Source: Candidatus Uhrbacteria bacterium (lineage in GTDB: Bacteria; Patescibacteriota; Patescibacteriia; UBA9934). Taken from it: a DNA stretch of 36,087 bases. The translations under genes were made by a program, and so were the position numbers. The notes beneath the pieces are model-generated. The model was not told the DNA's origin. It was given only the letters and a program-made list of their open reading frames with translations, and made no database searches. Position 1 is the first letter of the stretch. Each line of letters starts with the position of its first letter. Where the stretch lies: contig JAHFIZ010000002.1 in assembly GCA_023246145.1 (NCBI GenBank), positions 1 through 36,087 of the forward strand. Direction: 5' to 3'. Positions 1 to 36,087 of this stretch are shown piece by piece.

Positions 1-39
1 GTTCAGAAGTCCCTCCTGCGGAGGTTTCGTCCGAAGGAC

Positions 40-549
40 ATGTGGTACGGATTCGTACAGTTCTTCGTGGGCCTCATGCCCACCTATCTCAAGAACCGCT
101 ACGTCATTCGGCTCCCCGCTCCGATTGCCCTCACTATGGCAATTGTAACCGGAGTGGTGAAAATGGGATTCGGCCTGTACGAGATCCGCGGAAAGGAGTT
201 CGTGGAAGCGCGCCTTCTACGATTCGAGCAACGCTACATCGCGGTAGGTTTTGCCTACGGCTGCCTACAAGGCACGATCTTCTTCACGTTCATGTCCATC
301 GCGGCGACGCTTATATGGCATGAAACCTGGGGCGAGATCGCAGTCCAAGCGGGACGGACGTATCTCGTGAACTTCCTCCTTGGCTACCCCATCCTCCTCC
401 TCACGGAATGGGCGGGCCGTCAGTTGAACTGGCTGATCGTATTCCTCAGGCCGTACGTGGAGCCGATCATCGCGCCTGTCGTGGCGCGCTTCAGCGCGCT
501 CTTCTCGCCTCTCATGGACTCCATGAAGGCGTTCGTGAAATGCAGCTAG
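40..549 (+). CDS. hypothetical multi-pass membrane protein; 5' end may lie outside the window
   Basis: 169-aa ORF with several hydrophobic helices (FVQFFVGLMP, IALTMAIVTGVV, TIFFTFMSIAATLIW, LVNFLLGYPILLL). The same frame has no stop between nt 1 and the ATG at 40. Confidence 0.5.
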   Translation: MWYGFVQFFVGLMPTYLKNRYVIRLPAPIALTMAIVTGVVKMGFGLYEIRGKEFVEARLLRFEQRYIAVGFAYGCLQGTIFFTFMSIAATLIWHETWGEIAVQAGRTYLVNFLLGYPILLLTEWAGRQLNWLIVFLRPYVEPIIAPVVARFSALFSPLMDSMKAFVKCS

Positions 550-580
550 CCGGCGGTCCTCTCATGGGCTGCCGGTTTTG
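550..580 (+). terminator. possible intrinsic terminator after the 40..549 ORF
   Basis: ccggcgg (550-556) pairs with ctgccgg (569-575), including one G-U pair, and is followed by tttt (576-579). Confidence 0.4.
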
Positions 581-594
581 CATTGCGCCGGATT

Positions 595-643
595 GTTAAG
601 CACCTTAACAGGTTTAGTAACTTAACTTGTTTAGCACCTTAAC
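595..643. repeat. three phased copies of a 15-bp palindromic motif GTTWAG-N3-CTTAAC, function unknown
   Basis: gttaagcaccttaac (595-609), gtttagtaacttaac (612-626), gtttagcaccttaac (629-643). Starts are exactly 17 nt apart. The array lies in the convergent spacer between the 40..549 ORF and the crtI-type gene. Confidence 0.6.
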
Positions 644-654
644 CACATAAGGTT

Positions 655-2169
655 CTAAAGTGACTTGAGTGGTCCATCAGACTTATCGCCAATCAAACGT
701 TTGTACACTAATTCGGCGCTGATCAAGCAAATCGGCATGCCGATTCCTGGATTAGTGTTCGCTCCCACGTAATACAAGTTCTTCACTTTTTTACTAATTG
801 TGTTCGGCCTAAAAATGGCCGTCTGCATGAGGGTATGAGCGAGTCCGAGAGCACTCCCCTTGTAGCTGTTATAGCGCTCTTTAAAATCTTTTCCGCAGAA
901 ATAGCGTTTGAACTCTATGCGCTCACGAATGTTTGGAATGGATAATTCTGTTTGCATGAGATCCAGTATCTTCTCGCCGTACGCATTCATCTCATCTTCC
1001 GTATACTCGATTCCTGGCGCCATCGGCACAAGAACGAAGAGGTTCTCTTTTCCCTCTGGCGCGACTGAAGGGTCAGTCACGCTCGGCGCGCAAACGTAAA
1101 GCGAAGGGTCAGTAGGCCACTGTGGGTGATCAAAAATCTCCCCAAAGTTTTTGTGCCAATCGCGGGAGAACAAAAGATTGTGATGCGTGAGGGATGGAAC
1201 ACGATCTTTAAAACCTAAATACATGATGAACGCAGAAGGCGAGAGCGTTTTCTTTTCCCAGACACTTTCCGGATGCTCTCTATCTTCCTCTTTTTTGAGT
1301 AACTTCGTTTCCGTATGATGGATGTCTGCGTTAGAGACGATGATATCGGCAGATAAAATCTCGCCTGATTCGAGCCGGACGCCTATTGCTTTGCCATTTT
1401 CAGTGAGGATCTCGGCGACCGGACTCGACGTTCGGTAATGCACGCCATTCTTCTCACCAATTTTCACGAGCGACTCAATAATCTTATAGATCCCACCCGT
1501 GGGATAAAACACACCCATGCCGAAATCAATGTACGTCATGATGCTGTAAAGCGCCGGCGTGTTGTAGGGAGAACTACCGAGGAATACGAGCGTGTACTGC
1601 ATGATCTTCTGCATGGTTTCCGTTTTGAAGAAGCGACGTACAAACCTATCCATTGTAGAAAATACCGATAGCTTCGTTCCCTGGATTGCAACCCGCAGTG
1701 TCAGGAAATCAAAAATGCTGTCGTAATTCTTATACATGAAACTCTCCTTGGAGATTTCATAGTTCAGCTTCGCCCTTCTCAAATATTCGTCGAACTTCAC
1801 TGACGACCCGGGTTCCAGTTTTTCAAACGTCTCACCGTCTTTCTCGCGGTCAGCGTACATGTTAATCATGCCCGCAGGTGAGTCCTTAAAAAAGATTCGG
1901 TATGACGGCGTGAGGCGTTTAAGCGCTAGGTGGTCCTCGATCTTTTCACCCATCAGATCGAAATAATGCTCAAACACATCCGGCATGAGGTACCAAGATG
2001 GTCCCATGTCAAAGGTAAAACCGTTCGCCTTAAAAAGACCGGCCCGTCCGCCAAGCATTTCATTCTTCTCAAGTAATGTTACGTGGAATCCTTTCTTCCC
2101 GAGCATGGCTGCAAGGGATAATCCCCCTATACCGCCGCCGATGACGATGACCGTTTTTCCGCTTTCCAT
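655..2169 (-). CDS. crtI: phytoene desaturase family FAD oxidoreductase (CrtI/CrtN type)
   Basis: 504-aa ORF. N-terminal dinucleotide-binding motif VIVIGGGIGGLSLAAMLGKKGFHVTLLEKNEMLGGRAG, and length and overall look typical of CrtI-family desaturases. Last gene of an operon after a phytoene/squalene synthase. TAG stop. Confidence 0.85.
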   Translation of the reverse strand: MESGKTVIVIGGGIGGLSLAAMLGKKGFHVTLLEKNEMLGGRAGLFKANGFTFDMGPSWYLMPDVFEHYFDLMGEKIEDHLALKRLTPSYRIFFKDSPAGMINMYADREKDGETFEKLEPGSSVKFDEYLRRAKLNYEISKESFMYKNYDSIFDFLTLRVAIQGTKLSVFSTMDRFVRRFFKTETMQKIMQYTLVFLGSSPYNTPALYSIMTYIDFGMGVFYPTGGIYKIIESLVKIGEKNGVHYRTSSPVAEILTENGKAIGVRLESGEILSADIIVSNADIHHTETKLLKKEEDREHPESVWEKKTLSPSAFIMYLGFKDRVPSLTHHNLLFSRDWHKNFGEIFDHPQWPTDPSLYVCAPSVTDPSVAPEGKENLFVLVPMAPGIEYTEDEMNAYGEKILDLMQTELSIPNIRERIEFKRYFCGKDFKERYNSYKGSALGLAHTLMQTAIFRPNTISKKVKNLYYVGANTNPGIGMPICLISAELVYKRLIGDKSDGPLKSL

Positions 2170-3041
2170 ACGCCGTACGCTAAAACCAGCTTTTCTATAA
2201 AATTTGTCCTCACTCTGCCCTCAAAGATGTCATAGTCTGCTTCCTCTATTTTGTCGAGTATGGCTTCATAGAGCGTACTTGCTACTCTGACTGCCAACTG
2301 GCCGTCTTTATTAAGGAGCGGCACGCCTTCATCCGCCGAAACGTACAACGCTCTTGCTCTACTCATCTGGAAGCCCATGAAACGTTTAAACATTTCATTG
2401 CAAACGCCATTCTTAATATCCTCCTTTGTGATACCGAAAGAAGATAATTCTTCTGCCGGCAAATAGATTCTCCCGCGCTCTTCAAAGTCTTCCTGAATAT
2501 CACGTAAAAAGTTTGTGAGCTGCATGGCGTAACCCAATTCCTCGGCATACAGCAGCGCTCGTTTATCCGTAAATCCTATGACATACGTCATCATAAGCCC
2601 TACCACCGCCGCAGAGCCGTACATGTAACGCTCTAGTTCCGCGTAACTCTTGTAGGAAGACTTTGTGACATCTTGAAGCATTGCCTTGATAAAGTCCTCG
2701 CTGTACTCAAGGGGGATAGCAAATGCATGGAACACCTCGGACGTTGCTCTGAGTACAGGAACCCACAAAGGATCACTTGTCTTTTCCCATCCCAATTCAC
2801 GAGCGTACGCCCTCCCCCACGCCTCTTTCCAGTGCACGAGTTCATCATGAATCGCCTCAGCTGAATCGAGTCTTGGGTTATCTACAATCTCATCCGGCAA
2901 ACGGAAAAAGGCATACAGGACGTTTGTGGCGTCACGCTTCTCTTTAGGAAAAAGCTTAGTGGCGAAGTAGTAACTTTTGCCGTATTTCTTCTGTAAGGCG
3001 CGGCAGTAACGGACGTCAGCGGGCAACAGATGGAGCGTCAT
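2127..3041 (-). CDS. crtB: phytoene/squalene synthase family protein (CrtB/CrtM type)
   Basis: 304-aa ORF. YYFATKLFP, the first Asp-rich motif YAFFRLPDEIVD and the second RDIQEDFE are typical of the trans-isoprenyl diphosphate synthase head-to-head family. Its ATG overlaps the upstream gene stop (ATGA), and it overlaps the crtI start by 43 nt. Confidence 0.85.
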   Translation of the reverse strand: MTLHLLPADVRYCRALQKKYGKSYYFATKLFPKEKRDATNVLYAFFRLPDEIVDNPRLDSAEAIHDELVHWKEAWGRAYARELGWEKTSDPLWVPVLRATSEVFHAFAIPLEYSEDFIKAMLQDVTKSSYKSYAELERYMYGSAAVVGLMMTYVIGFTDKRALLYAEELGYAMQLTNFLRDIQEDFEERGRIYLPAEELSSFGITKEDIKNGVCNEMFKRFMGFQMSRARALYVSADEGVPLLNKDGQLAVRVASTLYEAILDKIEEADYDIFEGRVRTNFIEKLVLAYGVWKAEKRSSSSAAV

Positions 3042-4099
3042 GTGGTTCTTTCCTTGATAGTAGACACGAGGCCCAAAAGCACTTGCTTAGCGCTCTCCGG
3101 AAGTTTGGAGAGAGATGCCAGTTCTTCTGCCTCCGTGAAGGCTCGAGCGAGCTCATTTTGCGCATAGGATACCACTCCCGTTTTTTCCATCATAGAAAGA
3201 ATGCTCGCGCAGTCTTCCGGTGATAGATCTCTTTTCCCAAACAGCGCACCGAAAATTTTCTTTTCTTCTTCAGCTGCATTCGTCACGAAGTAGTGCGTGA
3301 GAAGCGTGTGCTGACCTTCCCTAATGTCATTCATGCACGGTTTGCCGATTTTTTCTTCTGTCGAAAGAAGATCCAGGAGGTCATCTTGCAACTGAAAAGC
3401 GAGACCTATCTTTAGACCAAATGCTTCCAGTGTCTTTTCAAACTGTTCATCTCCGGCTGCAAGCGCTAAACCTATCTGAAGCGGGCGAACAAAGCTGTAG
3501 GTAGCGGTTTTCAATTCCATCTTTCTTCTAATCAGTTCTTCACTGGCCTCTCTCTTTCCCATGAGGCTCACATCAATCATCTGTCCGGCCACTACGTCAT
3601 CAATCATCTGGAAAAATAACCTGAGCACTCGGTCCCGATTCATGAGATCCCCCACACCATCTTGAAAAGATTCTGAGGCCCAAGCAAACAAAAGATCTCC
3701 TACTAAAATTGCCTGACCGTTTGCCAAATGAGAAAGATCACCTCTTGCATTCTCCTGTGTTAAATACTCAAGCGTAACTTTATGAACAGTAGAAACACCG
3801 TGGCGCTTATCAGCTTTATCTATCACGTCATCATGCACTAAACAAAACAAATGAAAGAGCTCGAGCCCGAGACCCACCTTCCCAATTGCTGTCTCATCCA
3901 CTCCCCCGAAAGCTTTATACATCCCACTCGCCATAAACGGTCGAGCGCGTTTCCCGCCAGAGAGCGCAATAGTCTTTACCGCATCGAGATACGAAATTAA
4001 TCCGGCATCGCCGAGCAATCCGCGAAGGTGTTCGACTCTCCCGTCAAAATACCGCTCAAGCAACTGATCAAACATTTTCTTGAACTCGCCAATCAACAT
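3038..4099 (-). CDS. polyprenyl diphosphate synthase (GGPP/FPP synthase type)
   Basis: 353-aa ORF with the first Asp-rich motif LVHDDVIDKAD and the second FQLQDDLLD, as in polyprenyl synthetases. First gene of the three-gene operon. It ends in TGA, showing that TGA is a stop codon here. Confidence 0.85.
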   Translation of the reverse strand: MLIGEFKKMFDQLLERYFDGRVEHLRGLLGDAGLISYLDAVKTIALSGGKRARPFMASGMYKAFGGVDETAIGKVGLGLELFHLFCLVHDDVIDKADKRHGVSTVHKVTLEYLTQENARGDLSHLANGQAILVGDLLFAWASESFQDGVGDLMNRDRVLRLFFQMIDDVVAGQMIDVSLMGKREASEELIRRKMELKTATYSFVRPLQIGLALAAGDEQFEKTLEAFGLKIGLAFQLQDDLLDLLSTEEKIGKPCMNDIREGQHTLLTHYFVTNAAEEEKKIFGALFGKRDLSPEDCASILSMMEKTGVVSYAQNELARAFTEAEELASLSKLPESAKQVLLGLVSTIKERTT

Positions 4100-4199
4100 A
4101 TGGCGCTACAGTACCGATTTCAGGGCGAGAAGAAAAGTGCGGGTTGTTAGAGGTCAATAAGAAGCGTAGGCTGAAAATGTTAGTCGTAACCCCACCTCT

Positions 4200-4916
4200 A
4201 TGAATAATCGCTCATACGCCATTGGCGTGGCAGTCATTGTGCTTGCCATCCTCATTGGCGCTTTCATCATCTATAAATCTCCAAGCGGGACAACTACACC
4301 CATAGTTGAAAATCCACCGGTAAATAATGGCACTACTACGCCTCCTGTTGTCACTCCACCGGCCCCTACGGAAACCACATACGAAAATACCAGTCTCAAG
4401 CTCAGCGTTCCCGCTGGTTGGACGGCTACTGCTGCCACCTCTGCTACAAGCAAGGATGCGGTAAACATCGCTAAAGGAAACTGGATCCTCTACGTCAGCC
4501 CGCACGCTTCCCAGGCAAGCGGCACAGAAGGCGGACGGTTTGCAGAAATTGGCATGGGCGCCCCAAGTGTGGATGCCGTAGTCACTACAGAGCCGAGCGA
4601 ATGTGGCACCACAGAAAAAACTGCCGCCTATGGAATCTATACACGTGTAGATTACTTCATGAGCGCAGCTGAAAAGAAGGATTGGTGTGCCGCACCAACC
4701 AACGGCAAAACGGTCTGGTTCTTCTCGTACCTCACCAGTCCCGGCAATGGCTTCTTCAACTACTACAAAAAAGATGTGAATGACGGCCTGGTAGTCACCA
4801 TGGCGTATAACTCCAAAGTGGTGAACAGCTTCCCCGTCAAAGGTAGTGCGGAACTTACCGCCGCTCTGAAAGAGATGACGGACATCGCGAAGACCCTCGT
4901 CATCAAAACAAAATAG
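4200..4916 (+). CDS. hypothetical membrane-anchored or secreted protein with a Thr/Pro-rich linker
   Basis: 238-aa ORF. N-terminal TM helix YAIGVAVIVLAILIGAFIIY, then TTTPIVENPPVNNGTTTPPVVTPPAPTETT. Followed by a strong terminator. The antisense ORF 4212..4937 is Cys/Arg-rich and looks spurious. Confidence 0.6.
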   Translation: MNNRSYAIGVAVIVLAILIGAFIIYKSPSGTTTPIVENPPVNNGTTTPPVVTPPAPTETTYENTSLKLSVPAGWTATAATSATSKDAVNIAKGNWILYVSPHASQASGTEGGRFAEIGMGAPSVDAVVTTEPSECGTTEKTAAYGIYTRVDYFMSAAEKKDWCAAPTNGKTVWFFSYLTSPGNGFFNYYKKDVNDGLVVTMAYNSKVVNSFPVKGSAELTAALKEMTDIAKTLVIKTK

Positions 4917-4925
4917 TTTCTCCAA

Positions 4926-4961
4926 ACAAAAAACCACTTCATGGCTGAAGTGGTTTTTTTG
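4926..4961. terminator. bidirectional intrinsic terminator
   Basis: ccacttca (4934-4941), loop tggc, tgaagtgg (4946-4953). Flanked by an A-run (4926-4933) and a T-run (4954-4960). Confidence 0.7.
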
Positions 4962-5178
4962 TTGAACCGAAAGTCCTCCTACTTCTTCTTGTCCTTCTTT
5001 GGCTTCTTAACATTTTTCCGAGCGTTTTGTCCTTTGGCCATAAAAATATGTTTAGACCAAAGTATACATTAAAACAGGAGATAGTCTGCCAGAATATCCT
5101 CAAATAAAAAGAGCTGGTGCTGATGCGGCTTATTTTGACGATACTCCCCTTATCTGCTATTCTTTTCGCGCATTTCAT

Positions 5179-5253
5179 GGCCCTATCGTCTAACGGTTAG
5201 GACAGAGGCTTCTCAAGCCTTAAATCCGGGTTCGATTCCCGGTAGGGTCACCA
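5179..5253 (+). tRNA. tRNA-Glu (anticodon CTC) with encoded CCA
   Basis: Hand-folded cloverleaf. Acceptor GGCCCTA/TAGGGTC; D arm GTCT-AACGGTTA-GGAC; anticodon arm GAGGC-TTCTCAA-GCCTT (CTC at 34-36); variable AAAT; T arm CCGGG-TTCGATT-CCCGG; discriminator A; CCA at 5251-5253. Confidence 0.93.
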
Positions 5254-6691
5254 AAGAAGACCTTCCTTCATGGAAGGCCTTTTTTGTTTCTAAGATTGGC
5301 GACAATACAGGTGTTTCAAACTTTGGATAGGTATAAAGCGGCTTTTCGGCAAAAATCAAACTCAGCAAGTTCTTCCGTTGGTCGTACGTCGCACCTTCCC
5401 AACATTTTGCAAGATCCTCTAACGTCGTGAAGACAAACAATACCGCCTCGTCAACAGCGAATGTCTCAAGCTTCATGTCTGCAAGCGCGGCATGCGTGTC
5501 GAGAATCTTATCCTTAACCGCCTTGAACTCTTCCTTGAAATCGTCTTCTCCGAGTAAATCCTTTTTCGCCATGTCGATAAGTTTCCTCTTCTCACCTTCC
5601 ATGCGCTCAAGTTCGCCTGAGATTTTTGTACGGTTCTGATTGATCGTTTTGTACTGTTCCTGCCAAACATCGGCAATAACCTCTTTTAATGCCTCAGAGA
5701 AGTCTTTTTTGAAGGTAATCTGCTCCAAAAGTTCAGCAAACTCTCCCTCCAGTTTTTTCTTTGACAGAGATTTGATGGCGGTTTCACACTCTTTGAAATA
5801 ACAACGATAGTATGGGTAATGGTTGCCCGCCTTGTTTCTGGAGTAGGATGCCGTGAGCGGACGGGCGCAATAACCACATCTTACGAAATGTCGGAGCGGA
5901 AAGTCTTCATCTCTACGCGCATAAGAGATCGCGTCTTCACGCGTTACACCGCGAAGAATGCTCTGACACAAAGCAAATGTGTCATCATCGACAATCGGTT
6001 CGTGTACCCCTCTTATTTCTTGATCAAATGCCTCCATCCAGCCTGCATAAAATCGATTGCGGATGATTTTTGAGATGAGTTGTGCAGACATCTTATTGCC
6101 CTCGCGCGTGCGGAAACCCCTCTTATTTACTTCATTACAAAGCTCGGTGAGCTGCGAAGCACCTTTTGCAAACTCCTCAAAAATCCATGCGATGTGTTTG
6201 GAGCGCTCACCGTCTGGAACGATAATCTTCTCCCCCGAATCGTTCTTTATGTTCTTGTAGCCAACAGGTGATCTCCATTGCCAGTAGCCCTTGGCAAACT
6301 TCGTCTGCATGCAGTCGGTAGTGCGTTGACCCTTCATCTGGTTGTCGAACTGGGCACTCGCCGCCATGAGGTTGCCGATATATTGACCAACTGGACTTTC
6401 ATCCACGGCTTCTGTCACGGAGACCAGCTTTATTTTCAACTTCGCAAGAAGAACAAGAATGTTCGTGTAGTCGTTCATGTTGCGGGATAGTCGATCGATT
6501 CGATAAACGATCACCGATCCAATCCTTGCAGCATTTTTCATGCAGTATGCCAGCATGTCTTGGAGACCGTCGCGATTCGTTGTCTTCGCGGAAACACCAT
6601 CGTCGTGAAAAATGCGATCAATGGTAATCCCAAGTTTCTCGGCGTGCTTTTTACACGCTCCCTCTTGTTGCTCAAGGCTAATACCATGCAC
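5213..6691 (-). CDS. large serine recombinase (integrase/resolvase family); a full-length reading would be 5213..6757 but is broken by an in-frame TGA at 6728..6730
   Basis: The 492-aa ORF starts at a GTG. It has resolvase-domain motifs (VIVYRIDRLSRN), a recombinase domain, a Cys-rich zinc-ribbon-like segment (CGYCARPL...YYRCYFKEC) and a C-terminal coiled coil. The catalytic-Ser motif LIYYRVSTEEQ is encoded in the same frame upstream (6692..6727), between the TGA and the GTG. The 3' end overlaps tRNA-Glu by 41 nt. Confidence 0.85.
   Translation of the reverse strand: MHGISLEQQEGACKKHAEKLGITIDRIFHDDGVSAKTTNRDGLQDMLAYCMKNAARIGSVIVYRIDRLSRNMNDYTNILVLLAKLKIKLVSVTEAVDESPVGQYIGNLMAASAQFDNQMKGQRTTDCMQTKFAKGYWQWRSPVGYKNIKNDSGEKIIVPDGERSKHIAWIFEEFAKGASQLTELCNEVNKRGFRTREGNKMSAQLISKIIRNRFYAGWMEAFDQEIRGVHEPIVDDDTFALCQSILRGVTREDAISYARRDEDFPLRHFVRCGYCARPLTASYSRNKAGNHYPYYRCYFKECETAIKSLSKKKLEGEFAELLEQITFKKDFSEALKEVIADVWQEQYKTINQNRTKISGELERMEGEKRKLIDMAKKDLLGEDDFKEEFKAVKDKILDTHAALADMKLETFAVDEAVLFVFTTLEDLAKCWEGATYDQRKNLLSLIFAEKPLYTYPKFETPVLSPILETKKAFHEGRSSLVTLPGIEPGFKA
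5259..5286 (+). terminator. intrinsic terminator after tRNA-Glu
   Basis: ccttcc (5261-5266), loop ttcat, ggaagg (5272-5277), then a T-run at 5280-5285. Confidence 0.6.
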
Positions 6692-6782
6692 CGCTTGTTC
6701 TTCGGTGGAAACACGGTAGTAGATGAGTCATTCGTTTTTTCCGTTCTCGCTAACCATAGGTTGTGTAGTCATAATGCGACGT

Positions 6783-6941
6783 TTAAGATTTTTTATCTAG
6801 GTCTATGATTTTTCGCTTCCATTTCTCCCAGCAAAGCCGAACCCACAAGTAGTGGGCATCCCGAAGTAAGCGAAGTTCGTCTTCGCTCAGACCATCGGCA
6901 CGTCTGCCGAGAATCCGTTTGTACTGCGAGATAGAGATCAC
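6783..6941 (-). CDS. possible 52-aa small protein upstream of the recombinase (below the ORF-track size cut-off)
   Basis: GTG-initiated frame VISISQYKRILGRRADGLSEDELRLLRDAHYLWVRLCWEKWKRKIIDLDKKS. It lies between a minus-strand terminator (6957..6982) and the recombinase ATG at 6757. No family recognised. Confidence 0.25.
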   Translation of the reverse strand: MISISQYKRILGRRADGLSEDELRLLRDAHYLWVRLCWEKWKRKIIDLDKKS

Positions 6942-6956
6942 ATGGCGCGGTTAAAT

Positions 6957-6982
6957 CAAAAACCGCTCCTATCGTAGAGCGG
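6957..6982 (-). terminator. intrinsic terminator after the 7007..7822 gene
   Basis: Minus strand reads ccgctc-tacgatag-gagcgg followed by ttttt (plus-strand stems at 6963-6968 and 6977-6982, A-run at 6958-6962). Confidence 0.6.
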
Positions 6983-7006
6983 CTCGTGATTCCCGTCTTC
7001 GGACAT

Positions 7007-7822
7007 TTACTCCCCCTTGCTTTTCTTCTTCTTTGCTAATCGTCTCTTTCGCTCTCTACCCAGAATCTTTTTGATGTTTTCGGTGTTGAGAAATGCAAGA
7101 TCAAAATATGGAGGAGGCCACGCGCCTTTATAGGCCTCTGTTCTGTATCCGTCAGATTTGATCACGCCATCACGGTAGGCCTCATGGACAAGTTTGTGCA
7201 GGTTCGCTTTTGAACGTTGACGCACTCGGGTTCCAAAAATATTCTGATCCTTTTTATCTCGAATCTCTAATATTTTTTGCCAAGCCGTGAAGTGCTTATG
7301 GATATTCTGGAGATCCTGAAGGGAGGCATGCGGCTTTATGATAAGCACGGCAGACTTTTCTAAGGAATGGATTATCGCACGTTTCTTGATATCAAAATGA
7401 GCATCTATTCCGAGCTTTCCTGGATAAAAACATTCCTGCTCATACTGACGCAACTCATCTATAGCTTGAATAATCTCTGCGCCATCCGCAACGGTGATAC
7501 CGAACGATTCTGTGAGGTGAGGAAAGTTTGTGAAGTGCTCCACTTCATTTAATGCGACATACAGCGTCATCGGTGGCTCCAGCTCTTCGAGATAGTCACC
7601 AAATCCATACTCAGATATCACTTCATGATTGAAGGCCTGAAGAGCCATGAGAACTGAAGTTCCATCAGAGTTTCTTGCATTATAAACATCCATCACTGAC
7701 GCAAAGCCCTTGGCGGGAATGCCATTGCGTTCTCTAAAATCGGCCATCCTTTTTGGAAAGTCGTAGTCTTCGGTGATACGCCGCCAAAGTTCCTCCACTG
7801 GATTTTTTCTTTTCTTTGCCAT
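7007..7822 (-). CDS. hypothetical protein with Lys/Arg-rich termini
   Basis: 271-aa ORF beginning MAKKRKNP and ending RERKRRLAKKKKSKGE. No motif recognised. Followed by a terminator. Confidence 0.6.
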   Translation of the reverse strand: MAKKRKNPVEELWRRITEDYDFPKRMADFRERNGIPAKGFASVMDVYNARNSDGTSVLMALQAFNHEVISEYGFGDYLEELEPPMTLYVALNEVEHFTNFPHLTESFGITVADGAEIIQAIDELRQYEQECFYPGKLGIDAHFDIKKRAIIHSLEKSAVLIIKPHASLQDLQNIHKHFTAWQKILEIRDKKDQNIFGTRVRQRSKANLHKLVHEAYRDGVIKSDGYRTEAYKGAWPPPYFDLAFLNTENIKKILGRERKRRLAKKKKSKGE

Positions 7823-7931
7823 AGTAAAACCACGGATTTGATTCCCATTTTGTCATATTCTACACGATTATGCTATTCTTTTAGCTACAATCTGCCTAAA
7901 CTCTGTTCTTCGAACAGGGCATGGCGAAAAT

Positions 7932-8074
7932 ACCCACGCTAATAAAGACGGTCTCGTGACCGACTCCATTAGCGTGGGTCTGTATTCGAAAGGATACAGG
8001 GCGATTCCGAAAGGTTTCGTCGTCGGTTCGCGGGACCTTTTGTGTTCCGCAAAAATCAAATCCCACGCTAATAA
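7932..8074 (+). promoter_or_regulatory. structured 5' leader with three copies of an 11-13 nt element able to form mutually exclusive helices
   Basis: acccacgctaat (7932-7943) and its exact reverse complement attagcgtgggt (7968-7979). A third direct copy cccacgctaataa (8062-8074) ends 1 nt before the ATG at 8076. Further small hairpins lie at 7980-8001. Confidence 0.4.
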
Positions 8075-8075
8075 T

Positions 8076-9140
8076 ATGAAAAGATGCCCATTCTGCGCCG
8101 AAGAGGTGCAAGATCAGGCGGTGAAGTGTAAGCACTGCCAAAGTCAGTTAACGAGTTCGTCAGGTTCTGAGAAAAAGGGGGAGGAAAAAGTGACAGGTTC
8201 GTCAAAGCCAAGTGGCGGAGTCCTTGATCCGCTTCTTTCCGTTTTCAGCATGCCCGTGCTACGCGTCATGCTGTGGGGTATGTACTTCATGGTCTTTGTC
8301 AGTCTGCTCGCTTCAGCGCCATTTTTAGCCCTGCTATTCCTCTTGCCGCCTGTTTGGACTATTCGCACCACAAAGGATCGCGACAAGCCCGTACAACGCC
8401 TCAAGGCGTGGAAGAACCACAAGGTTCGTATCGCTTTCAGCGTGGTTTTTGTTTTATTTGCACTTATTGCATCTTCCGCCAATGCTGACAAGGAGAAGAA
8501 AGATCGCATGATTGCCGAGTATCCCGTACCCGTCATCGCGGTCATGAGTGCTACGGGCGATCAGGGAGACGCGACGACATATCTTCTTCAGCTCACTGTA
8601 ACGGACGCGGATGCCGTGACGGTCAACAGTGCCTCCGTTGAATCAAATGGATCGGGAGTCTACGAGAAAGAGATTCTTCTTGCAGAACCTTCGACAACGC
8701 TTAATATCAAAGCATCCAACGAATACAAGAATGCTGCCACGAGCGTCGTGGTTACTCGCAACATGACCGAGGAGGAAGTTGCAGAGGAAGCCCGTAAAGA
8801 AGCTGAAGCAAAGGCAGAAGCCGCACGGAAGGAAGCCGAAGCTGCCGCGAAACGTGCACAGGAAGAGGCAGAGCAACGCGCATGGGAACAATCCAAAGCT
8901 GGCAAGATTTGCTCCCGTCATCCTGAATGGACGGAGGAAACCTGCAAGGATGTTGCTGACAACAAAATCTGGATCGGCATGGAATACGACATGCTTATAG
9001 AGCAACGTGGCAAACCAAGCTCGGCTAATCCGTCGAACTACGGTTATGGCACGCAATGGCAGTGGTGCTGGTCCTGGGACTACGATGTGAGCTGCTTCTA
9101 CGACAACAACGATGACGGCATTATCGATTCCTATAACTAA
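8076..9140 (+). CDS. zinc-ribbon membrane protein with a coiled-coil and a C-terminal globular domain
   Basis: The ORF track gives 7956..9140. I prefer the ATG at 8076 (MKRCPFCAEEVQDQAVKCKHCQ, a CxxC-N10-CxxC zinc ribbon). TM helices MLWGMYFMVFVSLLASAPFLALLFLLPPVW and IAFSVVFVLFALIASS. Ala/Glu/Lys coiled-coil EEARKEAEAKAEAARKEAEAAAKRAQEEAEQ. Confidence 0.7.
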   Translation: MKRCPFCAEEVQDQAVKCKHCQSQLTSSSGSEKKGEEKVTGSSKPSGGVLDPLLSVFSMPVLRVMLWGMYFMVFVSLLASAPFLALLFLLPPVWTIRTTKDRDKPVQRLKAWKNHKVRIAFSVVFVLFALIASSANADKEKKDRMIAEYPVPVIAVMSATGDQGDATTYLLQLTVTDADAVTVNSASVESNGSGVYEKEILLAEPSTTLNIKASNEYKNAATSVVVTRNMTEEEVAEEARKEAEAKAEAARKEAEAAAKRAQEEAEQRAWEQSKAGKICSRHPEWTEETCKDVADNKIWIGMEYDMLIEQRGKPSSANPSNYGYGTQWQWCWSWDYDVSCFYDNNDDGIIDSYN

Positions 9141-9144
9141 AGCT

Positions 9145-9573
9145 ATGGGTATCAAAGCATGTCCGTATTGTGCGGAAGAGATTCAGGAAGAGGCTGTCAT
9201 CTGCAAGCACTGCAAATCAAGCCTCAAGGAGACCGATGCTCCCAAGGAAGCAGGGGTGACTACCGCCAAGAGCGACAAAGCCTTCGGTGCGGCAACGGGT
9301 TTCTTTGGAGGTTTGGGATGCGGCATTTGGCTCATCATCTTCGGGCTACTCATCAGCCTCACGGGCATTGGGGCGATCATTGGCATCCCGCTCGCTCTCG
9401 CGGGGCTGCTCATGCCCTTTATCGCTCCTGTGATGGGTTTGGCGCAGGTTTCGGGGCAATGCCCGCACTGCACCAAACATCTCGTCGCCTCGTCGATTAA
9501 AGGGGCTGTGACCTGCAAGTATTGCAAAAAGCGGGTTGTTATCGACAAGGGCAAGTTCGTACGGGTCGATTAG
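9145..9573 (+). CDS. double zinc-ribbon membrane protein
   Basis: The ORF track gives 9112..9573. I prefer the ATG at 9145 (MGIKACPYCAEEIQEEAVICKHCK), whose N-terminus is paralogous to the preceding gene. Gly-rich TM segments follow, and a second ribbon CPHC...CKYC lies at the C-terminus. Confidence 0.7.
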   Translation: MGIKACPYCAEEIQEEAVICKHCKSSLKETDAPKEAGVTTAKSDKAFGAATGFFGGLGCGIWLIIFGLLISLTGIGAIIGIPLALAGLLMPFIAPVMGLAQVSGQCPHCTKHLVASSIKGAVTCKYCKKRVVIDKGKFVRVD

Positions 9574-9581
9574 AGCAACAG

Positions 9582-9610
9582 CGCCTTCCATTCGCGTGGG
9601 AGGCGTTTTC
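9582..9610 (+). terminator. intrinsic terminator after the zinc-ribbon gene pair
   Basis: cgccttcc (9582-9589) pairs with gggaggcg (9598-9605), with one G-U pair, followed by tttt (9606-9609). Confidence 0.65.
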
Positions 9611-9648
9611 GGTAAAACGACCGTTCAGAAACCTAATAACCTAATCGT

Positions 9649-10185
9649 GTGTCTGATTTTCCTGTACTTTGTATGGTGGTAAGCTATCCTCAACACGCTT
9701 GTTCAGTCATAAAAATCACGAATATGCAGGTCTTATTAAACGGTCGGTTCACCGATGAGGAACGGTCAGAGCTGGGAACGGTAATGCGGAAGATTGATTC
9801 GAATATTGATGTTCATGAAAGCATTACAAAGTCACAGGATTTGGTAGAGATCGTACGTGCGTCTTTGCAGGTAGATTCGCTTCCGCAGCTATTGGTCGAC
9901 GGTGTTATTTTCGAAGCGATCAAAGAGTCTACCCTCGCACTATACCGATGGATCAAATCTAAAAAGCCAGATGCAGAACTCCATCTCAACATTCGCTGCA
10001 CTATCGAGTCTAAGACGACCATTCTCGCTATTCCTGAAAAAGAGGAAGATATCTCTAAGTTTTTTGAAGGCGTTGACGATGAACTGAAAGAGTCTGGTGC
10101 GTCTCTTTTCACGTCAGAGAAATATCGAGTTATAAAAATGACAAGTGAAAAAATCACCATTGAGGATTTCAAACCTAACTCCTAA
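9649..10185 (+). CDS. hypothetical protein, gene A of the four-gene cassette (alternative start ATG 9724)
   Basis: 178-aa ORF from a GTG. An ATG at 9724 (MQVLLNGRF...) would give 153 aa. No motif recognised. The stop is 2 nt before the next start. Confidence 0.6.
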   Translation: MSDFPVLCMVVSYPQHACSVIKITNMQVLLNGRFTDEERSELGTVMRKIDSNIDVHESITKSQDLVEIVRASLQVDSLPQLLVDGVIFEAIKESTLALYRWIKSKKPDAELHLNIRCTIESKTTILAIPEKEEDISKFFEGVDDELKESGASLFTSEKYRVIKMTSEKITIEDFKPNS

Positions 10186-10187
10186 CT

Positions 10188-11759
10188 ATGGACGCTGAAA
10201 AGAACAATCAAAAGCGCCAGCTTTGCCTTGACCACACTGAGGAGCTGCTGAAGGGTGCTTTGATTTTGTTGGATGGTAAGCTCGACCATCTCTCTTTTCA
10301 TCTCTCAACCCTCGCTCTTGAGGAGATCGGAAAGATCTCGCTCATCGCAACGCAGGCCATCGCTTCGGATGCTGGAAAATATCCAAACATAAACTTGGAC
10401 ACCGATGATCATGAAAAGAAGTTATTTTGGGCGATTTGGGGGCCATCATTCGGACGACAAAAGGTCACTCAAAAGCAGTTGGAGGAGCAGCAAGGACTGG
10501 CTAAAAACATTCACAAAAGACGTAAGGATTATTTGTATACAGATCCAAGTAATCCCGTTACGTGGAGACAAAAAATGGAAGAGGGCGAGGCACAGTCGCT
10601 CTATGATTTCGCCAACACAAGATACCAGCTTGAGATCGCAAATGGAGGAATGCGTACAGACATGACCGACAAAGAGTCCCAAACTCTCAAATGGTTTTTG
10701 GATGCGTGCGACGATCCAGAAAAGCGTAATCAAATCTTTGGGAATAAGTCTCAAGAAAAGCTCATAGAACTCGGAAGTGTTCACGATTGGATCGAGTGGC
10801 TTAAGGGCGTATACGACAAAAACGAAGAAGAAATGCTAGAGTTGGTAAAAGCCGAACTTGCAAGAAAGAAGCCTGCAACAAAAGAAGAGGCCGAAAAACA
10901 GAAATGGAGGGTTAAGATGAAGATCGTAACCCCATCGCATTCGATTCGAAATAGCAAGTGTTTTTTGGCTTTCAACGAGCATTCGGATTACATCAAACTA
11001 TTCGCGGTCGACAAAAATACTCTGACGCTTCAGTTGTTCCTTTCAAAAAATGTTCCAGTGCACGCCGTATGGGATCAGGGGTGGATGATCTCAAGGATGT
11101 TTGTCACCGCCCTCAACATCGCGACACGTGGCTTATTTTGGTGGAACGTTCCCGTCGATACAGCAAGATACTATGAGGAAATCTGGGATATAGAAAATAA
11201 TCACGGAGTGGCGGTTGAAATGAACCCGAAGCTTGAACTGAACTGGAAGGAAATGCGGTGGGTACTCCGTCCCGTTGACCTAACGGTTACTTCAGTCGTT
11301 TTTGCGTACCTCTCTCATCTGAAAACGCAAGATAACATGGAGGCGTTGAATCTATATGCCAGCGGGCTTAGCCTTTTGGCAAAGAATGATGTTCATCTTC
11401 GTCTTGAGATGAACTCCTTTGAGCAGTTCTATCTGTCACTGAAAACAGCTTTGGCCAAAAACGCACATTGGGATGGAAAGACGGATTTAGTAGCTGCAGT
11501 GTTTGCCCAGATCAAATGGCTTTATAAGGGCGATATGGAGAGTCTAAAAGAAGTCTTTGGATTGGCTGCTGAGATCGAATCAGCGCATCAATCGAGCAAG
11601 CCCATAACTCTCAGTGAGGTCATGATCATGAAGTCTTTTTGCGACATCTATTTCTTAAAACTTGCAAAGGCTTATATTGAGATACGTGAAGGAAAAGAGT
11701 TTCGATTCGTCGCTGGAGAAGAAGACGATCAGACAGAGGATACCCCTTCCTCTACATAG
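10188..11759 (+). CDS. AbiV-like HEPN-domain protein with a ~400-aa uncharacterised C-terminal extension, gene B
   Basis: 523 aa. The N-terminal ~120 aa carry LKGALILLDG...LSTLALEEIGK (res 43-49), DDHEKKL (73-79) and RRKDYLYTD (111-119). These match my recollection of the AbiV/HEPN_AbiV signature (EE.GK helix, H..K, R...LYvD). The remainder has no motif I recognise. Confidence 0.65.
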   Translation: MDAEKNNQKRQLCLDHTEELLKGALILLDGKLDHLSFHLSTLALEEIGKISLIATQAIASDAGKYPNINLDTDDHEKKLFWAIWGPSFGRQKVTQKQLEEQQGLAKNIHKRRKDYLYTDPSNPVTWRQKMEEGEAQSLYDFANTRYQLEIANGGMRTDMTDKESQTLKWFLDACDDPEKRNQIFGNKSQEKLIELGSVHDWIEWLKGVYDKNEEEMLELVKAELARKKPATKEEAEKQKWRVKMKIVTPSHSIRNSKCFLAFNEHSDYIKLFAVDKNTLTLQLFLSKNVPVHAVWDQGWMISRMFVTALNIATRGLFWWNVPVDTARYYEEIWDIENNHGVAVEMNPKLELNWKEMRWVLRPVDLTVTSVVFAYLSHLKTQDNMEALNLYASGLSLLAKNDVHLRLEMNSFEQFYLSLKTALAKNAHWDGKTDLVAAVFAQIKWLYKGDMESLKEVFGLAAEIESAHQSSKPITLSEVMIMKSFCDIYFLKLAKAYIEIREGKEFRFVAGEEDDQTEDTPSST

Positions 11760-11767
11760 AGTTTTTT

Positions 11768-12268
11768 ATGATAGCAATCGGCTCCAAACTCATTCCACAG
11801 CGTGATCTGCTTTTTCGGGCGTGGTCTGGAAATCCTCTTGCGCACACCTTTGGTGGCAAAGCTGTTATCGACTTCGAAGTTCGTCCAATGTTCGCGGAAC
11901 TTGCCATAGCCGAAACATTGAAAAAAGAAGGCTACTCGACGCGCTGGGCGGAAACGTATGGGCGTGGCAATAAGCTCCCCCTATTCCTCACTGAATGGCT
12001 GGATCGACCGTACGGGGAACAGAAGGACGTACCAATCACCGAACAATGGATTCTGGACATCCTTGCGGGCATCGCAAGCCTCAACAACGGCTCGTACGCG
12101 GGCTGCTGGGACGTTTTGGCATGGAAGGGCGACAAACTCCTGTTCGTGGAGTCAAAACGCAACAAGCGCGATTCAGTGCGAGATTCGCAGGTCGCGTGGC
12201 TGGATGCTGGATTGAAATACGGGCTTACTCCCGAGAACTTTCTTGTAGTGCAGTGGGATTTTGAATAA
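11768..12268 (+). CDS. VRR-NUC / PD-(D/E)xK family nuclease, gene C
   Basis: 166 aa. GCWDVLAWKGDKLLFVESKRNKRDSVRDSQVAWLDAGLKYG gives D115, E128-x-K130 and the downstream Q141 that is typical of VRR-NUC domains. Confidence 0.75.
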   Translation: MIAIGSKLIPQRDLLFRAWSGNPLAHTFGGKAVIDFEVRPMFAELAIAETLKKEGYSTRWAETYGRGNKLPLFLTEWLDRPYGEQKDVPITEQWILDILAGIASLNNGSYAGCWDVLAWKGDKLLFVESKRNKRDSVRDSQVAWLDAGLKYGLTPENFLVVQWDFE

Positions 12269-12929
12269 TGGATTTTCTATGAACAGCTTAAAAATCGTGA
12301 AAGGAGCAGTGAGTGGTGCCATAGACGCAGCGCTCTCAACCAATCCCGTTATCGCCATTGCATGGGGAGCGATTAAAGGTGGCGTGAGCGAGATGCGCGA
12401 AAAACGTGGCATCGAACTCGTTGCTTTTATTGAGCAGCATTGCACAATACAGCAGTTTGCTGATCCTAACTTTGTGGATGGCATTGGGCTTACTTTTGAG
12501 GCGTTCATCCGCGAACGGAACGAGAAAAAACGAGAGATAATCAAACAGGTTTTTCTTGGATTTTCGTCTGCAGAAGACAGGGAATCCTTTGAGCTGGAAC
12601 GTTTCTACGAAACATCGAAACTCATCTCTGTCGATCAGCTTAAGGCGTTTTCTTTGTTCAAGGAACAGAAAAGTATTGAACTGGTGAGTGAAGGGCGTGG
12701 AAAACCAGTGTCACACGAACTCGTTGAAGATTTACGATCTCTTGCGTCCTTGGGATTGGTGACAATCGACTTGCAAATAGAGGTGGAGTCAGAAGAGGAG
12801 GTGGAAGGTGATAGAGACGGCGGGTATGGTTCAACAGGCAGGTTAGTTCCCAAGATGTGGAAAGGAGAATATGCTGACATTACTGCCTTCGGCACTTCAT
12901 TTTTGAGCTACTTAAGGAAAACCGTATAA
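12261..12929 (+). CDS. hypothetical protein, gene D (more likely start ATG 12279)
   Basis: The ORF track starts at a TTG that overlaps the gene C stop. The ATG at 12279 gives MNSLKIVKG.... Gly/Ala-rich hydrophobic N-terminal segment GAVSGAIDAALSTNPVIAIAWGAIKGGV and an acidic C-terminal stretch ESEEEVEGDRDGG. No family recognised. Confidence 0.6.
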   Translation: MNNGFSMNSLKIVKGAVSGAIDAALSTNPVIAIAWGAIKGGVSEMREKRGIELVAFIEQHCTIQQFADPNFVDGIGLTFEAFIRERNEKKREIIKQVFLGFSSAEDRESFELERFYETSKLISVDQLKAFSLFKEQKSIELVSEGRGKPVSHELVEDLRSLASLGLVTIDLQIEVESEEEVEGDRDGGYGSTGRLVPKMWKGEYADITAFGTSFLSYLRKTV

Positions 12930-12939
12930 TGCCAACATT

Positions 12940-13428
12940 ATGAAATCTCACTATTTTGCCGTGATTGTTGTCGTAACCTTCTTATTGACTGGAGCAGGAT
13001 GTATGAAGAATACGCCGTCTCTAGAGGATCGATTGACTACTTATGAGGCGGAACGAAAAGTTTGCGTACAAGAAAGACGAGACTCGTTTGATCTTTCCTA
13101 TAAGGGTCAGTCCGCAGAATGGGACGAGTATGAGCAGCAAAAAGCGGAATATGCCTGTTCTACGGTTGATCTGGCTAAAAAATACTACGCGGAAGACCCA
13201 GAAGGGATCGTCGAGCTTTGCGTCCGCACAGAACAGATCGGAAACTATACATATGAAAAGGGATTGGGAGGAGCATTCACAAAGAGTGAACTGGATCAAC
13301 TCCATCAGGCAGGTACGTTCGCTGATGTAACTATGGATGAACGTGGCATGGTAACCATTGGAGATGATACGTTGGAAAACTGGCGAGGACTGTGCCGAGA
13401 TGTGATTGAAAATGTTGTTAGCCCCTAA
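12940..13428 (+). CDS. small secreted protein or putative lipoprotein
   Basis: 162 aa. Signal-like N-terminus MKSHYFAVIVVVTFLLTGAGC with Cys at position 21. Hydrophilic, Cys-containing mature part. Confidence 0.6.
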   Translation: MKSHYFAVIVVVTFLLTGAGCMKNTPSLEDRLTTYEAERKVCVQERRDSFDLSYKGQSAEWDEYEQQKAEYACSTVDLAKKYYAEDPEGIVELCVRTEQIGNYTYEKGLGGAFTKSELDQLHQAGTFADVTMDERGMVTIGDDTLENWRGLCRDVIENVVSP

Positions 13429-13686
13429 AATCCGTAATCCACTCATTTTGCCCGATTTTGTCTGGTTCCTTGATGCTGTATCTCTCTATACTACGTCATG
13501 TGTTCCACTCCATGATGGGGAGAAGGATAAACGCGCTCTTTAGCCTGAAAAAGCCTCGTTTTTCGCAATCCCGCTTGCACTAAGCACTGTCGACCACCGT
13601 TTCAGGTCTGAAATGATAGTGTTCCAATGCTCAGTGCAGTAGCTCACCAGGCCGTCGAACAGCCTTTAAAGCCGTTCAACAGAACC

Positions 13687-13725
13687 AAACAAAACCTCCA
13701 GTAAAAACTGGAGGTTTTGTTTTGG
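13687..13725. terminator. bidirectional intrinsic terminator
   Basis: aaacaaaacctccag (13687-13701), loop taaaaa, ctggaggttttgttt (13708-13722). A- and T-runs are built into the stem flanks. Confidence 0.7.
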
Positions 13726-13795
13726 GGAGGATCATAAGCTAAGGCTACCTCTTCGAAACGCAGAAGAGTCGCAAGCTCAAAACAGAGTACTTTTT

Positions 13796-13824
13796 TTGAC
13801 TTTATGCATATTTTGTTGTAAAAT
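13796..13824 (+). promoter_or_regulatory. sigma-70-type promoter (TTGACT-N17-TAAAAT) for the acyltransferase gene
   Basis: TTGACT at 13796-13801, a 17-nt spacer, TAAAAT at 13819-13824, preceded by a T-run. A 7-bp hairpin gttgccg/cggcaac plus tcttttt follows at 13830-13858, then aagggg before the GTG at 13874. Confidence 0.6.
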
Positions 13825-13873
13825 GGTATGTTGCCGGTAGGTATCGGCAACTCTTTTTCACAAGGGGTGATGC

Positions 13874-15040
13874 GTGGTTCTTTCTCCGAAGCGTCAACCA
13901 ACGCATGACGTGCCGGATCTAGAGGTCCCGCGTCAGTCTCATCGTATTCTTGGATTCGATGGCCTCCGGGCATTCGCTGTCCTCATGGTTCTCACGTACC
14001 ATTTCCTGCAGGGAGCTAATCTGCCCTATACGTCAGGTGGATTGCTGCAGGCGGTTCTTAACGTGATCTACAAAGGTGGGCTTGGCGTGGATCTGTTCTT
14101 CGTCCTTTCCGGTTTCCTCATGACGGGGATTCTGCGAAAAGAAAAGGCCAACGCCAAAGAGTTCAAAAGGTACTGGTGGCGATTTGCAACGCGCCGTGCG
14201 TTCCGCATCCTGCCCATCTACTACCTTCTCGTTGTGGTGGCATTTTCCCTCACGCTGGACAGCGAAGAAGCGCTGGCCGTTCCGTGGTGGGCGTTTGTAA
14301 TCCATCCGTTACCGTTGCAGAACTGGCTGCTCGGGTTCGGATACCACACCTCGGAGGTCCTGAGCGTGACGTGGTCGCTGGCCGTTGAAGAGCACTTCTA
14401 CCTCTTCTGGCCATTCGCCGTCTGGTTCCTCCGACGAGAGGGGCTGAAGCGTTTGACCGTGTGGCTTATTTGCCTAGCTTGCGTTATTCGGCCGCTCATC
14501 TACGTGGCGTACGGCTATAGCGCGGTGTACCAGCTAACGGTGACGCGGATGGATGCACTCCTCATGGGTGCGCTTGCGTATCTGCTCTACTCCGAGCGAC
14601 ACGTACTGTCCCGAGTATGGGCGCAACGACTGGCGTTCCCGTTGCTCCTCGCACTTGCGCTGCTCGTTAGCAGTGGCTATGCAAATCCCGAAACCTTCCC
14701 CTACGCGATCGCGGGGTATCCGTTCGTGGCGCTCACGTTCGGGGTCCTGGTTACGGCAGTGCGTGAGCTGCAAACTCATCGGTTTGTACGCGCCCTTGAA
14801 TGGAAACCGCTGTCCGTTCTCGGAGACCAATACTCGTATGGGCTGTACGTCTGGCATCTCCTTGCCCTCGCCCTCGCGTATACAATCCTAGATGCGATTG
14901 AGCTTTCGCCGCATAACTCCCTCATGGGGTTCGCCGCCTTAACCCTCAGCTTCCTCAGCATCCTCGGAGTCATCGTCTTCTGGAGCAGAAGATATGAGCG
15001 GTGGTGGCTGTTCGTCAGGGACCGCCTGACGCGCGAGTGA
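13874..15040 (+). CDS. acyltransferase family 3 membrane protein (O-acyltransferase type)
   Basis: 388 aa, about 10 TM helices. N-terminal ILGFDGLRAFAVLMVLTYHF and later WSLAVEEHFYLFWP are typical of the acyltransferase_3 family. Visibly higher GC than the island to its left. Confidence 0.8.
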   Translation: MVLSPKRQPTHDVPDLEVPRQSHRILGFDGLRAFAVLMVLTYHFLQGANLPYTSGGLLQAVLNVIYKGGLGVDLFFVLSGFLMTGILRKEKANAKEFKRYWWRFATRRAFRILPIYYLLVVVAFSLTLDSEEALAVPWWAFVIHPLPLQNWLLGFGYHTSEVLSVTWSLAVEEHFYLFWPFAVWFLRREGLKRLTVWLICLACVIRPLIYVAYGYSAVYQLTVTRMDALLMGALAYLLYSERHVLSRVWAQRLAFPLLLALALLVSSGYANPETFPYAIAGYPFVALTFGVLVTAVRELQTHRFVRALEWKPLSVLGDQYSYGLYVWHLLALALAYTILDAIELSPHNSLMGFAALTLSFLSILGVIVFWSRRYERWWLFVRDRLTRE

Positions 15041-15111
15041 AGCAGCTGGCCGTGCCCCTCCCTGGGCCGGCCTTCTTTTTTACAGAAATGGCATGATCCG
15101 CTATCCTTTCC

Positions 15112-15396
15112 GTGCATCGCAACCCATGGAGGACCCTGATGCTCGTCGTGCTCACCTTCCTCGTCTTTCCCCTCGCCTGTTCTTCCCCTCGTAGCCCCTC
15201 CGGCTTCACCCCTCCTGACTCAAGCGACGACCAGGCCGACTGCGAAGGCATCACCGTGTTCGTTCCTTTGAACGGCAAGTGTGAAGCCTGCTGTCAGTTC
15301 AGCGATAGAAAAGAATGTGAAGTGGAATACGGGATCTCCTGCCCTCCGCAGTGTATTGATCCTGTAGACCTCGACGTGACCTGTCCTCTCCCCTAG
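15112..15396 (+). CDS. small Cys-rich putative lipoprotein
   Basis: 94 aa. Signal peptide plus lipobox-like LVFPLAC|SS. Nine further Cys in the mature part (DCEG, CEACC, ECEVEYGISCPPQC, TCP). Confidence 0.55.
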   Translation: MHRNPWRTLMLVVLTFLVFPLACSSPRSPSGFTPPDSSDDQADCEGITVFVPLNGKCEACCQFSDRKECEVEYGISCPPQCIDPVDLDVTCPLP

Positions 15397-15426
15397 CCTC
15401 GCATGGCTAGGTGTTCAAGCGTTCTT

Positions 15427-15465
15427 AGCCGCCCCCTCCTCTGAGTGTGGGCGGCTTCGCGTTTG
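15427..15465 (+). terminator. possible terminator after the Cys-rich gene
   Basis: agccgccc (15427-15434) pairs with gggcggct (15449-15456) across a 14-nt loop. The T-tract is weak (tcgcgtttg). Confidence 0.4.
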
Positions 15466-15564
15466 CAGGGAGAAACGAAAGGGTTAAGATATGAACACCT
15501 AGGGCTTGCCTGTCAATCGTAAAGATGACAATATAGATCTTGTCATTTCAAACAATATCTCTCT

Positions 15565-17388
15565 ATGTGTGGCATTATAGGCTTTGTTGGGAACGATTCT
15601 AGTGTCAACTATTTACTTGACGGCTTGTCCATCCTTGAAAACAGAGGGTATGACTCGGCCGGCATTGCCACTATTTCTCCTCAGAAAAATCTGGTGGTCA
15701 CCAAATTTGCCAGTAAGGGCACAGCGGACGCTATAGCCCAGCTCAGACAGCACTCTTCCGCCCACGCCGGACACACTATTGGGATAGGCCACACCCGCTG
15801 GGCTACCCACGGAGGCAAAACAGACAATAATGCCCACCCACACACGGACAGTAAGAATCGCGTGGCCGTGGTGCACAACGGGGTTATAGAAAACTATTCT
15901 GAACTCAAGAAAAAACTGGTTGATCACGGAGTGGCTTTCCGCTCAGACACGGATACGGAAGTCATAGCCCAGCTCATAGGAAAATATTTAGACGACGGCC
16001 AGGGAATTGTGGATGCCGTAAAATCTACGCTCAAACGTTTAGAAGGAACGTGGGGACTGGGCATTCTCTCTCCCCTTCTCCCGGAAACCATCATCGTGGC
16101 CAGAAACGGCAGCCCGATTGTCATTGGCATTGCTGACGGCAAAGCGTTCATAGCTTCTGAGCCAGCCGCCTTCTCCATGGCCACACGAGATTTCATATCG
16201 CTCCAGAATGGCGAAATGGCGCTGGTGCGCGCAGACGGCAGCGGATTAGATTTAAGCCGCGTAGAAAAAGCGGAAGAAGATGCGGTGGCGGCGAGCCCTG
16301 ATCCGTATCCACACTGGACCATTAAAGAAATTTTAGAACAACCTGATGCCGTCAGCAGAACACTGAACCACGGCGCTCGTTTAAAGGGCGAAGCCGGAGC
16401 TAAGCTCGGCGGACTTGAGACTCGAGAGGAAGAACTGATGAGCATTCATCATCTGGTGATTGCGGCGTGTGGCACGTCATATCACGCCGGTCTTTACGGA
16501 GCGCTAGCCATGCGCGCCATGCACTCTTTTGAAACGGTGCAAGTAGTGGATGCTTCTGAACTGACCGCTCATCACTTCCCGCAAAAGGGCGGCGGACTTT
16601 TGGTTATTTCACAGTCTGGTGAAACCAAAGACGTGCATCGCGCTATCACCCTGGCCGAAAATCTGGGCATCCCTACATTCTCTGTGGTGAATGCCGTAGG
16701 ATCACTCATTGCGCGCTCCACAAAATGTGGTGTGTATCTGAATGCCGGACGCGAGCATGCGGTAGCTTCCACGAAAGCTTTTGTGACCCAAGTTACTGCT
16801 CTCGAACTCATCGCCACTTGGTTCTCTGAACGCCGCGGTGAAGAAGTGGCTCGCCGCAGATCGCTCATTGAAGATTTACGCCGTTTGCCTACCAATCTCA
16901 GACTCGCTTTTGATACGCGGGAAACATGCAAGGAAATTGCGGCCACGCTCGTAGACGCAGAGCACATGTTCGTACTTGGCAAAGGTTCAGCCGAACCTAT
17001 TGCAAGAGAAGGTGCTTTGAAAATTAAAGAGATCACGTACCTGCACGCAGAAGGTTATCCGGGCGGAGCACTGAAGCACGGACCGTTTGCACTGATCACG
17101 GAAGGCACGCCCGTCATTCTCATTGTCCTCAATGACCGCCATGCTCAGCTCATGCGTACCGCCGCAGAAGAGGTTAAAGCTCGCGGCGCGCGCACCATCA
17201 TCATCACGGATAATGCAAAACTAGCGGAAGGCGTAGCGCATGACACCATCCTCATCCCCCCAGACGGCGTCCTGACCGGACTGACCGCCACCATTCCGCT
17301 CCAATTTATTGCATACGAACTAGCAGTCCTCAAAGGCATAAATCCAGATAAGCCGAGAAATCTTGCTAAAGCGGTAACTGTAGATTGA
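15565..17388 (+). CDS. glmS: glutamine--fructose-6-phosphate aminotransferase (isomerizing)
   Basis: 607 aa. Starts MCGIIGF (Ntn Cys2), has two SIS domains, and ends ...NLAKAVTVD, characteristic of GlmS. Confidence 0.95.
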   Translation: MCGIIGFVGNDSSVNYLLDGLSILENRGYDSAGIATISPQKNLVVTKFASKGTADAIAQLRQHSSAHAGHTIGIGHTRWATHGGKTDNNAHPHTDSKNRVAVVHNGVIENYSELKKKLVDHGVAFRSDTDTEVIAQLIGKYLDDGQGIVDAVKSTLKRLEGTWGLGILSPLLPETIIVARNGSPIVIGIADGKAFIASEPAAFSMATRDFISLQNGEMALVRADGSGLDLSRVEKAEEDAVAASPDPYPHWTIKEILEQPDAVSRTLNHGARLKGEAGAKLGGLETREEELMSIHHLVIAACGTSYHAGLYGALAMRAMHSFETVQVVDASELTAHHFPQKGGGLLVISQSGETKDVHRAITLAENLGIPTFSVVNAVGSLIARSTKCGVYLNAGREHAVASTKAFVTQVTALELIATWFSERRGEEVARRRSLIEDLRRLPTNLRLAFDTRETCKEIAATLVDAEHMFVLGKGSAEPIAREGALKIKEITYLHAEGYPGGALKHGPFALITEGTPVILIVLNDRHAQLMRTAAEEVKARGARTIIITDNAKLAEGVAHDTILIPPDGVLTGLTATIPLQFIAYELAVLKGINPDKPRNLAKAVTVD

Positions 17389-17394
17389 TGTATT

Positions 17395-17424
17395 CATACT
17401 TTCTTTTCCCAAAAAGAAAGTATG
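17395..17424 (+). terminator. perfect 12-bp hairpin just after the glmS stop (no U-tail)
   Basis: catactttcttt (17395-17406), loop tcccaa, aaagaaagtatg (17413-17424). It is followed by caaagaaag, not a T-run, so its function as a terminator is uncertain. Confidence 0.35.
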
Positions 17425-18171
17425 CAAAGAAAGTGGCCGCCCTGTGCTCCGTGCGCCGGGCATGGCTCACGTCGTCGTTCGGGCATTTTTGGAGTCGGCC
17501 AGTTGTACTTGAAGATTTGTCTTTGTGGAGTGGCCGTCTGCAAAAATGCTATTCCTCACTTCCGCCGGAGCCAAAGCCCGTCGTACTCGCAGTGGGCGGT
17601 TACTCCATCCTGAAAAGAAAGTACGAACACCCTAAACGAAAAAGACGACGTCTGCATTTTCCACCGGCACGGGGAGAACACAAGACGCCATCTTTCGGGA
17701 GAAGTTGCTGGAGCTACGGGGACTCAATGCAGGAGTTGGTGGGGCGCCCCTCCAACCGAACACCAGGGGCCCAGAGCGGTCAACCAGGAGTGGTTTCGTT
17801 CTGGCACGTTCCTGTAGCGAATACCTGTAAGTCCAGCAACGGACGGTATCAGACGCACGAGGGCGTCTGAAGAAATCGTTGAACCTCAATAGCTCCTTTT
17901 GGCCGTCCGGTTTACCGGGGTGGACTTCCGATCACCCACGCCACCCAGCGCGGGTGGGACAACTGGCGCAGACGCGGCGAGAATCCCTCGTGTGGTAGGT
18001 TGGCACCCGTTGTCGTACTGGAAGGTCACGACAGTATTTTAGACGAGGAGAAATCGCGATCACGCCTCACGCCAGCTGACCAGTCAGACTGACAAAACGA
18101 TCCGTCGAGGTTCAACGACAGGGGGAAAATCCTACCATTTCCACCAAAAAAAGCAAATCACAGGCCCAAAG
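17425..18171. other. long ORF-free, hairpin-rich spacer; candidate structured RNA or decayed gene
   Basis: The only ORFs are 17385..17870 (+), its nested 17422..17613 (+) and 17632..17889 (-). Their Arg/Ser/Pro/Trp-rich translations do not look like protein. Contains an 11-bp perfect long-range complement (17877-17887 with 18107-18117) and local hairpins at 17849-17870 and about 17735-17757. Confidence 0.3.
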
Positions 18172-18213
18172 CAAAAGGGCGATGTCCACACACGTATGTG
18201 TGAGACATCGCCC
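18172..18213 (-). terminator. probable murF terminator
   Basis: A 16-17 bp hairpin: gggcgatgtccacaca (18177-18192), loop cgta, tgtgtgagacatcgccc (18197-18213), with one bulge. On the minus strand it is followed by ttttgcttt. It lies 140 nt downstream of the murF stop. Confidence 0.5.
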
Positions 18214-18354
18214 TCGGTTGGCCCTCCCGCCAGATGATATGCCGCTCGACCGAACGTATCCTTGAAAACAGGGAGGCCGCTTAGCCCTTATCCCTACGCT
18301 GGATGCCGTGTCAGTCGAGCGAACAGACCATCTTACCCCAATATCAAATATTTA

Positions 18355-19647
18355 TCAAGTGGCGAGCCACTTGCCGTCCTGACGGACCAATATTTGCGGG
18401 GCTTTTAGCGGTTCGGCCATAACATCCTTAACCACCTTTTCCATCCGCATGGATTGGGAACCTTTTACAAAAACTACGTCCCCTTTTTGAATGATTTTGT
18501 CTAAATATCGGCCAGCTTCTACGGAATTATTAAACCGCTCCACCCTATCTTTGCTCATACCGGCTGCTACAGCCTCATCTGCTGCCAGACCCATATTTGG
18601 CCCTACTGCCAGGAAGAGATCCGCTGCGCGCGCTACGTGCGCTCCCACGGCCCGGTGCTCAGATTCCGTCAGGGTTCCAAGTTCTGCCATATCTCCCAAA
18701 ACGGCAATGCGTCTGTCCCGCTCTTCGCCTGGGGTGAAACGCAGAAGCGCATCCAAACCAGCCGTAACTGCGGCCGGAGCGGCGTTATACGTGTCGTCGA
18801 TGATCAAAGCTCCCTTAATTCCTGGGATAGGATTGAGGCGGCCGGCAACTGGCCGAAGCTTCTCAGACAAAGCGCGAGCAGCGTCAGACAGCGGCACGCC
18901 AAAGTGTACGGCCACAGAAAGAGCTGCCAGAGCGGCGGTAAGCGCTGAAGCCGAAAGGCAGTTGATGAGTTCAAGGGCGATAGTCTCCCCGTTCACGGAC
19001 ACGTCCGCTTTAAGGACAGCGAAAACCTCTCCAGGATCAAAACTCTCTTCCGGTACAGTTTCAATGCGAACGTTGGCTGCCTTGGCGTCACCTGACTCAA
19101 TACCGTACATCATCACTGATACAGAACCGTAACGTCCTCTCATGAGGCGGACCGTTTCATCATTGTCATTTAAAAATATTGCGCCATCTGCTTTTACAAA
19201 ATCTCCAAGCGATGCCTTCTCTTCAATGAGCGCCTGCATGGAAGGATACTGGGAAAGATGAATGGGCGAAACTGCCGTAATAACCGCTACGTCTGGCTGC
19301 GCAATCTGAGCAAGGTACCTAATGTCACCAGGAGCGTCTGCGCCGTATTCTAAAACCAAATATTCCGGCATGTCCTTCTTGGTGTATGCACGCTTCAAAA
19401 GCTTCAACCATTCCCAAGCATTCTTGCCCGGGCTCTTCTCCCCCAAAATAGCGAGTGGCAAACCAAACTCGTTATTGTAATTCTTCATGGGCGTGCGCAC
19501 GCGATATTTTGCTTCAAGCGCAATAGCAATAGCCTGGCGCGTAGAAGTTTTACCCACGGAGCCCGTGATAGCCACTACTTTTGGATGAAATTTTCTCAAA
19601 TTCTTTCGAGCCGCATTTCCTAGGAGGCTCATGACAAGTTTTTTCAT
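18355..19647 (-). CDS. murF: UDP-N-acetylmuramoyl-tripeptide--D-alanyl-D-alanine ligase
   Basis: 430 aa. Mur ligase P-loop ITGSVGKTSTRQ and LIIDDTYNAAP, the MurF-typical DDxYNANP-like motif. Adjacent to a PBP gene. Confidence 0.9.
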   Translation of the reverse strand: MKKLVMSLLGNAARKNLRKFHPKVVAITGSVGKTSTRQAIAIALEAKYRVRTPMKNYNNEFGLPLAILGEKSPGKNAWEWLKLLKRAYTKKDMPEYLVLEYGADAPGDIRYLAQIAQPDVAVITAVSPIHLSQYPSMQALIEEKASLGDFVKADGAIFLNDNDETVRLMRGRYGSVSVMMYGIESGDAKAANVRIETVPEESFDPGEVFAVLKADVSVNGETIALELINCLSASALTAALAALSVAVHFGVPLSDAARALSEKLRPVAGRLNPIPGIKGALIIDDTYNAAPAAVTAGLDALLRFTPGEERDRRIAVLGDMAELGTLTESEHRAVGAHVARAADLFLAVGPNMGLAADEAVAAGMSKDRVERFNNSVEAGRYLDKIIQKGDVVFVKGSQSMRMEKVVKDVMAEPLKAPQILVRQDGKWLAT

Positions 19648-19659
19648 ATTGGCTCTATT

Positions 19660-21555
19660 CTACTCCCCCGAACGGTCAGGAGCAACGCCGTAATACTCAA
19701 GCAGGAATTTGGCAATTTTCCCAAAAACTGGAGCAGCGGTGGACTCTGCGTAAATCACGTCCTTTGGATTAGAAATCTCCACAATCATGGCAAACCGGGG
19801 ATCATGGACTGGGCCGTAGCCGGCAAACGAACCGTTAAAGTTTGTTTCAGAATAGATGCCGTGCTCGGCCACCTGCGCCGTACCGGTTTTTCCGGCTATG
19901 TAATATCCGGGCACCGCAGCCTTTTTACCGTGACCGTATTCCACAACGGAGATGAGCATGGCGCCAATAGTTGTGGCGGTCTCCGGTGAAATAATTTGTC
20001 GCACGGCTTCCGGCTCTTTTTTTTCTACCGTACCATCAGAATAGCGAAGCTCGTCCACGATATGCGGCTTCATGTACGTTCCTTTGTTGGCGAGTGCCGC
20101 ATACGCTGCAGCGATCTGGAGCGGTGTGGTGGTAATACCTTGACCAAAAGCAGCCGTAGCCGCATACACCTCCGCCTGTTCATTTAAAGATGCCGTGGTT
20201 CCCGGAACTTCCGTCTTCAGCTCAATTCCGGTCAAAGCCCCAAAACCAAACCGCGCCAAATACTCCTTCAACGTATCATGGCCCATCCGGCGCATAACCC
20301 AGACCATGCCGGTGTTAATGGAGTCCTCCAGTACCTGAATCATGTTGGCCGTACCGTAAACCTTATCTGCCGAATTTTTAATGGTGAAGTCATCTATGGT
20401 GACGGATCCCGTATCCACAAACGTAGAGTTTGGCGTCACCGCCTTCACATCAATAGCGGCCGCCATAACAAGCGGCTTCATGATAGAGCCAGGTTCATAC
20501 GGATCAAAAATGGCTGGATTATTGTAGGTAGAAAAATCCTCTACTTCTCCGTACTTCTTCGGATCAAAATCTGGTGCGCCGCACATGGCAATAATATTTC
20601 CGGTGGATGGCTCAATAATCACCAAAGACCCACCGTCCGCGCGGAATTGCTCAATACCTTTTTTCAGCATGCCGCAAGCCGTCACCTGTACTGTCCGATC
20701 GATGGTCAAAAGCACATCTCCCCCATCTACTGCCGGAACAAATTTCCTCTGACCTACACCTATCCAGGCTCCCGTCAGGTCTGTCTGCGAATAGAGTTCC
20801 CCCGGCGTACCGGATAGGAAATCGTTATAAAAACCCTCAATCCCGTAAAAACCTTTTGTTTTCCCGGCGTCATCCTGGCCTAAAAATCCAATCACATGTC
20901 CACCAAAAGACAGTTCAGGATATGACCGTGCGTCCTCAAGAACGTAATCTATGGATGCGTCGCCTAAAGCATTAATGAGCTCCAGCTGTTCTTCTGTAGC
21001 ATTCCGGGTAATAGGTTCGTACGGATCTTCTTTTTTACTCAGACGCACCACGAGTCCCTCCACAGCGTTCGGCTTCTCCTTTAGTGAGGCGTCAAAAAGC
21101 GCCGGAACAAGGTCATCCGTTTCCGGGAGTACCACTTCCCGTTCTTTCAAAATGTTCTTTTCAAGTTCAAGCGCCTGCGTGAGCTGCCCGCCGGTTTTCA
21201 ATTGCTCCACGAGCGCTAACTCATCATATTCATCTGTACCTTCAAAATTCAAGATACGAGAAAGCGCCTTACCGAGCTTTACCGGATCAGTCACCTTTCG
21301 CGGATCAGCATAAATAAAAGCGCCCTGGGTGACGCTCGCCACAGGATACTCTGTAGGGTCATTGTAATCTTTTACCAAGATCTTCCCTCTTCTCGGCACC
21401 AGCTCTTCATAAAGCGAATGCCGCTCTTCTGCCAGGTGCGAATAGAGGCCAGCGGAAAGCACCTGGAGGTAAAAAAGCCTGAACCCAATGACCAAAGCAA
21501 ACAGCACGAAGAACACGCGAATGATGACGAGGCGCTTGTCCGTTCGCGGGGCCAC
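19660..21555 (-). CDS. ftsI: class B penicillin-binding protein (transpeptidase, FtsI/PBP2 type)
   Basis: 631 aa from a GTG. N-terminal TM anchor LVIIRVFFVLFALVIGFRLFYLQV. Active-site motifs SIMK (SxxK), SIN (SxN) and KTGT. The symbol is inferred from linkage to murF only. Confidence 0.88.
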   Translation of the reverse strand: MAPRTDKRLVIIRVFFVLFALVIGFRLFYLQVLSAGLYSHLAEERHSLYEELVPRRGKILVKDYNDPTEYPVASVTQGAFIYADPRKVTDPVKLGKALSRILNFEGTDEYDELALVEQLKTGGQLTQALELEKNILKEREVVLPETDDLVPALFDASLKEKPNAVEGLVVRLSKKEDPYEPITRNATEEQLELINALGDASIDYVLEDARSYPELSFGGHVIGFLGQDDAGKTKGFYGIEGFYNDFLSGTPGELYSQTDLTGAWIGVGQRKFVPAVDGGDVLLTIDRTVQVTACGMLKKGIEQFRADGGSLVIIEPSTGNIIAMCGAPDFDPKKYGEVEDFSTYNNPAIFDPYEPGSIMKPLVMAAAIDVKAVTPNSTFVDTGSVTIDDFTIKNSADKVYGTANMIQVLEDSINTGMVWVMRRMGHDTLKEYLARFGFGALTGIELKTEVPGTTASLNEQAEVYAATAAFGQGITTTPLQIAAAYAALANKGTYMKPHIVDELRYSDGTVEKKEPEAVRQIISPETATTIGAMLISVVEYGHGKKAAVPGYYIAGKTGTAQVAEHGIYSETNFNGSFAGYGPVHDPRFAMIVEISNPKDVIYAESTAAPVFGKIAKFLLEYYGVAPDRSGE

Positions 21556-21560
21556 AGCGC

Positions 21561-21989
21561 TTATGCTCCCTGTAAATCTTCCTCAGTCAATTTCTTGCCG
21601 TAGGCCGCAGACATCTCTCCGGTAGACTGCTCCTCCATGAGACGAATAATCTCTCCGCTGCCGGTTTCATATTCTTTGAAGGAGACCACCTTTCCACCGT
21701 CTTCCGCAGACATAGTGGCCGTACCCTCATAGGAAAACTCATAATCCTGTCCGCCGTAGACCACAATTTCATCTTCCGGCTCTATCTCCTCATCTACATC
21801 TTCAAAAAGAATGATCTCCTCCCCTGCCGGGTCAAGAGATAGCCAAAGCCCGTCCCGACTGTGGACCCAATACACGGTTTCTCCGGTCTCAAGCAAAATA
21901 GGTTCTACGCCACGGGGATGAAAAGTCTTATCCCGTACCACCACAGACTGGTCATTTTCTAAATGCTCAAGAGCTTCGTTGATTTTCAT
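21561..21989 (-). CDS. hypothetical acidic cytoplasmic protein (possibly DUF4178-like)
   Basis: 142 aa, first gene of the ftsI-murF transcription unit. Asp/Glu-rich (DVDEEIEPEDE). The family assignment is only a vague recollection. Confidence 0.5.
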   Translation of the reverse strand: MKINEALEHLENDQSVVVRDKTFHPRGVEPILLETGETVYWVHSRDGLWLSLDPAGEEIILFEDVDEEIEPEDEIVVYGGQDYEFSYEGTATMSAEDGGKVVSFKEYETGSGEIIRLMEEQSTGEMSAAYGKKLTEEDLQGA

Positions 21990-22054
21990 ATATTTTTACT
22001 AACCCGAAGGGGCCAAAAGATGTTACAGGTCAGGTCCTGATTATACAGAGGCTC

Positions 22055-22093
22055 AAAGACGAAAAGAGACGAGGCTGTTGATACCTCGTCTCC
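22055..22093 (-). terminator. intrinsic terminator after nrdA
   Basis: Minus strand reads gagacgagg-tatcaacag-cctcgtctc followed by ttttcgtcttt. A TATAAT (plus-strand attata at 22040-22045) follows as a possible -10 for the next operon. Confidence 0.65.
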
Positions 22094-22147
22094 CCCCTTA
22101 TGTCAATCACTTTTCGCGCCGTTGTACGGGCGACACGCGCGTAGCCC

Positions 22148-24049
22148 CTACTGGCAAACGGCGCACTCTTCTGTAGTCACATCACGTTTCTCGGATTGGA
22201 TAGCAATAGAGTCTGCCTGAATAGGCGCGGCTGAACGAACGTAGTACAGGCTCTTCACGCCGCTCTTCCAAGCGAGCATATGCACCTCATGGAGATACTT
22301 TCCGCTAATAGGCGTTTCAAAGAAGAGGTTCAGAGACTGGGCCTGGTCAATATACTTCTGACGGGCCGCAGCCTGCTCCACAATTTCTCGCATGTTCATT
22401 TCATAGGCCGTACGGAAGATAGCTTTTTCTTCCGGCGTCATGAAGTCCAGGTTCATCACGCTGCCCTTGTCTGCCACCACGGTCTTCCAGACCTCTGCAT
22501 TATTCTTCCCCTTGGTCTCCAAGAACTGTTCAAGATACTTGTTCTTTACGAGGAAGCTGCCAGAGAGCGTCTTCTGTAAGAATGCGTTACCGGCAATAGG
22601 CTCAATGCACGGGCTAGCCTCACCGCAGAGGAAGGCCGTGGAAGCCGTAGGCTGAATGGAGGTCACGTAACTGTTGCGGCGGGTTCCCCCATCAAGCGGC
22701 AAACCGCGTTCTGCGGCCAGCTTTTCTGAGGCAGCGTGGGCGTGCTTGTTCAGGTTAGAGAAAATCTCCGTATTGATGCTGCGAGCCATGACGCTTTCAA
22801 ACGGCACGCCGCGGCGCATGAGATAGCTGTGGTAGCCCATGACGCCAAGACCTACGGAACGCTCATGACGTACAGAGTTCACGGCCTTCTTAAACTCCAC
22901 CGGATCTGCCATTTCACAGAACGTTTCCAGGTTGTTATCAAGTGCTTTCACGCAGGCGTAGGCAATCTCCTCAAAATGATCCTTCCATTCATCGTACTTC
23001 TCCAAGTTCAAGCTCCCCAGACAGCAGACGGCGGTACGGGTTTCATCTGTAGGCAAAACAATTTCCGTGCAGAGGTTGCTCTGACGAACGAGCAAACCTT
23101 TTTCTACGTGGTGCGCCGGACGAGCAGCATTCACGGTATCAATAAACAAGATGTACGGTTCTCCGGTTTCTGCACGCATGGAGAGAATCTTGCGCCACAT
23201 AGTCATGGCATCAATCTCTTTAGCTACCGTGCCGTAATGTGGATCAACCAATTTATACGTAGTTCCGGCTTCTACCGCGCGCATGAACTCATCCGTAACC
23301 ACAATGCCGTTGTTGATGTTCAGGCACCGGCGGTCCTGATCTCCCCCTGGCTTGCGCATTTCCAAAAAGTCTTCAATATCCGGGTGATCAATGCGGAGAT
23401 ACGCTGCGGCGGCACCGCGACGCATGCTGTTCCTTGAAATAGCAATGGTTTCCGAATCCATGATCTTCAAGAACGGGATAACACCGGAAGAACGGAGGCC
23501 GGAAGCCTTTAGTGGCGCGTTCTGACCGCGGAGCTGTGACCAATCCGTGCCAATACCCCCGCCGTATTTGGAAAGGAATGCGTTCTCACGGAAAACATCA
23601 AAGATTCCTTCAAGCGTGTCTGGAACGGTGTTCAAGAAACAGGAAATAGGCAAACCCTTCTTGCTCCCAATGTTCATGAGCGTAGGGGTAGCCGCAATAA
23701 ACCAGCCCTTGCTCAAAATGTCATAGAGCTGCTGGGCGTGCTCCCGGTCCCCACGGGCCATACCCGTGGCCACGCGCGCATAAAACATCTGTGGGTTCTC
23801 CACAATCTTGTCATCAGCGCTCCTGAGGAAATACCGATCACGCAGCACTTCAAGTCCAAAGTATGTGGTGCTCGCATTGCGGGACTGGTCAATCTGAATG
23901 CCATCTTGAATAGAACGGTCAGCAGTGTAATGCGGGCTATCAGCGCTATGAAGATCTTTGGTTTGATCCATGATCTCCGAGAGAAGCAAGTCCCGGGCGG
24001 CACCAAGATCATTACTTGAAAGCGCATCAATGACCGAGTTATATGGCAT
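22148..24049 (-). CDS. nrdA: class I ribonucleoside-diphosphate reductase, alpha subunit (no ATP-cone)
   Basis: 633 aa. Contains PTLMNIGS, SCFL, the catalytic SNLCTEI, GLGVMGYH and a C-terminal Cys pair CAVCQ. Confidence 0.9.
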   Translation of the reverse strand: MPYNSVIDALSSNDLGAARDLLLSEIMDQTKDLHSADSPHYTADRSIQDGIQIDQSRNASTTYFGLEVLRDRYFLRSADDKIVENPQMFYARVATGMARGDREHAQQLYDILSKGWFIAATPTLMNIGSKKGLPISCFLNTVPDTLEGIFDVFRENAFLSKYGGGIGTDWSQLRGQNAPLKASGLRSSGVIPFLKIMDSETIAISRNSMRRGAAAAYLRIDHPDIEDFLEMRKPGGDQDRRCLNINNGIVVTDEFMRAVEAGTTYKLVDPHYGTVAKEIDAMTMWRKILSMRAETGEPYILFIDTVNAARPAHHVEKGLLVRQSNLCTEIVLPTDETRTAVCCLGSLNLEKYDEWKDHFEEIAYACVKALDNNLETFCEMADPVEFKKAVNSVRHERSVGLGVMGYHSYLMRRGVPFESVMARSINTEIFSNLNKHAHAASEKLAAERGLPLDGGTRRNSYVTSIQPTASTAFLCGEASPCIEPIAGNAFLQKTLSGSFLVKNKYLEQFLETKGKNNAEVWKTVVADKGSVMNLDFMTPEEKAIFRTAYEMNMREIVEQAAARQKYIDQAQSLNLFFETPISGKYLHEVHMLAWKSGVKSLYYVRSAAPIQADSIAIQSEKRDVTTEECAVCQ

Positions 24050-24058
24050 ATAAATTTA

Positions 24059-24091
24059 GGGGGTAGAGGGGGTAGGAAGGGGTAAAGGGGG
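24059..24091 (+). other. four G-tracts (G5-N4-G5-N6-G4-N4-G5) in the nrdB-nrdA spacer; the mRNA strand carries four ACCCC(C)U repeats
   Basis: ggggg (24059-63), taga, ggggg (24068-72), taggaa, gggg (24079-82), taaa, ggggg (24087-91). The whole 46-nt spacer between the nrdB stop (24096) and the nrdA ATG (24049) is built from this. Confidence 0.6.
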
Positions 24092-24095
24092 TTAT

Positions 24096-25142
24096 TTAGG
24101 TCCAATCTTCGAGAACGGCGCCTTTTGAATACTCAGTCGCTCGATTTTCGAAAAAGTTTGTATGCTCTTTGGCGTTGATCATGGTGTCTAACCATTCAAG
24201 CGGGTTACTGACGTTATAGGTGGCATCAAGTCCCAGGTCATTCAGTCTTCTGTCTGCAATGTAGCGAATGTATTGCTTCACCTGATCTGGCGTCAGTCCA
24301 GGGACTGGTCCAAGGCTGAAGCACGTATCAATAAATGCGTCTTCCAGCCGCACCATATCATCACACGCGGCGTAAAGCGTTCTCTTGAAAGCATCTGTCC
24401 AAAGGTATTTATTCTCTGCAATCAAGTCTCTGAAGAGGTGGCAAACGCCTTTGGAGTGGAGGCTTTCATCACGGATACTCCAGGTAACCACCTGTCCCAC
24501 GCCCTTCATCTTGCCCATGCGCGGATAATTCATGAGGATGGCAAAGGAGGAGAAAAGGCTCACTCCCTCCATGAATCCGCCAAAGACGGCGAGGTTCAAG
24601 GCGAGATCCTCTACATTGTGGACGTCGAATTTCTGGATGTAATCGTACTTAGCCCGCATGGAGGCGATATCCAGGAAAACGGAGTATTCCTTTTCCGGCA
24701 GGCCGAGCGAATCATTCAGGTACGAGTAGGCCCAGACGTGGACGCTCTCCATAGCTGCAAAAGCGGAAAGCATCATCTTGATCTCCGGTTTAGGAAATGC
24801 CGGAATCAATTTTTGGTTGTAATTATTATTCACCTCTATATCTCCCTGCGTGAAAAAGCGGAGAATCTGGATGATGAGGTTTGATTCCTCCGGTGACAGG
24901 CGGAACCTATAGTCCGCAATGTCACTTTCCATGGGCACCTCCGTGGGCAGCCAGTGCGCCTGATTTTGTTTTTGGAAATATTCGTAGTACTGCGGATATT
25001 CAAAAGGCCTATAAAACTTCCGAGGCGTGAGAAGCGTAGATATCTTCCCGGTCTCTTTGGTAACAAACGTTTGTAGGCTTGTCTGATACATAGACTCGGA
25101 AAAACGGTCTGAGATAAAGAAAAGGTCCTGAAGGAGGACCAT
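24096..25142 (-). CDS. nrdB: class I ribonucleoside-diphosphate reductase, beta subunit (tyrosyl-radical type)
   Basis: 348 aa. MESVHVWAYSY has Glu-x-x-His with Tyr at +7, as in E. coli E115/H118/Y122. Also EGVSLFSSFA and IRDESLH. An alternative start is the ATG at 25091 (MYQTS...). Confidence 0.9.
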   Translation of the reverse strand: MVLLQDLFFISDRFSESMYQTSLQTFVTKETGKISTLLTPRKFYRPFEYPQYYEYFQKQNQAHWLPTEVPMESDIADYRFRLSPEESNLIIQILRFFTQGDIEVNNNYNQKLIPAFPKPEIKMMLSAFAAMESVHVWAYSYLNDSLGLPEKEYSVFLDIASMRAKYDYIQKFDVHNVEDLALNLAVFGGFMEGVSLFSSFAILMNYPRMGKMKGVGQVVTWSIRDESLHSKGVCHLFRDLIAENKYLWTDAFKRTLYAACDDMVRLEDAFIDTCFSLGPVPGLTPDQVKQYIRYIADRRLNDLGLDATYNVSNPLEWLDTMINAKEHTNFFENRATEYSKGAVLEDWT

Positions 25143-25171
25143 TTTTCAATGATTTCCCCCATCGACGAGCT

Positions 25172-25220
25172 ACACAACATGTTGTGGAGCGCCATAGCAG
25201 TATACCACTACCGCTAGTGT
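25172..25220 (-). promoter_or_regulatory. two NrdR-box-like palindromes overlapping a putative nrd promoter
   Basis: acacaacatgttgtgg (25172-25187, with a perfect 14-bp core palindrome) and ccactaccgctagtgt (25205-25220). Their centres are 33 bp apart. On the minus strand TTCCCA-N16-TATACT has box 2 in its spacer and box 1 just downstream. Confidence 0.5.
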
Positions 25221-25320
25221 TGGGAAATCTTTTGTGGATAAGGATATATCGTGGCGAATGTCCGCCAAAACTCCCGCGTTGCGTCGCAAAAGAAGGCCGG
25301 TAACCCTCCTCCCTAAGCAC

Positions 25321-28300
25321 CTAATGACAAAGCAGAGCGCTTGGCGCACTGTCAGGCACGTAAACAACGAGACCTAGATTATCGCTCGGATAACCTACCG
25401 AACTTGAAAGAGCTGACGGATCAAAGGAAATATCATCTGTGGATACGCCAATCGTGTAATCACTGAAGAAAGCGTCACTGATATCGTCAATATTCCTGTT
25501 CCAATTCTCTCCGTACAGTAAAACGGCGTCGGCTTCTGTGGGAATAGGATGAAGCACGCCTTCTGCGCCCACGGCGTAAACAGTGCGAGATGTCAGGAAC
25601 TTCACCATCTTGAATCCTGGCCTATAGGTAATACTCTCCCCCAACCCCATCTTGGCCATCACAGAAGGAGCAATGATGCGTACCAGAGAAAAATCACAGA
25701 ACCACGTAAAATAGACTTTGCTGTTTACAAAGGCGTGACGATAACCATCCGCGCCTACGTAGTAGACCGCAGAATCAAACTGGGTGGCCGGGTTTCTATC
25801 ATCAGCAAGCTTCACCAAGCTATGTACCGAAACCGGAAGCGCATCCACACGCCTAGCGCGCTCCGCTAGGATTTCTCCCAGACTGTCTCCAGGCTCCTGC
25901 ACAACAGGCAGCGCTTCAGCGGGGATAAGAACACCTGAGCTTACTGAGGCAAAACCTGGTGAAGAACCCCGTGGAGAACTAGGCGCTACTTCAAACGTCA
26001 TGGTCTTGCCGGCGTCTGCCTCCACTACCGTATACGTAATGCCGGTTGCGTCTTGAATGCCCGTCCCATCCCGCAGCCAACGGAAACCCGAATCACCCTC
26101 TATATCCCCATTCGCATCAAAGTAGGTATAGCTCCCCGTGAGTACCTGACCAACCTCAGCGATTCCCGTGATAGCAACATCAAGCGCTTGCGGCAAGGCG
26201 TTTTCCGCACCACCACCGTTCAAAAAATATGTGACAAAGGCCTCCGTCTGGCTACCAATCCCGCTTTCAACGGGAGAGCCAGCCAATGTAGAAATAAATA
26301 TTTCCCGTCCTGTCTGGGCTGCTGAAGTCACCGTGGCCGTATACGTTCCATCACCGTTATCAGTTACCGCGCTCACAACACCTGCGCCTCCCGAGCCGCC
26401 GGAGCTCAGAATAGTTACGGTATCTCCACCAAAACCAGCCAAACTACCGTCCGCGTTTTTGGCGATCACCGTGAGTATTTGGATGCTCGTCCCATTGGCC
26501 ATGATCCTTGAGCTTACAGGAGTAAGAGTAGACTCTGCTGGGTCAAGCGTGCCCACATAGGTGAGGACAACATCATTCCCCGTACCTGCGGCGTAATTAA
26601 TCCTAAACTGCTTACCGTCAAGCATGAGAAGTTCGCCCTCTCCTAAACCAGAAAATGTTCCCGTGATCCCGTCCGAACCGTCATTATTGATAATGGTAAA
26701 CGTATTCGTCACCGCTGGAGTAAATCCCACGGTGCCAGACAGCGCGGCGCCGGTAATATTCACCGTACCCGTCACATTCAACTGGTCATACGTAGTGCCA
26801 ACGGTCGTACCGTCTAACTGGACAAAAAACGTTGTAGGCCCAGCGCTCCAGTCCACTGAACCGCTATTCAAGATGCCGGGACTGCTACCCGGCGCTACAG
26901 TTCCACCAAAAGAACTGGCAATGATATCTCCCGCCGTACCCACACCGCTTAATACCCCTCCGTTTAAAGAAATATCGCTATCTGTGACCGTGCCGTCCAC
27001 CACTAAATTTCCACTCGTAATAGTAGTGGCTCCAGTAGTAACCACCGTTCCATTCATAAAGAGCGCTGAGGTACTGCTGTCTTGAATAACACCGATTACA
27101 TTAACGCCAATACCATCGTCTAAATTCGTTTGGCCGGCTCCGTTACCAGAGTTTGTAATAGATCCCACGTTGTTGATAGAGGTTGTAGAAATCGTAATAC
27201 CTCCGGAAATAGCGCTGTTATTGCGTAAGATAATGTTTCCTGTCCCTGTGGCGCCGCCGGAGATAGTTAAAATCGCACTACCGCTCGGGTTACTGTTTAT
27301 TATTGTTGTACCAGAGCCGTTTGCCGTGAGTGCACCACTCACCGTTAGCGCTGACGTAGCACTATTCTCCGTGATACCGGTCACATTAGAACCAATACCA
27401 ACTGAAAGAGTTTCCGCTCCGCTTCCCGTGCCCGAGTTCGTAACAACTCCCACGTTATTAATGGCAGTGGTTGAAAAAGTGACGCCATTAGCAATTGAAC
27501 TGTTGTTATTAATGGCCAGATTGCCAGTACCGGTCACTCCGCTTGAAATAGTAAATAATTTAGAGCCGCTAGCATTAGCATTCGTAAGCGTAGTGCCGGC
27601 ACTATTAACGGTAATGGCCGTGGTGCCGATGGTTAAGGCGGAAGTAGCGCTGTTCTCCGTGATACCCGTCACGTTAGAACCAATCCCGCTAGAAATAGTG
27701 GTCGTCCCAGAACCGGCCCCAATATTAGTCACCGTACCAGCATTATTAACGGCCGCGGTTGAAAAAGTGATCGTCCCTGTGGTGGCGTTTTCGTTAATTG
27801 TTAAATTATTCGTACCGGTCACCCCGCCAGAGAACGTAGTTGAGATGGCCGTACCGGTGTTACCAATAGTTAACGTGCCCGTAGTACCAGTAGCGAGCAC
27901 AATCGACTGAGGAAAGGTGACGCCTGTTTTATTTATGAGAATCGTAGCATTGGCACTTCCGCTTGTATCGCCAAGAGTAATAACACTTGCAGATGTACCA
28001 AAAACGTTCGACGTAGCCACATTAGCCAGAACCGTACCGGACTTAACCGTTACGCCACTTGTAAAACTACTGCTACCACCCAAGGTTAACTGCGAAGTAG
28101 CACTATTCTGAATCACGCCAGTCACATTTGTAGAGATAGTATCAATAGCCACAGCACCAGTCCCAGAACCAGAATTTGTAATAGTGCCGATATTATTGTG
28201 TGAAGCGGTTGAAATTATGCCATTAACTATGGAACTATTATTATTAAGTATTAGGTTGCCGGTGCCTGTAACGGCTCCATGCGTAAAGACGGCACTACCG

Positions 28301-30099
28301 CTAGAATTATTATTAGAAAGTGTTGTGCCAGAACTATTAACTACTAAGGCGCCAATAGTTAAGGCAGAAGTTCCGCTATTCTCAGTTACCGCGGTGACAT
28401 TCAGGCCAATGCTTGCGGTAATAGTAACGGCCCCAGATCCAGTACCAGAATTTGTAATAGTACCGGTATTATTTACAGACGTGGTGATAAGGGTGATACC
28501 AGCGGAAAGACTACTATTATTATTCAGAATCAAGTTACCCATGCCGGTGACGCCGCCTGAAACCGTTAATGCCTTAGTACCCGCCGTATTCGTAAGTGTA
28601 GTACCGACACCATTCACAGTAAGAGCACCACTAACGGTCAGCGCCGAGGTAGTACTATTTTGCGTAATAGCATTCACATTTGCTCCTATACCACCAGTAA
28701 TACTGACCAAGCCGGAACCAGAACCAGAGTTTGTGATAGCTCCTGCATGATTCACCGAGGTAGTGGAAAGTGTAATACCGGATGCAAGGCTACTGTTGTT
28801 ATTTAAAATAAGGTTCCCGGTACCTGTTGTCCCCCCGGAAATGGTGAGGATTTTTGTACCGGCTGTGTTTGTGAGCGTAGTAGCCGTACTATTCACAGTA
28901 AGAGCACCACTAACGGTCAGCGCCGAGGTAGTACTATTTTGCGTAATAGCATTCACATTTGCTCCTATACCACCGGCCACAGTAACCGAACCGGTACCAG
29001 TACCAGAATTCGTGATGGTTCCAGTATTATTTATCGCACTAAATTGGGTGGAAATACCGCTATTGACCACACCATTGTTGTTTAAAATCAGATTGCCCGT
29101 ACCATTAATCGCAGTGTTGATACTTAATTGCTTCGTTCCGCTAGCATTATTATTTGTCAGCGTAGTTCCACCACTATTTACCGTGACTACAGTGGCAGCG
29201 GTGGTGTAAATCGTTAAGCCTGAGGTAGTACTATTTTCCGTAATTGCCGTAACATTCGAACCGATCCCACCAGCAATGCCCGTTGTACCCGACCCCGCTC
29301 CAATATTTGTCACCGTCCCGATGTTATTGATAGGCGCAGTTCTAAACTCGATCGTCCCGGTAGTGGCGTTTTCGTTGATAGTAAGATTATTTGTTCCAGT
29401 TACTCCGCCAGAAAATAAAGGTGAGATTGCCGTGCCAGTATTTCCGACGGTAAGCGTACCGATAGTACCAGTAGCAAGGACTATGGGGTTCGCATAATTC
29501 AGACCGGTCGTACCCACTAGGAGCGTGGCGTTTGCGCTGCCGCTTGTATAACCAATAGTCACGGTACCGGTGCCGGTCGCACCGCCGAGCGCTTTATTAC
29601 TTGTCATGGCAGTCACGGTGCCGGACTCAATGGTCAAACCACCCGTAAACGTGTTCACCCCGGATAATGTCAAAATAGCCGTACCCGTTCCGCTCATGGT
29701 CACAGAACCAGCACCGCCGATGATGAGAGAAACGGTGCTCGTGCCTGTGCTGTAGGTATCTGCAGTCAAACCGGTGGTTAAGCTTAGAGAATTGCCAGTA
29801 ATCGTGTAACCAGCGGCAGAGATGGTAATTGAGCCAAAACTCGTACCCAAGGTCAGATCATTATTGGCTGTTGGTCTCGCTGCTACACCGGTTGCGTCAA
29901 AAATAAGACTATCCCCTGCCACTGGCGCCACATCCCCTACCCAGTTTGCTGCCGTAGTCCAATTGTTATCTCCGCCGCCGCCGTCCCAGGTCAGAGTAGA
30001 TGCCGCCCGTACCGGCCAAGAAAACAAACCTATCCCGCATAAGCAGATAACTCCTCCCATCAGCACGATCCGGATAGACGTCAACATGGAAAAGGCCAA
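25321..30099 (-). CDS. giant secreted repeat protein (autotransporter-associated beta-strand/PATR-like repeats plus C-terminal Ig-like domains), putative adhesin
   Basis: 1592 aa (TTG at 30099; an ATG at 30087 is more likely). Signal peptide ...LFSWPVRAAS; TLTWDGGGGDNNWTTAANWVGDVAPVAGDSLIFD; VNTFTGGLTIESGTV; about 93-aa Thr/Gly/Asn-rich tandem repeats. An invasin/Big_1-like segment (ANGTSIQILTVIAKNADGS...DNGDGTYTATVTS) lies near the C-terminus. Confidence 0.85.
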   Translation of the reverse strand: MAFSMLTSIRIVLMGGVICLCGIGLFSWPVRAASTLTWDGGGGDNNWTTAANWVGDVAPVAGDSLIFDATGVAARPTANNDLTLGTSFGSITISAAGYTITGNSLSLTTGLTADTYSTGTSTVSLIIGGAGSVTMSGTGTAILTLSGVNTFTGGLTIESGTVTAMTSNKALGGATGTGTVTIGYTSGSANATLLVGTTGLNYANPIVLATGTIGTLTVGNTGTAISPLFSGGVTGTNNLTINENATTGTIEFRTAPINNIGTVTNIGAGSGTTGIAGGIGSNVTAITENSTTSGLTIYTTAATVVTVNSGGTTLTNNNASGTKQLSINTAINGTGNLILNNNGVVNSGISTQFSAINNTGTITNSGTGTGSVTVAGGIGANVNAITQNSTTSALTVSGALTVNSTATTLTNTAGTKILTISGGTTGTGNLILNNNSSLASGITLSTTSVNHAGAITNSGSGSGLVSITGGIGANVNAITQNSTTSALTVSGALTVNGVGTTLTNTAGTKALTVSGGVTGMGNLILNNNSSLSAGITLITTSVNNTGTITNSGTGSGAVTITASIGLNVTAVTENSGTSALTIGALVVNSSGTTLSNNNSSGSAVFTHGAVTGTGNLILNNNSSIVNGIISTASHNNIGTITNSGSGTGAVAIDTISTNVTGVIQNSATSQLTLGGSSSFTSGVTVKSGTVLANVATSNVFGTSASVITLGDTSGSANATILINKTGVTFPQSIVLATGTTGTLTIGNTGTAISTTFSGGVTGTNNLTINENATTGTITFSTAAVNNAGTVTNIGAGSGTTTISSGIGSNVTGITENSATSALTIGTTAITVNSAGTTLTNANASGSKLFTISSGVTGTGNLAINNNSSIANGVTFSTTAINNVGVVTNSGTGSGAETLSVGIGSNVTGITENSATSALTVSGALTANGSGTTIINSNPSGSAILTISGGATGTGNIILRNNSAISGGITISTTSINNVGSITNSGNGAGQTNLDDGIGVNVIGVIQDSSTSALFMNGTVVTTGATTITSGNLVVDGTVTDSDISLNGGVLSGVGTAGDIIASSFGGTVAPGSSPGILNSGSVDWSAGPTTFFVQLDGTTVGTTYDQLNVTGTVNITGAALSGTVGFTPAVTNTFTIINNDGSDGITGTFSGLGEGELLMLDGKQFRINYAAGTGNDVVLTYVGTLDPAESTLTPVSSRIMANGTSIQILTVIAKNADGSLAGFGGDTVTILSSGGSGGAGVVSAVTDNGDGTYTATVTSAAQTGREIFISTLAGSPVESGIGSQTEAFVTYFLNGGGAENALPQALDVAITGIAEVGQVLTGSYTYFDANGDIEGDSGFRWLRDGTGIQDATGITYTVVEADAGKTMTFEVAPSSPRGSSPGFASVSSGVLIPAEALPVVQEPGDSLGEILAERARRVDALPVSVHSLVKLADDRNPATQFDSAVYYVGADGYRHAFVNSKVYFTWFCDFSLVRIIAPSVMAKMGLGESITYRPGFKMVKFLTSRTVYAVGAEGVLHPIPTEADAVLLYGENWNRNIDDISDAFFSDYTIGVSTDDISFDPSALSSSVGYPSDNLGLVVYVPDSAPSALLCH
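27100..29410 (-). repeat. in-frame tandem coding repeats, period about 279 nt (93 aa), with a higher-order duplication
   Basis: Repeated protein unit ...GTGNLILNNNSS..ITNSG.GSG..TI..GIG.NV.AITQNSTTSALTVSGALTVN..TTLTN.AGTK.LT.SGG. An 84-nt stretch is identical at 28612-28695 and 28891-28974. The blocks starting TSGSANATLL (res ~185) and TSGSANATIL (res ~700) duplicate about 100 aa at longer range. Confidence 0.8.
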
Positions 30100-30204
30100 C
30101 CAAAGATGTAAAAAACCCGCGCCTCATCCTTGAGTGCGGGCCTCTTGGGCCTCATGCGGAGAGTATACTCCACTTCTCAACAATTCTTACTAAAAACCAA
30201 GCGT

Positions 30205-30250
30205 ATAAAAACAACGCCCGCCGTCACCCTCGTACAGGGCAATGGCGGGC
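30205..30250 (-). terminator. intrinsic terminator after the helicase gene
   Basis: Minus strand reads gcccgcc-(21-nt loop with an inner stem)-ggcgggc followed by gttgttttt (plus-strand stems at 30216-30222 and 30244-30250). Confidence 0.6.
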
Positions 30251-30268
30251 TCCGCTTCCAAACTCGAG

Positions 30269-31534
30269 CTAGTCCTCGCTGTCATCCACCTCAGTGAGGC
30301 CGAACGCCTGGACGCGTAAACGCTCCAAGGCCTCACGGGAGATCTGGCGCACGCGTTCGCGCGACAGGCCCATGTCTTCTCCCACCTCTTTAAGCGTCAT
30401 TTCCTCTTCGGCAAAAAGCTTGCTGAGGACGTAGCGCTGGCGTTCGGTCAGGAGCATTGCCCGCCCTTCCTCAAGACGCTGAAGGAGGACGGGACGGCAA
30501 ACTTGTTCGTCAGGGTCCGGAGCTTCGTCCGACTCCGCGAGAGCCAGCCAGCCGTACTCCACATCCTTCGCGCCCCTCATCACGCCTGCAAGAAGGTGCG
30601 CCACGTCTTCATCGCAGCTTTGCGGCTCTTCAGGCAAGTTCTCAAACTGCCTAAGGAGCCACGTGGCCGCGATGCTCGGGTAGAGACGGCGCAGGAAGCC
30701 AGCGTAGTAGCGCTTTCCACGGGGGACACCGCAGTAGCGCAGAAGCTGGAGACCGAACCCTTCAAACAGGTGATGCTCAAAGGACGCGGTCGAAAACCTC
30801 GCGTAGCTCGGAAACGCCTTCCCGTCAGAGATCTTGAAGACACTTTGAATGACTTCTTTGACCTCTTTCGGAGACTTCGGGTCAAGCCGTTGCGCTGCCG
30901 TAGAGAAGGTATGAAGGATGGGCTCCGGCCGTTTTGCGGGCCGAGGCTTCTTCTCCTTTTCTTCCTCCTTGGGCAAGAGCGGCTTCCTTGCCTTCTTTTC
31001 GCGCTCCACCTCGGTATCCAACCACGCCTCGTACCCGCCGGCGTCCACCGAAAGGCCGAAAAGCATCTGCGGGACAACCGGGATACGAACAAGGTTCTCG
31101 GGCAGGAGGACGTAAATCCTCGCGCCCTGAGTCCCGTTCTTCGTCAGCACCCGGAAATACTTCTGCTTCGCCACTACCTCCGAAAGCCCGGGAGCGAGAT
31201 CAATGAGAAGCTTGCAGACAACGCTGTCCCAGCCCTCAATGAACACGCCCACGACAACAAACGTATCCAGCGTTCCCGCGTCATACGCCTCCACCATCAG
31301 CTTGCGGAGCTTGACGGCGGTGGTACCGAGCACAAGCTTCGGCTCCGGCGTTTCCGGCGGACGGTTTTTCACGAGGTAGTCATGGGCGCGCTCCGCTTGA
31401 GCACGGTCCGTGCACGTGTCGAGTGCCTGAAGCTCCCTGTTTCCCTCAATGTCGTAGCGGAGGGGTGCGCGCGGCTTCAAGAAACGGGTCGGCGGACATG
31501 ACCTTGCCGAGCGTCTCTTTATCGTAGTCGCCAT
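30269..31534 (-). CDS. C-terminal part of a split SF2 helicase, ending in a sigma-70 region-4-like HTH
   Basis: The 421-aa ORF overlaps the upstream ORF by 89 nt in the +1 frame. It has helicase C-domain-like segments (VVVGVFIEGWDS, SEVVAKQKYFRVLTK). The last ~60 aa, LLTERQRYVLSKLFAEEEMTLKEVGEDMGLSRERVRQISREALERLR, match the sigma-70 region 4.2 pattern. Confidence 0.7.
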   Translation of the reverse strand: MATTIKRRSARSCPPTRFLKPRAPLRYDIEGNRELQALDTCTDRAQAERAHDYLVKNRPPETPEPKLVLGTTAVKLRKLMVEAYDAGTLDTFVVVGVFIEGWDSVVCKLLIDLAPGLSEVVAKQKYFRVLTKNGTQGARIYVLLPENLVRIPVVPQMLFGLSVDAGGYEAWLDTEVEREKKARKPLLPKEEEKEKKPRPAKRPEPILHTFSTAAQRLDPKSPKEVKEVIQSVFKISDGKAFPSYARFSTASFEHHLFEGFGLQLLRYCGVPRGKRYYAGFLRRLYPSIAATWLLRQFENLPEEPQSCDEDVAHLLAGVMRGAKDVEYGWLALAESDEAPDPDEQVCRPVLLQRLEEGRAMLLTERQRYVLSKLFAEEEMTLKEVGEDMGLSRERVRQISREALERLRVQAFGLTEVDDSED

Positions 31535-32315
31535 TCGGCCGAAGGGAGACGAGCGAACCGTCCACGCCGAGCGAGAGCACCTTGGCGCTCAAGGGGGCGA
31601 AGAGGTCCAGCGCCACCGCCTGAGGCAGGGTGACTTCGTGGATCAAGTACGGGAACAGAGCACCGAGCGTACGCTCTTCATCAAAGTCCGGCGTAGCCGT
31701 ACAAGCGATGACGAGCGCATGCAGGAAGAGCGTGCGAAGCATCTCCATCCGCGCCTCAGACATTGCCCGGTGGCCCTCGTCGCAAAAGACGAAAAGGGCT
31801 TCACGGATCTCCGCCGGCACATTCCCATCCTTCACGAGGGCGAGCAGGCTCTGATAGGTGATGATATTCACGCCACCCCGCACAAGCGCCTTAGCATCCG
31901 AGTAGTAGATACCGAGCTTGAGGCTAGGCACCTGCTCGTGGAGCTTCCGGACCGCCTGTTCCGCCAAGTCCTTCGTGGGGACAATGTAGAGCGCAGTAGC
32001 GCCGGTGGCCGCAATCACATCCGCGATGATCACCGTCTTTCCCGTCCGCGGCGGCTGGATGAACCGCGCAAACGGAAACGGGCTGTCCGGACTCCGGGAC
32101 ATGTATTCTGCGGCCTCTTCCAGATACCGGAGAAAGCTGCGGAACACGTCCATCTGCTCCCCGCGGAGCGTCTTTGTGGTGGCGTGAGTTCTAAACCCAC
32201 GCTCCACGGCGGCCTGCATGCGCCTGACCGCGCTGTGCACACGTGCGAGCGTAGTAGGCGCAGAACGCCCGTCACGATGGGTATTGTTCATGGTTCCTCC
32301 AAAACCGTTAGGCAT
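31446..32315 (-). CDS. N-terminal part of a split SF2 (ResIII/DEAD-like, DExH) helicase
   Basis: 289 aa. Motif I PPRTGKT, motif II VFCDEGH, motif III CTATP. GGAGA lies 5 nt before the ATG. High GC. Confidence 0.75.
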   Translation of the reverse strand: MPNGFGGTMNNTHRDGRSAPTTLARVHSAVRRMQAAVERGFRTHATTKTLRGEQMDVFRSFLRYLEEAAEYMSRSPDSPFPFARFIQPPRTGKTVIIADVIAATGATALYIVPTKDLAEQAVRKLHEQVPSLKLGIYYSDAKALVRGGVNIITYQSLLALVKDGNVPAEIREALFVFCDEGHRAMSEARMEMLRTLFLHALVIACTATPDFDEERTLGALFPYLIHEVTLPQAVALDLFAPLSAKVLSLGVDGSLVSLRPNGDYDKETLGKVMSADPFLEAARTPPLRH

Positions 32316-32362
32316 GATTTCTCCGAACTGAAACTGGCTTCCGTAAAATTACGGAAGCTCTT

Positions 32363-32391
32363 ATATTAGCGAAAAAACAGCGTTTTGTCAA
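32363..32391 (-). promoter_or_regulatory. sigma-70-type promoter (TTGACA-N17-TAATAT) for the helicase gene
   Basis: Minus-strand TTGACA corresponds to plus-strand 32386-32391, followed by a 17-nt spacer, then TAATAT at plus-strand 32363-32368. An 8-bp hairpin gcttccgt/acggaagc (32337-32358) follows in the leader. Confidence 0.6.
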
Positions 32392-32967
32392 CTAAAAACC
32401 AAGCGTCATGTTCACGGTGGACTGCGGCTTGTCTCCTCTAAAATCTACCGGAATAGCCTGCCGCTCGCCTTTACGATCATCAAACAAGAGATAGCCGTTT
32501 TTCAGGCCAAATTCGTACACTTCCTTGGTTACCTTCACGTCCTGAAGACAATATTCGCGAATAGCTTCAATATTCCCTTCTTTCCACCAAGCCACCGCCT
32601 GAAGGCCGTGGGCGCTCTTCTCAATGCCCACCGTAGCCTGTCCCACCGCATCTAACTTAATGCGGTAGCCGAGCGCCTTATTAATATGGGCGAGCATGTC
32701 TAACTGCGGCAAGTTCAAAAGATCGCCGGCGTAGTAATTATTTAACACGGGCATGTCGAAACCTATGGAGTTATAGCCAATGATCCTTCCGCTCTTTTCA
32801 AGCCTAGCGAACAGCTGCGGCAAATCAGGCTCCAAAAACGATTCGTACGTATCTGTTTCGTAAAAATAAACACCTACGAGAGACACTTTGAGTTTATCTG
32901 TAAAATATCCGCCCACTTCATCAAACGTATTCTGCGTCTCAATGTCCAGGACCACTTCATTTGTCAT
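32392..32967 (-). CDS. DEDDy-type 3'-5' exonuclease (RNase H-like fold, PolB-exonuclease-like)
   Basis: 191 aa. Exo I VVLDIETQ, Exo II IIGYNSIGFDMPVLN, Exo III EYCLQDVKV. Confidence 0.8.
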   Translation of the reverse strand: MTNEVVLDIETQNTFDEVGGYFTDKLKVSLVGVYFYETDTYESFLEPDLPQLFARLEKSGRIIGYNSIGFDMPVLNNYYAGDLLNLPQLDMLAHINKALGYRIKLDAVGQATVGIEKSAHGLQAVAWWKEGNIEAIREYCLQDVKVTKEVYEFGLKNGYLLFDDRKGERQAIPVDFRGDKPQSTVNMTLGF

Positions 32968-33473
32968 AAAGATGCTCTCTTAGCAATTATTCCTAAACCA
33001 ATAAAGAGGATTACCGCACCAACCGCAATAAGCCCAATCACCGGAAGCGAACTTTGCGCTCCTCCTGCCGGTGCTACAGACTCCACAGGAGTCGTCATAG
33101 CCACCGGATGGCCTTTTGCATCCAGCTCTCGGGTGTTGCTCACACTTGCAACGACGGTTGTATCTGTTATTTCTCCGATATGCACGATACGCTGCAGCTT
33201 TACCGCGCTTGAGGTATCAAAAACCACGAGCGGGTCAGCGGACAGGGTGAGATCAGATTTCAGTGTCAGCGCATCAGTATCACGAACAGCTACCACAAAC
33301 CGGGCGCTGTCCGGAGAGGCGGTTTCATCAAAACACTTCTCCCCGATAATCTTTTCTGCCGGGGTGGGCGAAGTACCGTTCAATGAAGCGTAGAAAGAAA
33401 ATTCCGGAAAATCTCCTCCGTTCTCAAGAAGAAAACAATTGGTTAACAAATGCGTGTCTTTGGGGATGGTCAT
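32964..33473 (-). CDS. hypothetical C-terminally anchored protein
   Basis: 169 aa. No N-terminal signal sequence. The C-terminus is SSLPVIGLIAVGAVILFIGLGIIAKRASL (hydrophobic helix plus basic tail). 4-nt overlaps with both neighbours. Confidence 0.55.
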   Translation of the reverse strand: MTIPKDTHLLTNCFLLENGGDFPEFSFYASLNGTSPTPAEKIIGEKCFDETASPDSARFVVAVRDTDALTLKSDLTLSADPLVVFDTSSAVKLQRIVHIGEITDTTVVASVSNTRELDAKGHPVAMTTPVESVAPAGGAQSSLPVIGLIAVGAVILFIGLGIIAKRASL

Positions 33474-34882
33474 AGCTCCTGTGCCAAGGAAATTCCTTCA
33501 GAATACGTAGGATACGCTCGGATACCTGACTGCAAAACCGCAGCAGTCACGCCTGTCCGCATAGCGAGTGCCACCTCATGGATTACCTCCCCGGAACGCT
33601 CGCCAAACATATGCGCCCCAAGAATAAGGTCTGTTTTTTTCTCTACGATAATCTTTAGCATGCCTTCACGCCGGCCGTCTACTGCCGCCCGCCCTAGGAC
33701 GCCAAGAGGAGTTTTGAGAATACGAATATCGTGTCCAGCAAGAGCAGCTTCCTGTGCGGTTAGGCCGACCGATGCTAATTCCGGATCAGTAAAGGTAACA
33801 CGCGGCACAATACCAAGTTCCACACTCTGCATGCTCTTTGGCTTGCTGACGTTTGCGGCGTTAAAACCGGCAATCGAGCCTTCATAATGTGCGGTATGCG
33901 TAAAAGCGAGGTGAGAGGAGGCATCTCCGGCCACAAAAATATTCTTTGCCTTGGTGCGGAGCGTGGGAGCGAGTTCTATCTTGCCGTTTTCTTCCTTGAT
34001 GCCAGCCGCTTCAAGATGCAGATTGGCCACATTCGGCCGCTTGCCAGACGCTATCAAAACCTTCTCCACGAACATGGTCTTTCGCGGTGATTTTCCTGTC
34101 TGATAAGTTAGTCGAATCCCTTTTCGCTCTTTCTTGAGACCGAGCGCGATGGTTTTGGTAAGTACGGATACGCCGAGCGTCCGGAGACGAGCTTCGGCCA
34201 ATACTGAGAGCTCCTCATCCTCCCTAGGCAAAATATGCGGCGCTATCTGCAGAAGCGCCGTCTTCACGCCTACTTCCGCAAAAAACGTAGCCATTTCCGT
34301 GCCCACCGGACCCGCGCCGATAATAGCAATGGAACTTGGCAATTTTTTCAATTTCGTTACGTCGGCGTAAGTGAGATACGGTGTTTCTTCTATTCCATGA
34401 ATCGGGGGGGTGATATCGACCGATCCTGTAGCAATAACAAACGCCTTACTTTTCAAAACACGTGCACCGACTCTGATCGTGGACGCATCCACAAAATACG
34501 CTCGACCCTTCACCACATCTATTTTCTGCATCTCCAGATATTTTTCTAGCCGTTTCTCATTGCCGGTAATGAGATTCACTACTGCGGTCTTTCGCTTTAC
34601 TACACGCGCAAAATCAAAGGACAGGCTTTTAGCCTCTACGCCAAACATCCCACCTTCATGCGCCATCTTGTAATAGAGTCTTGCGGAAGCGAGCAGCACT
34701 TTTGACGGTACGCACGCTTCATGGGGGCAGTCTCCGCCGAGCAATTTCTCCTCTATAACGCAAACGGACTTGGCCCCGGCCTCTCTTGCAGAAAGTGCCG
34801 CCGCTACCCCCGCGGAACCGCCACCAATAACGATGACGTCATGCATATTAAATTTCTTCCTTCTTTTCCCGGATGAACGCAA
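33470..34882 (-). CDS. class I pyridine nucleotide-disulfide oxidoreductase (dihydrolipoyl dehydrogenase / MerA / glutathione reductase family)
   Basis: 470 aa. FAD motif VIVIGGGSAGVAAA, redox CxxxxC GGDCPHEACVPSK, NAD motif IAIIGAGPVGTE, and a dimerisation domain. The usual HPTxxE is replaced by AYPTYSE. Confidence 0.85.
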   Translation of the reverse strand: MRSSGKRRKKFNMHDVIVIGGGSAGVAAALSAREAGAKSVCVIEEKLLGGDCPHEACVPSKVLLASARLYYKMAHEGGMFGVEAKSLSFDFARVVKRKTAVVNLITGNEKRLEKYLEMQKIDVVKGRAYFVDASTIRVGARVLKSKAFVIATGSVDITPPIHGIEETPYLTYADVTKLKKLPSSIAIIGAGPVGTEMATFFAEVGVKTALLQIAPHILPREDEELSVLAEARLRTLGVSVLTKTIALGLKKERKGIRLTYQTGKSPRKTMFVEKVLIASGKRPNVANLHLEAAGIKEENGKIELAPTLRTKAKNIFVAGDASSHLAFTHTAHYEGSIAGFNAANVSKPKSMQSVELGIVPRVTFTDPELASVGLTAQEAALAGHDIRILKTPLGVLGRAAVDGRREGMLKIIVEKKTDLILGAHMFGERSGEVIHEVALAMRTGVTAAVLQSGIRAYPTYSEGISLAQEL

Positions 34883-36087
34883 GCCAGCCTTCTACAAACT
34901 GGATAGCTACCTTCAATGGCGCTTCAATGATGAAGTCAAAGAAGTAAATGAACACGTTGATCTTAGAAATTTTGGTAGAGAGCCAATTTCCCGCGCGGAC
35001 TATCGGCAAGAGCACAATGTCGAAAAGCGTTCCGGCAATCCCCGCGCGCGCATCAGAAGCAATAATGTCTCTTGTGGAGGTGCGGATACGGATGCCGAAG
35101 AACGTTACGAGTGAAAGGAACGTAAGGAAGAGGGTGATAGACAGCCAGTGGAAGCCGAAAATAGCTAAAAGCCAACCCACTCCTACATAGATGAGGAGGA
35201 AAAGCAGCGCGTAGATGATGTCAAAGAAAATGCTCCATCTGCCCCGCACCTCTTTCTTCACCCGAATATGAAGGAGCGGATGATCAGCTCCCACGGAAAG
35301 CGCGCGGATAGCGGACGTATAGTCTGCAGCATTCTGCTTCTCCGGAATTGCAATGGTAAGCGCAATAATGGCGAGGAAGATGGGATGAAAGAAAATATTG
35401 ATGAAGAGCGGATAGAGCGGCGGATGTTCTTCAACCAAGAGCGCGTCATACGGCAGCTCAAGGAGGAGCGCTAAAAACATCTTGGTGATGATAAGGAAGA
35501 TGATAGCGCGCACCGTAGTGCGGCGCAGACGAACCCGAAAATCTTTTGTGCGGATGCGGAGCGCTTCTTTTACCGCACTATCTAATTCCTCAGGATCTTC
35601 AAAAAGTTCCGGCTTGGGGCCACGAAGCACGTCTCCAAGCACGCGGAAAATTCCTGCGCGGCGCCGGACTAACCTGGTCAACCGTTCCGTCAACGGATCC
35701 GTGATCTGCGACTCCACAATCTTAATGACGGAAGGAAGATCTGCGGCAATTTCTTCAACGAGCGCTGAGTCTGCGGTGGTCTCATTCCACGCGGGATAAT
35801 AGAGCGTGAAAACGCGGTAACGAAGCGTGGCCGGCGTGGATTTCAGAAGCGAGCGATGCACCGCCACATAAAAACGCAGGTCTCTATCGCTTTCGCTCAC
35901 GGGAAGCGTAGGATCCCATTCCGTGCGTCCGCGGAGCTCCTCATACATGAAGCTCGCGAGCGCCTCATCCGCTGCCGGGGGAGCTAAAACATACTCAATC
36001 TCTGTGGCAAGAACATCAAGAACAAAATGAAATTTAAAATCCTGATCTCCCCCGCCTGTTTCTGCAACCTTAAGGAGCGGTTCATAT
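34848..36087 (-). CDS. large multi-pass membrane protein, 5'-partial (frame open to the window end)
   Basis: The ORF track starts at the ATG at 35948, but the same frame has no stop up to nt 36087. There are about 6 TM helices in the C-terminal half. It faintly resembles the membrane proteins annotated as Gcr-type 'site-specific recombinase' (PF10136). That is unverified. Confidence 0.6.
   Translation of the reverse strand, partial: YEPLLKVAETGGGDQDFKFHFVLDVLATEIEYVLAPPAADEALASFMYEELRGRTEWDPTLPVSESDRDLRFYVAVHRSLLKSTPATLRYRVFTLYYPAWNETTADSALVEEIAADLPSVIKIVESQITDPLTERLTRLVRRRAGIFRVLGDVLRGPKPELFEDPEELDSAVKEALRIRTKDFRVRLRRTTVRAIIFLIITKMFLALLLELPYDALLVEEHPPLYPLFINIFFHPIFLAIIALTIAIPEKQNAADYTSAIRALSVGADHPLLHIRVKKEVRGRWSIFFDIIYALLFLLIYVGVGWLLAIFGFHWLSITLFLTFLSLVTFFGIRIRTSTRDIIASDARAGIAGTLFDIVLLPIVRAGNWLSTKISKINVFIYFFDFIIEAPLKVAIQFVEGWLAFIREKKEEI

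Follow-up and report, generated by a model that had tools for sequence, protein, structure and literature searches.

A tight row of open reading frames beside an integrase raises the question of whether the genes form one system or have merely been collected together. Such a row lies in a contig of Candidatus Uhrbacteria bacterium (JAHFIZ010000002.1, assembly GCA_023246145.1), of which we analysed the whole stretch of 36,087 nt on the forward strand (the window). The first-pass annotation proposed that four genes at 9649-12929, here called A to D, are an undescribed anti-phage system pairing an AbiV-like HEPN protein (B) with a VRR-NUC nuclease (C). The best explanation, which we consider likely as a whole, is instead that the region is island cargo of four independent modules joined by gene-sized cassette exchange and not an obligate four-component system, with B as the defence-relevant element of the cargo, a stand-alone long AbiV, and C as a separate, predicted PD-(D/E)xK (VRR-NUC-type) DNA nuclease. 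A, C and D most likely each act alone or with partners other than B.

The four same-strand reading frames (9649-10185, 10188-11759, 11768-12268 and 12261/12279-12929) are present as had been described, with changes at two starts. Gene A most likely starts not at 9649 but at ATG 9724 (9724-10185, plus strand, 153 aa), because in the sister islands introduced below the 25 upstream codons are out of frame and the called genes begin at the equivalent ATG. Of the two starts offered for gene D, ATG 12279 stands and TTG 12261 falls, since every D homolog begins at the ATG (12279-12929, plus strand, 216 aa). Between them, also on the plus strand, lie gene B (10188-11759, 523 aa) and gene C (11768-12268, 166 aa), and the intergenic gaps A/B, B/C and C/D are 2, 8 and 10 nt when D is counted from its ATG. 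A fifth frame, gene E (12940-13428, plus strand, 162 aa, signal-peptide or lipoprotein-like N-terminus), begins 10 nt past D. Because A, B, C and D are co-directional and tightly packed, their co-transcription is probable. The hairpin reported earlier downstream of the preceding gene was confirmed by its folding energy: a terminator-like element on the plus strand, it combines a 12-bp stem (9580-9607) with UUUU behind it (dG -22.2 kcal/mol, z = -3.2), and is absent from the list of a consensus terminator scan.

Judging from sequence comparison, 9649-12929 is part of the variable cargo of an integrative island of ~8.5 kb (about 5176-13649). Homology to three near-identical sister islands (L084-86) begins at 5176 and ends at 13649, and the segment is also homologous to L171, a contig from another sample; the flanking genes differ in both L084-86 and L171. 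Integrase domains sit at the edge of this segment conserved between genomes with different flanks. The left end is marked by a tRNA-Glu (anticodon CTC; 5179-5253, plus strand; ARAGORN, and Rfam tRNA with 64 bits), whose 3' half overlaps the end of the ORF of a large serine recombinase (5213-6691, minus strand; Pfam Resolvase, Recombinase and Zn_ribbon_recom). This recombinase, the island integrase, is 92% identical to that of L084-86. Both elements of the setting noted in the first pass, the tRNA and the serine recombinase, are thereby confirmed, and the island is a mobile one with defence-type neighbours elsewhere. Further inward lies a backbone ORF of 271 aa (7007-7822, minus strand; 63% identical in the sister islands), to which domain searches assigned no domain. 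The plus-strand cargo operon is headed by a LOOT RNA (Rfam RF03000; 7893-8018, plus strand; 77 bits, gathering score 46.4), found at the equivalent place in the sister islands. Next come two zinc-ribbon membrane proteins on the plus strand: Zn1 (7956-9140; Pfam zinc-ribbon, sub-threshold; 65% identical in the sister islands), whose true start probably lies past the LOOT RNA, near 8079, and Zn2 (9112-9573; Pfam DZR/Zn_ribbon; 94% identical), which the hairpin separates from A. A conserved block closes the island on the right (13443-13649, plus strand; 92% nucleotide identity to L084 9180-9386 and L171 5185-5390). No direct repeat of at least 14 nt joining the tRNA end to the right end (att) was found. 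The crossover cores of serine integrases are very short, so a missing repeat is uninformative here.

Between these ends we located three variable slots. Slot 1 opens directly after the hairpin, at 9613/9623, where the sister islands and L171 have an extra 98-aa ORF inserted. Slot 2 (10178-11760) holds the whole of gene B, with the cassette boundary about 10 nt before the B ATG; in L084-86, where B is exactly missing, 20 nt lie between A and C. Slot 3 (12269-13442) is filled by D plus E, and an unrelated gene of 204/213 aa stands in their place in the sister islands. E is specific to the window, being missing from L171 as well as from the sister islands. Of the cargo genes, A and C alone are common to both island versions, at 89% and 93% amino-acid identity, and the G+C content of B (0.43-0.45) is lower than that of the adjacent island genes (0.51-0.54). 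Since A and C are adjacent there without B, they do not need it, and such natural presence/absence variants indicate that the cargo genes are separable. L171, the sole other A-B-C-D locus found, has the four genes in unchanged order and is about 91% identical in nucleotide sequence; B and D are thus jointly present or jointly absent within the lineage (n = 2 island versions), a pattern that is compatible with a local functional link.

The N-terminus of B is an AbiV-type HEPN domain, as the first pass had recognised. It scores above the curated cut-offs of both Pfam HEPN_AbiV PF18728 (46.2 bits, cut-off 27.1, residues 10-127) and NCBIfam TIGR04498 (46.3 bits, cut-off 27), and in a Foldseek search with the AF2 model the AbiV crystal structures 9bj7/9bj6 came out on top (TM to target about 0.5). 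Behind them ranked the HEPN proteins 2hsb, 1wol and 2q00, with a TM to target of about 0.6; prob is 0.97-1.0 for 9bj7/9bj6, 2hsb and 1wol. The corresponding E-values are weak (0.08-1) because about one third of the query aligns. The short motifs on which the first reading relied correspond to invariant or near-invariant family residues (E45, E46, G48, K49, D74, H75, K78, R112 and Y117); E46, K49 and H75 do not vary at all, and conservation of R112 is 90% or more. The HEPN module spans residues 1 to about 224 and is followed by a conserved alpha/beta plus helical module (residues about 225 to about 505), with a pLDDT of 92.3 for the latter and 89.8 for the full length. This long C-terminal extension had been described as lacking a recognisable motif, and indeed Pfam gave no domain for its ~300 residues and Foldseek no relative in PDB and BFVD. 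For this family the protein search gave 106 clusters, and 107 places were confirmed among species-representative genomes; it is conserved over its full length of about 520 aa with PF18728 present in all 100+ members, and extends over many phyla, including Patescibacteria, Bacteroidota, Acidobacteriota, Poribacteria, Planctomycetota and one thaumarchaeon. Among 2.9 million viral contigs, B and C are nearly absent.

Moreover, databases already know B by name: NCBIfam TIGR04498 and the JGI/NCBI annotations call it AbiV family. The search against PADLOC-DB v2, which the first-pass annotation had called for, gave only a weak partial AbiV match for B (E = 6.5e-4, 52 residues) and no named multi-gene system, while A, C and D were without match at E <= 1. 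The AbiV label is thus known; what is new is the ~300-aa C-terminal module, confidently folded in the predicted model and without a structural relative.

Gene C had been read as a stand-alone VRR-NUC nuclease of the PD-(D/E)xK type. The protein by itself stays below the threshold of Pfam VRR_NUC PF08774 (13.7 bits against 23.8, E = 0.069), but the assignment holds at family level: 20 of the 29 members match the model at E <= 0.1 (best E = 1.2e-7), and E44, D115, E128, K130 and Q141 are invariant in all 29 sequences, down to 41% identity. The family profile found no solved structure in PDB. An N-terminal extension of about 100 aa (W19...FAE44) is particular to this family. Seven of 80 metagenome C loci, and one IMG/VR contig, have a LOOT RNA 50-190 nt ahead of the C homolog and in its orientation. 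LOOT is followed by unrelated genes in the window and in L078 and L014 as well. These positions, ahead of C-family nucleases and at the start of a cargo operon, give LOOT, an RNA of unknown function, a genomic context.

To A and D domain searches assign nothing, as had been stated of both, and the family search for E was without match. A has only 7 relatives among 1.8 billion representatives, and the only one of them whose context could be read (L180) lies between Fic and HsdS in a Type I restriction-modification (RM)-type operon with no C. The D family consists of 8 clusters, and the Gly/Ala-rich start noted in the first pass is conserved in their alignment. D homologs are embedded in Type I and Type III RM operons, and in 4 other contexts A, B and C are all missing beside them. 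Both are small orphans with relatives lodged in RM operons. Because the families of A, C and D, all small and orphan, recur in such operons or in mobile elements, the three genes are candidates for accessory roles in defence or counter-defence.

Whether the four genes belong together is decided by the neighbourhoods of their homologs. Relatives of A, C or D were found beside B in 0 of 80 genomes with a B homolog, where tblastn and phmmer may miss very divergent A or D analogues, and B and D in 0 of 85 C loci. No family exceeds 5 of the 148 immediate neighbours of B homologs. Around the three B homologs nearest in sequence (56-59% identity) the genes are unrelated ones, with a Type I RM system plus HNH, or a methyltransferase, alongside. 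Other B homologs, in L001, L078 and L031, share the layout of tRNA plus serine recombinase. The first-pass proposal of a four-gene system fails on this lack of co-occurrence, which it had itself named as refuting, together with the A-C pair without B in the sister islands; the four genes in their order were seen again only in the closely related L171. We therefore reject an obligate A-B-C-D system: co-occurrence is absent outside one island lineage among these loci and the genes are separable. A weaker version, in which A-B-C-D was recently assembled into an integrated system in this lineage, with B as RNase and C as DNase dual effectors and A and D as sensor, regulator or membrane parts, can draw on the common strand and short gaps (2-10 nt), on the order kept in L171, on the absence of both B and D from the alternative island, and on the HEPN-type gene that stands beside C in both island versions. 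In the window B takes this place; the sister islands have gene X instead, whose RNxxxH motif is accompanied by a HEPN_RiboL-PSP match below threshold (E = 0.0038). But no pair co-occurs outside the one lineage among the 80 B and 85 C loci, the neighbours differ already around the closest B homologs (56-59% identity), RM operons house D homologs of 42-67% identity without B or C, A-C adjacency exists without B, and no HEPN family recurs among the neighbours in the 85 C loci, all of which makes such integration very unlikely.

Two other groupings concern C. In one, A and C make up a two-gene module: A would regulate the nuclease or be its antitoxin, and B would have been inserted into this stable cargo core. 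Their being the only shared cargo genes, 20 nt apart in the sister islands, agrees with this, as does the variation around them (98-aa ORF, B, D/E, X). The handful of relatives of A, the A-family profile that matches no neighbour in the other 82 C loci, the gene immediately upstream of C that is not conserved across C loci, and the relative of A in L180 without C all argue the other way, and we hold this module to be quite unlikely. The other grouping makes C and the LOOT RNA a mobile-element backbone for DNA processing, resolution or maintenance, with B as the sole defence gene. VRR-NUC nucleases are frequent in mobile elements. In the same direction point the LOOT RNAs upstream of C homologs, serine recombinases near C homologs in L116, L163 and L175, and five C-family members that also match the Hjc resolvase model. 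Yet in most C loci the fetched flanks contain no recombinase, methyltransferases and subunits of Type I RM systems are among the neighbours in C loci, the viral contigs nearly lack C, and LOOT is not confined to C; a backbone role is thus unlikely, if somewhat easier to entertain than the A-C module. Independent modules brought together by cassette exchange remain the reading that we prefer.

For B as a stand-alone long AbiV, the HEPN domain would cut cellular RNA and so abort infection, by analogy with lactococcal AbiV, which cleaves rRNA. The attached C-terminal module may keep the HEPN domain inactive and sense a phage cue, and would replace the separate abiV2 antitoxin RNA, a replacement proposed because there is no room for such an RNA upstream of B. 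We put forward only tentatively, and as less likely than not, that long AbiV proteins are a distinct, self-contained, single-gene class of abortive infection, with the C-terminal fold as both phage sensor and HEPN inhibitor, and that whole genes are exchanged at precise intergenic slots behind a LOOT RNA leader, LOOT then marking or regulating a cassette-swapping defence operon. Tight same-strand packing beside an integrase does not make a system, and an attractive but wrong inference is here corrected. The long-AbiV family is widespread and labelled AbiV by pipelines, yet 60% of the protein is a structurally orphan module. A long AbiV that apparently does without the antitoxin RNA by which AbiV, as studied so far, is defined bears on how a HEPN toxin is controlled in cis.

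AbiV has been described as a HEPN RNase with an RNA antitoxin (bioRxiv 10.1101/2024.05.05.592566). The lactococcal system is a type III toxin-antitoxin in which the abiV1 toxin, a homodimer of ~200 aa, and the abiV2 antitoxin RNA are linked to rRNA cleavage and phage resistance. Like AbiV, B is chromosomal and a single protein-coding gene, and its E-x-x-K pair (E46/K49) is spaced like E67/K70 of the lactococcal protein. The R91-x5-H97 of the latter (canonical R-x4-6-H) has no conserved counterpart in B. The AbiV family has been reported to use a different conserved His together with the motif's basic residue (PMC3710099). In a comparison by description, the invariant H75, between helices 2 and 3, and the near-invariant R112 of B fit this account, and with E46 and K49 they also agree with that of bioRxiv 10.1101/2024.05.05.592566. 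B is much longer, with 523 aa against 201 aa and ~300 extra C-terminal residues. An abiV2-like antitoxin RNA was not found upstream of B, where only 2 nt separate it from the A stop, and Rfam gave no match near B; an RNA could still be encoded inside a coding sequence. Combinations of HEPN proteins with RM systems are known (Anantharaman et al. 2013, PMC3710099), and B homologs do occur between Mod and Res of Type III RM systems in Poribacteria (L012, L013, L032), after a Type I RM system plus HNH (L081) and beside a methyltransferase (L082). In the window, by contrast, B adjoins no RM system, and the link is occasional (about 3-5 of 80 loci) rather than defining. As for its carrier, the island resembles tRNA-targeting serine-recombinase islands with defence cargo in the tRNA that overlaps the 3' end of the integrase gene and in cargo that varies by whole genes, and differs from them in its very small size (~8.5 kb) and in the LOOT RNA that heads its cargo operon.

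The four plus-strand ORFs reported by the first-pass annotation were confirmed at 9649-10185 (A), 10188-11759 (B, a 523-aa protein that we call long AbiV), 11768-12268 (C, VRR-NUC-like) and 12261-12929 (D), and a fifth ORF, E (12940-13428, plus strand), begins 10 nt past D. In the sister islands L084, L085 and L086, drawn from two NCBI assemblies and an ENA contig, the 25 codons preceding ATG 9724 of A are out of frame and the called genes have the equivalent ATG as their start, and therefore A spans 9724-10185 and codes for 153 aa. All D homologs begin at the equivalent of ATG 12279, so that D is a 216-aa protein without overlap with C. The resulting A-B, B-C and C-D gaps are 2, 8 and 10 nt. 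The five cargo genes are probably co-transcribed, simply because the cargo slots of the island are packed head-to-tail. The hairpin suspected upstream of the cassette is real, with a 12-bp stem (9580-9607) followed by UUUU (dG -22.2 kcal/mol, z = -3.2). A good match to a sigma-70-like promoter (TTGAGC-16-TATAAT) lies at 12903-12930, inside the end of D and just 5' of E. The N-terminus of E is a signal-peptide or lipoprotein-like segment, and E is missing from every related island.

The setting beside a tRNA and a serine recombinase was also borne out. To the left of the region, tRNA-Glu (5179-5253) is overlapped by the 3' end of a large serine recombinase gene (5213-6691, minus strand; Resolvase, Recombinase and Zn_ribbon_recom domains). 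One ORF without assigned function and two zinc-ribbon membrane protein genes, Zn1 (7956-9140) and Zn2 (9112-9573), separate the recombinase from the cassette. The homology with the related islands stops at 5176 on one side and 13649 on the other, beyond which the chromosomal genes are not the same; in the window they are carotenoid genes left of the tRNA, and an acyltransferase, glmS, cell-wall genes and RNR genes on the right. B has a G+C content of 0.43-0.45, against 0.51-0.54 for the zinc-ribbon genes and 0.52-0.58 for the right-hand chromosomal flank. A repeat search for att repeats at the island ends gave nothing convincing. Despite homologous DNA around it, the island-edge tRNA-Glu has a CTC anticodon in the window, versus TTC in the sisters (L084 2448-2522, L086 1566-1640); this difference reflects either integration at distinct isoacceptor genes or a mutation of the anticodon. 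The mechanically called GTG start of Zn1 overlaps a LOOT RNA, so translation probably begins instead at the Met of 'MKRCPFCAEE', near 8079. The N-terminal zinc ribbons of Zn1 and Zn2 are paralogous (45% identity over 40 aa), and both proteins match several PHROGs without assigned function. Farther to the right, a 1592-aa ORF (25321-30099, minus strand) between the RNR genes and a sigma-70 gene shows a weak Ig-like (AIR9) Pfam match.

The AbiV-type HEPN N-terminus proposed for B is well supported. Residues 10-127 match Pfam HEPN_AbiV with 46.2 bits (cut-off 27.1), and the protein matches NCBIfam TIGR04498 with 46.3 bits (cut-off 27); the match to the PADLOC AbiV model is partial only (E = 6.5e-4). 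A full-length AF2 model (pLDDT 89.8, pTM 0.71) gave AbiV (9bj7/9bj6, prob 0.97-1.0) as the best credible Foldseek match, together with the archaeal HEPN proteins 2hsb, 1wol and 2q00, all confined to the N-terminal 150-200 residues. Within the B family E45, E46, G48, K49, H75, K78 and Y117 are invariant, and D74, H109 and R112 nearly so. In AbiV, E-x-x-K is the most conserved interface pair (10.1101/2024.05.05.592566), and members of the AbiV family typically retain the basic residue but not the His of Rx4-6H, with an alternative conserved His placed between helices 2 and 3 (PMC3710099). At the level of sequence, the conserved residues of the B family thus appear to agree with the published AbiV descriptions. 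Lactococcal AbiV was not found among PDB sequences with either the B family profile or the B N-terminal region; it is too divergent for sequence methods, so the residue mapping rests on the pattern and the literature.

The long C-terminal region of B was initially described as being without any recognised motif, and this holds: it has no Pfam domain and no credible fold match in PDB or BFVD. Modelled alone, residues 225-523 gave a confident structure (pLDDT 92.3, pTM 0.89), with a predicted alpha/beta part leading into a part of six helices, and with conserved residues K239, S250, H251, R254, N263, D324, D334, E336, K399, D401 and K482. Foldseek searches of the isolated module against PDB and BFVD returned noise (prob <= 0.2, TM < 0.3) except for one partial match of 130 columns; matches to Cys-loop receptors, kinases and RNase L/IRE1 were discarded as meaningless. 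A second HEPN domain in the helical part was rejected at the sequence level, as hhalign of the two halves of the family alignment gave less than 1% probability. Residues 147-220 (10626-10847) show sub-threshold similarity to the 'integron cassette protein' of PDB 3fy6 (E = 0.023), which is probably due to chance.

The assignment of C as a VRR-NUC PD-(D/E)xK nuclease stands for the family but not for C by itself, which matches VRR_NUC below threshold (E = 0.069). In an alignment of 29 members E44, D115, E128, K130 and Q141 are invariant, and when tested singly 20 of the 29 match VRR_NUC (best E = 1.2e-7) and 5 match Hjc. The family profile had no match among PDB sequences. The family comprises 52 clusters and 247 confirmed metagenomic places. 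A and D were likewise confirmed as lacking a recognisable domain, with nothing significant in Pfam, NCBIfam, PADLOC or PHROGs.

The central claim of the first-pass annotation, that the four genes constitute one anti-phage system, does not survive the comparison of genomes. The B family contains 106 homologous clusters, nearly all of 500-560 aa and aligned over their full length; all carry PF18728 and many already bear the JGI or NCBI annotation 'AbiV family abortive infection protein'. A survey with one genome per GTDB species gave 107 confirmed places, of which 80 loci were fetched from Patescibacteria, Saccharibacteria, Bacteroidota, Acidobacteriota, Poribacteria, Planctomycetota, Nitrospirae, Chloroflexi and others. 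By tblastn, A, C, D, E and the zinc-ribbon proteins were absent near B homologs (0/80). Clustering of all ORFs within 4 kb of B revealed no conserved neighbour, the largest family being serine recombinases (11 loci). Among 148 immediate neighbours scanned with Pfam and PADLOC the commonest were Resolvase (5), Type III restriction-modification (RM; 3), GmrSD (2), transposases and housekeeping genes, with no VRR_NUC. Even the three closest homologs (56-59% identity) are preceded by genes that do not resemble A, C or D, namely Type I RM, HNH and a 190-aa ORF (L081), a methyltransferase and a 246-aa ORF (L082), and a histidine phosphatase (L083). We considered the 190-aa and 246-aa ORFs, as well as a 163-aa ORF 5' of a C homolog (L087), as cryptic relatives of A, but BLAST, phmmer and profile searches were negative. 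B often resides in islands with a tRNA and a serine recombinase (the window, L001, L078 and L031) or inside RM operons. Three Poribacteria genomes (L012, L013 and L032; about 6150-12170 in each) have a long-AbiV homolog flanked by Mod and Res of a Type III RM system, with Mod ending ~176 nt upstream and Res starting ~8 nt downstream. Overall, B is a stand-alone AbiV-family protein, conserved over its full length, that moves as a single gene.

The same picture was obtained from the other genes. Neither B nor D occurs near C homologs (0/85 loci), A does so only in the three near-identical sister islands, and these 85 loci show no conserved neighbour and no recurrent HEPN neighbour. In 2.9 million viral contigs the B and C families are almost absent, with one locus each. 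We infer that C is an independent PD-(D/E)xK DNA nuclease. The A family has about 7 relatives among 1.84 billion representatives, and the one with readable context (L180) is flanked by Fic and HsdS and has no C in its vicinity. That locus (239-4650) is a Type I RM-type operon with Fic, the A-like gene (31% identity to A), HsdS, DUF4145, a 78-aa basic protein, a 168-aa P-loop protein and the start of HsdR; the 168-aa ORF was rejected as a C homolog because of its P-loop motif. D belongs to a family of 8 clusters. Its homologs in L089, L090 and L177 are part of a Type III RM operon, after which comes a Cas4/RNase_H-like protein, with GmrSD also present in L177; those in L172-L174 (L172 2845-5366) lie between hsdM and hsdS of a Type I RM operon, and that in L178 adjoins an FtsZ_C-like gene. 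The Type III loci show the order Mod-Res-D (L089 8001-10117; L090; L177 7270-8757) followed by a 488-aa Cas4/RNase_H_2/DUF2779 protein, which is 78% identical between two loci. This repeated occurrence within RM operons suggests that D is an RM-associated accessory gene. A and D are orphan proteins of RM-associated families.

Natural variants of the island bear on whether its cargo is linked within this lineage. Amino-acid identity between the window and L084-L086 is 92% for the recombinase, 89% for A and 93% for C, and the 271-aa ORF and the two zinc-ribbon genes are also shared. In the DNA alignment, 9623-10177 corresponds to L084 7417-7971 and 11761-12268 to L084 7992-8501; therefore C follows A after 20 nt in the sisters, which lack precisely the 1583-nt B segment (10178-11760), homology being lost at the last codons of A and regained a few bases before the ATG of C. 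In place of D and E (12269-13442) the sisters carry an unrelated gene X of 204/213 aa (L084 8537-9151, L086 7628-8269), and they also have a 98-aa ORF at the point matching 9613/9623. X contains an Rx4H motif (ELRNIVAHH) and matches HEPN_RiboL-PSP below threshold (E = 0.0038). With X in the sisters and B in the window, a HEPN-type gene therefore adjoins nuclease C in both versions. The close relative L171 (JGI; 90.7% nucleotide identity) carries the 98-aa ORF and all of A-D, with 95% identity for B and 93% for D, and an EamA gene where the window has E. The island thus has three gene-sized variable slots around constant A and C. The 213-aa gene of L171 is a D homolog, distinct from X, which weakens the case for independent variation of B and D. 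The two are jointly present in the window and L171 and jointly absent from L084-L086, and this is the sole observation that keeps a lineage-specific link alive.

The plus-strand cargo genes are headed by a LOOT RNA (RF03000; 7893-8018, plus strand), which scores 77 bits against a gathering score of 46.4 and lies ~60 nt before the likely true Zn1 start. At the Rfam threshold LOOT was also found in the sister islands (L084 5162-5287), L078 (6879-6993), L014, L030, L037, L116 (5747-5869), L163 (5741-5857), L170 (3722-3836), L103 (3646-3769), L107 (5759-5880), L113 (2462-2585) and L175 (4309-4436), with scores of 72-88 bits over the loci; a model built from 13 sequences added L020 and L134 (649-766). 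LOOT lies 50-190 nt upstream of a C homolog on the same strand in 7 of 80 metagenomic C-family loci and in one IMG/VR contig; four of them have 51-72 nt between the RNA and the ORF start. Elsewhere it is found 50-80 nt upstream of unrelated genes. The B-family loci with LOOT are all in Patescibacteria-type MAGs (5/5), where it precedes other genes. Such positions are those of a 5' leader of the cargo operons that these elements carry, with C-family nucleases as the most frequent downstream genes, and LOOT may be a regulator, an antitoxin-like RNA or a processing signal.

We propose that the HEPN domain of B would act as an RNase, like lactococcal AbiV, whose activation would arrest translation and abort infection, and that the C-terminal module may serve as a cis-acting inhibitor and phage sensor. 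Two observations prompt the latter proposal: the sequence preceding B leaves no space for an antitoxin RNA, and conservation of the extra module equals that of the HEPN domain. The long-AbiV family and the association of LOOT with nucleases are of somewhat more interest than the cassette as first described. No open paper linking VRR-NUC and HEPN in phage defence was found. The suggestion that the cassette is new relative to named systems stands insofar as PADLOC-DB v2 holds no counterpart, but not for B, which JGI and NCBI already label as AbiV family. What remains novel is long AbiV, as a variant of this known family. Both HMM and fold place B there, but the characterised AbiV system has an RNA antitoxin and a 200-aa dimer format, whereas B appears to be without both, and it carries an added orphan module.

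Follow-up and report, generated by a model that had tools for sequence, protein, structure and literature searches.

Palindromic, MITE-like repeats are found in the intergenic regions of many bacteria, and described examples include ERIC/IRU in enterobacteria, Correia/NEMIS in Neisseria and the RPEs of Rickettsia. Large structured RNAs such as OLE, GOLLD, ROOL and raiA form a different kind of intergenic sequence, in which each class is defined by conservation across many genomes. The region downstream of glmS is also the target of Tn7-type insertion, which takes place about 25 bp past the glmS stop codon and leaves arrays of 22-bp transposase-binding repeats at the ends of the element. Nothing specific on intergenic repeats or intergenic RNAs of Patescibacteria was found in the literature. 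Genomes of this group are about 1 Mb in size with little spare DNA, which makes a non-coding stretch of 1 kb conspicuous.

One such stretch lies between glmS and murF in the window analysed here, a sequence of 36,087 nucleotides that forms contig C3 of a 0.89-Mb assembly (G000; 76 contigs, 95 % complete) of a Candidatus Uhrbacteria bacterium. A first-pass annotation had proposed that this spacer holds one large structured RNA with a core of approximately 750 nt (17425-18171). Comparisons within the genome and with relatives point instead to a patchwork of independently acquired hairpin elements between two convergent genes, a reading to which we assign a probability of about 0.6. The best-supported positive finding is that one of these elements is a new, constrained member of the palindromic intergenic repeat class.

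Coding potential and folding of the glmS-murF spacer

The glmS gene (15565-17388, plus strand; TIGR01135 match of 588 bits) converges with a gene for a MurF-like ligase of 430 aa (18355-19647, minus strand), which matches TIGR01143 (murF) with 260 bits, slightly below the cut-off. Relatives of the MurF protein are labelled 'Patescibacteria group bacterium' at 70 % identity and 'Candidatus Uhrbacteria' at about 52 %. The closest relative available for comparison of the locus is metagenome contig Ga0172380_10001900 (hereafter L053), with a MurF that is 97 % identical. Only one other contig encodes an identical MurF, and the gene spacing there is the same. The organism is also represented in sequencing run SRR14366796. 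With glmS ending at 17388 and murF at 18355, the spacer therefore spans 17389-18354, and both its annotated length of 966 nt and the annotated gene coordinates are correct. The three ORFs reported within it (17385-17870 and the nested 17422-17613 on the plus strand, 17632-17889 on the minus strand) all exist, and none has Pfam or protein-family support, in agreement with the original judgement that the spacer has no credible ORF. On a public contig, a gene caller had annotated a 160-aa ORF of the spacer.

That ORF call, together with the presence of ORFs in the same spacer of some congeners, could be taken to mean that the spacer is a decayed protein gene, for example one of the small genes that follow murF in G001, G007 and G013. 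However, Pfam searches with eight ORFs returned no match, the 161-aa ORF had no homologue among 5.8 billion proteins, and tblastx between the spacers of relatives, a check for gene remnants that the first-pass annotation had suggested, was empty. The 85-aa minus-strand ORF matched three unrelated multi-repeat proteins through summed 30-aa repeats, which was judged spurious, and the reading frame of the 161-aa ORF is disrupted, in the comparison with L053, by indels at the hairpin tip. A gene remnant is improbable here, and very little weight is given to this reading.

Searches for known RNAs were similarly negative. Rfam 15 covariance models, which include riboswitches, group I and group II introns, OLE, GOLLD, ROOL and HEARO, gave zero matches in the region 17300-18450 at E≤10, consistent with the earlier failure to match known RNA classes by eye. 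Across the whole window, only LOOT (7893-8018) and one tRNA reached the Rfam gathering score, and no matches were obtained in the corresponding spacers of G006 and G008, which represent the nearest species to share this gene pair, or in a second genomic copy of the repeat described below. While the tmRNA was located on contig C33, no RNase P, 6S or SRP RNA (RF00010, RF00013, RF00169) was detected in the assembly, and the spacer might for this reason be viewed as a divergent housekeeping RNA missed by the models. This explanation has a negligible probability. In 13 of 15 congeners, RNase P RNA is encoded elsewhere in the genome, blastn with the RNase P RNAs of G001, G006, G008 and G010 produced no significant match to any part of the assembly, and the conserved type A blocks carried by congeners, such as GGAGGAAAGTCCGAACAC and ACAGAATTCGGCTTA, are absent from the entire assembly, which therefore indicates an assembly gap rather than an RNase P RNA in the spacer. 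Furthermore, loss of an essential RNA from the L053 locus would not be expected, the repeat occurs in 2 to 13 copies per genome, and cmscan was empty for the spacer at E values of up to 10.

The spacer is thus non-coding, and it is also strongly folded, as had been described, with predicted structures far more stable than those of shuffled sequences. The long hairpin fold of 17389-17625 had a z-score of -7.8 relative to shuffles, and the minus strand of 17632-18122 folded at -215 kcal/mol compared to -171±6 in shuffles (z=-7.35). Random 244-nt windows of the genome had a mean z-score of -0.76 (SD 1.7), with 2 of 67 at z≤-6, and this places the spacer in the top few percent, yet does not make it unique. 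Other long spacers of the same genome also hold windows with z-scores of -6 to -7.

A dispersed palindromic repeat beside glmS

The glmS side of the spacer is made up of three features:

17389-17424, plus strand: short palindromic unit, AU-rich and directly adjoining the glmS stop codon, with a 13-bp perfect hairpin at 17395-17424 followed by GCAAAGAAAG
17431-17605, plus strand: long imperfect hairpin of 175 nt (z=-7.8; 211.7 bits with covariance model R1), a copy of a dispersed repeat
17608-17630, unstranded: third arm, with 89 % complementarity to 17390-17408 over 19 nt, which also repeats 17407-17422 in direct orientation

The perfect hairpin of the first unit had been annotated with 12 bp and has 13 perfect pairs. 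An A-rich linker connects this unit with the long hairpin. A search of the genome against itself showed that the first 212 nt of the spacer, and only this part, recur with 84 % identity at a second locus (C13:242-449), where the long hairpin itself occupies G000:C13:237-408(-), with a gene for a membrane protein on one side and the groES promoter on the other. The third arm is partly kept in L053 and absent from the C13 copy, and may have arisen by target duplication or form one half of a further short palindromic unit. The associated 16-nt direct repeat (17407-17422 and 17608-17623) is found at the window copy and at neither the C13 copy nor the 11 copies of G132.

To describe the distribution of the long hairpin, covariance model R1 was built for its plus strand from three close copies. 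Of the 68 genomes of the GTDB family that were searched, 16 had matches, at copy numbers that reached 13 (two in G000, 11 in G132 and 13 in G020), and several copies were situated at contig ends. The copies are intergenic and occur in all orientations relative to their neighbours. In G132, the repeat unit consists of a U-rich stretch, the short AU-rich hairpin, GCAAAAGAA and the long hairpin; the short hairpin accompanies 11 of 11 copies in this genome and, in relatives from the genus, recurs either alone or before a long hairpin. The G132 copies are near-identical except for a variable tip, which marks sub-lineages. When this tip was considered as a guide sequence, its match to the flanks of its own copy was no better than to the flanks of other copies. 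The mid-stem motifs CGUCAUCGCUCGGGCA and UGCUAUUCCUCGC are kept across genera, while the basal and apical helices covary. An exact-motif scan for the conserved core of the repeat in 185,579 species matched only G132 and G129. These searches show that the repeat is a dispersed, structure-conserving family confined, as far as was searched, to this family of Patescibacteria. Two attributes of MITE-like repeats, dispersed copies with a patchy spread and a maintained long imperfect palindrome, were observed. Where such elements would carry terminal inverted repeats with a target-site duplication of fixed length, the window copy has its 16-nt direct repeat, and the C13 and G132 copies show none.

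Maintenance of the structure was evident from paired changes. Nine compensatory pairs were present among the three close copies of the long hairpin. Among 16 copies from eight genomes, in an alignment that was fitted with the model and so leans towards structure, 89.6 % of cells were paired in contrast to 36-43 % with slid partners, and double-sided changes affected 46 of 55 pairs, a number reached by none of 500 shuffles. The numbers of G-U and A-C cells were balanced (34 vs 26); there is therefore no strand bias, as expected for a DNA palindrome. Within the spacer, covariation gave support to the repeat element only. The family, with its strong covariation, is absent from Rfam.

Comparison of the window with L053 provided information on how the local copy has evolved. 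Identity in the two hairpin arms reaches 95 % and 97 %, within the top 1-6 % of 60-nt windows in a 6.7-kb alignment, whereas in the tip it is 60 %, with pairing preserved by compensatory change. Third codon positions of the flanking genes are 55 % (glmS) and 57 % (murF) identical. Such conserved arms against near-saturated synonymous sites constitute an unusually clean case for constraint on an inherited copy. As the diverged tip lies between the conserved arms, recent recombination is ruled out and purifying selection on the arm sequences is indicated. The window copy has therefore been inherited and is under purifying selection on both arms. This constraint favours a function for at least some of the repeats, and retained copies might act as a transcript end, an insulator or a protein-binding hairpin.

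The family itself may spread as DNA through an enzyme that acts in trans. Genes with a Y1_Tnp domain were detected in 49 of the 68 genomes, including 15 of 16 carriers of the repeat and 34 of 52 non-carriers, although related genomes are not independent samples. No Y1_Tnp gene was adjacent to a repeat copy in G020, G132 or G000, the nearest being approximately 27 kb away in G020, and the strong Y1 match of G132 (contig C7) was on an ordinary IS200/IS605-type contig without an R1 match. TnpB (PF07282) was sought and was absent. A REPIN/RAYT system was considered and rejected, as the Y1 matches in these three genomes are never flanked by copies of the repeat. Because neither a consistent target duplication nor an adjacent Y1 transposase was found at repeat copies, mobility of the repeat is deduced only from copy number and distribution.

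The insert and the murF side of the spacer

The remainder of the spacer contains the following features:

17633-17656, unstranded: left flanking repeat, a diverged copy of the terminator arm and tail (20/24 vs L053; score 16, shuffle maximum 13)
17640-17696, minus strand: D4, terminator-like hairpin with a U-rich tail UUUUUCGUUU to about 17632 (-30.0 kcal/mol, z=-5.7; plus strand -20.6 kcal/mol, z=-2.9)
17704-17841, unstranded: D3, branched hairpin with 31-nt arms that are 74 % complementary, holding a GC palindrome at 17735-17756 (z=-3.9 plus, -2.8 minus)
17849-17871, unstranded: D2, 8-bp hairpin (z=-5 to -6 on either strand)
17876-18119, minus strand: D1, three-branched domain of 244 nt with a 15-bp closing helix (-114.7 kcal/mol, z=-6.7; plus strand -91.8 kcal/mol, z=-2.2)
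18126-18153, minus strand: weak promoter-like TTGCTT-N16-TAGGAT (7/12 positions), the only upstream candidate
18165-18215, minus strand: murF intrinsic terminator, hairpin 18176-18214 with a CUUUUGCUUU tail, overlapping the right flanking repeat (18168-18190)
18235-18330, minus strand: additional hairpin domain, about 95 nt long, in the 3' region of murF, with a closing stem of 18243-18253/18311-18321 (z=-5.2)
18330-18358, minus strand: promoter-like TTGATA-N17-TAAGAT that overlaps the murF stop codon (9/12 consensus positions)

The history of this part was examined by alignment with L053, on which, as a single relative, the close comparison is based. The alignment extends from glmS through 17616 and resumes at 18352, with 74 nt in L053 at a place where the window has about 700 nt. 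The one terminator of L053 aligns twice in the window, at 17633-17656 and, with 46 of 64 positions identical (score 28, shuffle maximum 14), at 18168-18231, and there is no alignment to it between these sites. It follows that 17657-18167 is an indel, with a piece of the terminator duplicated at its boundaries. This insert adjoins the murF terminator, and a diverged copy of the terminator arm and tail lies on each side of it. The 16-bp terminator-like hairpin that was thought to bound the RNA core is present at 18176-18214, with 11-nt perfect arms and inner pairs, but is simply the terminator of murF, kept in L053. Only about 55 nt separate the murF stop codon from the terminator in L053, and no counterpart of the 18235-18330 hairpin was found there. 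The murF terminator and the extra hairpin of about 95 nt fill the rest of the spacer.

A wider comparison showed that the length of the glmS-murF spacer varies from 0 to 966 nt across the genus, with unrelated content and with small ORFs in some species. The spacers of G006 and G008 are as structured and as non-coding as that of the window and are unrelated to it in sequence. These patterns fit a junction that acts as a sink for insertions.

These comparisons also bear on the idea that the spacer is occupied by one large structured RNA of approximately 750-950 nt. In favour of it, hairpins abound along the entire spacer and coding sequence is lacking. However, its parts differ in history and in preferred strand, and the proposed core joins the repeat to the insert in spite of these differences. 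Two terminators, the strong one at 18176-18214 and D4, are situated within or between the parts, and the minimum-energy folds show no long-range helix that connects the repeat with the insert. The first-pass annotation had itself named absence from close relatives, or lack of conservation there, as evidence against a large RNA; the core is absent from L053, so that by this measure the large-RNA reading fails for the core. The interpretation as a single large RNA is rejected, with hardly any probability left to it. A stack of separate hairpin elements explains both the 'large RNA' appearance of such spacers and the spurious ORF calls within them.

The minus strand of the insert folds into four self-contained domains (D1-D4), the last of which resembles a terminator of that strand. 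The long-range complement reported between 17877-17887 and 18107-18117 extends on the minus strand to the 15 pairs that close D1 (13 Watson-Crick and two G-U), and both the palindrome at 17735-17756 and the stem of 8 bp near 17850-17871 were likewise recovered. The z-score of the insert fold was -6.9 on the minus strand and -3.05 on the plus strand. Its GC content (0.573) exceeds that of the genome (0.507) and of its spacers (about 0.49), and is the highest of the long non-coding stretches checked.

No homologue of the insert was identified by blastn in 162 genomes of the order or 400 of the phylum, and blastn and nhmmer searches of 667 kb of fetched loci produced nothing beyond generic hairpins. 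Phage collections gave no match to the insert, and the sole match in plasmid collections consisted of 39 nt to the short hairpin, with none to the insert. A single-sequence covariance model of D1 (R2) had no match in the 68 genomes of the family or at the G006, G008 and L053 loci, and a search with R1 for degenerate repeat copies within the insert, with filters off, returned only generic hairpin matches. With no homologue, the insert also has no covariation. Neither a transposase nor terminal inverted repeats nor a target duplication of a known mobile-element type was found for it. Tn7-type insertion at attTn7 was rejected as its origin, since the insert lies beside the murF terminator, its start some 270 nt past the glmS stop codon, and has neither repeat arrays nor transposase remnants. 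Because the insert lacks any conservation, the favoured and most likely reading is that hairpin DNA of foreign or selfish origin survives here as a relic, at a neutral site with a terminator on either side. One or more such elements would have landed there, and the DNA would be transcribed at most by read-through or from a weak promoter.

Several features of the insert that are typical of RNA genes, namely its strong minus-strand fold, good minus-strand terminator and high GC content, oppose the relic reading and raise the alternative that a true non-coding RNA gene, structured and specific to the strain, occupies some 480 nt of the minus strand (about 18119 to 17632). Its transcription would depend on the weak promoter at 18153-18126 or on transcripts that pass through the murF terminator, and would end at D4. 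The clade would then have several rapidly evolving RNA genes at this junction, of which this is one. The marked strand asymmetry of D1 and D4 and the U tract at the terminator-like end are consistent with this. So too is the situation in the neighbouring species, in which non-coding units running from promoter to terminator occur on the same strand at the same junction, two in G006 and one in G008. In both of these genomes, strong murF-strand promoters (10 to 11 of 12 positions) directly follow the murF stop codon and lead into non-coding structured sequence, and at the position that matches the 18330-18358 site the promoters of G008 and G006 score 10/12. This hints that transcription units at the murF-glmS junction may be real, and on account of these promoters the RNA-gene reading stays alive.

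The alternative is nevertheless the less likely of the two. The insert is absent from the nearest relative, and all searches failed to reveal a homologue in sequence or in structure. The letters of the minus-strand promoter proposed earlier are present at 18153-18126, but they agree with the consensus at only 7 of 12 positions and fall under the threshold of the scan. Other structured windows of the genome likewise differ between strands by about 3 z-units, and the repeat copy in this spacer is asymmetric as well, even though the repeat family has no strand bias. Moreover, the insert folds as separate long hairpins in a string and not as one globally closed structure. A broader form of the idea, in which the junction is a nursery of fast-turnover structured RNA genes, the insert and the G006 and G008 units are real non-coding RNAs, and the 175-nt repeat is a functional RNA or protein-binding module and not merely selfish, is slightly less likely still. 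The insert is in any case a testable candidate for a strain-specific structured RNA.

Comparison with known systems

The two terminators of the spacer are of a familiar kind. The hairpin at 18176-18214 with its U tract is an ordinary Rho-independent terminator between convergent genes, conserved in L053, and D4 has the same layout. Unlike in a plain terminator spacer, terminators cover only about 110 of the 966 nt. The insert resembles OLE, GOLLD, ROOL and raiA in being a long GC-rich segment of a spacer with an exceptional predicted fold and a terminator, but it differs from them in having no Rfam match (E=10), no homologue and no covariation, and in its absence from L053.

The repeat shares features with two groups of palindromic elements. 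As in REPINs and the associated RAYT (Y1 HUH) systems, conserved inverted arms enclose a variable tip, vertical persistence is long, and Y1_Tnp-domain genes are common in the bacterial family. In contrast to those systems, no copy of the repeat is adjoined by a Y1 gene, and its arms, at about 60 nt each, are much longer than a REP. The repeat is more similar in its overall form to the ERIC/Correia/RPE class: it is an imperfect palindrome within the size range of 100-250 nt, has several dispersed intergenic copies per genome with a patchy distribution among relatives, and combines near-identity of copies within a genome with a hairpin kept by paired changes. It is distinguished from that class by the lack of sequence similarity to any catalogued element and of a consistent target duplication, by conservation that is greatest in the mid-stem (GGGCA / UGC-UAUU-CC) and not at the termini, by the separate short AU-rich hairpin that always precedes it, and by the strong purifying selection that acts on its orthologous copy.

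An annotated ORF and the surroundings of the repeat

The spacer between glmS and murF contains one ORF that has been annotated as a gene in public data, on a Logan contig derived from run SRR14366796:

window 17385-17870, + strand: ORF across the dispersed hairpin repeat and into the GC-rich insert; 160-aa gene call

This gene call is very probably an annotation artefact. In the relative with 11 copies of the repeat (G132, loci L146-L156), members of other short repeat families were found upstream of several copies, examples being GTCATYCCGGRC... and ...GAGCGAAG...GGGATCTCTT; different repeat types are therefore clustered head to tail. Genes with a Y1_Tnp domain (PF01797) were detected in 49 of the 68 genomes of the GTDB family (~1 Mb each), with at most nine per genome. 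Many of the carrier proteins were 200-310 aa in length and matched the profile only moderately.

Conserved stretches and structured non-coding sequence

Alignment of the window with L053, the locus of the closest available relative, placed 15404-15635 and 21721-22495 among the best-conserved 60-nt windows. The first of these stretches spans the upstream region and start of glmS, and could include a conserved leader.

The 880-nt glmS-murF spacer of a congener, G006 (L011; G006:C2, 2821-3660), contained two non-coding promoter-to-terminator units on the murF strand, each with strong structure. The promoter of one unit was TTGACT-N17-TATATT and that of the other was TTGACA-N17-TATGAT with an upstream TG. 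Further long ORF-free stretches, each including 250-nt windows with a fold z of -5 to -7.4, were present in the window's own assembly (G000; C, contig):

G000:C31:903-1548: long ORF-free, folded stretch
G000:C50:6142-7473: long ORF-free, folded stretch
G000:C36:13737-14481 and 18300-18980: long ORF-free, folded stretches
G000:C1:19153-20016: long ORF-free, folded stretch

Known RNA families

One full-length LOOT RNA, lying within the tRNA-linked island of the window, was identified:

window 7893-8018, + strand: LOOT RNA (RF03000, 77 bits; gathering score 46.4)

The small bacterial SRP RNA model (RF00169) had no matches in 26 genomes of the order (the whole G000 assembly and relatives among G001-G034) and matched 12 of 14 control genomes. 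Either the SRP RNA of this order is highly divergent or it was overlooked by the initial stage of the search. A search of G000 for RNase P RNA found none. RNase P RNAs of the genus include those of three related genomes:

G010:C4:7987-8595: RNase P RNA
G004:C5:45119-45671: RNase P RNA
G008:C2:66315-66842: RNase P RNA

In this genus RNase P RNA is exceptionally long (up to 609 nt) and carries big insertions; some examples, at 50.8-83.9 bits, fall short of the Rfam cut-off.
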